Translations under genes and position numbers: made by a program
The notes under the pieces: generated by a model
Told to the model about the DNA's origin: nothing
Seen by the model: the letters and a program-made list of their open reading frames with translations, nothing else
Database searches by the model: none
Origin: an uncultured Nitrososphaerota archaeon
Lineage (GTDB): Archaea; Thermoproteota; EX4484-205; JAAOZP01
Length of the DNA stretch: 64,000 nt
Direction: 5' to 3'
Assembly (NCBI GenBank): GCA_964635675.1
Contig: CAZWPT010000003.1
Coordinates: 3,672-67,671, forward strand
Shown here: piece after piece, positions 1 to 64,000 of the stretch
Position numbering within the stretch: the first letter of the stretch is position 1
Layout: each line of letters begins with the position of its first letter

Positions 1-271
1 GCCGACGGCTACGGAAGCGATGCTCAAACCATCATCGGCAGGCAACGCTAACACCCTCCTACCTGAGTGCAGGAGGCAACCGCGGTCCAAGCACGCCTTC
101 AATATAAGAATTATTCGCCTGAAGCATCATGCCTTCTTAAGAAGCAAGCGTAATCAGCTTAAAAGCTTTAAAAACCAGAATGTTCTTAACCCCATTCTAA
201 ACGCCCAGAACAACCTAGCAATGCTTATTACGGTTATTCTGAAAAAAGAATAAGGATTTAGATAGAGATTA

Positions 272-1318
<1,047 letters not shown>

Positions 1319-1392
1319 TCAGGGTGTTTAAAAACTTAACGCGATTCCATTATTGCTGAGGAAACTCTTTAATCTTAATCTATGCGAACACT

Positions 1393-2241
1393 TTGCTCAT
1401 GAGTGCCAGTGTCGAGGAGATTGTTAGGAGACGGGTTTTACGAGAGGTTGAGAAATACCGGTTTTTTAGGAGGGCTGCTGTCGCCCTCTCGGGTGGGAAG
1501 GATAGTGGGAGCCTTCTTCACGTTGTCAGAGAAGTGTGCCCAGATAAAGAGGTTATTCCCATCCATCTGAATCTTGGCATAGGTGGTTTCTCAGAGGCCT
1601 CTGAGCGTTTTGCGAGAATGCAGACTGAAAAAGCTGGTCTCCAGCTTGTGGTTTTCAACCTTCAGAGGGAATTTGGCTTCACAATTATTGATGCGGCGAA
1701 GGTTTACCCGAAGGTTTGCAGCGTCTGCGGAGGTTTTAAAAGATACCTTTTGAACAAGGTTGCCTACGAGCTTGATGCTGAAATTATTCTGACTGCTCAC
1801 CACCTGGAGGATTTTCTAGTGAGGATGTTAAAGTCTGTTTTGAACGCAGGGTTTGAGGAGTTCGCTAGGTTTAAAACATATCTCCCGAGGAATGGGAACC
1901 TGGTTGCTAAAGGCAGGCCGTTCTGCAGGGTTCCGGAGAGGCTCATAATGAAGTATGCCTCTGTCACGGGCATTCCGTTTTTACCTGAGAAATGTCCTGT
2001 CGGGAGGAAGGAGAATGTTGAAAGATTCAGGAAGGCGGTTGAAATCCTTGCTTGGAGGCAGAGTCAGAAGCTTCTTTATTTCTCGTCGTTGACGAAGCTG
2101 GCTGAGAGGCTTCAGAGCAGTGGAGCCATGCCTGTTTCAGAGTTGAGGCCCTGCTCGTCCTGTGGCTTTCTTGCTTCAAGCGAAACATGCTCGTTCTGTG
2201 CAAGGGTGAGAAAGATCAGGGCTTTTCTAGGCAGGGAGTAG
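1393..2241 (+). CDS. PP-loop ATPase of the TtuA/TtcA-like tRNA thiolation family
   Basis: 282 aa. SGGKDS PP-loop motif. Internal CSVCGG and C-terminal CSSCG...CSFC cysteine pairs are typical of Fe-S/Zn-containing tRNA 2-thiolation enzymes. Confidence 0.6.
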   Translation: MLMSASVEEIVRRRVLREVEKYRFFRRAAVALSGGKDSGSLLHVVREVCPDKEVIPIHLNLGIGGFSEASERFARMQTEKAGLQLVVFNLQREFGFTIIDAAKVYPKVCSVCGGFKRYLLNKVAYELDAEIILTAHHLEDFLVRMLKSVLNAGFEEFARFKTYLPRNGNLVAKGRPFCRVPERLIMKYASVTGIPFLPEKCPVGRKENVERFRKAVEILAWRQSQKLLYFSSLTKLAERLQSSGAMPVSELRPCSSCGFLASSETCSFCARVRKIRAFLGRE

Positions 2242-2319
2242 GCGTAATGGTCTTCACGAATACTTGTTTTAAGCCGGTTTCTAAGCAATTCTTTAAATAC
2301 GTTGCCTGCCTAAACATTT

Positions 2320-3438
2320 TTGGAAGCGGGATACTACATGAGGATCGCCTTCGTTTATGACGCAGTGTATCCCTGGATTAAAGGCGGTGTAGAGAGGAGA
2401 ATATACGAGATTGGAAGGAGGCTATCCCGCCGGCATGAGGTGCACTGGTTCGGCTTAGAGTGGTGGGGCGGTGGAGAGAGGGATATTGACGGTATCCGAC
2501 TTCACGGGGTTGGAGGGGGAAGACCGCTTTACGTCAATGGGAAGCGGTCGATAAGCGAGGCCTTATACTTCGGGCTTAAGCTACTCTCAGGATTCAAGCA
2601 TGATGTCGACTTCATAGATGTTCAAGCGTTCCCGTACTTCTCCTGCTTCACCTCTAAGGCCCGCTCCATGATGGCGGGGGCACGCATGGCAGTGACGTGG
2701 CACGAGCTTTGGGGAAGCTACTGGTTTGAATACTTGGGTATTAAGGGGCTCGCGGGCTGGGCTGTTGAAAGAGCCGTCCCCAAGCTTACATCCATGCATA
2801 TTGCTGTATCAAGCGTGACGAGGAGAAGACTGGAGGCAGTTGGTGTTCAAGCCGAGGTGATCCCAAACGGAATAGACTTTGAGCATATAGCGAGAGTCAA
2901 CAGAAGTTGTGAGGAGTCTGACCTTGTTTTCGCAGGAAGGCTGGTGAAAGAGAAGAATGTTGACTTGATTATAAGAGCTGTTAGGATCCTGAGGAAAAGT
3001 GTTCCAGACGTTAAATGCGTAATAATAGGCGACGGGCCGGAGAAACAGGCTCTAGTAAGACTATCAGACCGCCTTGGAGTAGGCGGGAACATTGTGTTTA
3101 AAGGATTCCTTGATAATCACGACGATGTTATAGCTTGCATGAAGTCCTCCAAGGTTTTTGTACTCCCCTCGACCCGGGAGGGTTTTGGAATCGTTGTGTT
3201 AGAGGCGAACGCGTGCGGAATTCCTGTCGTCACGGTTAGGCACGAGAGGAACGCTGCTTGCAGCCTAGTGGAAGAGGGTTTAAATGGTTTCACATGCGCC
3301 GTTTCACCTGAGAAAATCGCGGAGAAAACTCTGGAGGCCATGTGTAGGAACATGAGGCAGGAGTGTTTTAACAATGCTTCCAAGTATGACTGGAGCAAAA
3401 TAGTAAGCCTTTACGAGAATCTTCTGGAAAGGATCTAA
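2320..3438 (+). CDS. GT4-family glycosyltransferase
   Basis: 372 aa. C-terminal EGFGIVVLEANACGIPVV (E-x7-E motif of GT-B/GT4 retaining glycosyltransferases). Confidence 0.8.
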   Translation: MEAGYYMRIAFVYDAVYPWIKGGVERRIYEIGRRLSRRHEVHWFGLEWWGGGERDIDGIRLHGVGGGRPLYVNGKRSISEALYFGLKLLSGFKHDVDFIDVQAFPYFSCFTSKARSMMAGARMAVTWHELWGSYWFEYLGIKGLAGWAVERAVPKLTSMHIAVSSVTRRRLEAVGVQAEVIPNGIDFEHIARVNRSCEESDLVFAGRLVKEKNVDLIIRAVRILRKSVPDVKCVIIGDGPEKQALVRLSDRLGVGGNIVFKGFLDNHDDVIACMKSSKVFVLPSTREGFGIVVLEANACGIPVVTVRHERNAACSLVEEGLNGFTCAVSPEKIAEKTLEAMCRNMRQECFNNASKYDWSKIVSLYENLLERI

Positions 3439-3463
3439 AGTGCCATAGGCAGCCGGTTGTTTC

Positions 3464-3877
3464 CTACTGGCGCTTCTCCCCCGAGATCTTTAAAACGGTG
3501 CTTGTGTTAAGGTATGGCGGGACCCTGCCGGCCAGCAGCATGGAGCAAACCTCTGAGCCAAGCCCTTTTGAAACAATCCTGTTGAACGCCCTCCATGTAA
3601 AAACAGATACTGCAAGCATCCTCCTCGTGTCCACAACGAGAACCCTCCACTTCCTGCAAAAGTTTGCAGCATCCCTAGAAACCTCCACCCCGCCGAAGTG
3701 CGTCGCCCTGGCATACATTCCCCGTCTAGACCTTACTCTTGCCCTTGATAATGCCACTACGCATATGAACTCCCTGTTCCCGGGGCTGATCCTCCAGTAT
3801 TTATCATGCTTTACAGCATTTACAAGGTCCTCCGCCTCCCTCTTTGTCAAACCTTTGAAAACACTGTTCTTGAACAT
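3464..3877 (-). CDS. Hypothetical protein (uncertain ORF in a 487-bp gap between convergent genes)
   Basis: 137 aa with a plausible charged composition. An overlapping +strand ORF (3498..3929) looks less protein-like. No recognisable domain. Confidence 0.25.
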   Translation of the reverse strand: MFKNSVFKGLTKREAEDLVNAVKHDKYWRISPGNREFICVVALSRARVRSRRGMYARATHFGGVEVSRDAANFCRKWRVLVVDTRRMLAVSVFTWRAFNRIVSKGLGSEVCSMLLAGRVPPYLNTSTVLKISGEKRQ

Positions 3878-3925
3878 CTTGATTCACGAGAGCTGGAGGG
3901 AGATGATGAGTGCCCAGGACAATCC

Positions 3926-5173
3926 TTAAGAAGACTGTAGCTCAACCACCCTGATCCCGTAGAAACCGGCTAGTTGCCTCGCGTCATCTGTCAGCTTCGG
4001 CTTAACTATTAAAGTCGACCCGCTAATCATCTCCTCAACATCATTCCTCTTAGTGTAGAAGCCAACTATGGATGTGACTGGAACATCAGTCACGTCGAAA
4101 ACAATGTCACAGACAATCGGCTTATCCCCGTTTAAAACACCTATGTCGAACGCATGCGTGATTCCAGATTTACCGGTTATCTTAATGTCCTCCTCAATCT
4201 GCAGCCCAACCATTGAAAGGTATTGAGAGAGCTGTTTTTTAAAAGAAGCATACTCCTCCTCCCTCATCTTCAACTCCTGCTCAACCGGGAGCATCCTAGC
4301 CGATACTTCCTCAGGCTGCATCATGCTTCTGAACAGCTTCTTGAGAGACTGTACCAAAGCATCGCTATTAGTCCAGATCGCAGTGGCCTCTTTTCTCTCA
4401 GCCCGGCTTACACCCGGCGGCTTAGTGAACAGGAGAAGCTGCTTATTGTCAACGATTACGAAGCACGGTGCTGAAAGACTCATCGTCTTAACCTCTATCA
4501 CCTCGGCATGCTTCTTGAGGAACGACGTGATGCTTGACGTGCCTGAAATACCGTGTGTAAGTATCTGGATGCGAACATTATCTTTGCTCAAGTTGCGAAG
4601 CTTCTGAAGGATCCCCGCGTTATACGCTCTGACGAGTTCAGTCCTGAGAGCCACTATGTTAACCTCCTCCTTAGCCTCGTCAAGCATGTCTGCAAACCTG
4701 GCGTAAATCTGCTCTATCCCCTTTAAAAGCTGAAGCTTCTCCTGCTCCTCCACTTTAGAAGGTACGCGGACCGTCTTCCATATTTCCATAAGCTCCTCCT
4801 TGCTTTTCTCCATCGTCATCACTCTTCTCTTCTCAGCCTCTATCAGAATGTCTAGAGCCTTTTCGAAGCCTATTGCTGAAAATCTGGCGGGACGGTCCAG
4901 ACTGGCTTCAATAATACCCTTGTTCTGGAGGCTTGTCAGTATGTTGTATACCTCTGTCCTGGAAATGCCTAGTGATAACCCTATTTCACTGGCCTTCATC
5001 GGCCCTAGTTTTAAAAGATGCATGAAAACCTTGGCCTCATTATCCGTTAAACCGTATTCGCCAAGCTCCTCCCGAAGCTTTTCAAACTCTTGAGATCCCC
5101 CTTCTAGAGCAACGCGACTCTCTCCCTCAGTGGAAGCCATCGCTGGATTTAAACATATGTGTGTCAACGGCAC
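3926..5173 (-). CDS. TrmB-family transcriptional regulator with an extended C-terminal domain
   Basis: 415 aa. N-terminal winged HTH (KVFMHLLKLGPMKASEIGLSLGISRTEVYNILTSLQNKGIIEA) typical of TrmB sugar regulators. The C-terminal about 250 aa is unassigned. The start may be the downstream M (MASTEGES). Confidence 0.65.
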   Translation of the reverse strand: MPLTHICLNPAMASTEGESRVALEGGSQEFEKLREELGEYGLTDNEAKVFMHLLKLGPMKASEIGLSLGISRTEVYNILTSLQNKGIIEASLDRPARFSAIGFEKALDILIEAEKRRVMTMEKSKEELMEIWKTVRVPSKVEEQEKLQLLKGIEQIYARFADMLDEAKEEVNIVALRTELVRAYNAGILQKLRNLSKDNVRIQILTHGISGTSSITSFLKKHAEVIEVKTMSLSAPCFVIVDNKQLLLFTKPPGVSRAERKEATAIWTNSDALVQSLKKLFRSMMQPEEVSARMLPVEQELKMREEEYASFKKQLSQYLSMVGLQIEEDIKITGKSGITHAFDIGVLNGDKPIVCDIVFDVTDVPVTSIVGFYTKRNDVEEMISGSTLIVKPKLTDDARQLAGFYGIRVVELQSS

Positions 5174-5271
5174 TAATTAAGCTTTTTTAAAAAGCCTGGG
5201 AAATACGCCTAGCAATCTTTAGATCCTCAGCCCATATAGGCTGAGAATGCTTAACGCAAAACCCTTAAGTA

Positions 5272-6084
5272 TTGAAGCCCGACTCATGCTTAAGGATGAT
5301 CGGGTTAATCCTGGCGGCTGGAAAGGGCACTAGAATGCGGCCTTATTCCAACGCGATAAACAAGGAGATGTCCCTAATCGGGGAGAGCCCCGTCATAGAG
5401 TATAACGTGAAGGCTCTTGCAGACGCCGGAATTAGAAAGGCGTTCATAGTGCTCGGAGAAGGCAAGTGGCAGATATTCGAGTACCTTAGGGACGGCTCCA
5501 GGTTTAACATTGCACTCTCCTACATCTATCAAGACCTGGGTGAGAAGGAGGAGAAGAAGGGTACGGCGAAGGCGATACAGGTTGCTGAGGAATGGGTTAA
5601 CGATGATTTCATAGTTATCTATGGCGACTCGTTTTTCTACCCGTATGATTTCCTCAGGAGCGAGATTGAGCTCCACCAGATGGAAAAAGCCGATGTCACA
5701 ATGGGGATCTACATGATGAAAGAGTATAAGGATTACGGTATTGTTCAGACGCACGGCGGGAGGGTTGTCGACATTCTGGAGAAGGCGACCGAGGAGGAGG
5801 CTGAGAAGACTAAGGTCGACGACATGTTTGCAGTCAACTCCGGCCCACTGGTTTTCACGCGTGGAGTCTTCCCCTATATTAGGCGGACTCCTGTTTCGCC
5901 AGCCGGAGAATACTGGATAACTGACACAATCAGGCTGATGATTAAAGACGGTAGGAAAGTATTGGCGTACAGGATACCCGAGGGAGTCTTCTGGAGGGAC
6001 ATTGGGAGAATGAAGCACAGAATGGAGGCTGAAGCATACCTCTTGAGCAAGCATTCCGACTACAACATGCTAAACAGGAAGTGA
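5272..6084 (+). CDS. Sugar-1-phosphate nucleotidyltransferase (glucose-1-P thymidylyl/uridylyltransferase-like)
   Basis: 270 aa. GLILAAGKGTRMRP signature. The likely true start is M at 5296 (MIGLILAAG). Confidence 0.75.
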   Translation: MKPDSCLRMIGLILAAGKGTRMRPYSNAINKEMSLIGESPVIEYNVKALADAGIRKAFIVLGEGKWQIFEYLRDGSRFNIALSYIYQDLGEKEEKKGTAKAIQVAEEWVNDDFIVIYGDSFFYPYDFLRSEIELHQMEKADVTMGIYMMKEYKDYGIVQTHGGRVVDILEKATEEEAEKTKVDDMFAVNSGPLVFTRGVFPYIRRTPVSPAGEYWITDTIRLMIKDGRKVLAYRIPEGVFWRDIGRMKHRMEAEAYLLSKHSDYNMLNRK

Positions 6085-7035
6085 ACAGCCTGAGCCCTCG
6101 ACAGCCATCCTGATAAGGCGTAGCGCGTCTTCAAGCTTAATCTCCTGTTTAAACTGGATGCCACCAATATTTGCCCTGCCTCCCGCGTTCACACCATTGT
6201 TTTTCAAGAGTTCAGCGTAAACCTTGCTGAGGTCTATGCCTCTCGCAGCTATTGTTGCGGAAACCGGTTTGCCCTTCCTTAAGCCTATGCAGACAACCAC
6301 TTTCTCACTCTTCTCCAGCTCGAACATCAACATTCTTCTAGCAGCGGCCTCAAGCTGGTCGGTAACATCATACGTGAAGTAGGTGACTACACCTGTTCTG
6401 GCCAAGGAGCTTCTGAGCTTCTCAACCCTGTTCTCCACGAGGCTCCATCTGCCTATCTCGTTTTCAACCCACTCCAGAACACTGCTCCAATCCATCTCGT
6501 AAACCATGCGCGTGAGGCTGGTTCTAACATCTTCCCTCATGCTGTTCAAGAGAAAAGCCTTATTCATCTTCACAGACAGCTCTGAAACCATGTTTCCAGA
6601 GTCTATCTCGTCAACAGCCTCGAGAATCCTGACACCGTTCTCGTTTAACTCAAGGAAGTCTTTGAAAACATTGAAAACAAGCCTTGAAACACTTCTAATC
6701 CCGCTGTTAAAAAGTATTTCCCTGGTTTTCCTAGAGCCGTTGTAAAGCGCTATTACAGGTGCTTGACCATGGTGGTCTATCAAAACGTTGCTGCCAACAT
6801 AAGTCAAGCCTTTACTTAAAGGGAGTTCTATGAGTATGCTTCTAGAGGCTTTCACAGTGTCGATCTCGCTGGGCTTAGGATATTGGATTCTTGAAATATC
6901 CGCGCCCAGAGCCTTCCCAGTTATTGAGGCGGCGAAAATACCGTCTAGATCAGGGTCGCTCAATATCATGTACTCCGGATTGTCTTCAACGAAGCGGAAG
7001 AGTATTTGCCTCCCCTCCTCGTTTTCAAAGCTCAA
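6070..7035 (-). CDS. DHH-family phosphoesterase (NrnA/GAN-like)
   Basis: 321 aa. DHH motif in VLIDHHG, with DHHA1-like GGxxxxGG near the C-terminus (AGGRANIGG). Overlaps the convergent 5272..6084 gene by 15 nt. Confidence 0.65.
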   Translation of the reverse strand: MSFENEEGRQILFRFVEDNPEYMILSDPDLDGIFAASITGKALGADISRIQYPKPSEIDTVKASRSILIELPLSKGLTYVGSNVLIDHHGQAPVIALYNGSRKTREILFNSGIRSVSRLVFNVFKDFLELNENGVRILEAVDEIDSGNMVSELSVKMNKAFLLNSMREDVRTSLTRMVYEMDWSSVLEWVENEIGRWSLVENRVEKLRSSLARTGVVTYFTYDVTDQLEAAARRMLMFELEKSEKVVVCIGLRKGKPVSATIAARGIDLSKVYAELLKNNGVNAGGRANIGGIQFKQEIKLEDALRLIRMAVEGSGCSLPV

Positions 7036-7132
7036 GCCTTGTTTCCCTCTTTTTCAGAGTACTGGTGGAGTTTTCCGGAGCACCCTTATTTAAAACTATT
7101 TTTAAAAACTACTACGGCTAGACCATCCCTGG

Positions 7133-8035
7133 TTAAAAGATTTGAAGCATGCTTAAGAGGATAATAATTGCTCCAAATGCTAGGCAGTAGTAGGAAAACT
7201 TGTGGAAGCTATGTTTAGCAACGTACTTCCTAACCGTCCCTAGGGCAAGGTAGCCGACGACAGCGGTTACCAGAATCCCTAGGCTAATCATCCAATACTC
7301 CTGCTCGAAACTAATTTCTTGAAGCTTAACTAGGCTTCCGCCTATTATGCTCGGGATTGATAAGAGCAGGGAAAACCGGTAGGCCTCTTCTTCCCCAACC
7401 CCTCTAAGTAGACCGGTTGAAACAGTCATCCCGGTTCTGGATATTCCAGGCGTGATTGAAGCAGCCTGAGAAACCCCTATCAGAAAGGAGTCTAAAGCAC
7501 CCAGTTTCCTACTTGGTTTAGCATTCCTCGTCGAATACAGTATTAAGCCGTTGAGAAGCATTGCAACACCGGTTGCGAAAAGGCTTTGAAACAAAGATTC
7601 GAAGAAGCTTTTAAGAAAGAAGCCCGCTAAGCCAATGGGAATTGTGCCGAGAGCAATGTACACGAGCATCCTGCCCTCTTCCCCTGAGAAATCTAGCTTT
7701 AACGCTGCTCTAAGGATTGATTGTAAATCCTTTCTTAGAAACAGTATTACCCCAATGAGGGTTCCTAGATGAAGCACTATGTCGAAAGCAACGGAGACTT
7801 TTATGTTAAACAGCTCCTGCACTATTACTAGGTGCCCAGTGCTTGAGACTGGAAACCATTCTGTTAAACCTTGAACGAGGCTTAGGCAAACCGTCTCCAG
7901 AATTCCCGCCAAGCCGGTTCTTCCCTGTTTGGAAAAATCGATGGTTAAAACTGCCTCGGCGAAGATAACTAGCGTTTGAATAAACAGGTAACTAGTGATA
8001 ATAAACGTTAGCAACTGACGTTTTCTCTTATCCAC
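7133..8035 (-). CDS. uppP: Undecaprenyl (polyprenyl)-diphosphatase UppP/BacA
   Basis: 300 aa polytopic protein. LTEWFPVSSTGHL and PGISRTG motifs are characteristic of the BacA/UppP family. Confidence 0.8.
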   Translation of the reverse strand: MDKRKRQLLTFIITSYLFIQTLVIFAEAVLTIDFSKQGRTGLAGILETVCLSLVQGLTEWFPVSSTGHLVIVQELFNIKVSVAFDIVLHLGTLIGVILFLRKDLQSILRAALKLDFSGEEGRMLVYIALGTIPIGLAGFFLKSFFESLFQSLFATGVAMLLNGLILYSTRNAKPSRKLGALDSFLIGVSQAASITPGISRTGMTVSTGLLRGVGEEEAYRFSLLLSIPSIIGGSLVKLQEISFEQEYWMISLGILVTAVVGYLALGTVRKYVAKHSFHKFSYYCLAFGAIIILLSMLQIF

Positions 8036-8092
8036 AGCCTTTCATAGCAACCACCTTATAAAAGTTTTACAGTTGATAAGACTCTCTACGAG

Positions 8093-11000
8093 TTAAGATT
8101 TTTCAACAAACTTTCTTGCCGATATCTCATACATCTTTCCTTCAGCATCGAAAGTTATGATGTTTTTGTTCAGCCGTATTGCTGCTATTGCGAGCGCTGA
8201 GCTTAACAGGCCGTCGTCCGAGTCTAAACATACAGCGTCTATCGTGAGGATTTCTTCAGAAAGCCTTTCGACAAGCGTATTCACGTCTCTTGATTCAACC
8301 CTCCTAACCTCGATCGTCGGAGGCCAGATGCCTTCAGACCTAACTCTCCTCCGCAATTCCCTTACCTTGCCACTTACATCCGATCTTGAATAGATGATTA
8401 AAAATTGAGGCCGGTATTTTCTAACAACTGTTGCAGCATACTCTATTGATTCACCTATTACTACAGCCACGTTAAATCTTAGCGTAGACCATTCTAGGAC
8501 GAGCTTCCTAACATGAGTTATAACTTCATGCGCATTCGACTCAAGCATAACTGCGTAAAGGGATTTCGTATGAACGTAAGCCGCATACTCTTCGCCATCC
8601 TTCTTAACCTCGATCGCAGTTAGGGCTGTAAACGGCCTATTGCCCCCCTTTCCATACCTGAAACTCACCGAATAAGAGATATTCCCGTTCTCATCCAGTT
8701 TTTCCTCGCGCGCAACATCTGAAATTACTAGCTCTAATGCTGTACTGCTTTGAGGCAATCTTTCATAAAGATAGTTAACAAACGTTTCAACCTTCTCCGA
8801 AGGAATCCTCACCGGGATTCGAACCGTCCACACTCCTTCTTTAACTACTTTTTCTTCCATTCTCCACCTTCTCAAAAGCGAGGGGGTTGCTATTTTCGCA
8901 GCCTTTAAGGCAGGGATTGTTGAAGAAACCATGGCTGTCAGAAATGCCATCATTATCAGGGAAAGCATATCTATAGGAGTAGTTTTCACGTCTATAGGTA
9001 TGATCATATTAGAGACGTCAAACACTTTGAATATAATCATGCTCAATATATAGCCAATACCGCCGCCGATGAAACCGAATACCCCTGCCTCCACTATGAA
9101 CAGGCTTGAAATATGAGTAGGGTTTAAGCCTACAGATGAAAAAATGAATATTTCATTCCTCCTTTCATAAACTAGCGTGTAGAATAGCAGCATAATGTTT
9201 AACACGGTAATGATCATTGGAATAAGAACTGTCGCGCCAAAGACCTCGACAGAACCTCCTCTGAAGTAGTAGGTTATGCCCTCTGAACTAGGCATAGTTA
9301 TGACTGAATAGTTTGCTAGCAAAGCTAATCTTCTCGAAACCTCCCTTGCCTGCGCATTGTCTTTGAATGTGCAGTAGAGCGCGGAAACGTAGCCGCCTAA
9401 TCTTTGAGCGGTGAAAGCATCCGTTATCAAGAGGTTGTCAGCGGGCACAGGCTGGGGGCCATTTTCAAAGCCCGGAAGAATATACATGGGCAGGAAATGA
9501 CTGCCATCTGGCTCTTTTATCACGTTAACAAGCCCACCGTCAAATATGCCGGCTACCTTTAGCCTTACCCCTCTGAAAACTATGGTCATGCCTATGTCCA
9601 CGTCTGCTCTGGCTGCCAAATACCTGCTTATAAGAACAGTATTACTATTGTTGAACAGGCTTTCTATTGCATGCTCCGGGTATGTGGCGCTCTTAATCAA
9701 GCTTAGAGACGGGTCTCCCTCGGAAACCCCCCTGACCCCATAGATCGGTACCTCGCTAACATAGTCTAGGGCGCCGTACGCAACAGGAGTTATCACCTTA
9801 TAGTCTATTCTCGAAACCTCTCTCTGCGCGCCTATGAAACTAAAATCTTCAAGCGTGAGGGGGCCGGAAGGCTTGATCACCATCGACACTGGAGGCTTAT
9901 CGGCTGGCCACGTTTTTGCCACCATTATAGCGTTAGTCGTTAGAGACACCCTTATTGAAGTCAACGTTGATATTGCTATAATCATTATTGTAATTGAGAC
10001 GAGAGTTAGCGTAGTCCTTAGCTTTCTCTTTTTCAAGTTTCCAATAGAGTATGAAATAGCGATCAATAAGGCGGGTATCAATGAAACTCCTCGCTCGCTC
10101 TTTATTTCAAGAAAGTAGGGAGCTAAAAATACGAGTAGAAACATGATTATAACAATATAGATTCCTGTCTGAAGCTCTAAAGTTGTAATTCTTGAAAGAC
10201 CCGGGAACACCTGGTAAGCTATAGTCATTAAAACTATGAATGTAATCGCTGTAAACATCGCGTATTGATCCTTCCTCTCTGCAATTATCGAGCCGATGGA
10301 TAAGGATAGAATCGCCACGATCACGAATACTATAATCTGGTTGGTCCGTGTTTCCCTCACAATATTTTGAATAGCATTGATTATTAATACACTGCTCATC
10401 ACGGCTTCTTGCTGATACGCCAGTATCTTAATTGGGTCAGAGGTGTTTAAAACAGCTAAACTGGATCTTTCAATCTGCTCCAACCTGTAAAGCTCCAAGC
10501 CCACGTAGAGCCCAATGTTCCTGGTTTCTTCTACATGTCTTTCAGCAGATTCAACTGTTTCATTGACGAGAGTTTGGTAAGACTTTACTTGGAGGAAAGC
10601 AGGTTGATCCAGGTAGATTTTAGCATTTTTGCTTAATCTAATCGGCTGCGTACTATTCCCTATTTCCACTACTGTTCTTCTCCCACCGACAGTGATTGAA
10701 ACCAGTATCGACAAGTTTGTTTCAGAAGGAACTATAAGGGTATTTCCAGTTATGTTTAGCAGGCCAAGTAGCGGCAGATGGCTTGAATCATAATTCAGCA
10801 TTAATTGATTAAGCCGCGTCTCATTAAGTAGAAGGACATACATTTCCTGCGTTGGAATCGTCAGGTCAAAGGGAGAGGGAACAACAGCCAGGACTTTTGC
10901 GACCGCTCCTGGACATAGGTTTATTTCTATGTTCCTGGTTTCTCTGACTGACAGTTTTCCTAGGCTTATTATTTGAGGCACATAAGTATCTTTTTCGTTT

Positions 11001-13525
11001 AGCGAGGGACCTATGATCCTTATTTCTGAGCCGGAGGGCACTGCCATCGTTGTTTCATCCCAAACCCTGGTCACCATGTATGTCTCGTTCACGAACACTA
11101 GGAACAACTGGGGTTCCCTAGGCTTCGGGTTCAACGTTATTTTAAGCATTGACGACGGTTTTACGACGAAGCGTTTAGAATTAGTGTCGATCCTAGTGCC
11201 GTTTGCTAGGAGCAGCTCCGTTGAAACCTCCAGCACATGCTCGGAGTCAACATGGTGTGGCGCCTCGAAGACACGTTTTACGGCAAGATAGGCAGGTGAT
11301 GATGAAGATGGTATTTCAACGCTTATGTTCTCACTGACTAGAGTTTTATTGGAGGTTATATCGTTCAACCTCCAGCTTAGCACTGCGTCGAAAGGCTCCT
11401 GAAACACGTCGTTCACAAGCCAGAGCGCAATCCTAACTGTTGAGCCTGGAAGAAAGAATAGGGATGTCAGATTATGCCTATAGTCCCCGTCAACCATTAT
11501 TACGGTATGCACAGGGTTGAAAGCGTTCCTAACCTCGTAGTAAGACTCTTTCTTAAAGCCGTAAGAATCTATGATTGAGCCGCTGACGAGCAGGGGGTAG
11601 TCTGTAAGCGGAAGAACATTAACACCTATAGAAATATTGTACCTAAGTATTCTAACCCTATCTATCGCATGCCTCAAAACCAGAGATTGGTACTTCTGGC
11701 TTAGCTCAATTAAGCTGGAGAGGTTCTCAGCCGCATCCCTCCAGTAGGCGTTTTGGAAATCCGGGTCAAGCCCTTCCGCCTCGAGAAGCTGAAGAACCTG
11801 CTCATAAGGCAGGGTTTGAACCTCTTCCCAGAATGGAGAGTTTAAACTGGGCAAGCCCACTGGACTAATTACGTTTGGAAAAGATTCCTTGTAATGCAGG
11901 TAGTCAACCCAGCTGCCCGTTCCCCAACCGTAGTCTACGAACCTGTCAACATAATCGTATGCCTCAACGTATGATAGAACTATGATTCCCTTATTCACCT
12001 CTTTAACCAAGACGTTCAGATCACGGTCAAGGTAGAAATTGGTTCCAGAACCATAGTATGGTGACTCCTTGTTCAGCCACGGCGGGAGGGTGTGGGGGCA
12101 GACTATTGTTATCGAGGGATAGTTGTACGTTAGCAGTAACAGTTCAACGAGCTGCATCTTCACGAGCCTAGCATAGTTTTCAGAGTAGTCTAGGGCAGGG
12201 TAAGCGCCTATCAGGGGGAAGTCCAGCTGGACGATGAAGCCTTTCAAAGAGGTTAACTCATAGAACTCTTTCGGCTCAACATGCGCGAACGACCTTAAGA
12301 AATTGACATTGGCCCCTCTCAGCAGGCTGAGCGTCTCATTCATTTTGACGCTACGACTTGTGTCGATAAGCCATTCGAGCCTAGAGAAATACGACCCGCC
12401 CCTCAGAAAAACATTCCTACCGTTTACTTTAACGTAAGGATTCTTCTGGGAAATCGAACCCTCTAAGAAACGTATTCCAAATAATGTTTCAACCGACCCG
12501 GCGTACTCATCACCATGGTGCAGACTAATGTTGAGAAGGTAAACGTTTGGAACACCAATATCCCATGGGAACCAGTATGCTGGGTCCCGGAGGGAGATGC
12601 TTAACGTTTCCCACCTTCTTTCCCCAGCAGAAAGCTGTATGCTGAACGACTGTTCTAAGCCGGTTGTGTTATTGGAGCCAAGGTCTTTTATTCTTACGGA
12701 TGCTAGAAAGCTATCGTCAACACTCCCCTTGTTCTGAAGTAGAATACGCAGGTTTAAGGAGGCAGGGTTCGAGTACTGTGCTGCATCAACTAAGACCAGG
12801 TTAATAACGGGATCCAGCGTCCCGACGAGGGTGACGCCTCCAGATATCCCGATGTAACTGTCGTGGAGGTTTGGAAGAACTTCTGAGAAAGAGTATATGC
12901 CCATCGGGTGAACCCTAGATTCATACGTTTCCTGGACTGGAGACTCTAAGTATAGGGTCAGTAAGTTGACACTGTCGCGAACAACAATTCCATCTATGTC
13001 GAAGAAGAATTGGGAAAAATAACCCACGTGCTCCCCCAGATAGAAGCCGTTCAACCAGACTTTCGCAGCAACCCAGACTCCTGAGAAAACAAGCCTCAGC
13101 CTCTGCCCCCTCATTTCACTAGGCACTGTGAATGATGTTCTCACCCATAGCGAGCTGTTTGATCTAGTTGACTTAAAAAGGAAGGGTGCTTCAACCCTGC
13201 TCCAGGAAGAATCATCATAATAAGGATCATAGTAAAGATTAATGTTTCCAGGGTCAAAAGCGTCAACCTTGTAACTCCACTTCCCAGTCAATTCATGTTT
13301 AGAGAGATAGAAGTAGTCGAAAGGCGCCAAGTATGCAGAAGCCTTGTCAACCAAATTTTCAGAGGGCTCTACGAAGAAATATCGTAAACCAGGCAGAATC
13401 AGAGCCGCTATCAAAAACGATACTGAGACTATTGTTAGAAGCGGCTCTACGATTCTCCTCGACGCCATCACCGGATTGCTTCCAATTGAAGCACGATATA
13501 AGTTTTTACTTAATGTTTTAACCAT
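8093..13525 (-). CDS. Giant membrane protein fusing a GH2-like glycosidase ectodomain, an FtsX/MacB-type permease module and a C-terminal cytoplasmic domain
   Basis: 1810 aa in a single ORF. The N-terminal signal-anchor TM is followed by a GH2 sugar-binding jelly-roll (WSRVEAPFLF...RLVFSGVWVAAKVWLNGFYLGEHVGYF...DIDGIV). Next come an Ig-like domain and a TIM-barrel-like region (VKVNGRNVFLRGGSYF...). Further beta-rich domains are dense in N-x-S/T sequons. At aa 1064-1547 there are about 8 TMs with two FtsX signatures (LKKRKLRTTLTLVSITI; LLFYTLVYERRNEIFIFSSVGLNPTHISSLFIVEAGVFGFIGGG) and a MacB-PCD-like extracytoplasmic loop. A 263-aa cytoplasmic tail of unknown function follows. Confidence 0.7.
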   Translation of the reverse strand: MVKTLSKNLYRASIGSNPVMASRRIVEPLLTIVSVSFLIAALILPGLRYFFVEPSENLVDKASAYLAPFDYFYLSKHELTGKWSYKVDAFDPGNINLYYDPYYDDSSWSRVEAPFLFKSTRSNSSLWVRTSFTVPSEMRGQRLRLVFSGVWVAAKVWLNGFYLGEHVGYFSQFFFDIDGIVVRDSVNLLTLYLESPVQETYESRVHPMGIYSFSEVLPNLHDSYIGISGGVTLVGTLDPVINLVLVDAAQYSNPASLNLRILLQNKGSVDDSFLASVRIKDLGSNNTTGLEQSFSIQLSAGERRWETLSISLRDPAYWFPWDIGVPNVYLLNISLHHGDEYAGSVETLFGIRFLEGSISQKNPYVKVNGRNVFLRGGSYFSRLEWLIDTSRSVKMNETLSLLRGANVNFLRSFAHVEPKEFYELTSLKGFIVQLDFPLIGAYPALDYSENYARLVKMQLVELLLLTYNYPSITIVCPHTLPPWLNKESPYYGSGTNFYLDRDLNVLVKEVNKGIIVLSYVEAYDYVDRFVDYGWGTGSWVDYLHYKESFPNVISPVGLPSLNSPFWEEVQTLPYEQVLQLLEAEGLDPDFQNAYWRDAAENLSSLIELSQKYQSLVLRHAIDRVRILRYNISIGVNVLPLTDYPLLVSGSIIDSYGFKKESYYEVRNAFNPVHTVIMVDGDYRHNLTSLFFLPGSTVRIALWLVNDVFQEPFDAVLSWRLNDITSNKTLVSENISVEIPSSSSPAYLAVKRVFEAPHHVDSEHVLEVSTELLLANGTRIDTNSKRFVVKPSSMLKITLNPKPREPQLFLVFVNETYMVTRVWDETTMAVPSGSEIRIIGPSLNEKDTYVPQIISLGKLSVRETRNIEINLCPGAVAKVLAVVPSPFDLTIPTQEMYVLLLNETRLNQLMLNYDSSHLPLLGLLNITGNTLIVPSETNLSILVSITVGGRRTVVEIGNSTQPIRLSKNAKIYLDQPAFLQVKSYQTLVNETVESAERHVEETRNIGLYVGLELYRLEQIERSSLAVLNTSDPIKILAYQQEAVMSSVLIINAIQNIVRETRTNQIIVFVIVAILSLSIGSIIAERKDQYAMFTAITFIVLMTIAYQVFPGLSRITTLELQTGIYIVIIMFLLVFLAPYFLEIKSERGVSLIPALLIAISYSIGNLKKRKLRTTLTLVSITIMIIAISTLTSIRVSLTTNAIMVAKTWPADKPPVSMVIKPSGPLTLEDFSFIGAQREVSRIDYKVITPVAYGALDYVSEVPIYGVRGVSEGDPSLSLIKSATYPEHAIESLFNNSNTVLISRYLAARADVDIGMTIVFRGVRLKVAGIFDGGLVNVIKEPDGSHFLPMYILPGFENGPQPVPADNLLITDAFTAQRLGGYVSALYCTFKDNAQAREVSRRLALLANYSVITMPSSEGITYYFRGGSVEVFGATVLIPMIITVLNIMLLFYTLVYERRNEIFIFSSVGLNPTHISSLFIVEAGVFGFIGGGIGYILSMIIFKVFDVSNMIIPIDVKTTPIDMLSLIMMAFLTAMVSSTIPALKAAKIATPSLLRRWRMEEKVVKEGVWTVRIPVRIPSEKVETFVNYLYERLPQSSTALELVISDVAREEKLDENGNISYSVSFRYGKGGNRPFTALTAIEVKKDGEEYAAYVHTKSLYAVMLESNAHEVITHVRKLVLEWSTLRFNVAVVIGESIEYAATVVRKYRPQFLIIYSRSDVSGKVRELRRRVRSEGIWPPTIEVRRVESRDVNTLVERLSEEILTIDAVCLDSDDGLLSSALAIAAIRLNKNIITFDAEGKMYEISARKFVEKS

Positions 13526-13539
13526 GAGGCGAAGATAGA

Positions 13540-13549
13540 TTTATAAAAA
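13540..13549. promoter_or_regulatory. Archaeal TATA box (TTTATAAAAA) in the 49-bp divergent intergenic region
   Basis: AT-rich box 26 nt upstream of ATG 13575 (+ gene) and 15 nt from the minus-strand start at 13525. This suggests leaderless or very short-leader transcripts and a shared bidirectional control region. Confidence 0.5.
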
Positions 13550-13574
13550 GGCTGGGTTTCGAGATAGGTGAGAA

Positions 13575-15911
13575 ATGCCTGTGAAAGCACCCAGCCGGAT
13601 TATAGAAACATTTAAAAAACACTATTACATGCTATCTCTGCTTCTGCTCTTCCTATACGCATTGCTTTCTGTGAAGACAATTTTTCTAGAAGGCGTGATC
13701 CCGGGCTGGGACAATCCTGTGCACTACGTGAACTCCTATCTCACAGCGCTCCACATGTTTCCCAAGCTGGATATTCTAGGCTGGGACCCTTTCAACCAGT
13801 TCGGCTGGGTCTTCAACCTATACTACAACTCGGGCATGAGCATCTTCGTCGCGTCCATCCACAGCCTTTTCCTAGGGCGTATGGATCCTTTAATGGCTTA
13901 CAAGATTGCGTTTTTCCTAGCGTATTTCCTACTGGCCCCCGCCACATTCATGTTCGTCCACGCTTTAACAGAGGATAAAATCGCACCCGTAGTCGCCTCA
14001 CTGCTTTCAATAACAACCTTCACCGAAGAATCAGCATGGTTTGACGCTGGTTTAAAGCAAATGTACTACATAGGCATGTGGCCAGAGAGACTGGGCTTAG
14101 TCTTTCTGTTTTTCAGCATAGCCCTCTTGGCCTACTCCTTTAAATCTAAAGCGCTTTCAAAAACCCTGCTTTTCACTGGACTGGGCTCCCTGTTTTTCAC
14201 CATGGCTGTCCTAACCCATGTAATGATGGGGATTTCAGCGGCTTTAATGGCATTATTACTATGGCTATTTGTCTCCGCCAGAATATTGACCGACCTTTGT
14301 TCCGTTGACAAGCTTAAGCCGATCTTGAAAACCGAGGCCGTTGTCTTGGCGAAGTTTGCATCCATAGGCTTGCTTTCTATAGGGATGGCTGCTTTCTGGA
14401 TGGTCCCGTTGTTTCAAACAATAGACGCGTATCATAGTTTTCCAGCCGTCACATGGGCCACTGGACCATATATTTTTGGAGAAATATTTGCCAGTATACC
14501 GTGGTACTTGCTGGTTTTTTATTGTCTAGGCGCTTTCACGCCCGTTTACGCGAGAAAGAAAGTCTCCTATTCATCCTTAGCCGCCTCTGCAGTCATCCTT
14601 ATATTGCAGTTCCTTAACCTGGTTAACCTGTACGATGGCAACATCGGGCTGAGGCTTATTTTCGCATTCACGGCATCACTGGTTTTACTGGTTTCCTCCA
14701 AGGATCTCTATGTGCCGTTCCTGCTTGCATCCATATCCATCCTCGGTTTTCTGGCAACCGGCCCGGATACGTATCTTGTCTACTTCGGCCCGTTTAGGCT
14801 AGACCTACTTAGCCTAATACCTTTCGCAAGGAGCTTCGGCTACGCTAAGTTTAACGCTCCAGTCAGAATTCTAATACTCAGCTTAGCGGCCCTTGGTTTC
14901 TCGAAGATTTTGAGCAAGCTCTACGCGCTCTCCAAAACAACAAGGTTTCCAGCAGTTTTCTCAATAGTCTCCGGATTACTAGCGTTCTTGATTCTCAACT
15001 CTTCGCTTAGCGCTCAACTGCAGAACACTGATCTCGTCTACCCGTTTTCCAAGGAGAAGGTTTTCAAGCTAACCTCAGACTACCCCGGCTTCGAAAAGGT
15101 TGACGAGCTTATAGGCTGGGTGGAGAACAATGTTCCCAAAGACACTTACATACTGTTTCAGGATACTTTGGATTTCGGCGACAGCGAGGACTTTCAGACA
15201 TCGCACTATGTCTATATTGCTTCAATAAGGCTAAAAAGACCTATTATCGGCGGTTGTTTTGGGACCCGCTACATAACTAATACCTATGCCCTTACCGAGG
15301 GAGGGTATCTTCTAAGTTTCTCCGTTGAAAAGCTGATTAAGAACAATCTGATTCAGCGGCTGATGGATGAGCTTGGAATCGGCTACATCGCTATCCACGA
15401 TTCGAGACTAATAAATTTCTTAAACTCCTCCGCCGATTTTTGCCTTGAGTACTATAATGAGCTGTACGCAGTTTTTCGGAAAACTAATTTCTCAAAGATC
15501 GTTTTCATCCAGGGAGAGGGGACAGTTGAATCAGTAGATTTCACTATAAATAGAATTGAAGTCACGGTATCCAACGTGTCTGGAAATACTTCATATCTGA
15601 TAGTTAGGCAGGTGAACTTTCCAGGCTTCACCGCTGAGGCAGATGGGGAAATTATCCCGATAGACACGTACTATCCGAAGCTGCCAAACGTAATAACGGG
15701 TTGGCATGGAATCCAGCCAGTATTCAACTGGAGGATACCGTTCATTAGGGTGAAAATACCAGCCGGGTCTAATAGGGTAACGCTAAGGTTCAGTATGCAT
15801 ACTGTGGGAAGCGATGTATCAAAAATAGCCTGGGCAGTGTTTCTCTGTCTTTTGATCTCCGGCATAGCCCTGCCGATAGTGAGGAAGCTACGTGGAAAAT
15901 GGCGAAAGTAA
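13575..15911 (+). CDS. Polytopic membrane protein, putative GT-C-type glycosyltransferase (polyprenyl-phospho-sugar dependent)
   Basis: 778 aa. About 13 predicted TM helices in the N-terminal 480 aa with aromatic/Asp-containing extracytoplasmic loops (GWDNPVHY, GWDPFNQFGW). A roughly 300-aa C-terminal soluble domain ends in a TM anchor. The 3' end overlaps the UbiA-like gene by 13 nt. Confidence 0.45.
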   Translation: MPVKAPSRIIETFKKHYYMLSLLLLFLYALLSVKTIFLEGVIPGWDNPVHYVNSYLTALHMFPKLDILGWDPFNQFGWVFNLYYNSGMSIFVASIHSLFLGRMDPLMAYKIAFFLAYFLLAPATFMFVHALTEDKIAPVVASLLSITTFTEESAWFDAGLKQMYYIGMWPERLGLVFLFFSIALLAYSFKSKALSKTLLFTGLGSLFFTMAVLTHVMMGISAALMALLLWLFVSARILTDLCSVDKLKPILKTEAVVLAKFASIGLLSIGMAAFWMVPLFQTIDAYHSFPAVTWATGPYIFGEIFASIPWYLLVFYCLGAFTPVYARKKVSYSSLAASAVILILQFLNLVNLYDGNIGLRLIFAFTASLVLLVSSKDLYVPFLLASISILGFLATGPDTYLVYFGPFRLDLLSLIPFARSFGYAKFNAPVRILILSLAALGFSKILSKLYALSKTTRFPAVFSIVSGLLAFLILNSSLSAQLQNTDLVYPFSKEKVFKLTSDYPGFEKVDELIGWVENNVPKDTYILFQDTLDFGDSEDFQTSHYVYIASIRLKRPIIGGCFGTRYITNTYALTEGGYLLSFSVEKLIKNNLIQRLMDELGIGYIAIHDSRLINFLNSSADFCLEYYNELYAVFRKTNFSKIVFIQGEGTVESVDFTINRIEVTVSNVSGNTSYLIVRQVNFPGFTAEADGEIIPIDTYYPKLPNVITGWHGIQPVFNWRIPFIRVKIPAGSNRVTLRFSMHTVGSDVSKIAWAVFLCLLISGIALPIVRKLRGKWRK

Positions 15912-16759
15912 AGGATTTTTTAGTGGAAGCAAGGATTCTAGACTGGTATAAGAATCTACTTATACTGCTTGCACCATTCTTCGGCGGAAAGCTTCTACTC
16001 CCAGTCTATTATCCTAGCCTTTTATTGGGATTTCTAGCCCTGTCAGCGACCTCCAGTGCTTGCTACGTGATTAATGATATTAAAGATGCTGCTCAGGATG
16101 CTTATCATCCTAGGAAAAAAAATAGGCCTGTGGCTAGTGGGAAAATGAGTAGGGCTTCAGCGTTAATCTTCTCGATTATCCTACTGGGTTTTTCCCTCTT
16201 CGTCTCATACCGGGTGAGCATCCCCTTTCTAGTACTGTGCATCTCCTTATTCCTAAACTCGACCACTTACACTTTTTTCCTAAGGGATATAGCATGGTTA
16301 GACCTGCTTAGCATATCTCTTAATTACATCATTAGGTCGCTAGCAGGAGGCGAAATAGTTAATGTGTATATTTCACCATGGCTGTTGATTAGTGTCTTCT
16401 ATGTTTCAATGCTCTTTGCATTATCGAAAAGAAGGGAGGAATTAACCGCTTTAAATAAACCTGAACATCATAGAAAGTCTTTCAAGCATTATGACGTGGC
16501 TCTTATAGATCAAGCGATCACCGTCTTCTCAACCCTAATAATAATCTCTTATTCTCTCTATACTTTTCACTCGCCGTATGCAGATGGTCTCCTGCCTTTC
16601 ACGATTCCGATAATAACGCTAATAGTATTGCAGTTCATTTCGATTTCGAAAAAAACCGTGGAGGCTGGAATTATAAGAAGACTCCTGTCCAGCAGGATCA
16701 TATTTATAAGCCTCCTTATTTGGCTTGCAATAATGTTTTACTTAATATATTTAACATGA
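15899..16759 (+). CDS. UbiA-family prenyl-phosphate phosphoribosyltransferase-like (DPPR synthase-like)
   Basis: 286 aa, multi-TM. YVINDIKDAAQDAYHPRKKNRPVASG matches the NDxxDxxxDxxHPxKxxRPxAxG first Asp-rich motif of decaprenyl-phosphate 5-phosphoribosyltransferase (Rv3806c family). Confidence 0.7.
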   Translation: MAKVKDFLVEARILDWYKNLLILLAPFFGGKLLLPVYYPSLLLGFLALSATSSACYVINDIKDAAQDAYHPRKKNRPVASGKMSRASALIFSIILLGFSLFVSYRVSIPFLVLCISLFLNSTTYTFFLRDIAWLDLLSISLNYIIRSLAGGEIVNVYISPWLLISVFYVSMLFALSKRREELTALNKPEHHRKSFKHYDVALIDQAITVFSTLIIISYSLYTFHSPYADGLLPFTIPIITLIVLQFISISKKTVEAGIIRRLLSSRIIFISLLIWLAIMFYLIYLT

Positions 16760-16836
16760 GTCTTTCCAAATAATTGCTTGAAACAAGATTTTAGAGAAAT
16801 GAAGATTTATTAGTAGAGCGAGAGGAGTTTATCAGC

Positions 16837-17967
16837 ATGGTCCATATTTATGAACGAGACTGGGCGAGGGATGATATTCTTAAACGAGTTGGCAGCATGG
16901 AGCAGATTGCTGGGGTGAAAATAGCGGAATTCTCCAACGGTTTTGAACGCGGTGTAAAAGTTGCCGTAGTCAGAAACGGGGACCTAAATTTTCTAGTGGC
17001 AATAGACCGAGGTATGGATATAGTGAATGCAGAGTATAAAGGAGTACCGTTAAGCTGGATTAGCCCTACTGGGATAGTTGCACCCGGTTTCTACGAGCCG
17101 GAAGGGCTCGGGTGGCTCCGCGGCTTCCCAGGCGGATTAATGACGACATGTGGCCTAACCTATATGGGTGCACCTACTTTCGACGATGGCGAGAGCCTGG
17201 GGCTGCATGGACGCATATCCTACTCGCCGGCTAATCTGCTGAATGCCGATTGCTGCTGGGAGGGGGAAAAATACAAGATTGTTTTAGAAGGGGAGGCTAG
17301 AGAATCCAAGGTGTTTGAGCCAAACATCGTGTTGAGACGGCGAATAACAACGTTCCTAGGGGAGAGGCACATAGCAATACGTGACCTTGTGACGAACCGC
17401 GGGTGGAAAACACAGCCTCTGATGATACTATACCACATCAACATAGGTTTCCCCCTGCTGGATGAGGGTGCCAGGTTCTTGTCGACAACCGGCTGCCTCG
17501 CCCCGAGAGACCGGGATGCCTTAGAAGGTGTTGAAGACTTTGCAAGTGTCCATGGGCCAAGGCCCGGCTATAGGGAAAAAGTATACTTTCACAGCATGCT
17601 GAGTGATAGTGATGGGAACGCCTACGCTGCCATATTGAACCACAGGCTTCTCGGAGGCTTGGGAGTATACGTGAAGTATAACACTAGAGAGCTTCCAAGA
17701 TTCGTTCAGTGGAAAATGCTTGGCGAGGGGACATACGTTATGGGCATGGAGCCTGCGAACAGCCTCGTCTTGGGAAGAGACAAGGAGCGAGACTTTAAGA
17801 CACTGCAACATATTAAGCCTCAGGAAACAAGAGAATTCAACATTGAGATAGGTGTTTTAGTTGGAAGCGAACTAGCTGTTTTTGAAGAAAGGATAAACAG
17901 TGTGACAGGCATGAGGAGGCCTCGGGTGTTTGAAAACCTGGAAAGCTTCATCGAACTCTGCAGCTAA
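16837..17967 (+). CDS. Hypothetical protein, possibly galactose-mutarotase-like (DUF4432-like)
   Basis: 376 aa soluble protein. Assignment is by weak family resemblance only. Confidence 0.35.
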   Translation: MVHIYERDWARDDILKRVGSMEQIAGVKIAEFSNGFERGVKVAVVRNGDLNFLVAIDRGMDIVNAEYKGVPLSWISPTGIVAPGFYEPEGLGWLRGFPGGLMTTCGLTYMGAPTFDDGESLGLHGRISYSPANLLNADCCWEGEKYKIVLEGEARESKVFEPNIVLRRRITTFLGERHIAIRDLVTNRGWKTQPLMILYHINIGFPLLDEGARFLSTTGCLAPRDRDALEGVEDFASVHGPRPGYREKVYFHSMLSDSDGNAYAAILNHRLLGGLGVYVKYNTRELPRFVQWKMLGEGTYVMGMEPANSLVLGRDKERDFKTLQHIKPQETREFNIEIGVLVGSELAVFEERINSVTGMRRPRVFENLESFIELCS

Positions 17968-18212
17968 AAAGCAGGGTGGTTTCTAGCGCCTGTTTCTCAG
18001 CCAGTACTGAAGCTATTTCTCTCGAGAAAGCCTCTAGCGCGCTAGGCAGGCTCCAACGATACTCCCTACTGCAATTACCGTTATAAGCACGAGTACACGT
18101 TGCCTACGCATAATACTGTCTTCCACATGGGGAAACGATTTAAAGATTAACCGGAAGCTTTTTGAGCCTTAGCAGATAAACATATGAGTACCGGCCATTA
18201 AACTATGAGGGG

Positions 18213-21074
18213 ATGAATGAAGCTCCCCTGCCCCAGAAATCCTTGGAACTGCTTCCAAAACCCATTAGGACAGCCATGAAACGTATGGGGATAGAAGAAT
18301 TAACGGAGCCCCAGGAGAAAGCTATTCCAGCCATCGTGAATGGGAAAAACATCCTTTTAATAGCTCCGACTGGAAGTGGGAAGACGGAGGCAGCGATCCT
18401 GCCAGTTCTGGGTAAGCTGTTCAGCATTAACGGCAGAAGGGGGATCTCACTCCTCTACATCACTCCATTAAGGGCTTTGAATAGGGACATGATGAGAAGA
18501 ATAGTGAAATGGTGTGCCCTGCTAGGCTTGTCTGTAGACGTGCGGCATGGGGACACACCGTCATCAACGAGGAGGAAACAGGCTTTAAAGCCCCCCGATA
18601 TTTTGATAACGACTCCTGAGACTCTTCAAGCAATCCTCCCGGGTAGGAGAATGCAGGACAATCTTAAGAGGGTTAAATGGGTAATTGTAGACGAGATTCA
18701 TGAAATAGCTGAAAGCAAGAGGGGTGTTCAGCTCGCAGTAGCCTTGGAAAGGCTGAGGGAAATCACTGGCCATGATTTTCAGAGGATAGGTCTCTCAGCA
18801 ACCGTCGGGACGCCGGATAAGGTTGGAAGGCTTCTCGCAGGCAGCAAGAGACCGTTTGAAATCCTCAAGGTCCGTGTGCCGAAAGGCTACAGGTATTGGA
18901 TAGAATGGCCTCAGCCTAATGAGGAGGATTTCGACCTTTCAACTACTCTCTACACTTCTCCCGAGGCTGCCGCGAGAATAAGGACAATAAAGGATCTTTG
19001 CGACTCTTATACTTCTACCCTTGTCTTCGTAAACAGCAGGCAGGTGGCTGAAATGCTTGCTTTAAGACTGGGTCTACTAGATCCTAAGATAGGCATCCAC
19101 CACGGCTCCCTATCAAGAGAGGAGAGGACAAAGATTGAAGACGGTTTCAAAAAAGGCTTGATTAAGGCTATTGTCTGCACTTCAACACTTGAACTCGGCA
19201 TAGATATTGGTACTGCTAACCTGGTGATACAGTATCTTTCCCCGCGTCAAGTGGGGCCTTTCATCCAGAGAGTAGGTAGGTCTGGTCATAGGCTTGGATT
19301 AACGTCTGAAGGAGTAATACTAACCGCCTTCATAGACGACGCTCTCGAATCAACAGCCGTTGTGAATAGGGCGCGGAGCGAAAAGGTTGAGCCTACCCGG
19401 ATCCATGAGGGGGCTCTAGACGTTCTTGCACACCAGCTAGTTGGGCTCTCCCTAGACCATGGGAGCATAAGCATTTCTAAGGCGGTTGAAATAGTGTCGA
19501 GGGCATACCCTTTCAGAAGGCTGGATGAGGAGGAGCTTCGGAGGGTAGCGGGCTTCCTTTCCAAGCTTGGCCTAATAAGGCTGGAAGGAGACAGCATAAC
19601 ACATACTAGAAAAGCCAGGAAATATTATTTCTCGAATCTCTCAATGATACCTGACGAGAGGAGATATCCCGTTGTCGACCTTACGTCGAACAGGACAATA
19701 GGAATAGTTGGTGAAGAGTTCGTAATGCTTAGAGCAAGGATAGGGCTCCACTTCATCTGCAGAGGAATGGTTTGGAATATTGAGCAGATTTCTGACGATG
19801 GGGTGTACGTGACACCGGTTGAAGACCCTAGAGCCGCCCTACCCGGATGGGATGGCGAGATTCTTCCAATACCCTACGAGCTGGCTAGGGAAGTCGGCAG
19901 GCTTCGGAGAAAAATCAGCGTAAAACTCCGCAGAGGCGAGAATGAGCAAGCCGTAAGCTGGCTTTGCAGAGAGTTTCAGATAGATAGTAATGCCGCTAGG
20001 AAAATAGTCGGTGAAATCCGGGAGCATATGGAGATGAGGGCTCCAGTCCCCTCTGACAACCTTATCTTAATAGAGGGTTTCGATAGGTATTTGATTGTGA
20101 ATTGCTGCCTGGGAGAGCTGGCGAACAGAACACTCGGATACGTTATTGACCAGAGGCTTTCCAGAGACGGGCTCATTAGAAACTGGTGGGCAGACGGGTA
20201 TAGGATCCTGATCGAACTACCGGTTGAGGTATCAGAGTCCAACTTCAAACACCTTGTCGAAAAAGTATTGCCTAGAGGCCCTGAGGAGGTTGAGAGGGAT
20301 TTCTACGCTAGGATTAGGGAAAGGTTTCCATTCGGATATTACATGAAGTTCATCGCCGAAAGGTTCGGTGCGATTGAACGTGGCCTGTCGCTGGGGAAAG
20401 AAAAGCTGCTCGACTTGTACAGCAGGTTCAAGCAGACACCGATATACGATGAAACTATACGGGAAGTTCTTCAGGAGAAGGCTGATGTCGAAACGGTGAA
20501 AAAGGTGGTTTCAGCCATTGGAAGTGGGAAAATCAGGGTTGAAACCCAGATCTCAAGCGAGAAACCCACTCCAATATCATACCACATACTGAACAAGTAT
20601 GCTGAGATTCCCGAGATGATCGCACCGGAGCAGGTTCAGGCCGATACGGTGGAGAGAATGAGAAACGCCATAATGCATACTAATGTTGAGTTTATATGCA
20701 TGGAATGCGGGAGGAAGCAGGAGCCGATTCCTATTAGGGATCTTCCGCAGAAGCCAAGCTGCTCCTGCGGCTCAACTCTTCTAGCGGTACTGCCCGGGTA
20801 TAGGGGGTATCTTGCGGGAATCGTGAATAAGAGGCTGAACGGTGAGAAACTGTCTGAAGACGAGTTGAGGCTTCTTGCCGACTTGAGGAGGACTGCAGAC
20901 GTTATTCATTCTTATGGGAGAAGAGGAGTTATCGCGTTATCCGTCTACGGAATAGGGCCACAGACCGCTCTAAGAATACTTTCGAAAATGCATTACAGTG
21001 AGGATGAATTGCTCAGGGATCTTCTGGAAGCAAAATTGCAGTACATAAGGACTAAGCCCTACTGGAAGACCTAG
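18213..21074 (+). CDS. lhr: Lhr-type ATP-dependent helicase (DEXH box)
   Basis: 953 aa. Walker A APTGSGKTEAA, DEIHE box and helicase C domain (ATSTLELGIDIG). A long Lhr-like C-terminal extension carries a Zn ribbon (CMECG...CSCGS). Confidence 0.85.
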   Translation: MNEAPLPQKSLELLPKPIRTAMKRMGIEELTEPQEKAIPAIVNGKNILLIAPTGSGKTEAAILPVLGKLFSINGRRGISLLYITPLRALNRDMMRRIVKWCALLGLSVDVRHGDTPSSTRRKQALKPPDILITTPETLQAILPGRRMQDNLKRVKWVIVDEIHEIAESKRGVQLAVALERLREITGHDFQRIGLSATVGTPDKVGRLLAGSKRPFEILKVRVPKGYRYWIEWPQPNEEDFDLSTTLYTSPEAAARIRTIKDLCDSYTSTLVFVNSRQVAEMLALRLGLLDPKIGIHHGSLSREERTKIEDGFKKGLIKAIVCTSTLELGIDIGTANLVIQYLSPRQVGPFIQRVGRSGHRLGLTSEGVILTAFIDDALESTAVVNRARSEKVEPTRIHEGALDVLAHQLVGLSLDHGSISISKAVEIVSRAYPFRRLDEEELRRVAGFLSKLGLIRLEGDSITHTRKARKYYFSNLSMIPDERRYPVVDLTSNRTIGIVGEEFVMLRARIGLHFICRGMVWNIEQISDDGVYVTPVEDPRAALPGWDGEILPIPYELAREVGRLRRKISVKLRRGENEQAVSWLCREFQIDSNAARKIVGEIREHMEMRAPVPSDNLILIEGFDRYLIVNCCLGELANRTLGYVIDQRLSRDGLIRNWWADGYRILIELPVEVSESNFKHLVEKVLPRGPEEVERDFYARIRERFPFGYYMKFIAERFGAIERGLSLGKEKLLDLYSRFKQTPIYDETIREVLQEKADVETVKKVVSAIGSGKIRVETQISSEKPTPISYHILNKYAEIPEMIAPEQVQADTVERMRNAIMHTNVEFICMECGRKQEPIPIRDLPQKPSCSCGSTLLAVLPGYRGYLAGIVNKRLNGEKLSEDELRLLADLRRTADVIHSYGRRGVIALSVYGIGPQTALRILSKMHYSEDELLRDLLEAKLQYIRTKPYWKT

Positions 21075-21126
21075 AGAAAAACCTCCGTTATAATTCGAAT
21101 GAAAAAAACATGGGGAATTACGGGTT

Positions 21127-21666
21127 TTAGGGCTTCTCGATTACTGTACGAGTTATTATCTCAATCCTAGTTACTTTACTGTTCTCAACATCCACCCATA
21201 CAAATGCCAAGCTAGAGCTGTCTTTACGCAGCGTGAGGATGGCGCTCTTAGCCTTAGCTACCACGCTTCCATCAGCCTCAACAACGGTTTTTATAATCGG
21301 TTGAATACAAGTTACGTTGTAGCCTTCTGAGAGTAGATTCTGCACATCAGAATCGCTCTTAGCTATATTAACGACATTGTTCTTAAACTCCTCACTGATC
21401 TCGATAGGGCCCCATCCTCGCTTGATGCGACCACAGTATGTTTGAGCCCTACTAAGATTCGCCTCGACCTTGGCAGAACCCCATTTGAAACGGTCCAGCG
21501 GGCCGCGGAACGGTAGCCAAGGCAAGGGTGTTTCTGAAGATTCACCAGTCTGTGCAACGACGTTTGTCAGGCTAACGTATATGGCTATGCCTAGTAGGAG
21601 GACGAATATAGGTAAAGAGATCTTGAGAGCGCTGGTCATCATTGCTACTATTGAATATAGTAGCAA
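21127..21666 (-). CDS. Hypothetical membrane-anchored/secreted protein
   Basis: 179 aa. N-terminal hydrophobic segment followed by a soluble domain. No recognisable motif. Confidence 0.4.
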   Translation of the reverse strand: MLLYSIVAMMTSALKISLPIFVLLLGIAIYVSLTNVVAQTGESSETPLPWLPFRGPLDRFKWGSAKVEANLSRAQTYCGRIKRGWGPIEISEEFKNNVVNIAKSDSDVQNLLSEGYNVTCIQPIIKTVVEADGSVVAKAKSAILTLRKDSSSLAFVWVDVENSKVTRIEIITRTVIEKP

Positions 21667-21765
21667 TATATAAATGTTACGTTCCTCTTAAACGGGCATA
21701 AAAACCGATCGGGCTGGAGACGGGGCCAGGATAATCTTTTTACCCGGGTTTAATAAGGCTCTTCC

Positions 21766-22302
21766 ATGAAAAAAGAGATTGGCCTAGGAGAGTCATATAA
21801 GCTACTGCATCCTAGACCAGTAGTTCTTATATGTGCAAGAAGCAAGGAGGGCAGGGTTAATATCATGAGCTGCTCCTGGGTTACCCCTGTGAGCGACGAC
21901 CCTCCGCTTATAGCGATGTCTCTATGGGAGAAGGGATATACTCATACTTTGATAGACGAGACCAGAGAATTCACAGTAAACATCCCCTCTTCAAAGCTGC
22001 TTAAACAGGTTTGGCTGGCAGGCACCAGAAGCGGTAGTAAAATGGATAAGGCTAAGCTTCTAAAAGTTAGCTTCACAACCTCTAGCACCATTAAAGTGCC
22101 CGGAATAGAGGAATGCTTAGGGATCCTTGAATGCAGAGTCAGAGATAGAATGAAATTCGGAGAGCAGATACTATATGTCGCTGAAGTCAAAAGAGCATGC
22201 GCTGAAGAAGGCTTGTTCAAAAAAGGTGTATGGAGTAGTAAAGCAGAACCCCTGCTTCATCTTGCCGGCAAAGCCTTCTCAATACCCAGGCCGGTTGATT
22301 AA
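21766..22302 (+). CDS. Flavin reductase-like FMN-binding split-barrel protein
   Basis: 178 aa. LLHPRPVVLICARSKEGRVNIMSCSWVTPVSDDPPLIAMSL is typical of the flavin reductase-like domain. Confidence 0.75.
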   Translation: MKKEIGLGESYKLLHPRPVVLICARSKEGRVNIMSCSWVTPVSDDPPLIAMSLWEKGYTHTLIDETREFTVNIPSSKLLKQVWLAGTRSGSKMDKAKLLKVSFTTSSTIKVPGIEECLGILECRVRDRMKFGEQILYVAEVKRACAEEGLFKKGVWSSKAEPLLHLAGKAFSIPRPVD

Positions 22303-22439
22303 ACGGCAAACCCTGTCATTTTTCCCATTTCCTCTGACCATCATTCTTTTCTGCTTCCTTTACCAAATCGTTCAAACCGTTCAAAAATTTTCTAATAGAA
22401 TTTGTATTGCATGTTCTTTAAGAAAAATAAATATTAGGA

Positions 22440-22472
22440 AAAGCTCCGCGCCACGCGCTTAGTTGGAGCTTT
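22440..22472 (+). terminator. Stem-loop (8-bp stem AAAGCTCC/GGAGCTTT, 17-nt loop) followed by a T-rich run
   Basis: A perfect inverted repeat is seen directly, followed by CTATTTTTAG. It could be a transcript 3'-end structure downstream of the flavin reductase gene, or part of an ncRNA. Confidence 0.35.
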
Positions 22473-22486
22473 CTATTTTTAGAAAA
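22470..22486. promoter_or_regulatory. Palindrome TTTCTA-TTTT-TAGAAA(A), candidate operator (copy 1)
   Basis: Palindrome seen in sequence. A more complete copy CTTTTCTA-TTTT-TAGAAAAG lies at 22749-22768. Both are in the long AT-rich region upstream of the first URO-D-like gene. Confidence 0.35.
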
Positions 22487-22748
22487 CTCTGAAACACCCT
22501 TTTTGACTTTTCTAAATAGGGTGTGAGGCTTTTGTAAACAATACTTATATTCATTCTTTTTCGAAGCGTCTCACACCTAACGTTATTCGTAGACAATACT
22601 TATGGAGGCATCTTGTAGCAATGAAGCCGGCTTAATCATCAAAAGTTATTCAAGGCCGCGCTCTTAAATACAACAACACTAATAGAACACGGATATGAGG
22701 CTAAGCTATAAGAACCAGAGAGCACCATTAGATCATGCGGTAAGACCT

Positions 22749-22768
22749 CTTTTCTATTTTTAGAAAAG
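22749..22768. promoter_or_regulatory. Perfect 20-bp palindrome CTTTTCTATTTTTAGAAAAG, candidate operator (copy 2)
   Basis: Perfect palindrome seen in sequence, about 210 bp upstream of ATG 22980. Related to the copy at 22470-22486. Confidence 0.35.
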
Positions 22769-22948
22769 TCCACATAACGGCTTTCCGCTTTCAGTATTTT
22801 TGTCCAGCATCCCGATTTTCTTTTTCTTTAAAATTTTGAAATAGACTTTCTATAAGAAAAATATTGAAAAAGTTTTTACGAGTTTTTACTTTCATATCAA
22901 CCGGCGAGATTGAAAGAGTTTTGGAAAAATAATAAGGACATAATGAAT

Positions 22949-22958
22949 GTTTATATAA
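22949..22958 (+). promoter_or_regulatory. TATA box (GTTTATATAA) plus GGAGG upstream of the 22980 gene
   Basis: TATA-like box about 22 nt upstream of the ATG. GGAGG at 22971-22975. Confidence 0.45.
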
Positions 22959-22979
22959 CCCAATTTAGAGGGAGGCCCT

Positions 22980-24107
22980 ATGAACTCTTGGGAAAGAGTC
23001 GTAAAAGCTATGCAGCTTTCAGCACCCGATAGGGTTCCAATCTACGAGATGCACATCCCTCCTAAAATATCTTCAGTAATATTGAATAAGAACGTGAATG
23101 AAATCATGTATGCTAATGCCGAGGCCTTCTATAACCTGATAGTGTCAAAGGCAGAGATTAATCTAGATAAGTTGAATGCGCAAGTGGCGGAGGAACAGTT
23201 AACCCTTTACAAGAAGCTTGGGTTAGATTGGATAAGAGTTGGCGGAGCCTACACCGGCATTCCAAAGAATGTTAAAAAGCTTGAAGACAACGTGTGGCAG
23301 ATAAATGGCGGACGCTACAAATGGACAGGAGATACAGCTTGGTTTCTGGATGAGCCTAAAGAATACGATCCCGATGAGGTGATAAGGGCTTGCAAGAAGA
23401 GCAGTATAAGGGTGAACACCGGTGTTTTCGACGTGTTGAAGCGGATTTCCAAAAAAGTTAAGGGCGAGGTCTTTCTATCCTTTGACGCTGACGGAACTTG
23501 GGGGCCAATAGTTTCAAATCCAAATCTGCTTAAGCATGTTCTCGTCTGGGTGTATAGAAGACCTGATGCTGTTGAAGCTCTGATCAACTATCATACTGAA
23601 ATTGCAATAGAATACGGGAGGTATGCAATCGATGAGGGTGCTGATGCGATTCAGCTCTGCGTTGACTACGGTAATAAAAATGGTCCTTGGCTTTCTCCGC
23701 CGATGTTCAGAAGATTCGTGAAACCGGCCTTAGAGAGGCATGTGAATGAATTCAGAAGAAAAGGGGCTTTTGTAGTGGTTCATTCAGACGGTTATATCAT
23801 GCCGCTGCTGGGCGACATGGTGGATGCAGGGATTAATGCCTATCAGGGTATAGATGTAATAGCAGGCATGAACCTCAAGGAAGTCAAGGAGAAGTATGGG
23901 GATAGGATTTGCCTGGTTGGGAATGTCGACCCGAGGGTAATCGAGTACGGTACGAAGTCTGATGTGGAGAGAGAGGTTGAAAGGTGTCTCAGGGAGGGCG
24001 GAAAAGAGGGGTATATACTGTCAGCATCTGCCAACATTTCTATTAACACGAATGCTGAGAACTTCATGCATATGGTGGAGTATGCTAAGAAAATGTCGTA
24101 TGCTTAG
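22980..24107 (+). CDS. URO-D/MtaA-superfamily protein, paralog 1 (uroporphyrinogen decarboxylase-like / methyltransferase-like fold)
   Basis: 375 aa. N-terminal MNSWERVVKAMQLSAPDRVPIYE. Central ...AFVVVHSDGYIMP... and C-terminal GNVDPRVIEYG...GGKEGYILSASANI resemble the URO-D/MtaA family. About 65% identical to the 31485..32612 product. Confidence 0.65.
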   Translation: MNSWERVVKAMQLSAPDRVPIYEMHIPPKISSVILNKNVNEIMYANAEAFYNLIVSKAEINLDKLNAQVAEEQLTLYKKLGLDWIRVGGAYTGIPKNVKKLEDNVWQINGGRYKWTGDTAWFLDEPKEYDPDEVIRACKKSSIRVNTGVFDVLKRISKKVKGEVFLSFDADGTWGPIVSNPNLLKHVLVWVYRRPDAVEALINYHTEIAIEYGRYAIDEGADAIQLCVDYGNKNGPWLSPPMFRRFVKPALERHVNEFRRKGAFVVVHSDGYIMPLLGDMVDAGINAYQGIDVIAGMNLKEVKEKYGDRICLVGNVDPRVIEYGTKSDVEREVERCLREGGKEGYILSASANISINTNAENFMHMVEYAKKMSYA

Positions 24108-24603
24108 CTGCTTCACCTATTTTTCCGAATCTCCGAAGCGCCTCGCATTCCTGTTGTTGAATCTCGATAACACCGTGGACTTATGACGAGGAGACAGTTA
24201 AAAAGCAGGAGATACCCTCTTCTTCACGTTTACCTTGGGGACTATTATGTATATCCTGAGGATGAGAACTGTATGTTCATAAACGATGAATACCTGGTAG
24301 GAAACCTTTTAGTGACCCAGTGGTTAAAAGCGGTTGCAATGAAAGAAGCATCTACATACTCGAGACGCATGATGCAGAGCTGGCTACAATAATTAGAAAG
24401 ACGAGGAGGGAAATCTTCAACCTGTAAAGAAAAGGATTGGGCAATGTGTGGCGCGCTAGAAGAAACCCTGTGAAACAAGTCGGTTACGAATATTTCTGAA
24501 ACGCTCCGTAATCTTAGCTATAGGCATGCTGGGTAAAAAAATGGGTAAAAAATCGCACAAGTCTTATAAACCATGGCGTTACCTTAGTTGACGGTGGTGT
24601 GAA

Positions 24604-24975
24604 ATGGAGGAAGAGAGAAAAGAAGTTGAGCTGCCTGAAGCAGAGAAGAAAAGAGAGATGACGCATCACGCTGAGGATGTTGAAGAATTGCGAGAAGTTT
24701 TGAAGACTGTTAGAGAGGAAGTACCTGGCCTCTTAAAGGATATCGTTGGTCCTCTTAAGGAGTTGATGGGTACATCATTAACGGAGGAGCAGGCGAGGGA
24801 AAGGGCTAGGGCAATAGCGACTTTCTATAAAGAATTAGTAGCGGCGGGAATGAAGGAGGATGTTGCTATCGAGCTGGTTAAAAACCAGTTTATCAGCCCA
24901 GCAGAATTAATCAAAAACGTGCTTGGGCAAACCGGCAAGATAAGAAGAGAAGAAGAGAAGGTTTTAGAGAAGTAA
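24604..24975 (+). CDS. Hypothetical charged protein
   Basis: 123 aa, rich in Glu/Lys, helical. No motif. Confidence 0.35.
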   Translation: MEEERKEVELPEAEKKREMTHHAEDVEELREVLKTVREEVPGLLKDIVGPLKELMGTSLTEEQARERARAIATFYKELVAAGMKEDVAIELVKNQFISPAELIKNVLGQTGKIRREEEKVLEK

Positions 24976-24985
24976 GAGATTCGAA

Positions 24986-25288
24986 ATGGGAAAGGCGTTG
25001 CAAATAGTCCTAATCGTAGTGGAGGCTTTAATAACTCTCATTGTATTAACCCCCGTTTTTTTATGGCTTTTGTTGAATGTTTATCTAGTCAATTACAGGA
25101 TAGGAAAGAACAGGAAGAAGATGGTGAAGATGTTGAGGAGGGAAGGCTTACCGGAGGATACTTCCATCAAGATAGCTGAACACATGTTTCCTAAAATGGA
25201 GTTTTCCCCTTGGAGGCTTAGATCCATAATGAGTGGAGGAGAATCCGGTGGGAGGAAAGAGGGGAAAACTGATTGGAAAGCAGGATAG
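24986..25288 (+). CDS. Hypothetical small membrane protein
   Basis: 100 aa, with one or two N-terminal TM helices. Confidence 0.3.
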   Translation: MGKALQIVLIVVEALITLIVLTPVFLWLLLNVYLVNYRIGKNRKKMVKMLRREGLPEDTSIKIAEHMFPKMEFSPWRLRSIMSGGESGGRKEGKTDWKAG

Positions 25289-25677
25289 ACGAGCTTGTCA
25301 GGAAGATCAATCTTCTTGAAGAAGAGCTTAGGAAAGAAAGGGAGTTGAACAGGGATATATTGCGAGAGTTGGCTGTCGTTAGAAGCATCCTCTCCTTAAG
25401 TTCAGATGCCTATAAGACTTCTAAGAAAATAAGCCTCCTCTCAGAAAGCCTAAGAGCAGGACCATTAGCTAGAGATATAACTGAAATATTGATAGCTGAG
25501 GGGCCATTAAACATATCTCAGCTGACTAATCTACTGAGAGAAATTAGAGGAAGGGCCTCTCGGAAAACGGTTGCAAAGAAGCTTAGAGAATTAATGGAGC
25601 TAGGGATTGTAGATGCGATAGAAGGAAAAAAGAGTGAAAAGCTCTTTAAAGTACGAAGCGAAGATTCAAGCAAGTAG
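25273..25677 (+). CDS. Putative winged-HTH transcriptional regulator
   Basis: 134 aa. An N-terminal coiled-coil is followed by an HTH-like segment (ITEILIAEGPLNISQLTNLL...LMELGIVDAIEG). Confidence 0.4.
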   Translation: MESRIDELVRKINLLEEELRKERELNRDILRELAVVRSILSLSSDAYKTSKKISLLSESLRAGPLARDITEILIAEGPLNISQLTNLLREIRGRASRKTVAKKLRELMELGIVDAIEGKKSEKLFKVRSEDSSK

Positions 25678-25881
25678 CTGCGACAGTTTTTTGTAAAAAG
25701 CTTCATCCTCTCTAAAGGAGCTAACTCCTCGTATCTGGCGGGTTTCCCACACCTTTGTAAGAATAATGATACCCTGCTGCAACATCAGAGCATTCAACTT
25801 ACAACTGAGAAGTTATATCATTTCTGGACTCTACTCTAACGCTGATGCTCATAACTATGGTTTTGAAAGACTATTCAATGT

Positions 25882-26715
25882 TTAAAGAGTAATATTTCCG
25901 TATTCTCTGAAAAATTTTTTTAAGTTTTCCAGACTTCTAACAGCTATAGTTTCCGCATTCGGTTTATAGTCAAAAACCTCAACAGACAGGTATCCGGAAT
26001 AGTCGGTTTCAATCAGACCCTGAACTATTTCTTTATAGTTAGCGGAGCCGGACCCTGGAATATACCCATTGCAGTCATTCGCATGAAAATGCTTCAGGTA
26101 GGTTCTTCCTTCTTTTATTATGTCTTTGAAAGATCTTTTTTCCTCACACATGCTTCTCACGTCGAGAATAAGTCTGATGTTTTCATGATTAACGCCCGTT
26201 ATGAATTTGATTGCTTCGCTAACATTGTTTATGAAATTTGTCTGATCTTTAGATAAGGGTTCGATGCAAAAGACCACCATTTTTTCCTTAGCAGAATCCC
26301 CAATATCTCTGAAGGCGGAGACAGCAGAATCCCATGCTCTTTTAAAAACCTCCTTTGATGGGATGCTTCTTTGCTTTGGAGAACCAAAAACCACTATTCT
26401 TCCGCCTATTTCGCTTGTAAACTCTATTACTTTAGCTAGATACTCTACGGCCTCTCTACGCACTTCTCCCGAGTCATTAAAAAGGTTCACGTTCTTGTCG
26501 CAGACCAAGACCCAATGAGTGCCAACTACTTCAATACCGCTTTCGACCGCTTTCCTCCTTATCTCCCATCTCCTATCCATGGAAATTTTCTCAACATTGC
26601 TAGCTATGGTGAAAGGGGCGACTTCGACACCGTGATATCCGAACCGCTTAACGTGAAGAAAGACTTCAGTAACATCCATCCCTGAAAACACTTCGTTGCA
26701 TATGGAAAGCTTCAT
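25882..26715 (-). CDS. Sugar phosphate isomerase/epimerase (xylose-isomerase-like TIM barrel)
   Basis: 277 aa. MKLSICNEVF...GYHGVEVAP N-terminus and overall pattern of the AP-endonuclease-2/xylose-isomerase-like TIM-barrel family. Confidence 0.7.
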   Translation of the reverse strand: MKLSICNEVFSGMDVTEVFLHVKRFGYHGVEVAPFTIASNVEKISMDRRWEIRRKAVESGIEVVGTHWVLVCDKNVNLFNDSGEVRREAVEYLAKVIEFTSEIGGRIVVFGSPKQRSIPSKEVFKRAWDSAVSAFRDIGDSAKEKMVVFCIEPLSKDQTNFINNVSEAIKFITGVNHENIRLILDVRSMCEEKRSFKDIIKEGRTYLKHFHANDCNGYIPGSGSANYKEIVQGLIETDYSGYLSVEVFDYKPNAETIAVRSLENLKKFFREYGNITL

Positions 26716-26787
26716 TTGTACCGAAAAATTGAATCAGGCTAATAAGTTTTTAAAGACCAGCATAATGGTTTAAAAAGTGTTGTTTCA

Positions 26788-27939
26788 ATGAACTCAATAA
26801 AAATGAGTAGGAAGATAGCTGAAGTCAAGATAGAGGCCGGTGTTCACGACAGGGTTGATACTCCGGTTTGTTTCTCGTTGCAGAAACTGGCTTCATTCCT
26901 TGAGGACAAAAAGGACGTTCATCTGGAGATAGATGGTGTAAAAATACCTTTGCAAGTTGCGGAGCAAGAAAACTCGCTTCAAGGTTGCTTCATCCTTCCT
27001 TATGCGAAGGCCGGGGGAACCTTAAGGGGAGATATTGTTCTGAGTGAAGAAGAGGAAGAAACCGGTTTCTCATACTACTTGAAGGAGGGCACTCTGATTG
27101 TCAACCATGGGGAAAACATGGTGGCAGGCTATAATTATGGAAAATTGCTTAGCAAACCTTATCTGTATCCGGTCTTCAGCACGAATGGCGTCAGGGTTAC
27201 GGAAGACAGGCCTAAGGATCATGTGCATCACAGGTCGCTATGGGTTGCACATGGGGATGTGAATGGATATGATTTCTGGGCTGAGTTTAACGATAGTGGA
27301 AGGATTGAAGCGAAAAATGTTAAAGTGAATAGTTGTGGGAAAGTTTTCTTAGAATTCAGCAGTAGCAATGTTTGGATTACCAAGTCAGGAAGCATTGAGC
27401 TATATGAGGAGAGGACAACGCGTATCTGGAGGCTTAAAAGAGATGTGCTCCTAGACCTTGAAATAATTCTCTCTAACCCTGAGAAAGATGTTAAATTCGG
27501 AGATACTAAGGAAGGTGGAATTCTTTCAATAAGGGTTAACGAAAAGATTAAGGTTGACAACGGTGGTAAGATTGAAAACTCGTTTGGTGGGATTAACGAG
27601 GCGGAAACATGGGGTAAGAGAGCAGCTTGGTGTGACTATAGCGGGATCGTTGATGGAGAGAGTGTTGGAATAACTGCTTTTGATCACTTGGGCAACTTCA
27701 GATACCCAACCTACTGGCATGTAAGGAATTACGGACTGATGACTGCAAATATGTTCGGCGTCTCAGTCTTTACGAATATGTCTAAGAACAGAGGGGACTA
27801 TAAGCTTCCGAAAGGAGAGAAATTGAGATTTAAGTATAGGGTTCTTGTGCATGAGGGCAGAGACTCCAGCTACATAAAAAGTAAGTATATTGATTTTATC
27901 TATCCGCCCAGGGTGGAAGTTTCAGAGGTTAAAGCATAG
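26788..27939 (+). CDS. DUF6807/PmoA-like family protein (function unknown)
   Basis: 383 aa. HHRSLWVAHGDVNGYDFW resembles the conserved core of the PmoA-like DUF6807 family, which is often adjacent to Gfo/Idh/MocA oxidoreductases. Confidence 0.4.
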   Translation: MNSIKMSRKIAEVKIEAGVHDRVDTPVCFSLQKLASFLEDKKDVHLEIDGVKIPLQVAEQENSLQGCFILPYAKAGGTLRGDIVLSEEEEETGFSYYLKEGTLIVNHGENMVAGYNYGKLLSKPYLYPVFSTNGVRVTEDRPKDHVHHRSLWVAHGDVNGYDFWAEFNDSGRIEAKNVKVNSCGKVFLEFSSSNVWITKSGSIELYEERTTRIWRLKRDVLLDLEIILSNPEKDVKFGDTKEGGILSIRVNEKIKVDNGGKIENSFGGINEAETWGKRAAWCDYSGIVDGESVGITAFDHLGNFRYPTYWHVRNYGLMTANMFGVSVFTNMSKNRGDYKLPKGEKLRFKYRVLVHEGRDSSYIKSKYIDFIYPPRVEVSEVKA

Positions 27940-27983
27940 GTCCTCTAAATGAATTTTACACTCATACCGCTGCTAGTCCTACT

Positions 27984-29138
27984 TTACTCCTTATAGAGGC
28001 CGATTTTCTTCAAAAGCTCGTAGGTGAAGTTAAGGTGTTCCACGGGAGTGTTCGGAGCCACATTGTTAGCGTCTCTGAAAACAAACTTTTTCCCTTTTGT
28101 AACTCCAGAGTCCAATACGGTTTTAACCTCCTCTTCAATCTTGCTTAAAGGACCCTGTTTAAGTGTTGTAACTCTAACACCACCCTGTATCACCACGTCT
28201 TCTCCAAGTATCTCTCTAGCCCTTCCCAAGTCTAGTGGAAACCCAGTGTCGATCGAGGAAATATTAAGCTCCTCCTTCAGGGTTTTCAGATGCTGTATAA
28301 CTGCTCCGCATAAGTGTATGCTTGGTCTTCCAGAGCAGAAAGTGTTAACTATCTTCTTATGAAGAGGGAGAACGAATTCTCTATAGGCTCTTGGAGACAG
28401 AAGCTGAATAGAGTCATCTGCAAACCCGAATCCTTCATACGGAAATGAAATCTTAAGCAATCTATGCCAAGCCTTCATTCTCTCAATTATGGATTCCGTC
28501 ATAAACCAGAGGAATTCCTCAGCTAAACTCCTGTTTAGATAGAGCATTTTAACCACGTAGCCGCCCGTAATGTTAGTCGCTATAGTGAAAGGCCCGTCTG
28601 TACCAATCGGTGCGGAGATGCTTCCAATAGGTCTTCCAAAGTAGGTGTAGCCTTCCTCCTTCTTCTTAAGGAAATATTCGTAGAAGCTTCTTACTCTTGC
28701 CATAAAGCCGGTGAAAGGCTCCGGTATGCCTTTTTTCATAAAGGTTCTCAAGTCATCAGCACTCTTCAGAAAAGGAATTATATCTGGAACACTATAGGCA
28801 GAGAAGTAGAGAGGTGCTCCGAACCATGCTGATTCATAAACGTTTTGAAACTGTACTGGAGTGGGCCATTCTCTGGGCAAACCCATTTCCCAGTCGGCAT
28901 AAACATTATGCCTCTTCCAGTATTCGAATTCGAGTTCAACCTGCAACATAGTTTCAGGATCGTTGAAAATCTTCTCATAAGTATAGTTCCTAATATTTAG
29001 CTCCTTGTTTAAAACAATCATTCTATCGTTCATTCCCCATATGACCGGGATTCTTTTATGCCTGTTTAGCTTGAAGTCTTTCCATAAGCGCAAAACCATT
29101 TCGTTGTGCTGCTCAAAACTATTGGTAGTATGCAGCAT
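27984..29138 (-). CDS. URO-D/MtaA-superfamily protein, paralog 2 (has an H-L-C-G motif)
   Basis: 384 aa. ...SGRPSIHLCGAV... sits at the position where paralogs 1, 3 and 5 have H-S-D-G. The H-x-C is reminiscent of the Zn-binding motif of MtaA-type methyltransferases. Lies immediately downstream of GH36 on the same strand. Confidence 0.6.
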   Translation of the reverse strand: MLHTTNSFEQHNEMVLRLWKDFKLNRHKRIPVIWGMNDRMIVLNKELNIRNYTYEKIFNDPETMLQVELEFEYWKRHNVYADWEMGLPREWPTPVQFQNVYESAWFGAPLYFSAYSVPDIIPFLKSADDLRTFMKKGIPEPFTGFMARVRSFYEYFLKKKEEGYTYFGRPIGSISAPIGTDGPFTIATNITGGYVVKMLYLNRSLAEEFLWFMTESIIERMKAWHRLLKISFPYEGFGFADDSIQLLSPRAYREFVLPLHKKIVNTFCSGRPSIHLCGAVIQHLKTLKEELNISSIDTGFPLDLGRAREILGEDVVIQGGVRVTTLKQGPLSKIEEEVKTVLDSGVTKGKKFVFRDANNVAPNTPVEHLNFTYELLKKIGLYKE

Positions 29139-29227
29139 TGTTCAAAAGCTTAACTTAGTATACATATTTAAGCCTTATTCTGAAAACGCTTTTCAAAGAT
29201 GTGTAATCACATCTATTTCCTGTCGGA

Positions 29228-31351
29228 CTATCTTACCAGCTTTAACCGGATCCTCTGCCCACAGCACCGGATTTTCAGTAAAGGCTCCTCCTGCACAGGC
29301 TCTCCTCCTTCAACCATTACTTTACCCTTAGACTTTGCAACGAGTATTCCAGGCTCTCTAAGCTTAAGAAACGCTTCGTCTTCATAAACAACCGCGTAAT
29401 CAATGCCCCGCGGCATAATATAGATGCCCTTCAATCCTATCAGTGTCAGCCAGTCGCTCCACGGTGCGAATATGAAGAGCTTCACACCCATGGGGTTAAG
29501 CTCAAAGCTGACAGATTTCTCCCACAACTCCTCGCTGAAGTATTCGAAAACTGCATACCTCTCATCCGGAAGCATTGCGTCGAAGGGGGTTACACTTCCT
29601 TTAACCGGTATGTCGTCCTTTGTGATGTTGAAAGCAGCTACCACACCGTATACTCCCACATCGCTCAAGCTAACCTTGGTGAAAACTTTAAGCGGTACTG
29701 CTTCATTGTAAGGATCGCGCATCAGTATATCTTTAGTGGGCAGTGCAGGCCCATCGGGCAACGGAAGGAAACCGTCGGTGAATGCAAGGGGTTTCACTAG
29801 TTCCGCTACGCTTTTTCCAGCTTCATCAGTAAGGTATATTGGACCGCCACTCACAGCTCTTGCTACCGCCTGCTGCAGAGCCCAAGGATCGTGACTCTGA
29901 AACATATCCCAGTCGGGCCATACGATCTGAGACATGAAAAGCGCATTGTATGCGTTAAAATAGAGGTGTAATTTGTTTCTGGATTTTTTATGAGGTACGA
30001 TGTAGTCCACACAATTTCTAGCTATCGTTGACCTAAACCAGCTGAATGCATTCTCTGGTTGCTGAGCCATACAGTTAAGAACCTCCAGTGAATTGATGTA
30101 AGCCGCTGCTTCCAGCCCCTTGTGGAGCATCTCGGCCGCCTCTCCAACAGGTATTTTAGCGGAATACGTATGGCCGACGGAAGACTGGTTATCAACCTTC
30201 ACGAAGTCGAAGCCCCATTCTCTGAGCTTAGAGTACCAGTCCCTGAAAAGATCGAATGAATCAGCGGGTTTTGGTACTAGGTTTCCCTCCACCTCCATCA
30301 AATGTTTTCCCCATCTCTCTGCTAGCTGGCTTCCCTTAGCGATTCCTCTCCAATGTATGTTAAGCGTGTGCCAAAGCCCAACGTATCTCGCCCCCATGCT
30401 CTTCAGTTTGCCAACGACATCCTCAAAACCTCCTGGAAACTTTCTCACACTGGGCTCCAAACCCTTCATACTCATATCCTCCTCGTCTTGCCACCCATCG
30501 TCAATCAAGGCAAAACCGGGTTTGATACCCTTCTCTAATAAGGACTTGAACGTAACCACTATTTTCTCCTCCGTAGGGTCACGCCAGCAAGCATTCCAAG
30601 AACACCAGCCAAGGTACTTGAAGATCTCTGGTAACGCCTTATTCTTCCTAAGTACGTCATGCTTTCCTGTAAGCGTGAAAGCGGACTCGTATGCAGATTC
30701 CACTGCTCTATAGGGGTTGCTCGAGGTCGCAAACGCGAAAAGAGGCACCCGACTCCAAGCTCCTGCTACCATCCTGTTCAGCAGGATGCTGAACTCACCC
30801 TGTTCGAACCGTGAGACGTAACCACGAGCACCCGAGTTCGAAATTGGAAGCAAGAACGCATAACTTCCTGCACCTTCGGCAATGAGTTGAGAAACCTTGA
30901 TATTCCTCGGCAAGCCTTTAAAGCCTGAAGCATGGATTGGGTAGCTCCATGCGCAATACTCGAACTCCTCCGCCTCTCTTAGCTGTGGATACTGATATGG
31001 TTCCTGTGATTCACCAAAGTATTTGTCAGGATCGTAAGTGAAGTGGAACAGGAGAAGACTTTTAAAACCTTCAAAGCTTGACCTTAGCTCAACTAGAAGA
31101 CCATTATCGCTCAGTCCATCGGCCTCAGCTGTCACAACGATGGCCTCCGGCCCCCATTCTTCGAATACCAGTTTACTCTTTCCCTCAGGGTATTTGACGT
31201 GCGCAGTACTGGCATGCAGCTCTACGGAAAGAGGATTCGAAAGCTCACCGGCGAGAGCCATCAGTGGCCTAAAGATAAGTCTAAAGCCCTCCTTTTCCAT
31301 AAGGATCTCCGAATCTCTAACCCTAAAGGATGCTGGACCCATGGAAAACAC
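29228..31351 (-). CDS. GH36-family alpha-galactosidase (raffinose-synthase-like clade)
   Basis: 707 aa. ALIDDGWQDEE (DDGW motif) and FDFVKVDNQ (K-x-D nucleophile motif) are characteristic of GH36/GalS-like enzymes. Confidence 0.7.
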   Translation of the reverse strand: MFSMGPASFRVRDSEILMEKEGFRLIFRPLMALAGELSNPLSVELHASTAHVKYPEGKSKLVFEEWGPEAIVVTAEADGLSDNGLLVELRSSFEGFKSLLLFHFTYDPDKYFGESQEPYQYPQLREAEEFEYCAWSYPIHASGFKGLPRNIKVSQLIAEGAGSYAFLLPISNSGARGYVSRFEQGEFSILLNRMVAGAWSRVPLFAFATSSNPYRAVESAYESAFTLTGKHDVLRKNKALPEIFKYLGWCSWNACWRDPTEEKIVVTFKSLLEKGIKPGFALIDDGWQDEEDMSMKGLEPSVRKFPGGFEDVVGKLKSMGARYVGLWHTLNIHWRGIAKGSQLAERWGKHLMEVEGNLVPKPADSFDLFRDWYSKLREWGFDFVKVDNQSSVGHTYSAKIPVGEAAEMLHKGLEAAAYINSLEVLNCMAQQPENAFSWFRSTIARNCVDYIVPHKKSRNKLHLYFNAYNALFMSQIVWPDWDMFQSHDPWALQQAVARAVSGGPIYLTDEAGKSVAELVKPLAFTDGFLPLPDGPALPTKDILMRDPYNEAVPLKVFTKVSLSDVGVYGVVAAFNITKDDIPVKGSVTPFDAMLPDERYAVFEYFSEELWEKSVSFELNPMGVKLFIFAPWSDWLTLIGLKGIYIMPRGIDYAVVYEDEAFLKLREPGILVAKSKGKVMVEGGEPVQEEPLLKIRCCGQRIRLKLVR

Positions 31352-31454
31352 GCTTCACGGTTACTAATTAACGTATCGCAGCATTTTTAGCCAAAATGTA
31401 AACTAACTCCCAGTAAGCACCTAAAGAAATTGAAAATAGAAGCCGTCTTAAAAT

Positions 31455-31464
31455 TTTTATAAAC
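31455..31464 (+). promoter_or_regulatory. TATA box (TTTTTATAAA) upstream of the 31485 gene
   Basis: AT-rich box 21 nt upstream of ATG 31485, implying a leaderless transcript. It lies in the 133-bp divergent region shared with the GH36 operon. Confidence 0.45.
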
Positions 31465-31484
31465 TGTGTTCTGCCTCTTTTCGA

Positions 31485-32612
31485 ATGAACTCTTGGGAAA
31501 GGGTAGTAACGGCTATGCAGATTTCAATACCGGATAGGGTTCCGATTTATGAGTTGCACCCCTCCTTGAAAATATTTTCCACCGTGCTTGGTAAAAATGA
31601 CGACAGTATCATGGCTCATAACCCTGAAGCGTTTTTCAACCTAATAGCTTCTAAGGGAAATATTGATCTAAACAAGGTTAACGAACAAATTGCGGAAGAA
31701 CTTCTAAACCTTTATGGAAAACTCGGGCTAGATTGGATTCGCGTTGTAAAAGCTTATGTCAGCATCCCGAGGGAATTGAAGAGGATTGGCGAGCATACGT
31801 GGCAGGTAGACGGGAAAATATACAAGTGGTCGGGAGAAACCCTTTGGAACATGAGCGAGCGTAGGACCTATGACCCGGATGAGGTGATAAGAGAGTGTAG
31901 GAATAGTGATGTTGAAATAGATCCGTTAGCGTTTGAAGTGCTTAGGAAACTAGCAGCCAAGGTGAAGAAAGACATGTTCCTGTCTTTTGACGCTGACGGA
32001 ACATGGGAGCCCATAGTGTCTAATCCAAATCTCCTCAAACACGTCCTACTATGGGTTTACAGGAGGCCTGATGCTGTAGAGGCCTTAATCAACCATAATA
32101 CTGACGTTGCCATCGAGTACGGCAAGTGGGCTATAGATGAAGGTGCTGACGCAATTCAACTCTGCGTTGACTATGGGAACCAGAACGGTCCTTGGATGTC
32201 AATCGAAATGTTCAGGAAATTTGTTAAACCAGCTTTGAGAAGAGAAGTGGATGCTTTCAAGAGAAAAGGCGCATTTGTAGTTCTTCACTCCGACGGGTAT
32301 ATCATGCCCATTCTCCCCGATATTGTTGACACGGAGGTAGATGCTTACCAGTGCATCGACGTGATCGCCGGTATGAAGATGTGGGAGGTTAAGGAAAAAT
32401 TCGGAGACAAAATTTGCCTAGTTGGGAATGTGGATCCTAGGATAATAGAATACGGGACTAAAAATGACGTAGAGAAAGAGGTTGAGAGATGCTTAAGAGA
32501 AGGGGGGAGAGAAGGCTACATTCTTTCGGCTTCAGCAAGCTGTGCGCTTAACAATAACGCAGAGAATTACATTTATATGATAAACTACGTTAAGAGAAAA
32601 ACATTACAGTAA
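31485..32612 (+). CDS. URO-D/MtaA-superfamily protein, paralog 3 (close duplicate of paralog 1)
   Basis: 375 aa. MNSWERVVTAMQISIPDRVPIYE...AFVVLHSDGYIMP...GNVDPRIIEYG...GGREGYILSASASC. The DNA is also clearly similar to 22980..24107 (identical first 17 nt). Confidence 0.65.
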   Translation: MNSWERVVTAMQISIPDRVPIYELHPSLKIFSTVLGKNDDSIMAHNPEAFFNLIASKGNIDLNKVNEQIAEELLNLYGKLGLDWIRVVKAYVSIPRELKRIGEHTWQVDGKIYKWSGETLWNMSERRTYDPDEVIRECRNSDVEIDPLAFEVLRKLAAKVKKDMFLSFDADGTWEPIVSNPNLLKHVLLWVYRRPDAVEALINHNTDVAIEYGKWAIDEGADAIQLCVDYGNQNGPWMSIEMFRKFVKPALRREVDAFKRKGAFVVLHSDGYIMPILPDIVDTEVDAYQCIDVIAGMKMWEVKEKFGDKICLVGNVDPRIIEYGTKNDVEKEVERCLREGGREGYILSASASCALNNNAENYIYMINYVKRKTLQ

Positions 32613-32661
32613 GCAGCACCCTAACACCAGTAAGAAAACAAAACTTATATATGAAAAAGAC

Positions 32662-33666
32662 TTGGAGACAAGGGGATTGGGTGGAAAGTTTGACGTAATC
32701 GGATTGGGAATGAGTTGTGTCGATTGCATTCTAAAGGTTGAAAGCGTTGAGAATCTGAACCGGGTAAGTGTACTCGACTGGACTATCCAGGGAGGGGGTA
32801 AGGCCTCTACCGCCATGGTGGCCGCGGCCCGTCTCGGGGCAAAAACCTCCGTGATAACGAGGATTGGGCAGGATGAGGCTGGAGAACTCATCATCTCAGA
32901 GTTTAAAAAGTATGGGGTAGACACTAGTAGAATCATTGTGCAAGAGGGATATAGTACTCCAATACTCTTCATACTTGTTGATGCCAATGGTAGTCCTAGA
33001 TGGATTGATGCTAAAGTATTAAAAGACCGTGTTCTTCCAGAGCCAGTAAAGCATATGGTTAAGTTAGCGGAAGCAAAGAACCAGTTTGTGAACAACATTA
33101 CAAGAAAACATGTTGAGGACGAGCTCGACTTCGTAACTGAAGGGAGAATACTCCTCCTGGATTGTTTTGAGCCCGAGTGTTTAGATGCGGCTATAGCTGC
33201 CAGGAAGAATAATGTTGAAACTTGTCTCGATATGTATTTTCACCCAAATCTGACAGAACTTCTCCGAAACATAACATACTGTATACCATCTAGGAGAGCT
33301 GCTGCTAATTTTACTGGAGAAACTGATCCTGAAGCCATGTGCAGAAAGCTTCTTCGCCTAGGGCCTGAAGTAGTGGGAGTGACGCTCGGCGAAGAAGGTT
33401 CTGTGTTCATGACTCAGAAGGGGGAGGTGGTGAAGCAGAAAGCCTTCAGGGTTCAGGTGGTGGATACAACTGGAGCCGGTGACGTGTTTCACGGTGCCTT
33501 CTGCTACGGCGTGGCGCAAGGCTGGAGTCTTCCTAAGACCGTGGAATTTTCAAGTGCAGTTGCAGCGCTAAAATGCAGAAGACTCGGCGGCAGGGCAGGG
33601 ATTCCCTCTCTGAACGAGACTGAGGGATTCTTAAGAAGATTTAAACAAAGCATAAATATGACTTGA
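32662..33666 (+). CDS. PfkB-family carbohydrate kinase (ribokinase-like)
   Basis: 334 aa. C-terminal DTTGAGDVFHGAF signature of the PfkB family. Confidence 0.8.
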   Translation: METRGLGGKFDVIGLGMSCVDCILKVESVENLNRVSVLDWTIQGGGKASTAMVAAARLGAKTSVITRIGQDEAGELIISEFKKYGVDTSRIIVQEGYSTPILFILVDANGSPRWIDAKVLKDRVLPEPVKHMVKLAEAKNQFVNNITRKHVEDELDFVTEGRILLLDCFEPECLDAAIAARKNNVETCLDMYFHPNLTELLRNITYCIPSRRAAANFTGETDPEAMCRKLLRLGPEVVGVTLGEEGSVFMTQKGEVVKQKAFRVQVVDTTGAGDVFHGAFCYGVAQGWSLPKTVEFSSAVAALKCRRLGGRAGIPSLNETEGFLRRFKQSINMT

Positions 33667-33700
33667 GTTTATACTTTCCTCTAAGGAGGTTTGTCTAAAC

Positions 33701-35065
33701 TTGGAAGGTCAAAACACTAGGGTGAAACTTGGTTTTGTCCCATCTCATAGACGGATGTTCAAAAGGTCTGAATCATGGGCAAAGGAGCTGCGTGACAGGA
33801 CTCTGCAAATACTTAGAGAAATTAGTTTCTTGGAAGTTATAGCCCCTGATGAAAACCTTACTGGGAACGGTCTGGTGCAGACTGATGAAGATGCAGAGAA
33901 AGTAATACGGCTGTTTAAGGGAAACTGCGTAGACGGGATTATTATTGAAGCTGTAGATTTTGGCGACGAGGTTTCAGCAGCACTCGTAGCATCTGCTTTG
34001 TCTAAACCCGTCATATTATTTGCAACAAGAGAACCGCCTTTCACTGCTGAGGGGGAACGAATCTCGGATTCCTTCTGTGGAACAATATCAATAGGTTCTG
34101 CGCTTTATAGAAGAAAGATACCGTTCGTCTGGGGAGGAGTAGTTTTTCCGGAGGAAAAAGAGTTCAGGGAATCCATTGAGAATTTTGCTAGAACATGCAC
34201 CATAGTTAATGGTTTCTTAAAGGCCAGGATAGGTCTGGTAGGTCCTAGGCCAGAGAGCTTCGAAACCTGCGCCCTGGATGAGGTCACCCTAATAAGAGCA
34301 TTCAATCAAAGAGTGATCCCCATTTCTCTCGTTGAAGCCGGAGCATTGGCAGAAAATATTAATGTTCAGGAGATTAATAGAATTATGCAGTCCATTAGGA
34401 GCGAAGCCGATACGTCGACGATAAATGAAGAAACTCTGGTTAAAATAGCGAGGCTCGAATTCTGCTTGCTGGCACTGGCCGATAAGTGGAGGCTTGACGC
34501 TATGGGAATCCAGTGCTGGGGGCCCATGCACCGTGTCTTTGGAATTGCTCCGTGCCATGTAAGCGGTAGACTTGTCGACCAAGGCATTATGGTGTCCTGT
34601 GAGGCAGATATCCTTGGTGCTTTAACAATGCTGATTCAATATTTGGCCTCCTTTAGAAAGACTCCTCCTCATTTCGTCGACTGGACGGTGCAGCATCAGG
34701 AGAAAGAGAATGTTTTCTTAGCCTGGCATTGTGGAAACGCTCCGCCGTCTCTTGCAAACGATAAGGCCAGGATTAATCAGAACGGCATGGGAACCTTTCA
34801 GCTTAAGCCCGGTATTGTAACCATTAATAGGTTAGCGGAATATGAAGGTAAATTCAAAATGCTGATGACGATGGGAAGAATTTTAGAGAGCCGTCAGAAT
34901 CTTCAAGGCACTTGGGCCTGGGTTGAAGTGCCCGATTTGAAGAGGCTTTACGAGGCTATTCTTAAGAACGGCTTTACTCATCATGCTAGCATGATTCATG
35001 GAGATTACACTAGGCCGATTCAAGATGCTTGTGAAATACTTGGAATAGAAATAGTCAAGGTCTAA
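33701..35065 (+). CDS. L-fucose/L-arabinose isomerase-family sugar isomerase (tentative)
   Basis: 454 aa. The N-terminal VKLGFVPSH...R and overall size are consistent with FucI/AraA-like isomerases. Assignment is tentative. Confidence 0.45.
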   Translation: MEGQNTRVKLGFVPSHRRMFKRSESWAKELRDRTLQILREISFLEVIAPDENLTGNGLVQTDEDAEKVIRLFKGNCVDGIIIEAVDFGDEVSAALVASALSKPVILFATREPPFTAEGERISDSFCGTISIGSALYRRKIPFVWGGVVFPEEKEFRESIENFARTCTIVNGFLKARIGLVGPRPESFETCALDEVTLIRAFNQRVIPISLVEAGALAENINVQEINRIMQSIRSEADTSTINEETLVKIARLEFCLLALADKWRLDAMGIQCWGPMHRVFGIAPCHVSGRLVDQGIMVSCEADILGALTMLIQYLASFRKTPPHFVDWTVQHQEKENVFLAWHCGNAPPSLANDKARINQNGMGTFQLKPGIVTINRLAEYEGKFKMLMTMGRILESRQNLQGTWAWVEVPDLKRLYEAILKNGFTHHASMIHGDYTRPIQDACEILGIEIVKV

Positions 35066-35163
35066 TCATGCTGTTTTGTTAAGCATGCTGCCGAACCCGT
35101 TGCTAATCCTCTAAAGTAGACTTTCTAAAACGTTTTTAAACAGTGTTAACACCATAGGGTTTC

Positions 35164-35571
35164 ATGCATGAATGGGCTTTAGCCGAATCGGTGATAAAAA
35201 CAGTTCTAAGAATAGTTGATGAAAAAGGGATTAGAAAAGTCACCGAGATTAAAATAAAAATCGGGGAAATGCAGCAATTGGAATATGAAGTGTTCAGAGA
35301 AGCACTGGTGCAGTTGAAACCTGTTGAGTTGAAGGACGCTGAGTTCATTATAGAGGTTGCGGAGACAGAGTTTAAATGCAGAGCCTGTGGGTTCAAATGG
35401 CTTTTTCCAAAGAAGGACCTTGGCGAAGACGTGCTGGAAGCCATACACTTTCTCCCGGAGGTTTCTCACGCCTACTTAAAGTGTCCTCGGTGCGGAAGCC
35501 CGGATTTTGAAATAACCGGGGGCAGAGGGGTTTGGATCGAGAGTATAAGCGGAGTGGAGAAGAATGGTTGA
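35164..35571 (+). CDS. hypA: HypA-like metallochaperone (hydrogenase Ni-insertion factor family)
   Basis: 135 aa. N-terminal MHEWALAES (the MHE Ni site) and two CxxC pairs (CRACG, CPRCG) forming the Zn site. Confidence 0.7.
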   Translation: MHEWALAESVIKTVLRIVDEKGIRKVTEIKIKIGEMQQLEYEVFREALVQLKPVELKDAEFIIEVAETEFKCRACGFKWLFPKKDLGEDVLEAIHFLPEVSHAYLKCPRCGSPDFEITGGRGVWIESISGVEKNG

Positions 35572-36289
35572 TCCGAGAATAAGCGTGATTGACGATAGGA
35601 TGAGGAAAGTAGGAAGGATAATTGCTGTTTCAAGCGGTAAGGGGGGCGTGGGTAAGAGCCTACTGGCTTCTACGCTCGCGTTGATCTTGGCAGGAAAAGG
35701 CTATAGGACCGGGTTGTTCGACTTGGATTTTACAAGTCCTTCTACGCATGTCATTCTGGGTTTTAAAGAAGCTCGGCCTGTGGAGGACAGGGGGATTATT
35801 CCACCACTTGCCCATGGCTTAAAATACATGACGATAATCTACTATTCGGGTGAGCGTGCAACGCCGCTGAGAGGCATGGATTTTTCAAACGCGTTTATCG
35901 AGCTGCTTTCTGTTACTAATTGGGGTGAATTGGATTTCCTAATACTGGATATGCCTCCGGGTATTGGCGATGCTACTCTCGACGTCATACGTTTAATGAG
36001 AAAATCTGAATTTCTAATAGTTACAACCCCGTCTCCACTAGCTTTTGAAACAGTTGAGAAGCTAGTAGGAATGCTGAGGGAGCTCGATGTTCCTATAGTG
36101 GGTGTAGTCGAAAACATGAAAACAGGGTTGAGCAATATTCAGCAGGAATCTCGAAAACTCAATGTCAGGTTCCTAGGAGAAATACCGTACGACCCGGCGG
36201 TTGAGGAGAATCTTGGGAACGTAGATGGATTGTTGAAGACAGTTTTCGCAAAAGAGGCTGAGAAGCTGCTCGAGCATCTAACAGGGTAG
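35564..36289 (+). CDS. Mrp/MinD-family P-loop ATPase, ATPase-type HypB-like partner of HypA
   Basis: 241 aa. Deviant Walker A SSGKGGVGKS. The 8-nt overlap with the hypA-like gene suggests translational coupling. Thermococcales-type HypB belongs to this ATPase family. Confidence 0.65.
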   Translation: MVDPRISVIDDRMRKVGRIIAVSSGKGGVGKSLLASTLALILAGKGYRTGLFDLDFTSPSTHVILGFKEARPVEDRGIIPPLAHGLKYMTIIYYSGERATPLRGMDFSNAFIELLSVTNWGELDFLILDMPPGIGDATLDVIRLMRKSEFLIVTTPSPLAFETVEKLVGMLRELDVPIVGVVENMKTGLSNIQQESRKLNVRFLGEIPYDPAVEENLGNVDGLLKTVFAKEAEKLLEHLTG

Positions 36290-36333
36290 TGGTGAAAAAC
36301 GCATCACCCTGTTTCCTCAGGACGCCGGATATA

Positions 36334-37800
36334 CTAATCTTTGTTGCATATGCAGTGACCCTTATATCCATGGCAAACAGGACAAGTAGCCACGTTTTGC
36401 CCACTAGGATACCATCCGGCTTCTCCAGGCCCCAAGATTACGAAGCTTGCTATCCTATTTTCAAACTCTATATTAAGCTCATTTACGTTTTCGACTTCAG
36501 GCGCTTCGACAAGGAAGCGCTTCTGACCGAACAGGCCCTTTAATTCAGTCACTTCCCACCTAGGGGGAGTTCTCAGCCCTATTTCCGGTTCCACCTGTAA
36601 ATTGTTCTTAAAGACTCTTATACCTAGGGTTTTTCCTACATGCGGGTAGATGACTGGCTCCCCATTGTAGTGCAGCCACACTTCACAGTCGTCAATGCTT
36701 CTTACAGAGGAATGGACATCGTTTTTCAAGGAGCCTATTGCCAGCTCGTTTCTCATAAGGAGCGATACATGGTTCTCAGGCAGAATTGTGCAGTCTCCGA
36801 GTTTTACTTCCCGGTTTTTCTCCAGAACCTTTTCCGCTACAGCCACCACTCTATCCGTCAATTCAGACACTGTCTTAGGAGCATTATCCAGCCTGGTATA
36901 CTTGTGAAGGATAATCTTCTCGCCAACCCCCTTTCTCCAATCATCCGGAATACCCTTGGTTCCGAGGATTATTCCAAGCAGAGAGCCCAGAGTTGCCCCA
37001 GTGCAATCAGTATCATAACCACAGTTCACAGCCTTACACAGCTTGTCGCCGAAATCCTTCCCGTAGAGCAGGCCAAGTACCGTGAACCCGTGGTTCTGCA
37101 CAGCGTGGCACGCACTGTTATGCCCATACCAGTAGACTATTCTCTCCCTGGCTTCAGCCCACCTGACGTTATTCCTATAGCACCATAAGGCTTCTCTTAT
37201 AACTCTCGATATCTGGGAATATACTGGGATCATGTTTAAACCTATCCTTATTAGTGCCTCAGCATCGCTTACCAGGAAGGCTGCGCTCTCTACAGCAGCC
37301 CAAAACATCTCCCCGTACATGCCTTCGCCCCCAGAATGATCCAGGCAGGAGTCTTTCCAAGCGTAGGAGGCTGCGAGCTGCGGGTTACCGGGGGCGATGC
37401 AGGCCCATATTTCACTCCTTATTGGCGATCCCATCTCGTCCACGTAGTAGTTTTCGAAGCATCCTGAAACAGGAGGAAGGAGGCCTCTTCTGAGGTTCCT
37501 CTGGCAGAACCCATACTCGTTCCAGGGGTATGCTGAGAGGTGCTTAAGCCAATATTCTGCAAGTGTTTCAAGCTTGACCTCTATCCCATGGTCTTCAAGC
37601 ATCTTCAGCCAGACTAGTTGAAAATCAAGATCATCATTCGGAGCGGCTTCGCCAACCGGTTGAGCGTAGAACTCCAGGTTATTCACAAACTTCTTTCCTT
37701 CGAAGGGCGCGCCCAAAGTGCCTCCGATGTTCTTTCCAAGCCAGCAAGCGTTGACCTTGTCCCAGTATTCTGACCTTGAAAGTATTATAGGCTTATCCAT
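36334..37800 (-). CDS. ADP-ribosylglycohydrolase (ARH) family protein with a C-terminal beta-rich extension and Cys/His-rich tail
   Basis: 488 aa. N-terminal IGGTLGAPFEG and later GYDTDCTGATLGSLLG match ARH family motifs. The C-terminal extension of about 150 aa ends in CPVCHGYKGHCICNKD. Confidence 0.65.
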   Translation of the reverse strand: MDKPIILSRSEYWDKVNACWLGKNIGGTLGAPFEGKKFVNNLEFYAQPVGEAAPNDDLDFQLVWLKMLEDHGIEVKLETLAEYWLKHLSAYPWNEYGFCQRNLRRGLLPPVSGCFENYYVDEMGSPIRSEIWACIAPGNPQLAASYAWKDSCLDHSGGEGMYGEMFWAAVESAAFLVSDAEALIRIGLNMIPVYSQISRVIREALWCYRNNVRWAEARERIVYWYGHNSACHAVQNHGFTVLGLLYGKDFGDKLCKAVNCGYDTDCTGATLGSLLGIILGTKGIPDDWRKGVGEKIILHKYTRLDNAPKTVSELTDRVVAVAEKVLEKNREVKLGDCTILPENHVSLLMRNELAIGSLKNDVHSSVRSIDDCEVWLHYNGEPVIYPHVGKTLGIRVFKNNLQVEPEIGLRTPPRWEVTELKGLFGQKRFLVEAPEVENVNELNIEFENRIASFVILGPGEAGWYPSGQNVATCPVCHGYKGHCICNKD

Positions 37801-37866
37801 TTATTTCCAATTTAGCCCGCAGGATCTGATTTTTAAAGTTTTAAACATTAATGGTCCTCTGGCTGA

Positions 37867-38973
37867 TCATTTTTTCGCAGCAAGTTCATCAAGCAGTTGT
37901 GAAACCATTCTTACCCTCTCGATATCTGCAGGAGGGGGAAGCTCATCCGATATGCCAAGTATGAGCCGTGGAATAGCCTTCACTATTTTTCTTACCAGTT
38001 GCTCCAAAGTTTCGAAAGGCACGTTCGGAAGGAAAAGTAGGAAGGGTATGCCGTCTAAGACGACGATCTCATCCTTAAACTCTCCTGCAATATCTTCGAC
38101 TGTCATGTCTCCAACGGGCTCAGGGGTTAAGGCTTCAACCCCATCAACCCCAGACCTCCAGAGTAATGGGAGAAGAGGCTTCGCATAGCCGTCAACATGT
38201 ATATGCACGTACTTGCCTCTTTTATGCAAGTATTCGCACCTCTTCTGATAGATCGGCAGACAGAATTTCTCGAACAGCCTTGGAGAAGTTAACCTAACAT
38301 CAATGTTTTCCCCCAAGTTAAATATTTCAATCGGAGAATTGCCCATCAGCTCAAAGAACTTATCATTATATCTTTCAATAGCATCCATAATCTCCTCAAG
38401 CCTATTATACCCTTCAATGTATAGGAACCTCATTGTCCGAGTGAAACCCATGTAGTCCAGTATTAGAGCCTGAAGAGGCGAGTGTGGAAAGAAGAAGGAA
38501 ACTATTCCTTGCTCCTTTACGTTCCTCTCCAACTCCTCGTAAACCCCCTGGTTGAACCTGACTTCAGCACTGTCCAGCAGGTAGGATAAAGCCTTAAAAT
38601 CCTCAGCGGTTTTCAAAAGATACTCTAGTTTTCTCGAGGACAGGCCCCATTCGTCAGTCTTAGCTACTTCCTGAAGCGAGCCGACGGGCGTTTTAATCCT
38701 TGTCCTAACCATGTTTCCGTTTCTCGTAACATTAAACTGAACGTCATCCCCGTATGATACTTCCACAGCGCTTTTCACGAAGTATCCCGAGTAACACCTC
38801 CAGCTTGCTCCAAGATCTATGCAAACATCTGCGAGACTAACTCCCTCGTATTTTTTAGGAAGCTTTCCACTCTTCTTCGCCACGTAATACCAGTATTCAT
38901 GCCTTATATTCCAAGGGACCTTGTCTACCTGTCTTCCCTGGAAGACCGCTAGGATTCTTTCATGAGCGTTCAA
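37867..38973 (-). CDS. URO-D/MtaA-superfamily protein, paralog 4
   Basis: 368 aa. N-terminal MNAHERILAVFQGRQVDKVPW aligns with paralogs 1 and 3. The central motif is VHIHVDGYAKP. The called start codon is TTG (caa on + strand at 38971-38973). Confidence 0.6.
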   Translation of the reverse strand: MNAHERILAVFQGRQVDKVPWNIRHEYWYYVAKKSGKLPKKYEGVSLADVCIDLGASWRCYSGYFVKSAVEVSYGDDVQFNVTRNGNMVRTRIKTPVGSLQEVAKTDEWGLSSRKLEYLLKTAEDFKALSYLLDSAEVRFNQGVYEELERNVKEQGIVSFFFPHSPLQALILDYMGFTRTMRFLYIEGYNRLEEIMDAIERYNDKFFELMGNSPIEIFNLGENIDVRLTSPRLFEKFCLPIYQKRCEYLHKRGKYVHIHVDGYAKPLLPLLWRSGVDGVEALTPEPVGDMTVEDIAGEFKDEIVVLDGIPFLLFLPNVPFETLEQLVRKIVKAIPRLILGISDELPPPADIERVRMVSQLLDELAAKK

Positions 38974-39017
38974 AGCAGCATGTTTTTGCTAAAGGGCATT
39001 ATAAATTTAGCGCTAGC

Positions 39018-42000
39018 CTATTTCCTTAGTCTGATCGTTTTTATTTCCCACGGTCCAAGTTTGACTTTGAGCGAGCCTTCTTGAAGCTTAAGCCTCGACA
39101 GGTTTCTTTCAAGCAAATCGGTCTCAACAGCCTCTCTAACGGGAAAACCTGGAGTGATTTCTGCTTCGCTGCCTTCCCCAGTCGCGTCGTAAATTCTGAT
39201 TATGATGCCGTCCGAATCCTCAGCCGTCTTTAGGCAGGACAATACTATGTTTTCAGGATTTATTCTCATGAACGACGCTTCCTCTGGAAGATTTCCCTGG
39301 GAGGCTCTAACAGTCACAACAACTGTTTCGAGTGGATGGTTCAGTTCGTATCCTCTTCTGAAGGTAAGCGCCTTCCTCCAATCCTCTCTGTGAGGATACA
39401 AAGAATACTTAAGCTCGTGACGGCCCTGATCCGGATTTGGGTCTGGACTATAACTCGTCCTGAGAATCGTCATTCTCATTGTATTACCCTGCACATCAAA
39501 CCCGTACTTGCAGTCGTTCAGCAAGCTGACACCATACTCGCCGTCTGAGAGGTCAACCCATCTTAAAGCAGGAAACTCTCTTCCATCAGCAATTCTTGAA
39601 ATGCTTCCAAAAGGTATTTCAAAGGTTGCGGTTGAGGTTCCTAAGATTGGTGTGAAAGAGACTTTCAACATGGGGGCGTCAGTGAACTCGTCAGACACTT
39701 CATGCCAATCAACAGTTGTGTGAAAATCAATCCTAGGGATCCCTGCGTAAAGCATTATTTCTTGGGTTATGGTTGAATCCCTATATCTCCTTGTAGTATG
39801 GATCCTCGACACCACTGGGCCTTTCTCAACCGCTTTTACCTCAGCCCCAGTAAGCAGGTTCTCCACCTTAGTTATAGGCCCTATTATCCAGGCAGACATT
39901 CCATGAGGAGCCTCGTGAAACACTTGAAACAGGTTGCTGAACTCTGGCCGTGTAGCCTCATGTCTAAAAGCCTTAGTCACAAACCTGCCTTCCTTCTTAT
40001 CGTAAACCGACTCTATTGCTCCAGAATCCTGATCTACCTCAATCTTGAAAAACTCGTTTTCAAGCACTGTCTGCTTTGGTTCAGGTTGATAAGACTCCTC
40101 TTCCCCTCCTTCTACTAGATAGTAGGTTGAGTAGCCTAGACTTGGTACTTCAGCGATGAAAACCAGCTCATCGCCATTAATCTGAACAGGGTGTTTCTTT
40201 CCACGCACATCCCTAACAACCGGGTTTTCAGGAATTATCTCCCTAGGTATTTTAACTCTTACAACATCCTTTCTATCCCAGGCAAGAGTATTGAATACTA
40301 TTATTGCCAACCCTTCTTGAGAGAATTTTATCCTTTCAGCTGTCTTCTTCATGGATTTATCTAAGATTTCCTTTGCTGTTGCAAGAACCTCCTCAGCTAG
40401 ACGGTTAGAGTATGAGTAGGCGTCGTGAAACGCACTTCCATCCAGAATGTCGTGGAACTGGTTGAACAGTGTTTTCTTCCATGCTTCTTCAAGTTTTTCT
40501 CCAGGATATTCGCTAGCGATTGCTGAAAGCTTTTCAGCATCAACTAAATATCTTTCACACAACCTGTTGTAACGCTTAATGTCAGCATGAGTCGTGTAGC
40601 AACCGTCGAAAGTAAAGTTGAGCTCATCCCTAACTACTGGTAACTCTAGTTTCTCCTTCGAAACCTCGTCGAAAAACCGGTGCGTCGAACTGAAGACTAC
40701 GTCAGGAAGAACTGGCTTCTCCCGTATTTTGATCGCAGCCTTAATGTCCTCAATAGTTGCACCACCACCATGATCCCCAACCCCGTAAACGAACATGCTT
40801 GTTTTCAATCCGTATTTCTCATGCAAGAGTTTCGCGGTTTCAACTATGTTTTTAGGAGTGATCATGTTATTGTAAACACTGTTGAAGGCAAGCAGTCTTG
40901 AGCCATCTGGTCCCTCCCAACAAAACATTGGATATCCTTTTCCACATCTTGTGAAATAATAGTATTCCACTCTGGCTTTCTTTAAAACCTGCGGGAGTGT
41001 CCAAATGTGGCCGAAAGTATCAGGCTCCCATCCTACCTTTATTTCGAAGCCGAATTTCTCCTCCACGTATCTTTTTGAATACATTATTTGTCTAACCAGC
41101 GTCTCTTCCCCTATCATGTTGAGATCTGCCTCAACCCACATGGAAGCTGTAACATCCCAGTTTCCAGAGCGGATTTTCTCCCTTATTTTCTCGAAAAGAC
41201 CAGGGTTCTTCTCCTCCACTACTCTGTATGTTACTGCCTGGCTTTGAGAGAAGTGGAAATCCGGATAGCGATCCATTAGATCCACCATTGTTGAGAAGTC
41301 TCTCTCTATGACTTTCACAGTGTCTTCCCAAGGCCAGAGCCAATTCATATCTATGTGAGCATGCGCTACAAGGTGAACTTTAAACTCTTTAGCATACTTA
41401 GACAGAACCTTTAGCTTCTGTCTCGCCTCCTCTATTTCTATCAGAACGCTTTCGGCATTACGCGAAAAAACACCGAAGTCAAATTCTCCAACAACCCTGT
41501 TCAATGTTTCAGGCCCACCAGGCAGGATTTGGGCAAAACCCAACTCTTGAATGAAAGACTCTATTTCGAACGCGACGTTGTCGACAACATCATATGCTAG
41601 TTGAAACAAGGGTATTCCTTTTTTCTCCCCCCTTGAAAATGGTCTTTTTTCATACGCGTGTATAGCCACCACATGAATGTCGCCAGGTCTCGCTTTCTCC
41701 GCAATAGTTATTCTCGGTCCTCGAAAATCAGTCCAATAATCCTCCTTCAAGACAAGCCTGGAATCAACATAGACCTCGCCGCCGGTTATCATTGCTGAAG
41801 AATACATTTCAACCTTCGAGCCTGAAACCTTAAGCCCTTCTATCTCATCAGGAATCCTGATTTTACATCTCAGCCATACATCGCCTTTAGAAGGATCCCA
41901 TTGAAAAGGCAGTGAAACAGTCTCCCATGAGGAATCGTCAAAATCCCTCATGTAGGCTTCTTTCAAATCCCCTTGGAAAAACCTCCAGGATAATTTAGAT

Positions 42001-42080
42001 CGGTAGTCGGTTAGCATCCGATAGACGTTTTCCAGGTTTGCTTTAAGCTCCTCAAACTCGCCGACATCGGGTTCAGCCAT
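39018..42080 (-). CDS. GH38-family alpha-mannosidase
   Basis: 1020 aa. HAHIDMNWLW motif (the GH38 H-x-H-x-D metal/nucleophile region), plus GH38 central and C-terminal domains. Confidence 0.85.
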   Translation of the reverse strand: MAEPDVGEFEELKANLENVYRMLTDYRSKLSWRFFQGDLKEAYMRDFDDSSWETVSLPFQWDPSKGDVWLRCKIRIPDEIEGLKVSGSKVEMYSSAMITGGEVYVDSRLVLKEDYWTDFRGPRITIAEKARPGDIHVVAIHAYEKRPFSRGEKKGIPLFQLAYDVVDNVAFEIESFIQELGFAQILPGGPETLNRVVGEFDFGVFSRNAESVLIEIEEARQKLKVLSKYAKEFKVHLVAHAHIDMNWLWPWEDTVKVIERDFSTMVDLMDRYPDFHFSQSQAVTYRVVEEKNPGLFEKIREKIRSGNWDVTASMWVEADLNMIGEETLVRQIMYSKRYVEEKFGFEIKVGWEPDTFGHIWTLPQVLKKARVEYYYFTRCGKGYPMFCWEGPDGSRLLAFNSVYNNMITPKNIVETAKLLHEKYGLKTSMFVYGVGDHGGGATIEDIKAAIKIREKPVLPDVVFSSTHRFFDEVSKEKLELPVVRDELNFTFDGCYTTHADIKRYNRLCERYLVDAEKLSAIASEYPGEKLEEAWKKTLFNQFHDILDGSAFHDAYSYSNRLAEEVLATAKEILDKSMKKTAERIKFSQEGLAIIVFNTLAWDRKDVVRVKIPREIIPENPVVRDVRGKKHPVQINGDELVFIAEVPSLGYSTYYLVEGGEEESYQPEPKQTVLENEFFKIEVDQDSGAIESVYDKKEGRFVTKAFRHEATRPEFSNLFQVFHEAPHGMSAWIIGPITKVENLLTGAEVKAVEKGPVVSRIHTTRRYRDSTITQEIMLYAGIPRIDFHTTVDWHEVSDEFTDAPMLKVSFTPILGTSTATFEIPFGSISRIADGREFPALRWVDLSDGEYGVSLLNDCKYGFDVQGNTMRMTILRTSYSPDPNPDQGRHELKYSLYPHREDWRKALTFRRGYELNHPLETVVVTVRASQGNLPEEASFMRINPENIVLSCLKTAEDSDGIIIRIYDATGEGSEAEITPGFPVREAVETDLLERNLSRLKLQEGSLKVKLGPWEIKTIRLRK

Positions 42081-42149
42081 TACTCTACAAAAATAAATTA
42101 CATATATAAAGTTTGAGGCAAAATGGCTATTGATTAGATACGCTGCATG

Positions 42150-43235
42150 TTAAGTCTTAATCGGGTATCTGCCGTATTTTTCTGCAGCCATGTACATTGC
42201 TAAGGCGTTCTCAGGCGGCACATACCTGGTTAACACATTAGTAGTGCTTAAAATGTAGCCTCCTCCTGGAGCCACTTCCAGCATGAGGCGTTTCACTTCA
42301 GCTTCCACGTCTTCCGGTTTACCAAACGGCAGTAGATAGTCTAAGTCAACGTTTCCCATCAAACACAGCATGCCCCCCCAACTCTTCTTGATATCAACGA
42401 TGTTAACGCCCGCACTTGGTTGAAGACTATGTAAACCGTCAAACCCAGCCTTAGCTATATCCTCCATTAATAACGTGATATTACCGTCTGAATGCAGCAT
42501 AACTGGGAGATTGCGCTTGTGTGCAGCCTCAGCCTCACCAGCCAAGTAGGGGAGCACGCATTTCCTGAGAAGGCTTGGAGGGATGAAGGGGCCGTTATCA
42601 TACGCTAGATCATCACCAACCAGTATCACGTGCGCCCCGGCCTCGGCAAACATCTTTATGACTTCTAGGTTAAACCTGTAGACTTCTTCGATCACATGTC
42701 TCAGAGCATTCGGATAGAGGTAGAGGGCTTTAACGTAATTTGTAAAGCCCATATGGGGGTAAATCGAGTCGAATACGCCGCCTACTTGAGCGAAAACGCA
42801 AAAATCAGTCTGCTCAACCCACTTCCTTATGCTTGAAGTGTTGAAGAGGCTTATGTCAGGCATGTAGAATTGCTCCATGTCTCCAGGAGTGTGAGGAGCA
42901 TATTTCAAGTAGCGCCGCGTTTTTCCACTTTCAACCCATTCTGCTCCAAGCCAGTTTCGATATATTGGATATCCCTCCTTCGTTGTCCCTATGGTTTCAA
43001 CTTTAGGCCCACCACCTAATCCGAGGTTTACCAGATCCATATTGAGCAATTTTCGAACCCTTACATGAGCCTCAAAAGAATCATCAATGGGCTCCCTTAG
43101 AAGAGCTGAGACAAGTTCATCATGTATTCCTAACTCTCCCTTAGGTACCTTATCAGCCTCTTCAATGTTCAAAGCTCGATAGACTCTTTCAACCTTATCC
43201 AATGATACCACCTGCGGCAACGTGGAACCGTACAA
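42150..43235 (-). CDS. URO-D/MtaA-superfamily protein, paralog 5
   Basis: 361 aa. ...PVMLHSDGNITLL...CLMGNVDLDYL...GGGYILSTTNV. The called start is TTG at 43233-43235 and the N-terminus aligns with the other paralogs. First gene of an apparent minus-strand operon with GH38, paralog 4 and ARH. Confidence 0.55.
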   Translation of the reverse strand: MYGSTLPQVVSLDKVERVYRALNIEEADKVPKGELGIHDELVSALLREPIDDSFEAHVRVRKLLNMDLVNLGLGGGPKVETIGTTKEGYPIYRNWLGAEWVESGKTRRYLKYAPHTPGDMEQFYMPDISLFNTSSIRKWVEQTDFCVFAQVGGVFDSIYPHMGFTNYVKALYLYPNALRHVIEEVYRFNLEVIKMFAEAGAHVILVGDDLAYDNGPFIPPSLLRKCVLPYLAGEAEAAHKRNLPVMLHSDGNITLLMEDIAKAGFDGLHSLQPSAGVNIVDIKKSWGGMLCLMGNVDLDYLLPFGKPEDVEAEVKRLMLEVAPGGGYILSTTNVLTRYVPPENALAMYMAAEKYGRYPIKT

Positions 43236-43382
43236 CTGATTGCATCAAGCCTATTAACCCTTTGATAGCCATATCCATCACGTTCAGAACCTCCGAAGCT
43301 TCTTTTAGTTGTTTTTCCAGCCATATGTCCATGCTTAGAAATGGTTCGTGCTATTTATTAATTTAATGACGGCGGAAAGATA

Positions 43383-43850
43383 GTGCTATCCATGCGTGCG
43401 CTCGCCTTCATTATAGGCCGGATTCTTAAAACTTTAATAATGGCCTCTGAATATTTTCTCGTAATGCCGCGTATTGATGAAGTGAGGCTTTTGAGGAAGA
43501 GGGCAAAATCCTTTTTCGTAAGAGCCCTAGAGAGCTTAAATTCAGGGGATTATGACTTAGCCGCCTTCTTATCTGAGCAGTCGGTACAGCTTTATCTTAA
43601 ATCGATATTACTGGAAAAAATAGGTGATTATCCCAGAGTACACTCGATCCTAACTCTTGCCTTTATCCTTAAGAAACTACCTGATTGCAAAGACCTTGCA
43701 GAATTTCTCGACAAAAAGAAAGCCGAGGTTCGCTTGCTGGAAGACGCGTATATAGCTTCAAGATACTTATTAAGGGAGTATGTTAAAGAAGAAGCTGAAA
43801 TGCTCGTAAACGTTGCAAGCGAGGTTTTAAAGTATGGAGAACTATGTTGA
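43383..43850 (+). CDS. HEPN-domain protein (toxin-antitoxin partner of MNT)
   Basis: 155 aa, helical. Gene order and 17-nt overlap with the downstream MNT gene are typical of archaeal HEPN-MNT pairs. Confidence 0.55.
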   Translation: MLSMRALAFIIGRILKTLIMASEYFLVMPRIDEVRLLRKRAKSFFVRALESLNSGDYDLAAFLSEQSVQLYLKSILLEKIGDYPRVHSILTLAFILKKLPDCKDLAEFLDKKKAEVRLLEDAYIASRYLLREYVKEEAEMLVNVASEVLKYGELC

Positions 43851-44175
43851 CATTCTCATAAAGAGGGCCGAAATGGTTAGAAACTGGAGAGAGTATATAA
43901 ATAGTATAGTGGAAACTGTGAAGTCTGTTCTACCAGATTCGAAAATTTATGTTTTTGGAAGTGTAGTGAAAGGCGAATCCACCGGTGGGAGTGATGTAGA
44001 TATACTGGTGGTTTCAGAAAGAATCCCAAGGAACAATCTAGAAAGGGCAGGATTAAAGATAAGAATAGAGGAGCTTTCAAACCTTCCGCCATATCATCCG
44101 TTTGAATTTCATTTGGCGGATAGAGAAGAAGGAGAATGGTACTTTAAGAGAATTAAAGAGCTAATAGAATATTAA
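43834..44175 (+). CDS. Minimal nucleotidyltransferase (MNT) of a HEPN-MNT pair
   Basis: 113 aa. GSVVKGESTGGSDVDILVV equals the GSxxxGxxxxxSDxD nucleotidyltransferase motif. Confidence 0.8.
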   Translation: MENYVDILIKRAEMVRNWREYINSIVETVKSVLPDSKIYVFGSVVKGESTGGSDVDILVVSERIPRNNLERAGLKIRIEELSNLPPYHPFEFHLADREEGEWYFKRIKELIEY

Positions 44176-44333
44176 ATCAGCAATAGATCGTGCATTGCGG
44201 AGATTGTTGGTTAATTTGTAGATTGCTTTGCTTTCTTCATTCTTAGCTTATCCGCTTTTTGACGTATTTTTGAATACCGTACCTTCACCATTTTTCATAA
44301 ACCCCTATTGAAACTTCCTCATGATTTATTCTT

Positions 44334-44795
44334 TTAAGTTTCCCTGTTTGCGTCGTGGAAATCTTTGTTGACACTAACCCCTCGATATATTTCAATAAGG
44401 TTTTTGATAATTATTAAGCTTGCGGGAGCTATTACTATTAAAGCTATCAGAGACTCCAAGGGCGATCTGGATCGATGTATGTCATATAGAAACTGGTCAT
44501 ACATAAAAAGAGAGAAACCCAGAAGAAGGAATATTAAAGCACTGTACACCGCCATCCTTCTGTTTACACGGGACCGCTCCGCTAGGAACATGGAAAGCCA
44601 GACGCAGAAGACAAAAAAGAGGCTTGCAGTGGAGTAAGGAGGATAAGGAGTTGGAGAAACAAGACGAAGAAAGATGCTGATCAGCACAAGTATCATGAGG
44701 AATATGAGCGAAAATTTAGACACCTTGAATTTCTTTTGCAGATGCCCCGATCTTACATATCTAGGCACCTTTTTAGCGTGCGCGCGCTCTCCCAT
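44334..44795 (-). CDS. Hypothetical membrane protein (about 4 TM)
   Basis: 153 aa, hydrophobic. No motif. Confidence 0.35.
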   Translation of the reverse strand: MGERAHAKKVPRYVRSGHLQKKFKVSKFSLIFLMILVLISIFLRLVSPTPYPPYSTASLFFVFCVWLSMFLAERSRVNRRMAVYSALIFLLLGFSLFMYDQFLYDIHRSRSPLESLIALIVIAPASLIIIKNLIEIYRGVSVNKDFHDANRET

Positions 44796-45032
44796 TACCC
44801 CCTAAATAAAGAGGAAAGAGGAGGTATTTATTTTTTTTAATGCATGTAAAACAGGTTGATTTACGTCCATAAGAATAAAAAATTTTTCGGTTTCCCATGC
44901 CCAATTTCTGGCAAGGTATTTTTAAGTTCTCGTAAATACTTATTTTCGGATCCTAAATCTGCGAGGGGCTGGCACCCGCTTAGTTTCTAAGACGCATTAT
45001 GTTTCGTCTTTCAGCAAAGCTTTAGGGCTGTT

Positions 45033-46151
45033 TCATACATGGTCTAAAGAAGGCATGTGTACTGGTAAGGGAAGCAGCACGCTAAGTTCCCTTAGTTTCC
45101 CGATGCTTACCGCAGCACCGCCGAGGAAGATGCGTACGGCTTCACGCTCATCAAGCTCTACGTAGTTTCTTGAAAAACTGCCTTTTTCAATGTCAACCTT
45201 ACCGTTGTTTACATAAATTGTGGCCGTATCGACATCAACGCCAAGCTTCAATCCGATGGAGAGTTCAAAGTCCCTCACCATCTCTGCTCTGCCGGACATA
45301 AACTCTTTAAAAGCTTCGAGCAGGCCAGTTATGTCGATTATCCTGAACAGTCCTTCAGGAACTATTTCCCAGTATGAGGCTGCTTTAAGCAGGTGTTCAA
45401 GCCTTTCAGTGTCAAACGCGTTGACCTCTATGGAGGCGGAGTCTCCGAAGCAGCGTTCCATAACGCCTCCAACTAATTCTGCCTCTTTTCCCTCTAGCGA
45501 TGCAACTTCAAGTATCCTTGGCGGGCCGATTTCGCCGGAAGAAATAGCATATCCTTCTTTTCCAATCCATATTCTTATCCCTTCCTTCTTCAAAATCAAA
45601 GCATGATGCCTACGTTCAACCCTCATCTTGAGGGAACTGTGAAGTTTCTCCACTTTGAGAGCGGCATCCTCGGGGAAAACCTCCTCTACTTTAACAGGCT
45701 TCACATGCGCCCTTTCAAGAGAACGAGCCGTTATGTTTATCGAGTATTTTAAGCCAGCAATATCCCATCCAAAAGGATAGTATCTTTGCCTGTCCCCCCA
45801 GAGGACTGACAGCGGCAAACCCTTCTGCTTCATCAGATTGCCCACATGCTTCAGAAGCATCGACATATAGCCTTTCTTCCTTTCTTCCGGCAGGGTTGCG
45901 ACGCCGCCTATTCCACCAATCTTTATACGGGTCCCTAAGCTAAATAGCTCGAGGGGAAACAGTCCTACGTGTGAAACTATTCTCCCGTTTTCCTCCAGAA
46001 CTATGAATGATGAAAGAGCCTCTTTCTCTTGCCTGTAGAGCTGCGGATAGTAACGGGGAAAATAGTTTCTAGAATGCCCGTAGCTTCTTTCAAGAAATCG
46101 CATGAAATCATCCCACTCCTCCGGTTTTAAGCTTCTTATAGCAGGAGTCAT
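45033..46151 (-). CDS. GNAT-family N-acetyltransferase, Eis-like (with C-terminal SCP2-like domain)
   Basis: 372 aa. N-terminal acetyltransferase core (VGLFPLEL...IGGVATLPEERKKGYMSMLL) with a downstream domain arranged as in Eis-type enzymes. Confidence 0.6.
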   Translation of the reverse strand: MTPAIRSLKPEEWDDFMRFLERSYGHSRNYFPRYYPQLYRQEKEALSSFIVLEENGRIVSHVGLFPLELFSLGTRIKIGGIGGVATLPEERKKGYMSMLLKHVGNLMKQKGLPLSVLWGDRQRYYPFGWDIAGLKYSINITARSLERAHVKPVKVEEVFPEDAALKVEKLHSSLKMRVERRHHALILKKEGIRIWIGKEGYAISSGEIGPPRILEVASLEGKEAELVGGVMERCFGDSASIEVNAFDTERLEHLLKAASYWEIVPEGLFRIIDITGLLEAFKEFMSGRAEMVRDFELSIGLKLGVDVDTATIYVNNGKVDIEKGSFSRNYVELDEREAVRIFLGGAAVSIGKLRELSVLLPLPVHMPSLDHV

Positions 46152-46353
46152 TTCAGATATTTTTGTAATTCTTATTTATTAAGTTTAATCTAAGAATTGG
46201 CTTACTCCGGGTTTTAATGAACTCGAGAAGACTATTTTGAATTGAACAATAGAAATACGATTTAACACATGTGTTAACTCAGATTATAAAGACCCTTGCA
46301 ACTGATACTGGCTACATTTTGAAGATTCGGATTCGAATAAAGCTTAATAATGA

Positions 46354-47712
46354 TTGGTGAAATGTTTGTTTATGAGTAATTTTCTGAAAATAGTAGTGGT
46401 TGGCGGTGGTGCTGCAGGCATGGCTGCCGCCGCCAGTGCCAGAAGAGTTAACCCAAGTGCAGAAATAACCGTGCTGGAGGCTTCCAGGTATGTTTCCTAC
46501 GGATCATGTGGTATCCCGTATTACCTAGGGGGCCTTGTGGAAGACGTTTCAAGACTTGTGACCTATACTCCTGAAGAATTCAAAAGAAGCAGAAGAGTTG
46601 AAGTCCAGATAAACTCGTATGTAAAGAGTATCAACGCTAGGTCGAAAACCCTCGTGTACGTTTCTGAAAAAGGAGAAGAGAAGGAAATAGGCTTCGACGT
46701 TCTTATTCTTGCAACCGGTGCTAAACCGCTCGTTCCAAAAATGGAGGGTCTTGGTCTCAAGGGTATCCATACTGTTCGTTTTCTCGATGGTGCCGTTAAG
46801 CTGAAAGACGACCTGACCCATTCAAAGAGAGTTACAATAATAGGTGCTGGCTACATAGGTTTAGAGTTAGCTGAGAACCTTAGGAGGATCGGTAAAGAGG
46901 TTACGATTCTCGAGCTACTGCCACGTCCAATGCCTAATGTCGACCCGGAGTTGTCCGCAGTAATAAGCAGGGAGCTTACTAGAAACGGTGTGAAACTTGA
47001 GCTTAATAAAAGGGTTATCGGCTTTAAGGGTAGTGAAAGAGTCGAGAAGGTGGTTGCTGAGGACGCTGAATACGAGACTGACCTGGTGGTTATAGCTGTC
47101 GGCGTGAGGCCAAATGTCAGCTTAGCAAGGCAGGCAGGTGTTGAACTGGGTGAAAGCGGAGCGATAAAGACTAATAGCAGGATGGAAACAAGTGTTAAAG
47201 GAATGTTTGCCGCAGGAGATAATTGTGAAGCCCAACACATTGTGTTGAACAAGCCTGTCTACATTCCTCTTGCTCAAACAGCCAATAAGATGGGTTACGT
47301 TGCCGGTGCAAACGCTGCCGGAGGAGATGAAGAGTTTCCCGGCGTCGTGGGAAGCGCCATAACTAGAGTTTTCAACCTTGAAGTAGGCAGGACAGGGCTT
47401 GGCGAGGAGGAGGCTGAGAAACACGGTTTTGAAACCAAGAGTGTTTTGATTAAGGCGAGGTCGAGAGCAGGCTATTTCCCGGGGGGTGGAGACATATGGG
47501 TTAAACTCATCATAGAGAAGCCCAGTGGGAGAATTGTTGGGGGGCAGATCGTTGGTTATGAGGGGGTTTGGAGCAGGATTGCAGCATTATCATTAGCGAT
47601 TACGAGCAGGCTTACTGTAAAGCAAATAGTGTTTTCAGACCTGCCTTATGCTCCCCCGTTCAGCCCCGTTTGGGATCCGTTGATAACTGCTGCGAGAGTA
47701 GCCTTAAGATAG
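46354..47712 (+). CDS. NADH oxidase / CoA-disulfide reductase family flavoprotein
   Basis: 452 aa. FAD motif VVVGGGAAGMAAA, redox Cys in SYGSCGIPY, second Rossmann TIIGAGYIGLE. The likely true start is M at 46372. Confidence 0.8.
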   Translation: MVKCLFMSNFLKIVVVGGGAAGMAAAASARRVNPSAEITVLEASRYVSYGSCGIPYYLGGLVEDVSRLVTYTPEEFKRSRRVEVQINSYVKSINARSKTLVYVSEKGEEKEIGFDVLILATGAKPLVPKMEGLGLKGIHTVRFLDGAVKLKDDLTHSKRVTIIGAGYIGLELAENLRRIGKEVTILELLPRPMPNVDPELSAVISRELTRNGVKLELNKRVIGFKGSERVEKVVAEDAEYETDLVVIAVGVRPNVSLARQAGVELGESGAIKTNSRMETSVKGMFAAGDNCEAQHIVLNKPVYIPLAQTANKMGYVAGANAAGGDEEFPGVVGSAITRVFNLEVGRTGLGEEEAEKHGFETKSVLIKARSRAGYFPGGGDIWVKLIIEKPSGRIVGGQIVGYEGVWSRIAALSLAITSRLTVKQIVFSDLPYAPPFSPVWDPLITAARVALR

Positions 47713-47714
47713 TT

Positions 47715-49679
47715 TCACATAGAGGCTTCTTGCGGAAGCAATTCGTCCACAGCCTCGTATAGACTCTGCCTGATTTGGCTGGACCTTTTTAAACTGAAAA
47801 GAGCCTCATTAAGCAGGCGCATCGCGAAGACGGAGGCGATCCAGCTGTTTGTCCAGCCTGACTCAACGCTCCAAGCCCCCCATCCTGTGTCTGAAGAACT
47901 CCCCCAGTACTCCCATTTCTCATAGTCGAAACCCCGCATCCAGCAGCCATCCAGATACGGTTGCTCCTCTGAGCGAAGCTGTATCCTGCATAGGAACCCT
48001 GCCAGCTTGTCCTCCGCCTGTTTTAAACTGGCACTTCCGTAAGCGGAAGCCAGCTCGTGCAGACCGAGGAAGGCGAAGTTTAAGGTGTAAAGCAGGTCGC
48101 ACGCGGGGTCTCCGTTCTCCTGGATTACCGGAGCCTCGGTCGTACCGTATTGTTCGTTCGAGCTGGGAGGCGGGTATTGGCCGTTTCCCACCGGCCCCAA
48201 CGTTTCCCTGATGGCGCCGCACGCCTGCTGCTGAGAAACCAGGTCTCCAACAATTCTGTCAACCCACATCCTGTATTCAGCCCTGTCTTCAACCCGGATG
48301 AGAAAGGCGAGTGGCAAGGCCATCCTTGCCAGTTCCTGCGTAAGCCCGTTTGTCCACTTCCAATCCGGGTATTTCTCAATAGTCATGCGAACCGCGTTAA
48401 CGGTTCTCTCCAGAAACCTCGGGTATCCTGCTAATAGAAAACCCCATAGGAAACAGGCCCACAGGTAAGCCTGGTAGTGAGGCGAATAAGAAACAATAGG
48501 GGTTTTCCAATAGTATTCCCACCCGTTTCTAAGTAGATCTGGAAGGTCTATCCTGTTCTTCCTAAACCCGAGGGGACCCGTAGTCCGGAGATTAGCGATC
48601 AGGCAGAGGGCCAGAGCCTTGTCCCACCGGTCATCCTCCAGATTGCTGCTTGCGGAAAGCGTTGAAAGAATGACCCTCGCATTATCATCCCCGTAGAAGA
48701 CTGGGAGGCCATCCATCCAGTTAACCAGCCCGTACGCAGGACTGTTCTTATCGGTTTGCTGGAAGGACCATACGTAGTCGAGGATGCTGGTGGCGATTAG
48801 CCTGCTCCTCGGGTTGCCTGTAAGCCTCCAATCGTACGCAAAAACCATCGCCGCCTCAGCCAAGCAGTCTGAACGTATCACCACCCTCTTGAGTTGATGC
48901 CCCTCGTAATCTATATTTGACTGATAGCCTTCAATAACACCTCTGTTTCTCTCAACGCCGAAAAGAACGTGTTTACGAAACCATTCTACAGACCTCCGGT
49001 AAGCCTCCTGTTCCGCATTATCAGGCAGGGGCTCGCTATTCTCGAACATGGTTCTAACGGTCGGAACCCAAGATAAGTCGTAGGCTTCCCCCGTTAACCA
49101 TTTCAACAACTTCCTCCATACCTGTCTCCAAGCATTGCTAGGAGCATACCTTCCTGTTCTAAACTGGCTCAGCTTACTCGTGGAGACCATGGTTCTATCA
49201 GAATACTCGAACAGAATAGGGTGGAACTCTCCGGGCAGGCCGAAAACCGCTTTATCATACCCTGCAACCCTTGCCAACACCATGTGAGAAACACCCTCCT
49301 TTTTATAGAGAGGCAGAAACCAGCAGTCATGCATGTTCAGTATAGTCATACGGGGAAGCTCGGGCTCGAAGAAACTTGAAGTGACGACCACTCTCTCCCA
49401 CTCTACTGTCCGTGGCTCTTCGAATACAATGTTCGGAAGACCTGATGGATATTCTAAGTAGAGCCTTAAATTTTTCTCCACGGCCTTATTTAAAATGACC
49501 GGCCCGATTGTCAGTTTCGGAACAGGATAAGAGTCCGCTAAGGCAAGCACACCGTCTCCATGGGAAGCATTGTTAACAGCCTCTTCTAACAGCTCATAAC
49601 GCATTAAGGTCCTCCCAGATTCCGCTAGAACCTTGTACAAGTCGTTTTCAGGAGAGCAGCACAGTATCAGCCTTCCCAT
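47715..49679 (-). CDS. Hypothetical 654-aa protein, possibly an (alpha/alpha)6-type glycoside-hydrolase-like enzyme (unverified)
   Basis: Long soluble ORF, rich in Trp/Tyr in its C-terminal half. Divergent from the LmbE-like gene and adjacent to GH38. No diagnostic motif recognised. Confidence 0.45.
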   Translation of the reverse strand: MGRLILCCSPENDLYKVLAESGRTLMRYELLEEAVNNASHGDGVLALADSYPVPKLTIGPVILNKAVEKNLRLYLEYPSGLPNIVFEEPRTVEWERVVVTSSFFEPELPRMTILNMHDCWFLPLYKKEGVSHMVLARVAGYDKAVFGLPGEFHPILFEYSDRTMVSTSKLSQFRTGRYAPSNAWRQVWRKLLKWLTGEAYDLSWVPTVRTMFENSEPLPDNAEQEAYRRSVEWFRKHVLFGVERNRGVIEGYQSNIDYEGHQLKRVVIRSDCLAEAAMVFAYDWRLTGNPRSRLIATSILDYVWSFQQTDKNSPAYGLVNWMDGLPVFYGDDNARVILSTLSASSNLEDDRWDKALALCLIANLRTTGPLGFRKNRIDLPDLLRNGWEYYWKTPIVSYSPHYQAYLWACFLWGFLLAGYPRFLERTVNAVRMTIEKYPDWKWTNGLTQELARMALPLAFLIRVEDRAEYRMWVDRIVGDLVSQQQACGAIRETLGPVGNGQYPPPSSNEQYGTTEAPVIQENGDPACDLLYTLNFAFLGLHELASAYGSASLKQAEDKLAGFLCRIQLRSEEQPYLDGCWMRGFDYEKWEYWGSSSDTGWGAWSVESGWTNSWIASVFAMRLLNEALFSLKRSSQIRQSLYEAVDELLPQEASM

Positions 49680-49763
49680 GGGTCTTCGCTTTCCAAGTCT
49701 TATTTAAACATATTCTCGAGTTATCAACATAAGATTTTTAATTCACCCCGAATCTGTCTAACC

Positions 49764-50522
49764 ATGGCACATGTGAAAACGAGCAGGGTGTGGAGGAACG
49801 GTGACAGGATTCTAGTTATTCAGGCTCATCCTGATGATGCTGAGTATTATGTTGGCGGAACAATAGCGAGAATGACTGGAGACGGATGCGTCGTGAATTA
49901 TGCCACTGTAACCGACGGTAGCAAGGGGACCTTCGACGTGAACATGGACCCTGCTGCTCTAAGCGAGATTAGAAAGAGAGAGCAGAGGGCTGCGGCAGAT
50001 GTGCTTGGGGTGAAGGAGCTCTTTTTCCTAGGTTATCCCGATGGCGACCTATATCCCTCTCTCGAACTGAGAGGGAAGCTTGTAGAATTGATAAGAAAAG
50101 TGAAGCCTAATATTGTTATGACGCTTGACGCTTGGCTGCCTTACGAAATACATCCTGACCACAGGGTTACTGGACTAATGGCATCTGAGGCAACGGTTTT
50201 CGCGGGCATGCCTAACTTTTACAGAGAGCAGACTCTTTCAGGAATTCCGCCTCACAAGCCCGACATAATACTTCTGTTTGCTACAGGCAACCCGAATCTC
50301 TTCGTCGACATCACCAAGCTTATAGAGAAGAAGGCTGAAGCCATTATGAAGCATGAGAGCCAACTACCCCTAGCCTTCCGAGAAGGCTTTGGAAAGGGGA
50401 ACTTGGAAGAAGTAAGAAAGGAACTGGTAAAAAGCCTCAGGAAAAGAAGTAGAAAAGAAGGAAGATACGTGGAACCCCTTAGAATGTTTAAAGTGGGAGC
50501 AGGCCATTTTGTAAGAGAGTGA
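49764..50522 (+). CDS. PIG-L/LmbE-family N-acetylglucosaminyl deacetylase
   Basis: 252 aa. ILVIQAHPDDAE zinc-binding motif, plus the HPDH motif region (EIHPDHR). Confidence 0.8.
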   Translation: MAHVKTSRVWRNGDRILVIQAHPDDAEYYVGGTIARMTGDGCVVNYATVTDGSKGTFDVNMDPAALSEIRKREQRAAADVLGVKELFFLGYPDGDLYPSLELRGKLVELIRKVKPNIVMTLDAWLPYEIHPDHRVTGLMASEATVFAGMPNFYREQTLSGIPPHKPDIILLFATGNPNLFVDITKLIEKKAEAIMKHESQLPLAFREGFGKGNLEEVRKELVKSLRKRSRKEGRYVEPLRMFKVGAGHFVRE

Positions 50523-50600
50523 ATGCTTAAAGCTTTAATCATGCGAATCTGTGTAGACGCTTTCAAAAGATTTATATAAATCCTGAAACGGAAAAGCTTC

Positions 50601-53531
50601 ATGCGGACGATTCAGGAGCTTGAAGCAAGACTAGCCCTTTTGTACGCCGCTTCCTTCAAAAACATCAGGATCCTTGACTGGGATTCCTTCACCGGCAATA
50701 AGGCGACGATAACCTTGGACGCTGCCGGAGAGAATTTTCAACTCGCAGTGTTGGATTACAAGGGTTCTGCACTTGTGAAGCTGGATTCAAAACCATATTT
50801 CGCCCTAGACGGCTACCATTATGCCATACCGATTCCACAGGGTCATCACGTGGTGGAGGCGGAGTTCTCGCCTTTCCTTGCATTCGGCGAGAAGGTGGAT
50901 GTTCACCCGGGTAAGCCTGTAGGCGTCAACAGAAACATGGAGGCGTTGAAGCTCTGGGCGTATGGAAGGTCGATTTTGGAACTAGCACGTGCAACTAAGG
51001 ATGAGGAGCTAAAATCTGTTCTCCTAAGGGCTTTAAGCAACTCCCTTAAGGAAGCTCCTTTCGAAACCGTTTCTAAAGAGCAGGTTCTCCTGGCCACTTC
51101 TTTCAAGGCTATGATAGGAGGGCTAGATAGTGTTCCAAGACTATTATCTGAGGATATTGCATCGCTATACGTTGAGGAGCAGGGCATAGAGAAATACGGG
51201 AGAGCGCTAAACCTGCTTAGGAGCATACTTAGTAATCTTGTTGGAAAATACGGGAAGAGGGGGGAAATGGTTGCGCTTGCCCATGCGCACATTGACACTG
51301 CTTGGCTCTGGCCCTTCGAAGAGACTAGGAAGAAGGTTTACAGAACATTCTCCACGGTGTTGACTCTAATGGAGCATTACGATTTTAAGTATATTCAGAG
51401 CGCTGCTATATATTACAATTGGATCAAGAAGGAGGAGCCTTCGATCTTTGAAATGGTCAGGGAGAAAATCAAGGAGGGGAAATGGATACTGGGAGCAGGC
51501 TGGGTGGAGTTCGACACTCAAATGATATCCGGCGAGTCGTTGGCTAGACAACTCTTATACTCTCAAAGGTTCTACATGGAGAACTTCGGGAGGACTGCTG
51601 AAGTACTTTGGCTCCCGGATACCTTCGGATTCTCGCCAACCCTCCCCCAGGCAGCGAAACTCGCCGGGGTCAAGGTTTTTGCAACCCATAAGGTTTTCTG
51701 GAATGATACGAACACTTTTCCATATAACGTGTTTCTCTGGGTCTGTCCAGACAACGCTAGGCTTGCGGCTGTAGCCTTTGGCCATGGCAGGGGAGGCTAT
51801 AACTCTGATTTCACTGCAGACAGTGTTTACGAGCAGTGGCAGAACTGGGTTGACAAGGATCGCCCCATGCTTTACTCCTACGGCTATGGAGACGGTGGGG
51901 GAGGACCTACTGAAGAAATGCTTCTGAGAGCTGAAGCAGTAGACTCGCTTCCAATCCTGCCGAGAGTGGATCTGAAAGGATCATTTGAATCAGTCGTCAA
52001 GCCTCCTGTTTATGAAGAATGGAGGGGAGAACTCTATCTTGAGGACCACAGGGGTGTTTTCACGTCGCATTCAAGGATGAAGCTGTTAAACAGGAGGGCG
52101 GAGCTAGCTTTAAGGGAGGCGGAAACATGGGCGACTTTCGCCGGAACGTATGATGGAGAAAGGTTTTCAAGCCTTTGGAAAATCCTTCTTAAAAACCAGT
52201 TTCACGATGTTCTGCCAGGCTCCTCCATAAGGGAGGTTTACAGCGAGGCTTACCCGGAGCTTGAGAAGGTGATTTCCGAGGCAGAGGAGATTGCTGAGGA
52301 AGCCATGAGGAAAATAGCTGGGAAAGGCCGTACGACGCTGGTTTTCAACTCATTACCCTGGGAGAGGGAGGACTATGTGGTGCTCAACAGACAGGTTGAT
52401 GGTTCCCAGAGGGTTCCCGAGGGCTTCTTAATAAGGGTGAGGACACTCTCAGCAGGGTATGCTCCGCTTAACAAGGCTCAAACGACCCAGGTGAAAATCC
52501 TTGAGGAGGATGATTCCTACATTGTTGAGAACAGGTTTTTCAAAGCCAGGATTGCTAAAAACGGGAGGCTGCTTTCAGTATTCGACAAGGAGGCGGGTAG
52601 GGAAGTCTTGAAGAGTCCGGGGAACAGGCTTGTTGCCTACGAGAACATCCCGGGGTGGGCTGACGCGTGGAATATAGAGAAGGGCTATAGGGAGACCTCT
52701 TTCGAAATATCTTCCTCGAAAAGCATGGTTGTCTGCAAAGGCCCGTTGATGGCTTCCGTCTGCTTCACCTACCCGTTCAGAAGATCCGAGATAAAGCAGG
52801 AAATCAGGGTCTACTCCGACTCTAGAAGAATAGACTTCAAAACAACTGTAAACATGAAGGATAGGGAGTTGCTGGTTAAAGCATGGTTTGATCTAGATTT
52901 GAACGCTGAGAAAGCCGTTTCAGACACCCCCTTCGGCGTTATTGAAAGGCCCACTACTGGAAACACTTCCTGGGAGAAAGCCAAGTATGAGGTGGCGATT
53001 CAGAAAATGATAGACCTCTCTGAGCACAATTATGGCGTTGCATTGCTGAACGACGGGAAATATGGAGTTTCAGTAGAGGGTTCTTCAATAGGTCTTTCAA
53101 TAACGAGGACCCCCGTCTTCCCAGACCCTTCTACCGACTTGGAGGAGACGGCCTTCACCTACTCTATCTACCCCCACGTAGGAGACTGGAAGGAGGCGGG
53201 AGTATTAAGGAGGGCTTACGAGCTTAATGTTCCGTTGAGAGCGTTAGAGGGGAAGAAGGGGAGTAAAAGCTTCTTGAAAATAGACTCCGGCAACCTGATG
53301 CTTGAGGCTGTTAAAAAGTCCGAGGATGGGGATGATGTTGTTCTAAGGCTTTACGAATTCTGGAATGCACGGGGCAAGGCACGCGTCAAACTTTCTTTTA
53401 ACGTTAAGAGCGTGGAATCAGTAGACATTCTTGAATCAAACAGTGTTGAGAGAGACATTAGCATAAGCAGGACTGCTTTAGACTTTACGTATCGCAATAG
53501 GGAAATAATCACTTTAAAAATACGCAGGTAG
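50601..53531 (+). CDS. GH38-family alpha-mannosidase (second copy)
   Basis: 976 aa. LAHAHIDTAWLWPF motif. Moderately diverged from the 39018..42080 copy. Confidence 0.85.
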   Translation: MRTIQELEARLALLYAASFKNIRILDWDSFTGNKATITLDAAGENFQLAVLDYKGSALVKLDSKPYFALDGYHYAIPIPQGHHVVEAEFSPFLAFGEKVDVHPGKPVGVNRNMEALKLWAYGRSILELARATKDEELKSVLLRALSNSLKEAPFETVSKEQVLLATSFKAMIGGLDSVPRLLSEDIASLYVEEQGIEKYGRALNLLRSILSNLVGKYGKRGEMVALAHAHIDTAWLWPFEETRKKVYRTFSTVLTLMEHYDFKYIQSAAIYYNWIKKEEPSIFEMVREKIKEGKWILGAGWVEFDTQMISGESLARQLLYSQRFYMENFGRTAEVLWLPDTFGFSPTLPQAAKLAGVKVFATHKVFWNDTNTFPYNVFLWVCPDNARLAAVAFGHGRGGYNSDFTADSVYEQWQNWVDKDRPMLYSYGYGDGGGGPTEEMLLRAEAVDSLPILPRVDLKGSFESVVKPPVYEEWRGELYLEDHRGVFTSHSRMKLLNRRAELALREAETWATFAGTYDGERFSSLWKILLKNQFHDVLPGSSIREVYSEAYPELEKVISEAEEIAEEAMRKIAGKGRTTLVFNSLPWEREDYVVLNRQVDGSQRVPEGFLIRVRTLSAGYAPLNKAQTTQVKILEEDDSYIVENRFFKARIAKNGRLLSVFDKEAGREVLKSPGNRLVAYENIPGWADAWNIEKGYRETSFEISSSKSMVVCKGPLMASVCFTYPFRRSEIKQEIRVYSDSRRIDFKTTVNMKDRELLVKAWFDLDLNAEKAVSDTPFGVIERPTTGNTSWEKAKYEVAIQKMIDLSEHNYGVALLNDGKYGVSVEGSSIGLSITRTPVFPDPSTDLEETAFTYSIYPHVGDWKEAGVLRRAYELNVPLRALEGKKGSKSFLKIDSGNLMLEAVKKSEDGDDVVLRLYEFWNARGKARVKLSFNVKSVESVDILESNSVERDISISRTALDFTYRNREIITLKIRR

Positions 53532-53535
53532 TTGA

Positions 53536-54819
53536 CTATTCCGAGTTTTCAGCCCTCCAGACAGCGTAGAGCTCTCTTAGAACATCTTTCTCAGCGCCGT
53601 CAAAGTTCCAGTACACTAGGCCGTCAGCATGGCCGCGCACCGCTGATTTAACGCTTTCCACGAAAAACTCTCTGCCAACCATAGACAAGTTTGAGATGCG
53701 TTCCCCAAGGAGGCTGTGCATCGTGTCGGTTCGGACGACGAGTATGACTGGCCAGACCCTAGCGTTCCCAATGTTCCAAGAGGAGATTTTTCGTAAGCCT
53801 GCTTCAATCGAGCTTGATGGTAGCCCTGAGAGCCTTGTCTCGTCGAAGCCGCGTGGCTCAACAATGGTGCTTAAGCCCGTTGCAACATAGTAGAACTTGG
53901 TGAGAAGATCCTTGTCGACACCGTAGGCACGGCTGAGCTCCTTGACCGCTGTTAAACCCTCCCACTGCATCCAGTCGAAGTAAAGCATTGGTTCGACAAC
54001 GTCGAGAACACGGCTGAGAGCCCTGTAGCTCTGGCCCGCCAGCAGGCTCCACCATGGGGATAAAAGGTTGGCGCCCACCACTGTACCCCGGCCACCCTCC
54101 TCCTTAACCGCTGAGGCGAAAGTCGTAACAACATTCTCAATATACTCGTTCCTATACCTGAACCATTCGAACACACCTGGAAACTCGTTGTAAAGATCCA
54201 GGATGTCAGGAGTGCTTAAGCCCCCCTGTTCAACCATCTCCTTCGGGAAAAGTCCTTTGCCGAGGAGGCCCGCTAGGCTTAACCAGTCTCTCCTAATGGA
54301 GCCCGGGTCGTAGCCCAGCCGCCTCATCTCCTCGCAGCAACTGGGGCAGAAGCATGTGAGAAAGTAGTCGAAGCCAGCCATCGGGCTTTCGAACCTTATG
54401 AAGTCGAGCACAACTCCCTCAACCCCGTATATTCTGACTAGGCATCTTAGGTCGGCGACTATTCTCCTTAAAACATCAGGGTTGGTGGGGCAGGCTCTAG
54501 CGGAATGAGGCTTCCCCAGTATTGTCCACGCAGAATACTCCGCCCCTTTTTCGGCGATATCAGGCCTGCTGAAAACAGGGTAGCTCGCGAAGAACTTTAA
54601 GCCTGCTCCGCGAAGCTCCTCGACAATCCTCTTTAGCTCCCCGTATGATTCTTTCCCAGCGTCTTCTGGAAGACACTTCACCCCTTTATAGAGCTCTTCA
54701 GCCTCCTCTGGGAAAACAGGAAGATGCGTATGCACGTACTCTATGCCGTATTCTTCGAGAAGACGACCACCGTATTCCCTCAGAGCCTTTTGACTGATGA
54801 AAGCTCCTATCGGCTTCAT
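53536..54819 (-). CDS. GHL-type (glycoside-hydrolase-like) TIM-barrel protein with a CFCPSCC motif, paralog A
   Basis: 427 aa. VVLDFIRFESP resembles the DYIRYP motif of GH-like families such as GHL10, followed by a FLTCFCPSCCEEMRRLGYD Cys cluster. Confidence 0.45.
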   Translation of the reverse strand: MKPIGAFISQKALREYGGRLLEEYGIEYVHTHLPVFPEEAEELYKGVKCLPEDAGKESYGELKRIVEELRGAGLKFFASYPVFSRPDIAEKGAEYSAWTILGKPHSARACPTNPDVLRRIVADLRCLVRIYGVEGVVLDFIRFESPMAGFDYFLTCFCPSCCEEMRRLGYDPGSIRRDWLSLAGLLGKGLFPKEMVEQGGLSTPDILDLYNEFPGVFEWFRYRNEYIENVVTTFASAVKEEGGRGTVVGANLLSPWWSLLAGQSYRALSRVLDVVEPMLYFDWMQWEGLTAVKELSRAYGVDKDLLTKFYYVATGLSTIVEPRGFDETRLSGLPSSSIEAGLRKISSWNIGNARVWPVILVVRTDTMHSLLGERISNLSMVGREFFVESVKSAVRGHADGLVYWNFDGAEKDVLRELYAVWRAENSE

Positions 54820-55958
54820 TTTCCAAGCGCCTCCGAGACCCTGAGGATCCGGTTCTTCTCCTCCTCTCGGAAAGCGAAGAAATCCAGCCCGTCTAAGCCT
54901 GTTTCAACAGCCAGCTTGACAACCTCCTCGATCTGCGGATCGTCAAGCATCACGATAGGGTGAAGCTCGCTTCGGCCAGCCAGAAGCCTTTTGGAGGCGA
55001 GAAACTCCATGCTTAGAGAGGATAATGGGAGGCAGTCTTCGAAAAGCCTGTTAATGCTTAGAGGATAACCCTCCCCGGAAAAACCGAAAAACCGGTAAAT
55101 TGCCTCTAACAGCTCGCTCTCAACCAGCCAGGGATTCCGCCTTAGAAGGTCCTCAGCGATTTTAGCCAGCTCGAAGTTGAGGCAGGCGACTCCCCGCCCC
55201 TTTCTGTAGACCATGGGTTTAACGAAATCCAGGTAGCGCCAAAGCTCCTGATAGTTCTGGCCGACGAGGAAGGCTAGTGAGGGGGTGAACACGTAGGCAC
55301 CTAGGCCCGCCTTCTTGTTGTAGGACCTGATTATGTTTCTAACTTCAAGTATTAACTCTGTTACACTACGCTCCCTGAACCTAAGCCAGTCTAAGAGAGG
55401 GCTTAACCCTGCGGCAATATCCAGGATACCCGCTGGAGAAGAACGGTATGCTTGCAAAGCTTCCCAAACGTTTTTAAAATCGTAGAAGGCGTCGAGCATT
55501 TGCTTAGCAGACTTCCTCATTTCTTCGAACCGGTAGCCGTATTCCGCAGCCTTGCTCCTACAATTGTCGCAGAAGCATGTCGCAAAGGCTTCGATTCCAC
55601 TGCCCATTGAGGCAAACCGTATTCCGTCGAGCAAAACGCTGTTAACATCGTATTTCTCAACGATCTCAGAAACCTGGCTAAGAGTCCTACGTCTTATCTC
55701 AGGGTTATTCGGGCATCCTGATCCGAACCATATGTGTCTCCTCCCGTACGGGTCCTCAGCTAGAAACTGCGGGGCTTGAAACTCCTTGTCCAGCCTGAAA
55801 GCCCCGATTACAACGTGGACGTTGAAACCCTTATCTATCAGCCCCTTGATGAGCCCAGGCTCGTAGCCAACAACGATATTCTGAAAACCGTTTTCAAGGA
55901 GAAAATCAGCGTAGTTGAGATTCGGGATCCCGAACATCCAGAGCCTCAGTTTTATCAC
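54816..55958 (-). CDS. GHL-type TIM-barrel protein with a CFCDNC motif, paralog B
   Basis: 380 aa. VLLDGIRFASM and FATCFCDNCRSKAAEYGY. The stop overlaps the start of paralog A by 4 nt (tandem, co-directional). Confidence 0.45.
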   Translation of the reverse strand: MIKLRLWMFGIPNLNYADFLLENGFQNIVVGYEPGLIKGLIDKGFNVHVVIGAFRLDKEFQAPQFLAEDPYGRRHIWFGSGCPNNPEIRRRTLSQVSEIVEKYDVNSVLLDGIRFASMGSGIEAFATCFCDNCRSKAAEYGYRFEEMRKSAKQMLDAFYDFKNVWEALQAYRSSPAGILDIAAGLSPLLDWLRFRERSVTELILEVRNIIRSYNKKAGLGAYVFTPSLAFLVGQNYQELWRYLDFVKPMVYRKGRGVACLNFELAKIAEDLLRRNPWLVESELLEAIYRFFGFSGEGYPLSINRLFEDCLPLSSLSMEFLASKRLLAGRSELHPIVMLDDPQIEEVVKLAVETGLDGLDFFAFREEEKNRILRVSEALGK

Positions 55959-55990
55959 CGTGCAGTAAGCGTTGGAGACAATATTTAAAC

Positions 55991-58768
55991 GTGTCCTTTA
56001 GGCTAATGGGAAAATTTTTTAGCACGTGTTTCAATGTTTCTAAGAAAAGGTGTCTGCTCGCTATGGAGAACTGGATCTTGGGAACCGAGGTCAGGAGCGT
56101 CGCGTCGAACGTTAGGCTCCCTTTTAACCGCCTCATAGTTCTCAACGATGGATGGATGTTTACAACCGATTCTGAGGAAAAGCTGACACATGAGGCAGTC
56201 AGCTCCGTGAAGGAAGCCAGGAGGGCTAGAGCGGGCCTACCTTGGGAAGCACAGTTCCCGGATCTCATAGACTACGACGGGGCTGCATGGTATTGGCGGG
56301 ACTTCAGCATCCCCGAGAGTCTTAAGGGTAAGAGGATAATCCTAAGGTTCGACGCCGCGGACTATGAGGCCACAGTATGGTTGAATGGGGTTGAGCTCGG
56401 CTCCCATAAGGGAGGCTACACTCCCTTCGAATTTGAAGCGACGAGTATCGTCAAGTTCAACGGTGAGAATAGGCTGGTTGTCAGGATTTACGACCCTAAG
56501 GATTGCTCCGAGGTTCCGAACGGCAAACAGTCCCATTACTGCAATATCGGCGGCCTCTGGCAGGGGGTTAGCATCCTTATCAGAGAGAAGGTTTACGTGC
56601 ACTCAGCCTTCGTAGTGCCGGATGTTGATAACTCTAGGATTATGGTTCGCCTAGTTCTTTCCCACGCTGAGGAGGCTCCTGGGGAAGGGCTTAGGCTAGT
56701 CCTCAGGGTTTCTCCAACAGGTGAGGAAAGGATTGTTGAAGTATCGAGGGGGAGACCTGTCTACGACGTGGAGATACCTATCCGTGAACTGAGACCATGG
56801 TCTCCAGAATCCCCATTTCTATACAGGCTTGAGATAATTCTCTTCGGGGAAGGGGTTGAAGACGCTTGTTTCGTAGACTTCGGAATGAGGAGGATCGAGG
56901 CGCGGGGGAACATAATCCTCCTTAACGGTGAACCCTTATACCTTATGGGAGCGCTCGACCAGGATTTCTACCCTGACGTGGTATACGGCACGCCCCCGGA
57001 CGAAACTCTTAGAGACCAGTTCCTGAAATCTAGAGAACTGGGGTTAAACTTTCTGAGGACCCATATTAAAATCCCGTGTCCAAACTACCTTGACTGGGCA
57101 GATAGGCTTGGAGTCATGCTTTGGATCGATTTTCCGAGCTTCTACAAGTTCACCGAGGAGGCGAAGAAAAGGATGAGGAGGGAGCTTGAAGAATGGATTT
57201 GGAGGGATTTCAATCATCCCTCAGTCTTCTGCTGGTGCCTTGTCAACGAGGAGTGGGGTGTTCCGCTTGCTGAAAACCCGGAGGCTAGACAGTGGCTTAA
57301 AGAAATGTGGCTGCTGGTTAAGAAGCTAGACCCCACTAGGCTTGTCGTAGACAATTCTCCCGCGAACGCGGGTCACATCGTTAGCGACATAGAGGACCAG
57401 CATGTCTACAAGGCTATACCCGACCATGCTTGGGAGTTCGAAGAGTGGGTTGAGGATTTTTCTAAACACCCAGCCTGGACTTTCAGGTTTCCCGAATCTG
57501 AGAGAAGGGGTTTTGAACCCCTGATGGTTTCAGAGTTCGGCAACTGGGGGCTTCCGGATGTTGAGGAGATTCTCCGTTACTATGATTGGATAGACCCATA
57601 CTGGTTTAACCAGGCGAGCTACGGCGGGCCAATTCGTACAGGTATTAACGAGTTCTTTAGGCTAAGGTTGGATGAAGCTTACGGCTCGTTGAAAAAGCTT
57701 TCGGAAGCTACTCAAAAGCATCAGCTTGACTCCCTGAAGTTTGAGATAGAAACAATGAGGCTTCATCCCGAGATAGTTGGCTACGTAATAACCCAGTTTA
57801 CAGATTTGAACAGTGAGAGCAACGGCCTCATGGATATGTGCAGGAGAGAGAAATTTTTACACCGTTTCATGAGATTATTCCAAGCGCAGGATGTTGTCGT
57901 AATAAGGCCTAGAAAATGGAGTTACCTCGAGGGTGAAGAAGCCAGGGTGAAAATATATGTTTCAAGGTTTTCAGCTGTTGAGCCGAAGACTGTGGAATGG
58001 TGGGTTGAAAACACTCCTCTGAGCGGTGTATTAAAGAAGGTTGAGGTTAAAAGGGCTGGTTGCGTTGAGGTTGGAGAGGCGTGTTTCAAGGTTCCAGAGG
58101 CCCACCATCCGGGGAAGCTAACCGTATGGGCAAGGCTGCTGGACGACGGTGGGAGAGAGGTCTCTCGAAACTACCAGGAGCTTCTGGTCCTACCGTCATG
58201 GTCCGTCAGGACCAGTGGGGAAATACGCGTGTTCGGAGTGGAAGAGAACATTGTGGAGAAGCTTAAGGAGACGGGCTTAACCATCGCTGAACCCGGTGAA
58301 TCCAGCATAGCCGTATCTTTAGGGCTTGTTGAAGAGGCTATTAGCCTTGTTGAGAAAGGGGGTAGGGTACTCTTTCTCCTAGAAGAGGTGGAGGCGGGGT
58401 CGTTATTATTCAGCAGATTCCGACTGGCCGATAGGAGGGAGAAAGGACGCTGGGGGGACTGGTGCACATCATTCCTCTGGCTTAAGAATAATGTTACGGG
58501 CAGGCTTTTTTACGAGGGACACTTGGGAATGCCGTTCATAGAATGTGTTCCAAGCATGGTTTTAGAAGCTCTAAGCCCCGGCGACATGAGGAACGCTCTA
58601 GGCGGGATTTTCCTCGGCTGGATGCGGGAGCCGGCTGCTACAATAGTTACCGTCAAACTGGGCCTCGGCCTCGCCGTCCTCTGCACTTTCAGGCTGATTA
58701 AGAACCTCGTTAAGGACCCTGTTTCAACCGCACTATTCTGCTCGCTGGTTGACCTAATGGTTTCATAG
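55991..58768 (+). CDS. GH2-family glycosidase (beta-galactosidase/beta-mannosidase/beta-glucuronidase-like)
   Basis: 925 aa. GH2 sugar-binding domain (AAWYWRDFSIPESLKGKRIILRFDAADYEATVWLNGVELGSHKGGYTPFEF) and TIM-barrel region with WCLVNEEWG. The true start could be 56006 (TATA-like AATATTTAAA 26 nt upstream) or 56063 (MENW). Confidence 0.8.
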   Translation: MSFRLMGKFFSTCFNVSKKRCLLAMENWILGTEVRSVASNVRLPFNRLIVLNDGWMFTTDSEEKLTHEAVSSVKEARRARAGLPWEAQFPDLIDYDGAAWYWRDFSIPESLKGKRIILRFDAADYEATVWLNGVELGSHKGGYTPFEFEATSIVKFNGENRLVVRIYDPKDCSEVPNGKQSHYCNIGGLWQGVSILIREKVYVHSAFVVPDVDNSRIMVRLVLSHAEEAPGEGLRLVLRVSPTGEERIVEVSRGRPVYDVEIPIRELRPWSPESPFLYRLEIILFGEGVEDACFVDFGMRRIEARGNIILLNGEPLYLMGALDQDFYPDVVYGTPPDETLRDQFLKSRELGLNFLRTHIKIPCPNYLDWADRLGVMLWIDFPSFYKFTEEAKKRMRRELEEWIWRDFNHPSVFCWCLVNEEWGVPLAENPEARQWLKEMWLLVKKLDPTRLVVDNSPANAGHIVSDIEDQHVYKAIPDHAWEFEEWVEDFSKHPAWTFRFPESERRGFEPLMVSEFGNWGLPDVEEILRYYDWIDPYWFNQASYGGPIRTGINEFFRLRLDEAYGSLKKLSEATQKHQLDSLKFEIETMRLHPEIVGYVITQFTDLNSESNGLMDMCRREKFLHRFMRLFQAQDVVVIRPRKWSYLEGEEARVKIYVSRFSAVEPKTVEWWVENTPLSGVLKKVEVKRAGCVEVGEACFKVPEAHHPGKLTVWARLLDDGGREVSRNYQELLVLPSWSVRTSGEIRVFGVEENIVEKLKETGLTIAEPGESSIAVSLGLVEEAISLVEKGGRVLFLLEEVEAGSLLFSRFRLADRREKGRWGDWCTSFLWLKNNVTGRLFYEGHLGMPFIECVPSMVLEALSPGDMRNALGGIFLGWMREPAATIVTVKLGLGLAVLCTFRLIKNLVKDPVSTALFCSLVDLMVS

Positions 58769-58811
58769 GAGGCTTTCAATCTGTTTTGCCCGGGCACGCG
58801 TGAAAATCGGT

Positions 58812-60326
58812 TTAGAAAGACAGTAACACTTGCCAGATGAACAAGTATCCGAGCGAGTCGATCTCCTCCCAGACCCTTTTTAACAGACCCTCGTCCCCAG
58901 AGATCTCTGCAATCTCCCTGCGTTTCTCATCCCAAGGAATGCAGGAACCAGGTTTCACCCCCGGCTTTTTCAGCGTGGCTTCCGGCATACTAGCAACCCT
59001 TTCCAGACTAGAATGCTTCAAGCCCTCGGAGCCTCGTTCATACTTGCCATAGTTGCGTGTAAAATCAGTCATCGCCTTCACGTTTTCCACCTTGGCATCA
59101 TTCTGAATAATCGCTGACGCATCCATGATGTATCCTCCGTCTGAAGAAATAGTGTCAATGATCTTCTTGCAGTAGCGACGAACCTCGTCAGGCGTCCCGA
59201 TGGTAAGCAGCCAGTTGGGCAGGCCTCCGCTTAAACAGAACCTACGGCCTAGTTTCCTATGTGTTTCCGAGACATCGCTTCTATCTATGTGGAAGACTAT
59301 GCTGCCCTCGGGCAGTTCTGCAAAACTGTCTAAGTGTGGTGTCCAGTCTCCTTCAGCGTAGAAAAGCACCCGGTGCCCGTGGGACCAGAGCTCCTCCACG
59401 ATAGGCTTCAGAGTACGCCAATGAATGTTTTTAAAATGGTTCATGCTGATGAACGGTATAGAGGTGCGATGCATCCAGAAGCCTATGGGTATTTTCTTCT
59501 CAGGGTCGGCGGTCATGCGTGCAACCTCTGCCAAGTGTGGGGCGAGTGCTTCACAGGCTTCAAGCACCTTTCCAGGCTGCCTGTGTAGATCCTTAGCTAA
59601 GCCAACATAGCCGCGCAGCTTATCGGCAATAATATCAAGAGGGGCTTTGAGAATACCGGCTATAGCGGATACGGTTCCAGCCTCCCTCCTCATTCTCTCC
59701 ACCTGGGGTCCAAACGCGTTAAAGTATTCACTCATCGCCATGGCTCCCTTTACAAGCGCAAGCCTGCTCCGATATTGGCAGCCAGACGCTTCCGCACCTA
59801 TATCGCTTGAAACACGTGGCAGCCAGACGTTGTACAGGAACGCCGTAGGGTCGTCGATCAGCAAGTTATACTCATTTGGCTTCATAAACGCTTTCTCCTC
59901 AGGAGGCTCAAGATACTGGAATGCCGTCTCGGGAGGAATGTCTACGCCGGGTATAGCATAGTATTTCAGGCCCAGGGCCTGCGTCAAACCCGTCCAGACG
60001 TAGACCATGTTGGCGACCATCGCATCCCAGTCGAAATCCCTGGCGCATTTCAACACTGCTTCAAAAGCCTTCCTGTAGTCGTGCGTCACCTCCTGACAGG
60101 TATAGCCGGCATACTTCGCGGTAAACTCGGCGACGAAAGGGCGAATCGGGATGCAATCAGGTTTTTCATTACACATAGCGGTTAAATAGCGTTTTAACCT
60201 CTCCTGGTAAAGCTGCTCTTTTTCACCCATCTCAACGGCCCCCGTCAGTCTCAGTATTTCAACCAGCCTCATCCTTAAATGCTTTGCACCGTTGGAAGAA
60301 GAATTAGAAGGCTCTCGACTTTTCAT
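58812..60326 (-). CDS. Distant URO-D/MtaA-superfamily-like protein, paralog 6 (longer, with N-terminal extension)
   Basis: 504 aa. The C-terminal ...CLSGGLPNWLLTIGTPDEVRRYCKKIIDTISSDGGYIMDASAIIQND parallels ...CLVGNVDPRVIEYGTKSDVEREVERCL..GGKEGYILSASANISIN of paralog 1. The H-x-[CD]-G position reads FYAEGD here. Confidence 0.45.
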   Translation of the reverse strand: MKSREPSNSSSNGAKHLRMRLVEILRLTGAVEMGEKEQLYQERLKRYLTAMCNEKPDCIPIRPFVAEFTAKYAGYTCQEVTHDYRKAFEAVLKCARDFDWDAMVANMVYVWTGLTQALGLKYYAIPGVDIPPETAFQYLEPPEEKAFMKPNEYNLLIDDPTAFLYNVWLPRVSSDIGAEASGCQYRSRLALVKGAMAMSEYFNAFGPQVERMRREAGTVSAIAGILKAPLDIIADKLRGYVGLAKDLHRQPGKVLEACEALAPHLAEVARMTADPEKKIPIGFWMHRTSIPFISMNHFKNIHWRTLKPIVEELWSHGHRVLFYAEGDWTPHLDSFAELPEGSIVFHIDRSDVSETHRKLGRRFCLSGGLPNWLLTIGTPDEVRRYCKKIIDTISSDGGYIMDASAIIQNDAKVENVKAMTDFTRNYGKYERGSEGLKHSSLERVASMPEATLKKPGVKPGSCIPWDEKRREIAEISGDEGLLKRVWEEIDSLGYLFIWQVLLSF

Positions 60327-60398
60327 TAGAACGAAGAGAGGCGACGGTTCACGAGGAAAGACTAATATCCTTTAACTTCTCTCTAAAAGCGGTTAAAA

Positions 60399-61229
60399 AT
60401 GGGGAGCCTGAAAATAGGTGTAGCATTATGGTCGTTAGGATTGACTAGGAACGAGTCGGAGTTTAAGGCGGCTCTTAAAACCGCGAGTAGAATCGGCGTC
60501 AAAGGTGTGCAACTCTTTTGCGTCGACTACTCGCCTTCGGAACCATGCTTCCTGGATCCGGATAGGTGTGTAGGCGTTGAAAGGAGGAGGATTCTGGAGC
60601 TGGTGGAGTCATATGGGCTTGAGATAACCGGGTTCTGCGCTCAACTCACAGGACCAATGGACCCCGGTATGCCATGGCCGGGCTCCGCTCTCGGAGACCC
60701 GAGGGGTCTTGAGAAGAGGATTGAAAAAACAATGAGGGCTCTGGAGCTGGCTTCAGACATGGGCTCGAAAGTGGTTACGACCCATCCCGGTGAAATACCT
60801 TCAGACGCATCGAGCAATAAGTATAGAGTGATGCTTGATTCCTGCAGGATTCTTGCTAAGCATGCTGAACAGGTTGGCGCCGCATTCTGTATAGAGACGG
60901 GGCAGGAGCCGGCTGAGGTCCTCAGGCGTCTGCTAGAGGAAGTCGGCAGCGAAGGATTGAAGGTTAACTATGATCCTGCAAACATGCTTCGCTACGGTGT
61001 GGTTGAGGGTGTGAGAACCCTGGCCCCATGGATTGTACATACTCATGCTAAGGATTACAACCCGGTAACGAAGCGTGCAACAGTAGGCGAAGGCCTAGTG
61101 CCCTGGGATGATTACGTAAACGCGTTGAAGTCGATAAACTATTCAGGATGGTTTGCGATCGAGGATGAAACCGGTATTGACGTTGTCGAATCCATTAGGC
61201 GTGGCAAAGCATTCTTAGAAAAATACTAG
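60399..61229 (+). CDS. Sugar phosphate isomerase/epimerase (xylose-isomerase-like TIM barrel)
   Basis: 276 aa. LKIGVALWSLG...GVKGVQLF N-terminus and ...VHTHAKDY... pattern of the PF01261-like family. Confidence 0.7.
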   Translation: MGSLKIGVALWSLGLTRNESEFKAALKTASRIGVKGVQLFCVDYSPSEPCFLDPDRCVGVERRRILELVESYGLEITGFCAQLTGPMDPGMPWPGSALGDPRGLEKRIEKTMRALELASDMGSKVVTTHPGEIPSDASSNKYRVMLDSCRILAKHAEQVGAAFCIETGQEPAEVLRRLLEEVGSEGLKVNYDPANMLRYGVVEGVRTLAPWIVHTHAKDYNPVTKRATVGEGLVPWDDYVNALKSINYSGWFAIEDETGIDVVESIRRGKAFLEKY

Positions 61230-61269
61230 CCGGGATGGCTCAGCCTTAACGCCTAACGCTTTTTCCGTC

Positions 61270-62424
61270 CTACTTAAAACTCGATAAAACCCTCAGCCTG
61301 TTTCCAGTTCTCGAGGACTGAATCGACTTTATCATTATTTCACTGACATGCATACCCCATTCTAGGCTTGGCAGAGGCTCCTTATCGTTCAGTATGCAGT
61401 TGAAAAAGTGTTCAGTCGACGCTTGATAGTAGTTCCAGGGTGGGAAATCCTGCTTGGGAATACAGTACCAGCCTTCCGGCGAATAGTACTTGCTCTCCTT
61501 ACGCTTCGTCATTACGGATATCGCTGCCGACCCGCCTAGGAGTAGAGCACCATCACTACCGTAAATCTCTATATCAGGCATGTTTCCAACACCATTCCTG
61601 AGGCCGTCTGGAGTAACGAAGTTGGCTATGACACACCCTAGGCTCCCGTTTCTCATGCTTAACAGCGTGAACGTGTTGTCCTCCGCCCCCATCTTTATCC
61701 GTTTAGTGGGCTTCGCGGTGGCAAGCTTCTTCCAGAACGGCTCGTAGGGCTTTTGGGAGAGGTGCTCCGTGAAGAATTCTTCCGGAACTATGAACCTCTC
61801 CAGTATGGATATCTTCGCCATTCCAGCCACCGATGAAGCCGGGCCTAAAAGGAAGGTTAGCGCAGCTATCTGGTATACTCCGAGGTCGAAAAGAGGTCCT
61901 CCTGCCTGCCTGGTGAAGAAGGTTTCCTCACCCCAGGTGGGTGGGCCTCTCCCCAGTCCTGCTCTAAACCAGTAGACCTCTCCTATGGCTCCCTCCTCAA
62001 GTATGCTTTTAGCCTTCAGGTATAAAGGGTTCATCTGCACGTTTGGCTCGACAAGCGCCTTAACACCGGCCTTTTTAATCGCATTGAAAACTTTCCTTGC
62101 ATCCCTCATGCTCGTCGCCAACGGCTTCTGAATCAAGAGGTGTTTCCCAGCCTTCGCCGCCCTCGTTGCATGGTCTGCATGCATACCCATGCCTGACAGT
62201 ATGAAGACAGCTTCGATATCGGCTTTTCTCAGCATCTCGTCGATATCCGTGTAGTACTCTTTAGCACCCCACAGCTCCATGCTTCTCTTAGCCCTTTCCT
62301 TAATCCTGTCGCACGTTGCCACAAGCTCACCCTTCTCCACTATAGCTGGAAAATAGGCCTCGTTGGCAACAACGCCGCATCCCACGACTCCGCATTTCAC
62401 CTTCCGGTCCCCCATCGCCTTCAC
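61270..62424 (-). CDS. Gfo/Idh/MocA-family NAD(P)-dependent oxidoreductase
   Basis: 384 aa. N-terminal Rossmann VKCGVVGCGVVANEAYFPA, with size and layout of the family. Confidence 0.8.
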   Translation of the reverse strand: MKAMGDRKVKCGVVGCGVVANEAYFPAIVEKGELVATCDRIKERAKRSMELWGAKEYYTDIDEMLRKADIEAVFILSGMGMHADHATRAAKAGKHLLIQKPLATSMRDARKVFNAIKKAGVKALVEPNVQMNPLYLKAKSILEEGAIGEVYWFRAGLGRGPPTWGEETFFTRQAGGPLFDLGVYQIAALTFLLGPASSVAGMAKISILERFIVPEEFFTEHLSQKPYEPFWKKLATAKPTKRIKMGAEDNTFTLLSMRNGSLGCVIANFVTPDGLRNGVGNMPDIEIYGSDGALLLGGSAAISVMTKRKESKYYSPEGWYCIPKQDFPPWNYYQASTEHFFNCILNDKEPLPSLEWGMHVSEIMIKSIQSSRTGNRLRVLSSFK

Positions 62425-62568
62425 CTCTCAGCGTGCAATCTCAAAGGATTCATTTAAAGTTATCTCTATTGGCAGCAAAAATAAAAAACATCTAATACAG
62501 GTTGCAATGGAACGAGTATTTGCATACCGACTTAAAAATTTAAGTAGTATGTTGAAAAGATTCAACCT

Positions 62569-63297
62569 ATGAAGACTAGGTATGAGGAAATGACTCCCAG
62601 AGAGTTTCTAGAAGCGGTTGAAAAGATGCCGGTCTTCATAGTTCCAACGGGTCTTCTCGAATGGCATGGTGACCATCTTCCTCTTGGACAAGACGCGTTA
62701 AAGGCTTACGGCATATGTCTGCGAGTCGCTGAGAAGCTTGGAGGCGGCATAGTTCTCCCCCCTAACTATTGGGGGAGGCCGGGCTTTTCAACATACGTAG
62801 GAACCTTAACGTTCAGCGACGGTTTGATTCGAATGCTCTTCTGGGAGCTCTTTGAACAGCTGAGGAAGGTTGGGGCGAAGCTGATACTCGTCGTCACAGG
62901 CCACTACGGCCCTTGCCAAGTCGACTGCCTAAAGGGAGTGGCGGATGATTTTAACAGGTGTCACCCGGATGTTCATGTGACCGTCCAGCCTGAGTATGAG
63001 GGCGTTGAGGTCGACGGGGAAACGCCTGCGGATCATGCTGGCAAGTGGGAGACCTCGATGTTCTGGTACATGTATCCCCACCTCACGGTGCTCGAGGACT
63101 TCAAACCCGGGAGAATTGAGGTATATAACTATCCTGATGCGCCATACAACTATTATCGTGAAAACTCGGTGTGGGAGTGGCGGGAGGACCTTAGAACGGT
63201 TGCCTCGCGGGAGCTTGGAAGAAAGGCTGTAGACATCATAGTGGACCATCTGGTTGAACTGGTTAGGCGAAAGCTGGAAGAGCGGGAGGGACGCTGA
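62569..63297 (+). CDS. Creatininase/ArfB-family amidohydrolase
   Basis: 242 aa. PTGLLEWHGDHLPLGQDAL matches the creatinine amidohydrolase family metal-binding motif. Confidence 0.65.
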   Translation: MKTRYEEMTPREFLEAVEKMPVFIVPTGLLEWHGDHLPLGQDALKAYGICLRVAEKLGGGIVLPPNYWGRPGFSTYVGTLTFSDGLIRMLFWELFEQLRKVGAKLILVVTGHYGPCQVDCLKGVADDFNRCHPDVHVTVQPEYEGVEVDGETPADHAGKWETSMFWYMYPHLTVLEDFKPGRIEVYNYPDAPYNYYRENSVWEWREDLRTVASRELGRKAVDIIVDHLVELVRRKLEEREGR

Positions 63298-63302
63298 GGC
63301 TG

Positions 63303-64000
63303 TTAAGCTTTCCTTCTTATCCCGATGACAATGATGAGGCACGCTATAAGCATTAAAACACCCATAGTGCTGAAAGTCAACCTATACCCGTAGGCTTGGC
63401 TAAGCAGGCCGATCGACATCGGGGTGAGCATGCTCGCTATGTTCCAGGAAGAGTTGAACAGGCCCATGGCAACACCCCTTTTATCCTGGTCGACAAGCTC
63501 GGAGGCAAATGCTGAACTAGCCCCGGAGAAAGATCCCCAGACAAAGCTGTAGAGCACCATGGCGAGCAGAGCCCCTTCAAAGCCACTGGCCATGGAGTTG
63601 GCAAACATGTATGTTGCGCACAACACGTAGGCGACCAGCACTATTGTCTTACGCCCAAGCCTATCCGAAAGGTGGCCGAAAAACACGTTAAGCGGTATTT
63701 CTAGCCAGCTGGTGAGACTCAGCAACAGCGTGGCTGTCACCATGCCGAGCCCCAGCTCAAACGCGTAGAACATCGGCACATACACGTTCTTCGTGAAATC
63801 AGCCATGAAGAAGAGCATGCTTCCGGAGAGAAACGCTAGAAAAGGGGCTCCCAGCCTGGAGATCGGGCTCGCGGAACCGCCTCCGATCCTCTTCCTCGTA
63901 TTGGAAGCATGGCCTCTAACCCTTAAGCCGAGGTGAACTATAGTGAGCGAGGCGAAATAGAGGAGTGAGCAAAGTCCGAAAAAGTAGCCTCCCCCCAACT
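63303..64000 (-). CDS. MFS transporter (partial; N-terminal half lies beyond the window end)
   Basis: At least 231 aa and about 6 TMs. GHLSDRLGRK MFS loop motif. The ORF runs to the window edge, so the start is not observed. Confidence 0.6.
   Translation of the reverse strand, partial: LGGGYFFGLCSLLYFASLTIVHLGLRVRGHASNTRKRIGGGSASPISRLGAPFLAFLSGSMLFFMADFTKNVYVPMFYAFELGLGMVTATLLLSLTSWLEIPLNVFFGHLSDRLGRKTIVLVAYVLCATYMFANSMASGFEGALLAMVLYSFVWGSFSGASSAFASELVDQDKRGVAMGLFNSSWNIASMLTPMSIGLLSQAYGYRLTFSTMGVLMLIACLIIVIGIRRKA

Follow-up and report, generated by a model that had tools for sequence, protein, structure and literature searches.

What does a single archaeal protein do when it joins a GH2-like ectodomain to a permease module of the FtsX/MacB type? 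This question is raised by an open reading frame of 1810 codons in a 64-kb stretch of DNA (hereafter the window), whose features are listed in Table 1. MacB/FtsX-type modules serve as a model for mechanical work across a membrane without substrate transport, and to our knowledge every mechanotransmitter of this type that has been studied uses an ABC ATPase. The answer that we tentatively prefer, giving it somewhat less than an even chance, is that the protein (hereafter the giant) is a type VII mechanotransmitter relative with a dead ectodomain and a two-domain (D1-D2) tail, acting in envelope glycan assembly or remodelling.

Table 1. Features of the giant and its neighbouring genes (positions in the window; residues of the giant).
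Feature	Position	Strand	Evidence or remark
Giant ORF, 1810 aa	8093..13525	(-)	ATG start
N-terminal signal-anchor TM helix, aa 29-47; basic cytoplasmic stub before it	13385..13441	(-)	Kyte-Doolittle scan
GH2 beta-mannosidase-like core, aa 60-673 (sugar-binding jelly roll, Ig, TIM barrel)	11507..13348	(-)	Pfam, NCBIfam, PDB alignments
Thr479-Leu480 at GH2 acid/base Asn-Glu position	12086..12091	(-)	Clade alignment, Xanthomonas Man2A comparison, wider family
Val552 at GH2 nucleophile Glu position	11870..11872	(-)	Clade alignment, Xanthomonas Man2A comparison, wider family
Beta-rich, sequon-rich distal ectodomain, aa 674-1020, with Mannosidase_ig-like domain	10466..11506	(-)	PF17786, sequon enrichment
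Helical stalk and three extra TM: TMa 1064-1082, TMb 1089-1107, TMc 1121-1139	10106..10465	(-)	Hydropathy scan, AF2 model
MacB/FtsX-type module, aa 1146-1547: amphipathic helix, TM1, periplasmic core domain, TM2-4	8885..10090	(-)	Pfam, AF2, Foldseek
MacB-like periplasmic core domain, aa 1190-1429	9239..9958	(-)	Pfam MacB_PCD; pLDDT ~90 in AF2
TM2-TM3 cytoplasmic coupling-helix motif YERRNEIFIFSSVGLNP, aa 1453-1469	9119..9169	(-)	Conservation across giants
D1, aa 1548-1682, alpha+beta fold (KA1/BamC-N/TBP-like)	8480..8884	(-)	Structure model, homology to M28-FtsX giants
D2, aa 1683-1810, CARF-like six-stranded Rossmann fold	8096..8479	(-)	
Near-invariant loop D1768-S-D-D-G1772, directly after D2 strand 4, at CARF signature position	8210..8224	(-)	
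UppP/BacA polyprenyl-diphosphate phosphatase	7133..8035	(-)	Directly downstream of giant
778-aa polytopic membrane protein, ~12 TM, 260-aa ecto domain, C-terminal TM	13575..15911	(+)	Divergent from giant
UbiA-family prenyl/phosphoribosyl transferase	15899..16759	(+)	Closest to decaprenyl-phosphate phosphoribosyltransferase

Integrity and overall architecture of the giant

The single-ORF fusion described in an earlier note on this DNA was found to be genuine. A search of related archaea revealed more than 25 full-length homologues with the same fusion, at identities ranging from 98% to approximately 30%; as these homologues are 1790-1791 residues long, translation may actually begin at M20 (nt 13466-13468). 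A frameshift or assembly error joining two genes was ruled out by the identical full-length architecture on many independent contigs (NCBI, JGI, ENA and Logan), and the composition is even along the whole ORF; we consider the probability of such an artefact negligible. The combination of a dead GH2 ectodomain, an FtsX/MacB module and a CARF-like domain has not been described previously.

The hydropathy scan and the AF2 model revealed one N-terminal TM helix, which agrees with the signal anchor proposed earlier, three extra TM helices (aa 1064-1139), an amphipathic helix and four MacB-type TM helices. About eight TM helices had been assigned to aa 1064-1547; this region holds the three extra and the four MacB-type helices, and the N-terminal helix lies apart from them. 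With this topology, the GH2-like part lies on the extracellular side. All parts of the protein are under purifying selection, with a dN/dS of 0.14-0.21 in the dead GH2 core and 0.04-0.13 in the other domains.

A beta-mannosidase-like ectodomain without catalytic glutamates

The sugar-binding jelly roll and the Ig domain were both matched in Pfam above the gathering score, by Glyco_hydro_2_N2 (PF22666; aa 121-202, 4e-9), Glyco_hydro_2_N (PF02837; aa 122-181, 4e-7) and the Glyco_hydro_2 Ig family (PF00703; aa 253-352, 9e-6). The proposed TIM-barrel-like segment had no Pfam match in the window protein, PF02836 included, but its homology was evident from alignment to the solved beta-mannosidases 5n6u and 2je8 through aa 129-673; PF02836 does match the homologues P0027 and P0074. 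A Mannosidase_ig domain (PF17786; E 5e-4) follows at approximately aa 700-784. The giant thus shares with the GH2 beta-mannosidases BtMan2A (2je8), DtMan (5n6u) and Xanthomonas Man2A (6byc) the domain order jelly roll, Ig, TIM and mannosidase Ig, with an alignment over about aa 126-673. In contrast to these enzymes, it is tethered to the membrane at both ends, and its distal part is strongly enriched in sequons. The dense N-x-S/T sequons noticed earlier were confirmed: aa 600-1060 contain 13, compared with 4.6 +/- 1.9 expected (none of 2000 shuffles reached 13), and many of them are conserved, whereas no enrichment was present in aa 48-600. Enrichment and conservation together suggest that the sequon-rich region is extracellular.

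The most significant difference from the beta-mannosidases concerns the active site. In GH2 enzymes, the acid/base Asn-Glu lies after strand 4 and the nucleophile Glu in strand 7; neither is kept in the window protein, which has Leu480 and Val552 in place of the two glutamates. The Thr479-Leu480 and Val552 pattern was found in the window protein and 20 clade members, and both glutamates are also gone in the homologue P0066. We checked the acid/base position against wild-type Xanthomonas Man2A (6byc) and its acid/base mutant (6byi), which has Ala there. Both catalytic glutamates are retained in P0027, P0069, P0070, P0072, P0074 and L029-L031, and the NE and TEFG motifs are present in P0027 and its relatives as well as in 6byc and 5n6u. 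The ectodomain is therefore complete in fold, as had been stated, but lacks both catalytic residues, which contradicts the proposal of a surface glycosidase. Because both glutamates are lost, the ectodomain of the window lineage is most likely a putative glycan binder or holder rather than a cutter.

A type VII permease module with an invariant coupling helix

The AF2 model of aa 1146-1547 matched LolE, LolC, MacB, HrtB and FtsX structures (Foldseek, E 2e-10 to 1e-4). Hydropathy, AF2 and Foldseek revealed the four-TM layout of a type VII permease, with a large extracytoplasmic core between TM1 and TM2. This supports the MacB-periplasmic-core-like loop of the earlier note, although the MacB_PCD match itself (aa 1172-1400, 9e-5, 23.3 bits) is under the Pfam gathering cut-off of 27. 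Two FtsX signatures had also been claimed; Pfam revealed only one FtsX domain (PF02687; TM2-TM4, aa 1434-1545, E 6e-16), and a second one in TMa-c found no Pfam support. The coupling helix spans aa 1456-1464 in the AF2 model, and the residues E1454, R1455, E1458 and I1459 of its YERRNEIF motif do not vary among archaeal and bacterial giants. The giant is an archaeal membrane-embedded relative of the type VII (MacB/LolCE/FtsX) ABC mechanotransmitters, and it probably acts as a dimer.

The permeases of MacB, LolCDE, HrtBA and YtrEF gave the best fold matches for this module and share with it the FtsX Pfam domain, a periplasmic core domain between TM1 and TM2 and the ER..EI motif of the coupling helix. 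In contrast to them, the giant has no linked NBD, carries a huge N-terminal ectodomain ahead of the module and ends in a D1-D2 tail that has no counterpart in these systems. A functional parallel may be FtsEX with EnvC, PcsB, RipC or CwlO, in which type VII mechanotransmission controls cell-wall hydrolases. FtsX structures were among the Foldseek matches, and in both systems a four-TM module of the FtsX/MacB type, with its extracytoplasmic domain, governs an external hydrolase-like protein. Like the ectodomain of the giant, EnvC is a hydrolase homologue that is catalytically inactive. Unlike FtsEX, however, the giant belongs to an archaeon and carries its hydrolase-like part fused in cis, and this part is a relative of GH2 beta-mannosidases rather than a peptidoglycan hydrolase; it also adds the three extra TM helices, the N-terminal anchor and the cytoplasmic D1 and CARF-like D2, and its locus has no linked gene for an FtsE-type ATPase.

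ABC ATPase genes at archaeal and bacterial loci

Searches of every reading frame of the window revealed neither an ABC signature nor a MacB-type ATPase, in agreement with the earlier note, and neither a MacB-type ATPase nor a small FtsX gene was present within approximately 10 kb at about 30 archaeal loci from two lineages; a more distal ATPase gene may exist. The nearby ABC genes at the archaeal loci encode importers of the Znu, Opp or PhoU type. Three ABC ATPases considered as cognate partners were rejected as not MacB-type, namely ZnuC near locus L028, an Opp-type ATPase near L002 and a TOBE-type importer ATPase near L113.

The bacterial cousins, located by a metagenome scan using an alignment of bacterial giants, revealed a different arrangement, in which the gene order is small FtsX, MacB-type ATPase, M28+FtsX giant, DUF6785 and OPT-like. 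A MacB/LolD/FtsE-type ATPase was present in 48 of 49 loci and the second, small FtsX protein in 47. The bacterial M28+FtsX giant is truly homologous to aa 1022-1577 of the window protein (approximately 22-25% identity), a stretch that takes in the stalk, the three TM helices, the MacB module and D1; the stalk and extra TM helices are shared with M28 giants. It differs from the archaeal giant in having a peptidase-M28-like instead of a GH2-like ectodomain, in lacking D2 and in its neighbours. OPT-like and DUF6785 membrane proteins always adjoin the sister M28-FtsX giants, and a literature search found no paper mentioning the DUF6785 family. The M28/DUF6785/OPT-like cluster is absent from the window and was present in only three of the D2-bearing loci examined; loci L004, L008 and L009 each have an M28-FtsX giant next to a D2-bearing protein.

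Two domains in the cytoplasmic tail

The 263-aa tail had been described as lacking any recognisable motif. This holds for sequence motifs, as Pfam, NCBIfam and PDB profile searches gave no family match, but structure prediction revealed two folded domains that had been missed, D1 and the CARF-like D2. D1 is common to bacterial and archaeal M28-FtsX giants, has a dN/dS of 0.035-0.05 and characterises the wider "giant FtsX" family. D2 matched the CARF proteins Csa3, VC1899, Can2, Csm6, Crn1, Card1, Cad1 and Cam1 by two methods and with two independent models, Cam1 being among the top Foldseek matches; at the sequence level, no CARF match was obtained. Its Rossmann-like core of six strands, in which a hairpin is made by strands 5 and 6, corresponds to the CARF definition (PMC4012209). 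Strand 1 ends in a polar residue (IGES, aa 1690-1693; Ser in at least 90% of the aligned sequences). The loop after strand 4 reads D-S-D-D-G-L-L and contains no K/R, so that the basic residue expected from the CARF signature [DN]x[ST]xxx[RK] is absent from D2; the corresponding loop in a class of approximately 1100-aa D2 proteins is of the [ST]GG type, again with no K/R. The RtcR and Rv2818 CARF families likewise lack the basic residue (PMC4012209).

Among 1.84 billion representatives, D2 was restricted to the C-terminus of FtsX proteins, and it is missing from P0022 and P0023, where the synteny is the same. The CARF-like Rossmann fold of D2 leads us to predict a small ligand, probably nucleotide-like. 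A literature search found no paper on CARF together with FtsX, and a CARF-like domain has never been reported on FtsX proteins. Membrane-associated CARF effectors are already known, and Cam1, Cap1, Chp1 and the CARF-TM protein of Panoptes resemble the giant in carrying a cytoplasmic CARF-fold domain on a membrane module. In the giant, however, D2 is C-terminal on an FtsX protein that has eight TM helices and an ectodomain of 1000 aa, a CRISPR or CBASS context is lacking, and the D2 loop is acidic (DSDDG), with no sequence-level similarity to these effectors.

Conserved gene neighbourhood

The pair formed by the giant and the 778-aa gene is conserved from Brockarchaeota to Thermofilaceae. The 778-aa protein, the GT-C-like candidate of the earlier note, has invariant D46 and D71 residues in its first loop, and none of the sequence methods placed it in a GT-C family. 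It showed no Pfam, NCBIfam or PDB sequence match; within its family, the matches obtained were weak, to DUF6541 (E 0.005) in two of the 16 members and to PTPS_related (E 0.09) in one. The start of the UbiA gene overlaps the end of the 778-aa gene. UppP is linked to the giant throughout Brockarchaeota, and linkage of UppP and UbiA is limited to this group. These observations strengthen the envelope-glycan neighbourhood suggested earlier, since the 778-aa partner is linked even in Thermofilaceae and UbiA is DPPR-synthase-like. The conserved linkage points to a polyprenyl-phosphate-sugar-dependent pathway of cell-envelope glycan assembly or remodelling. The rest of the window is rich in sugar-catabolic genes (two GH38 genes, a GH36-like gene, a soluble GH2, kinases, isomerases and TrmB regulators), which would fit nutrient acquisition too, and at P0022 the genes immediately upstream encode an Opp/Dpp-type ABC importer together with a binding protein.

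Proposed function and alternative explanations

Under the preferred reading, the heavily N-glycosylated, five-domain, beta-mannosidase-derived ectodomain would hold or bind glycan outside the cell, and the stalk, the three extra TM helices and the four-TM/periplasmic-core module would connect it to cytoplasmic D1 and D2. D2 would sense its ligand, and a conformational change would pass across the membrane in the style of FtsEX-EnvC, driven or gated by the D1-D2 tail, an unlinked ATPase, or both. The 778-aa protein would be the working partner of the giant, with the DPPR-synthase-like UbiA and UppP as further partners in Brockarchaeota. Several observations weigh against this reading, namely the acidic D2 loop without the basic CARF residue, the loss of D2 from P0022 and P0023, the full conservation of the coupling-helix motif, the weak matches of the 778-aa protein, the restriction of UppP and UbiA linkage to Brockarchaeota and the sugar-catabolic gene content of the window.

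How such a change might be powered separates two narrower explanations, each of which we consider unlikely. The giant could belong to an ordinary type VII ABC system in which a distal MacB/FtsE-type ATPase supplies the power, with D1-D2 serving as accessory domains for regulation or docking. The full conservation of the coupling helix fits an ATPase that is still present but encoded elsewhere, D1-bearing bacterial homologues use a dedicated ATPase, and P0022 and P0023 manage without D2; however, the archaeal loci lack the MacB-type ATPase and small FtsX genes that are linked almost invariably in bacteria, and their adjacent ABC genes are importer genes. Conversely, D1 and D2 could have replaced the ABC motor and the small FtsX, so that a ligand-bound D2 dimer, in place of ATP hydrolysis, would switch the conformation of a surface pseudo-glycosidase controlling envelope glycan assembly, and the giant may form a heterodimer with the M28-FtsX giant of loci L004, L008 and L009.

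Nutrient acquisition is a similarly improbable alternative, in which a surface-tethered glycan catcher would feed importers, the exo-glycosidase would be active in Thermofilales and FtsX would be mainly an anchor or scaffold. Relatives with intact catalytic residues, the sugar-catabolic genes of the window, the importer at the P0022 locus and the constant OPT-like and DUF6785 neighbours of the sister M28-FtsX giants are consistent with it, but a mere anchor would need no conserved periplasmic core, coupling helix, D1 (dN/dS 0.04) or D2, the sole cross-phylum partner is the 778-aa polytopic protein and not an importer, and UppP and the DPPR-synthase-like UbiA are biosynthetic rather than catabolic. 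Cam1 and Cap1 are membrane effectors that kill or arrest the infected cell, and the match of D2 to Cam1, together with the precedent of the other membrane CARF effectors, raises the idea that D2 is a true cyclic oligoadenylate sensor (type III CRISPR/CBASS-like) whose membrane part acts likewise. We regard this as very improbable, as cas, cyclase and defence genes are absent from the window and the annotated related loci, the synteny is stable and housekeeping-like, the basic CARF residue is absent, and a 1000-aa glycosylated ectodomain under purifying selection would be left unexplained.

With its cis hydrolase-derived ectodomain, CARF-like domain and lack of a linked ATPase, the giant family would broaden the mechanotransmission model to include a novel source of energy or regulation as well as the envelope glycan biology of archaea, a poorly understood field, and would show the CARF fold recruited beyond nucleic-acid defence. 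The putatively active ectodomains of Thermofilales and the inactive ones of Brockarchaeota represent a natural experiment in pseudoenzyme evolution, and the bacterial genes for the small FtsX, ATPase, M28-FtsX giant, DUF6785 and OPT-like proteins form a large, strictly conserved and undescribed operon.

Homologues and domain architecture of the giant

A search of 5.8 billion proteins revealed 27 near-full-length or partial homologues of the giant (98% to 32% identity), which came from NCBI, JGI, ENA and Logan assemblies and were labelled Brockarchaeota or Thermoproteota. A scan of GTDB species genomes gave 21 giant loci, every one in archaeal MAGs, from Thermofilaceae/Thermofilales and from Brockarchaeota, some of the latter wrongly labelled as Thaumarchaeota or Nitrososphaerota. 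The same fusion is thus present in related archaea, and homologues from all these sources ruled out an assembly or frameshift artefact. Composition was uniform over the whole ORF. Because the homologues begin about 19 aa later, translation probably starts at M20 (13466-13468).

We also observed three loci with parallel synteny in the JAWCMB01 MAG (L017, L019 and L021; 63-87% identity), which represent either whole-module paralogous duplications or a mixed-population bin. In the relative's locus L004, the ~2090-aa paralogue P0024 (6366-12647) contained a ~300-aa GH43-like beta-propeller insert in its GH2 region (aa ~560-860; Pfam E 1e-5, below the gathering score); homologues P0025 and P0069 were similar in length. 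The 654-aa ORF of the window, which has no Pfam match, was 86% identical to an L004 gene (833-2722), which places the L004 organism, bearer of the divergent paralogue P0024, among the close relatives.

Features of the giant (aa) and of the window (nt)
Feature	Position	Strand	Remarks
Giant ORF	8093-13525	minus	1810 aa
N-terminal anchor	aa 29-47		hydropathy scan / AF2 model
Glyco_hydro_2_N2	aa 121-202		Pfam, above gathering score
Glyco_hydro_2_N			Pfam, above gathering score
GH2 Ig domain	aa 253-352		Pfam, above gathering score
Ectodomain	up to ~aa 1060		helical stalk at its end
Three extra TM helices	aa 1064-1139		hydropathy scan / AF2 model
Amphipathic helix, KKRKLRT patch	after extra TM helices		hydropathy scan / AF2 model
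MacB-type module			in order: TM1, periplasmic core domain, TM2, coupling helix, TM3, TM4
MacB periplasmic core domain	aa 1172-1400		Pfam, sub-threshold
FtsX domain, single	aa 1434-1545		Pfam E 6e-16
Cytoplasmic tail	aa 1548 onward		hydropathy scan / AF2 model
778-aa polytopic protein gene	13575-15911	plus	divergent from giant
UbiA-family gene	15899-16759	plus	overlaps 778-aa stop codon by 13 nt
URO-D paralogues	22980-24107, 27984-29138, 31485-32612, 37867-38973, 42150-43235
Raffinose-synthase/GH36-like gene	29228-31351	minus
GH38 alpha-mannosidase	39018-42080	minus
654-aa ORF	47715-49679	minus	no Pfam match
GH38 alpha-mannosidase	50601-53531	plus
Soluble GH2	55991-58768	plus

The giant's topology was derived from a hydropathy scan and an AF2 model. 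The earlier note's observation was confirmed overall: its GH2 N-terminal and Ig domains were recovered as three Pfam modules, and its TIM-like segment, though missed by Pfam, was alignable to the solved beta-mannosidases 5n6u and 2je8 (aa ~126-673) and followed by a Mannosidase_ig domain. NCBIfam agreed with Pfam, matching the N-terminal part to GH2 enzymes and the C-terminal part to LolC/E, MacB and FtsX. The sequon-dense, beta-rich stretch was likewise found, with 13 N-x-S/T sequons in aa 600-1060 against 4.6 +/- 1.9 expected (~3-fold enrichment), many of them kept among homologues; the GH2 core showed no such enrichment. Three details did not hold, namely two FtsX signatures, where Pfam gives one domain, a tail without recognisable motif, in which the AF2 model resolves two domains, and the implied GH2 catalytic residues, which are missing.

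Loss of the GH2 catalytic residues

In a 22-sequence alignment, the GH2 motifs were intact in the most distant member alone, P0027 (WAVHNEPPW with the Asn-Glu acid/base, and FPTEFGAQS with the nucleophile), whereas the window giant and 20 others carried CPHTLPPW and FPNVISPVG in their place. The P0027 motifs matched those of Xanthomonas Man2A (HPSLVLWCGNNE and FMSEYG) residue by residue, were alignable to a deposited Man2A variant with Ala at the acid/base position, and aligned at the nucleophile with 5n6u (FISEFG). In the window giant, Thr479-Leu480 therefore replaces the acid/base Asn-Glu and Val552 the nucleophile Glu. In the wider set, the residues were intact in P0027, P0069, P0070, P0072, P0074 and Thermofilales loci L029-L031, and both were gone in the Brockarchaeota clade and P0066. 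In this lineage the ectodomain thus reads as a pseudo-glycosidase.

Between the giant and four orthologues, dN/dS was 0.14-0.21 in the GH2 core, 0.11-0.14 in the distal ectodomain and 0.09-0.11 in the periplasmic core domain. The dead GH2 domain is still under constraint similar to that of the periplasmic core domain, from which we infer that it may retain a binding or scaffolding role.

Membrane core and cytoplasmic tail

The AF2 model of aa 1022-1810 (pLDDT 79.5; ~90 in the periplasmic core domain) matched LolE/LolC, MacB, Spr0694-0695, HrtB, YtrF and FtsX chains in Foldseek (E 2e-10 to 1e-3). The ER..EI coupling-helix motif of the FtsX/MacB family was present in the TM2-TM3 loop, and E1454, R1455, E1458 and I1459 were invariant, bacterial relatives included.

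A model of aa 1541-1810 (16 sequences; pLDDT 84.3) separated the tail into D1 (aa 1548-1682) and D2 (aa 1683-1810). Compared with the CARF definition of PMC4012209, modelled D2 showed the fold and the strand 5-6 hairpin, and a Ser follows strand 1 (IGES). Strand 4 is followed, at the CARF-signature position, by a conserved loop that reads D1768-S-D-D-G1772 and lacks a basic residue, and searches gave no CARF match at sequence level; D2 is therefore called CARF-like, membership of the CARF superfamily being unproven. When 1.84 billion representative proteins were searched with a D2 profile, only 50 hits were returned, all with D2 at the extreme C-terminus. All eight longer hits scanned carried an FtsX domain; the scanned hits comprised GH2 giants of 1715 and 1777 aa, members of a class of 1050-1150 aa whose ectodomains are small, and a single sequence of 535 aa. 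No scanned hit carried D2 on a nuclease, HTH or other classical CARF effector. Several further hits of 1799-2091 aa bear GH2 catalytic-region motifs. Homologues P0022 and P0023 terminate after D1 and thus lack D2.

Conserved neighbours

Almost every Brockarchaeota locus with upstream flank available paired the giant with the 778-aa gene, as did Thermofilaceae loci L029 and L030 (35-37% identical; giant ectodomain ~30%), making this gene the sole partner conserved to that depth. The family is confined to these two groups. Its layout is GT-C-like, with ~12 TM helices, a 260-aa ecto domain, a C-terminal TM helix and invariant D46, H50 and D71 in the first outside loop, but Pfam, NCBIfam and PDB gave only weak matches to DUF6541 and PTPS_related. 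A TATA-box-like element, TTTATAAAAA, lies in the gap between the divergent genes (13466-13574).

The overlap of the UbiA gene with the 778-aa stop codon suggests translational coupling. The UbiA protein scored best with decaprenyl-phosphate phosphoribosyltransferase models, at E 9e-51 but short of the curated cut-off, against E 1e-11 or worse for other UbiA types. Mycobacterial enzymes of this type, including that encoded by Rv3806c adjoining aftB, produce polyprenyl-phospho-pentose donors for GT-C arabinosyltransferases, a possible lead for the window's gene pair. UbiA came directly after the 778-aa gene wherever the latter occurred in Brockarchaeota, but not in Thermofilaceae. UppP/BacA, a DHH/DHHA1 protein, a sugar-1-phosphate nucleotidyltransferase, TrmB and a GT4 enzyme were syntenic downstream over much of Brockarchaeota; the loci of P0027 and Thermofilales lack them. 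The five URO-D (uroporphyrinogen decarboxylase/methyltransferase-like) paralogues lie within 20 kb, and giants in L002 and L004 are also flanked by URO-D genes.

The ATPase and alternative readings

As stated earlier, the window holds no ABC ATPase gene: no ABC signature occurred in any frame of the 64 kb, and tblastn matched neither a MacB-type ATPase nor a small FtsX protein. In bacterial relatives from Desulfotalea, Syntrophobacteraceae and many sediment metagenomes (metagenome loci L005, L006 and L032-L111), a five-gene operon of fixed order encodes a small FtsX (218 aa), a MacB/LolD/FtsE-type ATPase, an M28+FtsX giant (~1600 aa), DUF6785 and an OPT-like protein (~650 aa). Among 80 bacterial metagenome loci, counting for each gene only those with sufficient flank, we found the ATPase in 48/49, small FtsX in 47/49, DUF6785 in 56/57 and the OPT-like gene in 42/42; D2 occurred in 0/80. 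At least 440 JGI metagenome stretches matched this strictly conserved and apparently undescribed operon; the literature searched contained no mention of DUF6785 and no paper on CARF together with FtsX.

A MacB-type ATPase was found in 0 of ~30 archaeal neighbourhoods, where such ABC genes as occurred belonged to Znu, Opp or PhoU-type importers. In L004 (13896-22492), L008 (716-14914) and L009 (2212-15520), the M28 giant, DUF6785 and OPT-like gene stand beside a D2-bearing FtsX protein (GH2 giant or 1102-aa form), with neither ATPase nor small FtsX. This gene content suggests, short of proof, a substitution of both by the D2-bearing protein; the more radical reading, ligand-driven, ATPase-less mechanotransmission, is plausible but unproven. 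The conserved coupling helix argues against such a replacement, and an ordinary system driven by a distally encoded ATPase is a rival reading. A CARF-controlled antiviral effector, another rival, is poorly supported. A third, nutrient capture, is helped by the sugar-catabolic genes of the window, including an ordinary soluble GH2 (PDB 7sf2, E 2e-49), and the region is, by gene content, rich in predicted glycan catabolism.

An envelope-glycan machine nevertheless appears the best-supported role, and the earlier interpretation stands in part, with its possible surface glycosidase giving way to a pseudoenzyme. A mannosidase-like lectin domain, glycosylated but without catalytic activity, would sit on a MacB-type mechanotransmission module and cooperate with the 778-aa partner, which is probably polyprenyl-phosphate-sugar-dependent. 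The nearest functional analogy is FtsEX-EnvC, in which a type VII ABC module governs a hydrolase homologue that is inactive and lies outside the cell; in the giant, by contrast, the hydrolase-like part is fused to the module, the chemistry would concern glycans, and a motor is either absent or unlinked. The earlier interpretation is best sharpened to a pseudoenzyme with a single FtsX module, a CARF-like tail and a 778-aa partner; the giant may be controlled from the cytoplasm by this family-specific tail, whose D2 resembles a small-molecule sensor.

Follow-up and report, generated by a model that had tools for sequence, protein, structure and literature searches.

The window, a stretch of 64,000 nucleotides, comes from an uncultured hot-spring archaeon of the Brockarchaeota and contains two overlapping genes on its forward strand. 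The first (13575..15911, + strand) encodes a GT-C-fold glycosyltransferase of 778 aa, and the second (15899..16759, + strand) a predicted UbiA-superfamily polyprenyl-phosphate 5-phosphoribosyltransferase of the PPPRS/DPPRS type, 286 aa long. The two reading frames share 13 nt (ATGGCGAAAGTAA), an overlap through which, as read from the sequence, the UbiA gene is translationally coupled to the GT-C gene. An earlier sequence-only reading had proposed this overlapping pair, a giant GH2-FtsX gene running divergently beside it and an archaeal host. The pair is indeed found, the giant gene is borne out by ORF positions and Pfam, and the nearest relatives are Brockarchaeota/Thermoproteota MAG proteins of 86-96% identity.

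The divergent gene (8093..13468, − strand) encodes a giant membrane protein of 1791 aa when counted from a conserved methionine, residue 20 of a mechanical ORF that reaches 13525. In loci L007 and L013-L015 stop codons fall between the mechanical start and this methionine, which makes 13468 the most likely start of the gene and leaves 106 bp of intergenic sequence. The 49 bp gap with a single shared TATA box described earlier was wrong on both counts, as each divergent gene has a separate conserved TATA box. These are the two intergenic elements conserved at the nucleotide level across diverged loci. That of the GT-C/UbiA bicistron, TTTATAAA (13540..13547, + strand), precedes the ATG at 13575 by 31 nt and is strictly kept, despite diverged flanks, in every Brockarchaeota locus retaining the divergent giant gene; L012 and L018, loci without the giant gene, have TTTTTATAAG in its place, ~50-60 nt upstream. 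The giant gene has a TATA-like box, ATATAA (TTATAT on the minus strand; 13496..13501, − strand), 30 nt upstream of its probable start, and the element AAAACTTATAT is conserved in nucleotide sequence even where stop codons close the frame.

From its N-terminus, the giant protein consists of a TM helix, a GH2-like domain, a long outer region, a MacB-PCD and FtsX portion with four TM helices, and a conserved cytoplasmic C-terminal domain. Pfam recovers GH2_N, GH2, MacB_PCD and FtsX, and the PDB sequence matches are GH2 beta-mannosidases and beta-galactosidases. The GH2 motifs HNE and EFG of the Thermofilaceae proteins read CPHTL and SPVG here and, judged by these motifs, the domain has lost both catalytic glutamates. 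The protein carries 15.7 N-x-S/T sequons per 1000 residues, compared with 0-3 per 1000 in cytosolic proteins. Near the giant gene lies a UppP/BacA polyprenyl-diphosphate phosphatase gene (7133..8035, − strand; Pfam BacA, E 2e-65), where it had been placed before, but the suggested tie to a common pathway is loose, the gene having its own TATA box (TTTTATAA, 21-28 nt upstream of the UppP start). It is syntenic in Brockarchaeota loci, and UppP could possibly belong to the system by supplying the polyprenyl-phosphate acceptor.

The UbiA-type protein

The 286-aa protein has a UbiA fold with ~9 TM helices; many of its homologues are at present mislabelled '4-hydroxybenzoate polyprenyltransferase'. 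The DPPR-synthase signature previously ascribed to it, NDIKDAAQDAYHPRKKNRPVASG, is present at residues 59-81, and the protein groups with DPPR synthase, apart from the DGGGP, menaquinone and heme O prenyltransferases. DPPRS models score 173, 142 and 106 bits, and the HAD-fused UbiA model NF006088, which from its architecture we take to be of the HAD-PPPRS fusion type, scores 131 bits. All remaining UbiA subfamily models stay at or below 44 bits (16-44 bits for the prenyltransferase subfamilies). The best score, 173 bits with NF008977, is below the NCBIfam equivalog cut-off of 234 and four times the 44 bits of the next-best UbiA subfamily. The sole PDB sequence match is Rv3806c.

Two motifs are conserved in Rv3806c as well as throughout 20 archaeal homologues: NDxxDxxxD (N59, D60, D63 and D67), the first Asp-rich motif, and KRxxE (K177, R178 and E181) in the second cytoplasmic loop region. 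In the Rv3806c structure, PRPP is bound by R22, K28, Y70, N73, D77, K87, R90, Q135, Y138, K143 and Y157 (PMC10994848). Ten of these eleven positions are kept here (R12, K18, Y56, N59, D63, K73, R76, Y124, R129 and Y143), the one change being Q135 to S121, and most are also kept in 19 archaeal homologues. The residues that hold the 5'-phosphate (K18, Y56 and Y143 here) are said to be unconserved in true prenyltransferases. We conclude that the 286-aa protein very probably makes lipid-linked ribose from PRPP.

The GT-C-fold protein

The 778-aa protein folds as a GT-C enzyme, with a multi-span TM core and a long first outer loop. The AF2 model agrees with the topology put forward earlier: it shows 13 TM helices, places the extracytoplasmic domain at ~485-743, and adds a 14th helix, a C-terminal anchor at 744-777, that was absent from that description; the protein thus has 14 TM helices in an N-in, C-in orientation. 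Asp46 follows directly after TM1, within a W-D-N-P-V-H motif of outer loop 1. Among 110 superfamily representatives, 108 have Asp at the equivalent position, and Asp46 is the putative catalytic residue; His50 and His215 are also conserved.

The protein had been thought Emb/Aft-like or AglB-like, and it is neither. It does not belong to the Emb/Aft sequence families (Arabinose_trans and related models), and no Pfam family reaches threshold on the protein itself, with no match to YfhO, PTPS_related (PF10131) or DUF6541 (PF20176). Two of 26 close homologues match DUF6541 weakly (E 0.005). A profile search with the family gathered 533 representatives and, among 35 distant relatives, 13 match PF10131, seven PF20176 and two YfhO. 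The family aligns with the YfhO/PTPS_related/DUF6541 group in hhalign at E 1e-75 over 644 columns, and a DHPxH-type motif in outer loop 1 is common to both. By profile comparison, the 778-aa protein is a remote relative of this group.

The nearest solved folds are STT3/AglB, enzymes that use diphosphate-linked oligosaccharides. An AglB/STT3-type oligosaccharyltransferase paralogue encoded beside an ordinary prenyltransferase (DGGGP synthase, MenA, heme O synthase or UbiA) is nevertheless a highly improbable description of the pair, and one largely refuted: the 778-aa protein has no WWDYG-type motif (no W[WYF]D[YFW]G match), no match to Pfam STT3 even at E up to 1 and a null hhalign result against an archaeal STT3, while the subfamily scores and the retained PRPP-specific residues of its partner speak for DPPRS. 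Fold and genetic context suggest instead that the GT-C protein probably uses lipid-linked ribose outside the cell.

Conservation of the pair and its neighbours

The overlapping GT-C/UbiA pair is found in every complete Brockarchaeota locus whose orthologue is 60% identical or more (L003-L010, L012-L016 and L018) and in a distant lineage, L019, with an overlap of either 13 nt or 4 nt; judged by this conservation, the pairing is more than chance. Two further bin copies, L011 (76% identical) and the paralogue L023 (29% identical), are without an adjacent UbiA gene. Of eight archaeal lineage contexts examined, six have a DPPRS-like UbiA gene within ~1 kb of a GT-C gene. This closeness (~1 kb) is seen in four further lineages with differing GT-C families: Methanolobus (PMT), Woesearchaeota (PMT_2/GT22, with a 4-nt overlap), Nanoarchaeia (PMT_2/GT87) and L034. 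Repeated adjacency or overlap with at least three GT-C families would be expected of a donor/transferase pair. The same recurrence argues against a functionally unrelated GT-C and a UbiA product that is no sugar donor but itself the end product, for example a phosphoribosyl- or ribosyl-phospho-lipid derived from polyprenyl phosphate or archaetidic acid. The sequence does not reveal which lipid is the acceptor, and archaea have other lipid phosphate monoesters. Moreover, methanogens, Asgard and DPANN archaea have a conserved cassette of UbiA, PHP phosphoesterase, LPG_synthase_TM and DUF362 genes, often with a PMT-type GT-C, that includes a domain familiar from MprF-type modification of lipid head groups. 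Even so, we consider this end-product role quite improbable.

The most constant neighbour of the GT-C family is the giant FtsX fusion, not UbiA. A GH2-FtsX giant partners the GT-C protein in Brockarchaeota, L019, L034 and Thermofilaceae, with the divergent arrangement kept in Brockarchaeota, L019 and Thermofilaceae, and paralogues of the GT-C protein are paired with M28-FtsX giants. Neither these paralogues nor the Thermofilaceae orthologues (35-37% identical) have an adjacent UbiA gene, and a related genome, L043, has retained the UbiA gene and lost the GT-C gene, so the two are not obligate partners. These loci, together with the STT3/AglB fold matches, would fit a GT-C protein that works mainly with the giant FtsX protein on another donor, such as a dolichyl-P-hexose or a diphosphate-linked glycan, with UbiA as a lineage-specific add-on serving other transferases or another product. 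We regard this as rather unlikely. The coupled, overlapping genes are kept in Brockarchaeota, the link recurs in L019, L034 and unrelated archaea, and no GT2 lipid-sugar synthase of the Dol-P-Man/Glc type lies near the pair within the window. In Thermofilaceae, furthermore, a PRPP synthetase gene adjoins the module in two different arrangements.

A proposed route for lipid-linked pentofuranose

On this evidence, and on the AF2 model, we think it fairly probable that the gene pair is one transcription unit whose products make and use the donor of a lipid-linked pentofuranose glycosylation pathway. The two checks that could have overturned the earlier proposal came out in its favour: the UbiA protein groups with DPPRS, and the fold of the 778-aa protein is of the GT-C type. 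Polyprenyl-phospho-pentose glycosylation, as proposed earlier, thus stands as the best reading. In the first step, which is strongly supported, the UbiA enzyme would move 5-phosphoribose from PRPP to a polyprenyl phosphate, presumably dolichyl phosphate in archaea, at the cytoplasmic face, yielding polyprenyl-P-ribofuranose-5-phosphate. Loss of the 5-phosphate and flipping of the lipid-linked ribofuranose across the membrane to its outer side would follow, steps for which no enzyme was recognised in the window: the full Pfam scan of its 64 kb found no PAP2, HAD or PHP phosphatase gene for the ribose-5-phosphate step and no flippase gene of the MATE or GtrA/SMR type. Elsewhere among archaea the gene after UbiA belongs to the PHP family (L019, Methanolobus, Thorarchaeota and Methanomicrobiales), and its product and the LPG_synthase_TM protein are likely to be the phosphatase and flippase; the window contains no homologue of this PHP gene. 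A weak and speculative candidate for the phosphatase is a DHH/DHHA1-family phosphoesterase of 321 aa (6070..7035, − strand; Pfam DHHA1 E 1.7e-5, just below cut-off), syntenic in Brockarchaeota, with visible DPDLDG and DHH motifs and a weak match (E 0.006) to the archaeal PAP phosphatase 8a8k. In the third step, the GT-C protein, whose fold is seen in the AF2 model, would transfer the pentofuranose to an extracytoplasmic acceptor, with Asp46 as the likely catalytic base, His50 and His215 as likely ligands of the donor phosphate, and the conserved C-terminal outer domain probably holding the acceptor. That acceptor may be the sequon-rich outer part of the giant pseudo-GH2 FtsX protein, or a glycan bound by it.

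The analogy with the mycobacterial DPA/arabinan system, drawn in the sequence-only reading, is not supported. The M. tuberculosis pathway comprises the DPPRS Rv3806c, the phosphatase Rv3807c, DprE1/DprE2 and the Emb/Aft GT-C arabinosyltransferases (PMC10994848). No DprE1/DprE2-like epimerase gene is present in the Pfam-scanned window, which makes ribofuranose a likelier sugar than arabinofuranose. The window likewise has no PAP2 gene, the GT-C protein falls outside the Emb/Aft families, the lipid is presumably of the dolichol type and not decaprenol, and there is no sign of an arabinan polymer. It is improbable that epimerisation here turns lipid-linked ribose into arabinofuranose, which an Emb/Aft-like enzyme then polymerises.

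A better analogue is the experimentally proven three-component system for pentofuranose (ribofuranose) side chains of Citrobacter youngae O1/O2, made up of the PPPRS-PRP ORF15, the MATE flippase ORF14 and the GT-C ORF12, which is GT136 (Kelly et al. 2024, PMC11127046). Both loci combine a GT-C gene with a gene for a UbiA-type phosphoribosyltransferase bearing NDxxDxxxD and KRxxE, both GT-C proteins have an extra beta-rich outer C-terminal domain, and both follow a logic, predicted here from the genes, that runs from PRPP through lipid-linked ribofuranose to extracytoplasmic transfer. The present locus differs in its archaeal host, in having no fused HAD phosphatase or MATE flippase, and in its constant partner, a giant FtsX-anchored GH2-like protein in place of an O-antigen cluster. 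Its GT-C has 14 TM helices and belongs to a putatively different sequence family, one related to YfhO/PTPS_related/DUF6541. In Pseudomonas aeruginosa, the GT-C enzyme TfpW is encoded next to its pilin acceptor gene. As far as the cited account covers pilin arabinosylation, a PPPRS homologue supplies lipid-linked pentofuranose to this GT-C, which modifies a specific surface protein, and the system has DprE1/E2 homologues and a small pilin acceptor (PMC11127046), whereas the neighbour here is a ~1800-aa membrane protein. The YfhO-family GT-C enzymes of Firmicutes, to which the 778-aa family is remotely homologous through its profile relatives, glycosylate LTA and WTA (PMC5836110) or, as PgtC2/PgfM, O-glycosylate proteins; their donors are polyprenyl-monophosphate monosaccharides, and some are encoded beside protein acceptors (PMC12041528). 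Unlike these, the archaeal enzyme reaches no Pfam threshold and would be served by a PRPP-dependent UbiA protein in place of a GT2 donor synthase (CsbB/GtrB).

Several observations weigh against the pentofuranose reading: the sub-cut-off UbiA score, the Gln-to-Ser change, the lack of a phosphatase, flippase or epimerase gene in the window, the UbiA-less Thermofilaceae and M28-FtsX paralogue loci, L043 and the STT3/AglB-like fold matches. More tentatively still, and as an idea less likely than not, we suggest that archaea have an unrecognised PRPP-derived pathway for lipid-linked pentofuranose. In Brockarchaeota and related Thermoproteota it would be wired to a dedicated, uncharacterised GT-C family that has a giant MacB/FtsX protein as its constant partner (with an outer domain that is GH2-like, and here catalytically dead, or M28-like), pentofuranosylating that protein or its bound envelope glycan. 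The cassette in methanogens, Asgard and DPANN archaea would, if this is right, mean that the pathway is old and occurs widely among archaea.

Archaeal surface glycosylation is known to draw on nucleotide sugars, dolichyl-phosphate hexoses and AglB, and the searchable literature yielded no report of archaea deriving a lipid-linked pentofuranose donor from PRPP. The type of pathway is already familiar from bacteria; its occurrence in archaea is entirely a prediction and, going by that literature, would be new. Practical value would be modest, possibly thermostable enzymes for lipid-linked furanose donors, and better annotation, given how many homologues carry the wrong label. If true, the prediction offers a cheap and concrete assay (PRPP and polyprenyl phosphate with E. 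coli membranes) for enzymes of uncultured thermophiles. It would also tell what a family of 780-aa membrane proteins annotated as 'hypothetical' does, together with their YfhO/PTPS_related/DUF6541 relatives, provide a first clue to the role of the giant hydrolase-FtsX fusions of Thermoproteota, and extend the pentofuranose logic of mycobacteria and enterobacteria to the third domain of life.

UbiA-family protein and its membrane-protein partner

The two ORFs of the gene pair lie on the forward strand and overlap by 13 nt, with 13575–15911 encoding a 778-aa membrane protein and 15899–16759 a 286-aa UbiA-family protein. Upstream, on the opposite strand, a mechanical ORF (8093–13525, 1810 aa) encodes a giant protein with GH2 N-terminal domains, a MacB periplasmic core domain and FtsX, and further along that same strand lies a BacA/UppP gene (7133–8035). 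The closest relatives of both proteins of the pair (86–96% identical) come from Brockarchaeota/Thermoproteota hot-spring MAGs, a kinship at the sequence level that identifies the host as an uncultured TACK archaeon.

The motif quoted for the UbiA protein in the sequence-only reading, NDIKDAAQDAYHPRKKNRPVASG, is found in the 286-aa protein. UbiA is the sole family seen by Pfam. Among NCBIfam models, three for decaprenyl-phosphate phosphoribosyltransferase score 173, 142 and 106 bits, and the HAD-fused UbiA model NF006088, which from its architecture we take to represent a HAD-PPPRS fusion type, scores 131 bits. Models of true prenyltransferases (UbiA, MenA/MqnP, heme O synthase, DGGGP synthase, chlorophyll synthase and EboC) score 16–44 bits. 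The best score of 173 bits does not reach the curated equivalog cut-off of 234, and on this basis the protein is classed as a predicted divergent relative of the polyprenyl-phosphate 5-phosphoribosyltransferases (DPPRS), not as a certified equivalog.

In a PDB sequence search the only solved structure matched is that of Rv3806c, the Mycobacterium tuberculosis DPPRS (E 7e-25). The paper describing this structure names the residues that hold PRPP, of which those binding the phosphoribose are not conserved in prenyltransferases (PMC10994848). When Rv3806c is aligned with the 286-aa protein and 19 archaeal homologues, its residues R22, K28, Y70, N73 and D77 correspond to R12, K18, Y56, N59 and D63, and K87, R90, Y138, K143 and Y157 to K73, R76, Y124, R129 and Y143. 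Among the PRPP residues only Q135 is changed, to S121, and the KRxxE motif is also retained. A grouping among DGGGP, menaquinone or heme O synthesis enzymes, which would speak for an ordinary prenyltransferase, is not seen; that identity is ruled out by the HMM scores and the retained residues, both of which favour DPPRS, and the DPPRS-type assignment therefore stands. Some archaeal homologues are already auto-named 'decaprenyl-phosphate phosphoribosyltransferase', so the presence of this enzyme class in archaea is no surprise to the databases.

Comparison of reading frames places the start of the giant gene at a conserved Met at 13468, and the ORF reaching 13525 is over-extended. The seemingly coding KNLY stretch (AAAACTTATAT) is a conserved non-coding TATA element (13496–13501), as stop codons occur there in homologous loci. 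The 106-bp spacer between the two divergent genes contains a separate conserved TATA box for each of them, and this comparative start-codon analysis replaces the single shared TATA box proposed initially.

Fold and affinities of the 778-aa protein

Direct sequence searches of Pfam, NCBIfam and PDB returned no named family for the 778-aa protein, and its assignment came solely via fold and profile methods. A confident AF2 model from a 26-homologue alignment (pLDDT 88.2, pTM 0.91) contains thirteen TM helices and a final anchor helix (744–777), with a long first outer loop (38–104) and a mixed alpha/beta outer domain (~485–743). Both termini are positively charged, consistent with an N-in, C-in topology, and the outer domain has 15.4 N-x-S/T sequons per 1000 residues compared with 0–3 per 1000 in cytosolic proteins. 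The model, with which Foldseek is concordant, confirms the GT-C fold that had been predicted for this protein. An identity as an oligosaccharyltransferase or AglB paralogue was rejected, the WWDYG-type motif being absent. Pfam STT3 gives no match, whatever the threshold, and hhalign comparisons of the 778-aa family with single STT3 and PMT sequences of other archaeal loci were null or insignificant, the comparison with an archaeal STT3 being null.

A profile search with the family against 1.8 billion representatives recovered 533 relatives. Pfam recognises PTPS_related (PF10131) in 13 of 35 distant relatives, DUF6541 in seven and YfhO in two, and a cluster look-up of distant relatives found almost nothing named. 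The alignments of the 778-aa family and of its wider relatives align with each other across 644 columns (E 1e-75), the C-terminal domain included. In a superfamily alignment of 118 representatives, the position of Asp46, immediately following TM1, is occupied by Asp in 108/110, and His50 (88/110), His215 (94/110), Gly77 and Gly167 are also conserved. The profile relatives, the alignment match and the conserved residues place the protein within the YfhO-like GT-C group, as a putative new and divergent branch. Those members of the group that have been characterised transfer sugars from polyprenyl-monophosphate donors to teichoic acids or to membrane-protein segments rich in Ser/Thr (PMC5836110; PMC12041528).

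Gene neighbourhoods across archaea

All complete Brockarchaeota loci whose orthologue is at least 60% identical contain the overlapping GT-C/UbiA pair; the two genes share 13 or 4 nt, and protein identity falls to as low as 60%. The homologous archaeal locus L019 retains the pair with a GT-C that is only 36% identical, and there the UbiA gene is followed by a PHP-family phosphoesterase gene; in another, L034, UbiA directly follows the giant gene and the GT-C gene is divergent. The neighbourhoods of five more distant archaeal UbiA homologues were also looked up. In Methanolobus (L032/L033, 5220–10535) the order is PMT-type GT-C, UbiA, PHP and LPG_synthase_TM. In Woesearchaeota (L035, 5721–8980) the UbiA gene shares 4 nt with that of a PMT_2/GT22-type GT-C, and STT3 and GT2 genes belong to the same cluster; in Nanoarchaeia a PMT_2/GT87-type GT-C lies ~650 bp from UbiA with one intervening gene. 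In Thorarchaeota (L041, 4879–8696) and Methanomicrobiales (L042, 6001–9917) UbiA occurs with PHP, LPG_synthase_TM and DUF362, and annotated GT-C genes are absent within 6 kb of it; hhalign of the wider GT-C profile gave no match to the 608-aa protein encoded near the Thorarchaeota UbiA gene. Thus a GT-C lies within ~1 kb of the UbiA gene in six of the eight lineage contexts examined, drawn from at least three different GT-C families, a proximity which by our own estimate, rather than a computed statistic, is far above chance because there are few GT-C genes per genome.

Several observations count against an obligate link. GT-C orthologues of Thermofilaceae have no adjacent UbiA, and the same is true of GT-C paralogues beside giants with M28 and FtsX domains. 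L043 (GCA_038884355.1), a locus syntenic with 272–24107 of the window, keeps UbiA although the GT-C gene is wholly gone and the giant gene mostly gone. At 7906–9921 of L043 a 220-aa FtsX remnant adjoins the 306-aa UbiA gene, and the downstream Lhr helicase gene is fragmented too. A search with the L019 UbiA protein gave no match labelled Thermofilaceae among the 120 matches listed (of 542). In the Thermofilaceae loci a PRPP synthetase gene neighbours the GT-C/giant module, and two distinct arrangements occur (L001, 13043–13942; L038, 14753–15643; L037, 3569–4474 and 12849–13811). This hints at a link to PRPP chemistry where UbiA is not adjacent, although inherited synteny would explain it just as well. 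L037 additionally contains a small Pribosyltran gene and a Nuc_deoxyrib_tr gene.

The most constant partner of the GT-C family is a giant FtsX-domain protein. In Brockarchaeota, L019, L034 and Thermofilaceae this partner is a GH2-FtsX giant encoded divergently from the GT-C, and paralogous GT-Cs (~30% identical) adjoin a Peptidase_M28-MacB_PCD-FtsX giant of ~1500 aa, together with DUF6785 and a protein of 650 aa. Loci with this second module are L040 (148–11540), L023, L025, L011, L034 (8994–13448) and L037 (19763 to its end). The GT-C family appears to be dedicated to giant FtsX-anchored hydrolase-like proteins.

The GH2 part of the giant is a real GH2 homologue, nearest to beta-mannosidases and beta-galactosidases. 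Alignment to 5n6u shows CPHTL and SPVG in the Brockarchaeota giants, including that of the window, where Thermofilaceae have HNE and EFG, which we take to be the acid/base and nucleophile motifs of GH2 enzymes. Both catalytic glutamates are consequently lost in Brockarchaeota (~11860–12110, giant ORF residues ~475–560), and with these replacements the domain is probably a non-catalytic, sugar-binding (pseudo-glycosidase or lectin-like) module. The outer part of the giant has 15.7 sequons per 1000 residues. That the GT-C modifies the giant protein, or a glycan bound by it, is a tentative suggestion which we consider rather unlikely to hold. The C-terminal ~265 aa of the giant (8096–8890) form a conserved cytoplasmic domain with invariant RGGxRPF and DSDDGxLS motifs and no Pfam match; it lacks a Walker motif, which leaves the FtsX/MacB-like module without a fused ATPase.

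A proposed archaeal lipid-linked sugar pathway

A Pfam scan of every sizeable ORF in the 64-kb window found no DprE1/DprE2-like gene, so the transferred sugar is more likely to be ribofuranose than arabinofuranose, and the analogy first drawn with the mycobacterial DPA/arabinan system is not borne out. The same scan of the window found no PAP2, HAD or PHP phosphatase, no MATE, GtrA or LPG_synthase_TM protein and no AglB; the genes for the phosphatase and flippase must therefore lie outside the window, or these proteins belong to types that the scan does not recognise. A DHH-family protein (6070–7035) with intact DHH motifs and a weak match to an archaeal PAP phosphatase is, like UppP, syntenic in Brockarchaeota, and a role for either as the 5-phosphatase is speculation resting on position. 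Downstream of the pair, a DUF4432 protein (16837–17967) resembles aldose-1-epimerases (3ty1, a hypothetical aldose 1-epimerase, E 4e-40). Its gene is syntenic downstream of UbiA in Brockarchaeota and has its own TATA-like element (~16804–16812); its use as a pathway epimerase is likewise speculative, and we exclude it from the system.

Just past the DHH and UppP genes lie genes for a GT4 glycosyltransferase (2320–3438), a TrmB-family sugar regulator (3926–5173) and a sugar-1-phosphate nucleotidyltransferase (5272–6084). These genes keep the same order in L043 and in Brockarchaeota loci, which points to a glycan-related neighbourhood of wider extent. The window also contains two GH38 alpha-mannosidases (39018–42080, 50601–53531), a cytosolic GH2 (55991–58768), a raffinose-synthase-like protein (29228–31351), sugar isomerase and kinase genes, and six URO-D-family paralogues (22980–24107, 27984–29138, 31485–32612, 37867–38973, 42150–43235, 58812–60326). 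The region is dense in genes of carbohydrate metabolism and, in view of what URO-D/MtaA-like enzymes do, possibly also of methyl-transfer metabolism. Overlapping HEPN (43383–43850) and nucleotidyltransferase (43834–44175) genes form a typical HEPN/MNT toxin-antitoxin pair.

A three-component system in which PPPRS acts with a phosphatase, a flippase and a GT-C is proven in bacteria, in a study that does not cover archaea (PMC11127046). The archaeal contexts of UbiA, PHP, LPG_synthase_TM and GT-C genes follow the same logic. Homology links the PHP protein of L019 to that of Methanolobus (E 5e-28), and both would be obvious candidates for the 5-phosphate phosphatase, with LPG_synthase_TM a candidate flippase. 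DPPRS-like UbiA genes of archaea recurrently sit in a cassette with genes for a PHP phosphoesterase, the membrane protein LPG_synthase_TM and DUF362, in many cases accompanied by a PMT-type GT-C. This cassette has the appearance of a full archaeal equivalent of the bacterial pentofuranose system, so far undescribed. Searches of the literature found nothing relevant on archaeal pentofuranose pathways, on DUF362 with UbiA or on GH2-FtsX fusions; the pathway, its GT-C and partners are thus undescribed in the searchable literature, and the enzyme class itself is already named in databases.

The core of the original proposal, a DPPRS-like enzyme whose gene is co-transcribed with that of a GT-C, has survived the checks on both the UbiA affinity and the GT-C fold. 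On fold and residue conservation, and beyond these on inference from gene context, the pair is most aptly seen as a predicted archaeal version of the system for lipid-linked pentofuranose glycosylation, built with a new YfhO-like GT-C branch and tied to giant FtsX-anchored surface proteins.

Follow-up and report, generated by a model that had tools for sequence, protein, structure and literature searches.

A conserved, mirror-symmetric non-coding region upstream of a URO-D/MtaA-like gene in a hot-spring archaeon as a possible multi-operator platform

The 677-nt gap (positions 22303-22979) between a flavin-reductase gene and a URO-D/MtaA-like gene of a hot-spring archaeon contains two inverted arms of ~125 nt (22364-22486 and 22749-22885), each with two TTCT..AGAA palindromes. 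The four palindromes (TTTCT-N3/N6-AGAAA) are arranged mirror-symmetrically about a 263-nt core, and the gap can be aligned end to end across ~8-9 related lineages (Thermoproteota/Brockarchaeota-like). Comparison with these relatives supports the view that the region is functional non-coding DNA under purifying selection. Based on the sequence, we tentatively propose that it is a conserved multi-operator protein-binding platform on double-stranded DNA for a putative dimeric regulator, a reading to which we would give somewhat less than an even chance.

The gap is the longest non-coding region within the window, that is, the whole 64-kb stretch of DNA analysed. A preliminary description of this DNA put the other intergenic regions at 40-150 bp, which is roughly correct, but gaps of 496, 245, 237, 204 and 202 nt are present too; the next gap, that of 496 nt, is a dead GH31 gene. 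A pseudogene remnant was rejected for the 677-nt gap, which, unlike the GH31 remnant, holds no trace of the neighbour proteins of lineage L046 (ABC permease, amino-acid permease). The dominant feature of the gap, namely the large inverted arms and the indel-free core, was missed in that description.

Inverted arms, boxes and core

The left arm (22364-22486) consists of box 1L, an A/T run, a variable stretch of ~45 nt that includes a hairpin, and box 2L; the right arm (22749-22885) is an inverted copy of it. Using nhmmer with a family profile, we matched the left arm to 22749-22873 on the opposite strand (E 7e-7), and its local alignment with the reverse complement of 22749-22885 scored 67, compared with 24.6 +/- 4.0 for shuffled sequences. 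An alignment of eight arms from four lineages also supports the inverted relation. Overall likeness between the two arms is only ~68%, but their boxes do not differ, either from arm to arm or from lineage to lineage. Inverted symmetry extending out to the proximal promoter block was only marginal (10/500 and 19/500 shuffles).

Box 1L (22388-22403, TTTTCTAATAGAATTT) is near-invariant in all lineages except the L022 type, and its centre is a perfect 11-bp palindrome, TTCTA-A-TAGAA (22390-22400). Box 2L, or palindrome 1 (22470-22485, TTTCTA-TTTT-TAGAAA), has arms conserved in all lineages around a centre that reads TTTTT in 5 lineages and AAAAA in 3. Box 2R, or palindrome 2 (22749-22768, CTTTTCTA-TTTT-TAGAAAAG), is 90-100% identical in all lineages, and box 1R (22847-22859) reads TTTCTATAAGAAA, with the reverse complement TTTCTTATAGAAA. 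The spacing from box 1 to box 2 is unequal between the arms (81 vs 96 nt) and tolerates indels. Palindromes 1 and 2 lie 278-281 nt apart in 5 lineages, and the outer boxes are ~470 nt apart. Sites of the TGM type (for example TATCAC-N5-GTGATA) serve as operators for the TrmB family; the TTCTA..TAGAA boxes, judged by eye, are unlike those of TrmB/TrmBL1.

Between the boxes of the left arm there is an A-run (22417-22431, TTTAAGAAAAATAAA), which gives T-runs when read on the minus strand and lies where this arm is richest in AT (GC 23%). Its counterpart in the right arm is a T-run cluster (22816-22838, TTTTCTTTTTCTTTAAAATTTT; GC 17-27%), and the AAGAA.AA columns are invariant in both arms. The A-run may be a weak TATA, or may terminate, as an oligo-T signal, transcripts that leave the core.

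The central core (22486-22748) has a GC content of ~40%, near the 43-50% typical of the window. Within it, a stretch of 169 nt (22518-22686) shows no insertion or deletion in nine lineage representatives; conservation in this block has neither a 3-nt nor a 10.5-nt periodicity. The core carries two to three GTAGNCAAT direct repeats (the repeat motif is also given as GTAGNCAATRCTTAT). Copy 1 (22531-22548) reads TTTGTAAACAATACTTAT, and in other lineages GTAGACAAT... or GTGAACAAT...; copy 2 (22586-22603, TTCGTAGACAATACTTAT) follows at 55 nt, a spacing that is invariant because the block is free of indels; and a third, shorter copy, GTAGCAATG, is found at 22615-22623. The 15-nt repeats of the preliminary description, GTAAACAATACTTAT (22534-22548) and GTAGACAATACTTAT (22589-22603), were confirmed and are conserved in relatives. 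A central palindrome, ATGAAGC-CG-GCTTAAT (22621-22636), keeps its GAAGC..GCTT arms around a variable centre of 2-3 nt and lies within ~10 nt of the midpoint of the four boxes, as calculated from their coordinates. The best-conserved block (22663-22687, CTTAAATACAACAACACTAATAGAA) combines a TATA-like TTAAATA with a CTAATAGAA half-box that is identical to part of box 1L, and is kept even in L022/L046, the most distant lineage. An isolated conserved motif, TTAGATCAT (22728-22736), lies within the otherwise variable stretch 22690-22748.

Other symmetric elements noticed earlier fared less well in relatives. Palindrome 2 was read as before (CTTTTCTATTTTTAGAAAAG, 22749-22768), and palindrome 1 (TTTCTATTTTTAGAAA) is present, with its end at 22485 rather than 22486. 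The degenerate third half-site, CTTTTCTAAATAG, exists at 22507-22519 instead of 22509-22521, and the inverted repeat GGTGTGAG (22520-22527)/CTCACACC (22570-22577) exists as described, but neither is maintained in relatives. The same holds for the 8-bp-stem hairpin (22440-22472), formed by AAAGCTCC (22440-22447) and GGAGCTTT (22465-22472) around a 17-nt loop, with a T5 run on its 3' side (22476-22480). Its stem has 1 mismatch in L019 and L012 and 2 in L008, and is largely lost in L006 and L021; the substitutions break pairs and none compensate. A bacterial-type promoter/terminator scan, which is uninformative here, did not call it. Given the long loop, the missing call and the non-compensatory stem changes, we rejected the hairpin as an intrinsic-terminator-like element.

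Conservation, gene neighbourhood and the rightward promoter

In relatives, identity is 60-65% at third codon positions of URO-D, 44-55% in the variable parts of the gap, 67-75% in the core and 90-100% at palindrome 2. Conservation is 90-100% in the four boxes (1L, 2L, 2R, 1R) and in the direct repeats, compared with 45-65% for the neutral proxies, a footprint as for an operator array. The conserved units are primary-sequence blocks of 10-25 nt with variable spacers between them, and the palindrome arms are kept while the centres vary or even flip.

We also evaluated the gap against chance by shuffling its 677 nt 1000 times with dinucleotides preserved. Together, the two palindromes form an exact repeat of 17 nt, which was matched in 0/1000 shuffles (mean longest shuffled repeat, 9.8), and three TTCTA..TAGAA palindromes also in 0/1000 (shuffle mean, 0.019). 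Palindromes with arms of at least 6 nt were not above chance (3 seen vs a shuffle mean of 2.3), nor was an 8-nt arm, seen in 12% of shuffles. That the features are functionless products of chance in AT-rich spacer DNA is hardly credible: single palindromes and 8-nt stems are indeed common in the shuffled region, and three previously listed features are not conserved, but such a reading is contradicted by the end-to-end conservation, by blocks so far above the neutral proxies, by the 169-nt indel-free stretch and by the repeated palindrome that no shuffle reproduced.

The URO-D/MtaA-like gene (22980-24107, plus strand) was assigned by Pfam PF01208 (E 4e-39), sub-threshold NCBIfam MtaA-like matches and synteny, and is the neighbour most constantly linked to the element. 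Its family is expanded and embedded among sugar-utilisation genes. The element is present at the same place in every lineage with this URO-D orthologue, and no empty site was seen; the closest homologue that lacks it (L049, 79%) sits in an unrelated context. No second copy is present in the 64-kb window or in any of the fetched flanks. The left-hand neighbours vary between lineages, and the flanking flavin-reductase gene decays in 3 lineages, in which the element is intact. At the gap in the window, gene orientation is non-divergent and GC skew merely tracks gene strand. In L046-48, the element is located between divergent genes, and in the L022/L046 lineage the left arm faces a divergent ABC-permease gene. 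In L046, URO-D is preceded by a duplicated promoter module that retains the proximal block 22908-22932; the duplicated module of L046-48 consists of a clear proximal block and TATA, with a palindrome-2-like stretch that is only degenerate. The duplication accompanied the arrival of a permease gene between the right-hand module and URO-D.

From 39 genes within the window we derived a promoter matrix, with which we scanned 22250-23000. The best match (score 11.2) was the URO-D TATA box (22950-22958, plus strand, TTTATATAA), which is invariant in relatives. It begins 30 nt before the ATG; therefore, the URO-D mRNA would be leaderless or nearly so. Nothing else in 22250-23000 scored like the real promoters of the 39-gene matrix, and the palindromes are without an A-rich BRE. 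A block at 22908-22932 (plus strand, GATTGAAAGAGTTTTGGAAAAATAA) is conserved in all lineages and is the only promoter-proximal one; the box closest to the TATA box, 1R, has its end ~90 nt further upstream.

We favour the multi-operator platform because the gap aligns end to end and is non-coding DNA under purifying selection; because its conserved units are short sequence blocks in which palindrome arms are kept; because the boxes are identical in arms that are otherwise rather diverged; because there is neither a conserved RNA fold nor codon periodicity; and because the element is intact where the flavin-reductase gene decays. The divergent placement and module duplication in L046-48 are as expected of a promoter-associated module. 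On this model, the four boxes would be occupied by a dimeric, sequence-specific candidate regulator, and the core sites might be held by other factors or by further copies of the same regulator. The arms could be bridged or looped into a single nucleoprotein complex, whose fixed geometry would account for the indel intolerance of the core. This complex would set the activity of the rightward promoter of the putatively leaderless URO-D. The left arm may control the divergent ABC-permease gene too in L022/L046, probably the ancestral state; in the lineage of the window, the left-hand gene would have been replaced, with the left arm surviving as the partner of the right arm.

Some observations argue against the platform. 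The boxes are 90-480 nt away from the TATA box on its upstream side, and well-studied archaeal operators usually abut or overlap BRE/TATA. Box spacing is unequal and indel-tolerant, and conservation lacks a 10.5-nt periodicity. In a search for a regulon, none of the 35 other intergenic regions in the 64 kb had a paired site (0-1 half-sites each vs 7 in this gap), and the box motif was found at none of the distant URO-D loci searched. A literature search for the motif returned primers and unrelated matches only.

These results bear on the earlier proposal of a regulatory hub with operators for named regulators of sugar genes. Operators remain plausible, since the palindromes and direct repeats are phylogenetic footprints as for operators; the named regulators and the sugar regulon are unsupported. 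The TTTCTA-TTTT-TAGAAA palindrome occurs only at its two places across the whole 64 kb; no other promoter there carries it, and there is no paired site in the 35 other gaps of the window. The suggested TrmB-like protein is encoded 18 kb away. As for the other candidate, the 134-aa protein (25273-25677), its wHTH matches are sub-threshold, and the L006/L042 lineage, where the element is retained, lacks this protein within 3-4 kb.

Transcription, mobility and replication as alternatives

The main rival of the platform, which we consider unlikely, is that the core forms a transcription unit that has escaped annotation, the minus strand being the more plausible. Its transcript would begin near 22640 or ~22800, stop in the T-runs at ~22420 and serve either as a base-pairing sRNA without structure or as a leaderless message for MIKPASLLQDASISIVYE, a peptide of 18 residues. 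In that case the arms might be regulated entry/exit zones, because each has candidate oligo-T termination signals on its outward strand; T-runs are kept in both arms on the strand leaving the core. The conserved block spans ~22690 to 22440, as a promoter plus transcript would.

An ncRNA gene, the other earlier suggestion for this region, was not borne out. No Rfam family reached its gathering score anywhere in the window, and at E<=10 the region gave only sub-threshold terminator-like or chance matches (E ~1); ARAGORN found no tRNA or tmRNA. The consensus fold was no better than that of column-shuffled alignments on either strand, and a structured ncRNA is thus unsupported (alifold z +1.5 for the plus and -0.4 for the minus strand). 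The RNAalifold covariation terms for the two strands, -1.05 and -0.54 kcal/mol, were near zero, and single-sequence fold z-scores reached only -2.0 and -1.7. C/D-box and H/ACA RNAs were dismissed by eye, as the minus-strand TGATGA and plus-strand CTGA are not conserved in relatives. Weakly in favour of a minus-strand RNA, several one-sided substitutions are wobble-compatible on that strand only, 91% of cells in the minus-strand structure are paired, and its covariation score was exceeded by 4/500 shuffles. Against it, besides the folding controls and the lack of an Rfam match, the GC content of the core would be low for a structural RNA of a hot-spring organism.

The candidate peptide is encoded by a micro-ORF (22583-22639, minus strand, 18 codons, MIKPASLLQDASISIVYE*). 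This frame (16-18 codons) is open in all lineages (10/10 sequences compared), its pN/pS of 0.42-0.49 is the lowest among stop-free windows, and its variable columns are distributed 6/6/11 by codon position, third positions being the most variable. A conserved TATA-like TATTTAAG starts 32 nt upstream of its ATG, a spacing typical of leaderless genes here. On the other hand, this box scores poorly in the promoter matrix in both orientations because it is without an A-rich BRE, and the ATG is GTG in most other lineages. Direct repeat 2 makes up the 3' end of the micro-ORF, and repeat copy 1, no less conserved, is not part of a conserved ORF. Support for coding is weak (pN/pS at about the 5th percentile among all windows, chi-square not significant, no 3-nt periodicity); six-frame ORF conservation, Nei-Gojobori scans and periodicity revealed no other coding signal in the region. 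Translation of the micro-ORF is doubtful. A plus-strand open frame (22516-22635) was discarded, as it has no start codon.

The arms themselves raise another possibility, a fossil non-autonomous mobile element (MITE-like or palindrome-associated) that inserted before the lineages split and was later co-opted or is slowly decaying. Inverted arms of this length and likeness around a short non-coding core are what terminal inverted repeats would look like, two palindromic sites of 20 nt that could form hairpins are located close to where arms and core meet, and the left-hand neighbours differ between lineages. We regard such an origin as quite improbable: the element is single-copy in the window and all fetched flanks, occupies the same position wherever the URO-D orthologue occurs with no empty site (the context of L049 being unrelated), and has boxes and a core conserved well above the neutral proxies, unlike what would be seen in a dead MITE. 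The window yielded no transposase, and the 25-mer core block had no matches in viral contigs; a viral-contig scan with a 15-mer gave unrelated single matches only, read as chance.

Very improbable, in our judgement, is a lineage-specific DNA-transaction site, either a segregation/recombination site or a replication origin with diverged inverted ORB-like dyads (TTCTA-N-TAGAA for TTCCA-N-TGGAA) and unlinked to an initiator gene. In favour of such a site, the single-copy element, in the longest non-coding region of the window, combines high conservation, inverted repeated boxes and a fixed internal geometry, and persists while its left neighbours change. Only 3 positions separate box 1L (TTCTAATAGAA) from the mini-ORB dyad of Pyrococcus (TTCCAGTGGAA). 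However, the boxes read TTCT...GAA and not the ORB core TTCC...GAA, and in known ORBs the TTCC motif is perfectly conserved (PMC1904270). Among the ~47 ORFs of the 64-kb window (Pfam, ORFs >=100 aa), there was no Orc1/Cdc6, WhiP or MCM gene, and no recombinase gene was found nearby. The AT-richest DNA is in the arms (GC 17-23%) and not in the core, the reverse of the ORB-DUE-ORB layout; the genes are not divergently oriented, and GC skew follows gene strand.

Significance and comparison with known systems

Archaea have compact genomes, and those of their promoters that have been studied well are controlled from sites directly at the TATA box. Here, a 640-nt mirror-symmetric multi-palindrome region with an indel-free core is conserved in hot-spring lineages, while the genes on both sides change or decay. 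Were it regulatory, it would count as an unusually elaborate archaeal control region, possibly one that loops, and would supply a defined DNA bait for finding the regulator of the expanded URO-D/MtaA-like family. Otherwise, it would point to a small gene missed in annotation, or to a DNA-transaction site, in a lineage without a cultured member.

The hairpin with the sequence on its 3' side (GCTCC..GGAGC, then TTTCT.TTTT) resembles the terminator stem of the Rfam PyrG leader (RF02371), a leader family from Gram-positive bacteria, but its 24.7 bits (E 0.85) are far below the gathering score of 65 bits, and the hairpin is not conserved in relatives. With MITEs and palindrome-associated transposable elements, the region shares long inverted arms, a short non-coding core and hairpin-forming sites near the ends; unlike MITEs, it is single-copy, orthologous in all lineages and apparently under purifying selection. 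Archaeal oriC regions with ORB/mini-ORB elements (PMC1904270, PMC4010727) are likewise long, conserved, AT-rich intergenic regions with inverted dyad boxes, and box 1L resembles the mini-ORB dyad; they differ from our region, in which there is no TTCC core, no adjacent initiator gene was found and AT-rich DNA lies in the arms and not between the boxes.

Regulatory precedents are closer to the platform that we tentatively favour. In archaea, Lrp/AsnC-type or other wHTH regulators bind multi-box regions cooperatively, and the Ss-LrpB control region has three regularly spaced palindromic boxes. As in Ss-LrpB-type regions, several short palindromes with conserved arms of 4-6 nt and an A/T-rich centre lie upstream of BRE/TATA. 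Unlike in those regions, the outer boxes here are ~470 nt apart and far from the TATA box, two ~125-nt mirror arms surround a separate conserved core, and no regulator gene adjoins the element. In bacteria, looping operator sets include gal OE/OI, deo O1/O2/OE and ara O2/I1. Our region differs from these in its archaeal TBP/TFB promoter, its four boxes plus core sites and the putative nature of its looping, but has in common with them identical palindromes, here candidate operators, placed hundreds of bp apart at a conserved spacing (278-281 nt in 5 lineages).

Symmetric elements in the intergenic region

The 677-nt gap (22303-22979) between a flavin-reductase-domain gene (21766-22302), which lies upstream on the same strand, and a URO-D/MtaA-like gene (22980-24107) is the longest non-coding gap of the window. 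Every feature listed in the preliminary description was found in the sequence, with the half-site coordinates off by 2 nt: a hairpin at 22440-22472 (AAAGCTCC, 17 nt, GGAGCTTT, then a T5 run), palindrome 1 (TTTCTATTTTTAGAAA, 22470-22485), palindrome 2 (CTTTTCTATTTTTAGAAAAG, 22749-22768), a third half-site (CTTTTCTAAATAG, 22507-22519), an 8-nt inverted repeat (GGTGTGAG, 22520-22527; CTCACACC, 22570-22577) and 15-nt direct repeats (22534-22548 and 22589-22603). Among 1000 shuffled versions of the gap with dinucleotides preserved, none contained the 17-nt exact repeat made by both palindromes, and none contained three TTCTA..TAGAA palindromes (mean 0.019); palindromes in general and 8-nt stems were ordinary at this composition. 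Across the 64 kb, the palindrome is confined to its two sites in the gap.

The dominant features had been missed in that list and were seen by profile self-match and alignment. Matched in reverse to itself, the family profile identified 22368-22485 as an inverted copy of 22749-22873 (E 7e-7), and pairwise local alignment of the two arms scored 67 (shuffles, 24.6 +/- 4.0). Each arm contains box 1 (TTTTCTWATAGAA), a AAGAAAAA run, ~45 variable nt and box 2 (TTTCTA-W5-TAGAAA); the four boxes are thus arranged in mirror symmetry, centred at ~22395, 22478, 22759 and 22853, around a 263-nt core. Box sequences do not differ between arms or across lineages, even though the arms overall are only ~68% alike. 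The arms are the AT-richest DNA (17-23% GC; core, ~40%). In the core there are GTAGNCAAT direct repeats with start-to-start spacings of 55 nt and 26 nt and, near the midpoint of the four boxes, a palindrome (GAAGC-nn-GCTT). The core also contains CTTAAATACAACAAYACTAATAGAA, the best-conserved block, in which a box-1 half-site recurs.

Promoter and gene neighborhood

Most genes of the window possess a TTTAWAWA TATA box starting ~28-33 nt ahead of the start codon, which points to mainly leaderless mRNAs in this organism. The URO-D gene shows the same pattern as these leaderless genes: its TATA box (22950-22958), ~30 nt before the start, gave the top promoter-matrix score in the scanned stretch 22250-23000. 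This gene is one of six URO-D/MtaA-like paralogues in the 64 kb (22980, 27984 (minus), 31485, 37867 (minus), 42150 (minus) and 58812 (minus)), set among genes for glycoside hydrolases and sugar-converting enzymes; the genes interspersed with them are GH2, two copies of GH38, raffinose-synthase-like, PfkB, fucose-isomerase, DUF6807 and xylose-isomerase-like TIM-barrel. Such an expansion in a sugar-utilisation setting is unusual.

The second-longest gap (24108-24603, 496 nt) is the remnant of a GH31 glycoside-hydrolase gene: tblastn matches the intact GH31 protein from a related contig (L046, 4271-6184) to 24164-24424 (E 3e-10). Conservation in relatives is limited to the final ~75 nt, the promoter of the following gene. 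At 24530-24552, TGGGTAAAAAA occurs twice in a perfect tandem repeat with a 12-nt period; the TATA box of a conserved cluster of three genes (123, 100 and 134 aa) follows closely. This repeat may be a separate operator. The last protein of the cluster (134 aa) has weak winged-helix matches. Elsewhere, a HEPN-domain gene adjoins a minimal nucleotidyltransferase gene (43383-44175), the usual HEPN/MNT toxin-antitoxin-like pair, and two long ORFs on opposite strands overlap almost fully (272-1300 minus, 288-1250 plus); the plus-strand ORF, the only one of the two scanned, had no Pfam match.

Conservation in related lineages

Related loci were collected by a single scan each of genomes and of metagenomes, plus a protein search with subsequent contig look-ups. 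The 677 nt are 100% identical across 4 contigs, each from a different metagenome or read-set sample; the closest genome records are MAGs with the labels Thermoproteota, 'Thaumarchaeota' and Candidatus Brockarchaeota, which makes the source an uncultured archaeon. The element is present in ~8-9 distinct lineages, and the gap is alignable end to end. At a divergence that leaves URO-D third codon positions 60-65% identical, identity is 44-55% in the variable parts of the gap, 67-75% in block 22436-22700, 73-86% in 22815-22865 and 90-100% in palindrome 2. No indel occurs in 22518-22686 (169 nt) in nine lineage representatives, and palindromes 1 and 2 are 278-281 nt apart in five lineages. Clearly, short blocks of primary sequence are under purifying selection, the palindrome arms are conserved and the geometry of the core is fixed. 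That the element has no function is the least likely of the readings considered, and most improbable.

Among the features first described, conservation extends to the two palindromes and the two direct repeats. The hairpin, whose pairs are lost in relatives without compensation, is not conserved, and variable sequence surrounds the third half-site as well as the GGTGTGAG/CTCACACC repeat. Five lineages carry TTTTT at the centre of palindrome 1 and three carry AAAAA, between arms that stay the same. This inversion of the 5-nt centre (window 22474-22481; same position in the related loci L006, L042, L043, L021, L045, L022 and L046) looks like a micro-inversion inside the palindrome.

The element remains intact in three lineages where the adjoining flavin-reductase gene is fragmentary. 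That gene, intact in the window, shows an internal deletion of ~220 nt or is left as fragments alone in the related loci L008, L012 and L021/L044. In one further lineage (related contigs L022 and L046-L048), the left neighbor of the element is a divergent ABC-permease gene and the right neighbor is a gene for an amino-acid permease. The latter separates the element from the URO-D gene, and the proximal promoter module is duplicated (L022, 1-2500; L046-L048, 700-3000): URO-D, following the permease gene, has its own proximal block and TATA box, preceded by a degenerate palindrome-2-like stretch alone. This context indicates that part of the right-hand module moves with promoters and that the left arm is able to face a real gene; in the window lineage, the left neighbor is different and convergent, which leaves the left arm without a gene. 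The right-hand module is associated with promoters. At more distant URO-D loci, the upstream regions are short and unrelated.

Candidate functions of the element

The gap had been proposed to encode an ncRNA. No Rfam family was found at the gathering score, and matches at E<=10 were at chance level only (the best, a terminator-like likeness to the PyrG leader, scored 24.7 bits, the cut-off being 65); a tRNA/tmRNA search found none. Single-sequence folding gave z = -2.0 and -1.7, RNAalifold covariation terms were near zero, and the consensus fold of 22518-22700 in nine lineages was no better than shuffled columns (z +1.5 and -0.4 for the two strands); the proposal is not supported. Pair counting weakly supported a few small minus-strand hairpins, inside the tool's own quoted false-positive range.

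On the minus strand, every lineage keeps open an 18-codon ORF (22639-22583), which has a TATA-like box 32 nt upstream. In most other lineages it starts with GTG. Its variable columns are distributed 6/6/11 by codon position, and its pN/pS is 0.42-0.49 (~5th percentile), a substitution pattern that appears only mildly protein-like. Its 3' end is direct repeat 2, whose twin is equally conserved but non-coding, and conservation in the core block has no 3-nt periodicity. The element shows no conserved RNA fold and no clear coding signal. The main rival reading, that the core itself is transcribed from the minus strand into either an unstructured sRNA or the mRNA of a micro-ORF, with the arm T-runs as terminators, is rather unlikely; it is compatible with binding of a protein to the same DNA, and the two are not exclusive.

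Less likely than either is a fossil MITE, which we consider improbable: the element is single-copy, orthologous in every carrying lineage and selectively constrained; no transposase was found in the window, and the 25-mer core block had no viral match. About equally improbable is an origin or other DNA-transaction site. Known ORBs retain perfectly conserved TTCC and GAA (PMC1904270), and the boxes here have TTCT instead; AT-rich DNA is found on the outer sides of the boxes rather than between them, and no Orc1/Cdc6, WhiP or MCM domain was found in the ORFs of the window.

We tentatively favor a protein-bound, multi-site element controlling one or more promoters, a reading that falls somewhat short of even probability; part of the probability goes to none of the readings considered. 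A dimeric, sequence-specific DNA-binding protein would occupy the four boxes, and further sites in the core would be bound as well; the arms would be joined into one complex controlling initiation at the rightward leaderless promoter. Ancestrally, the same complex may also have controlled a divergent promoter on the left. The notion of a regulatory hub is supported in part, by the conserved non-coding palindromes and repeats. Half-sites do not pile up elsewhere (7 in this gap, 0-1 in each of the 35 other gaps of the window), and the suggested link to the TrmB-like regulator found no support.

The element is a real, conserved non-coding element, for which we infer a regulatory function. Its architecture is unusual for archaea and offers concrete experiments. 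It does not qualify as a structured RNA, an oriC or a MITE by the defining features tested. Compared with the sites of named regulators, it is not assignable: the distance from its boxes to the TATA box is unusually large, and its motif has no visible regulon in the 64-kb window. By analogy, it would work most like a multi-operator control region, a class that includes archaeal Lrp-type multi-box regions and bacterial looping operators.
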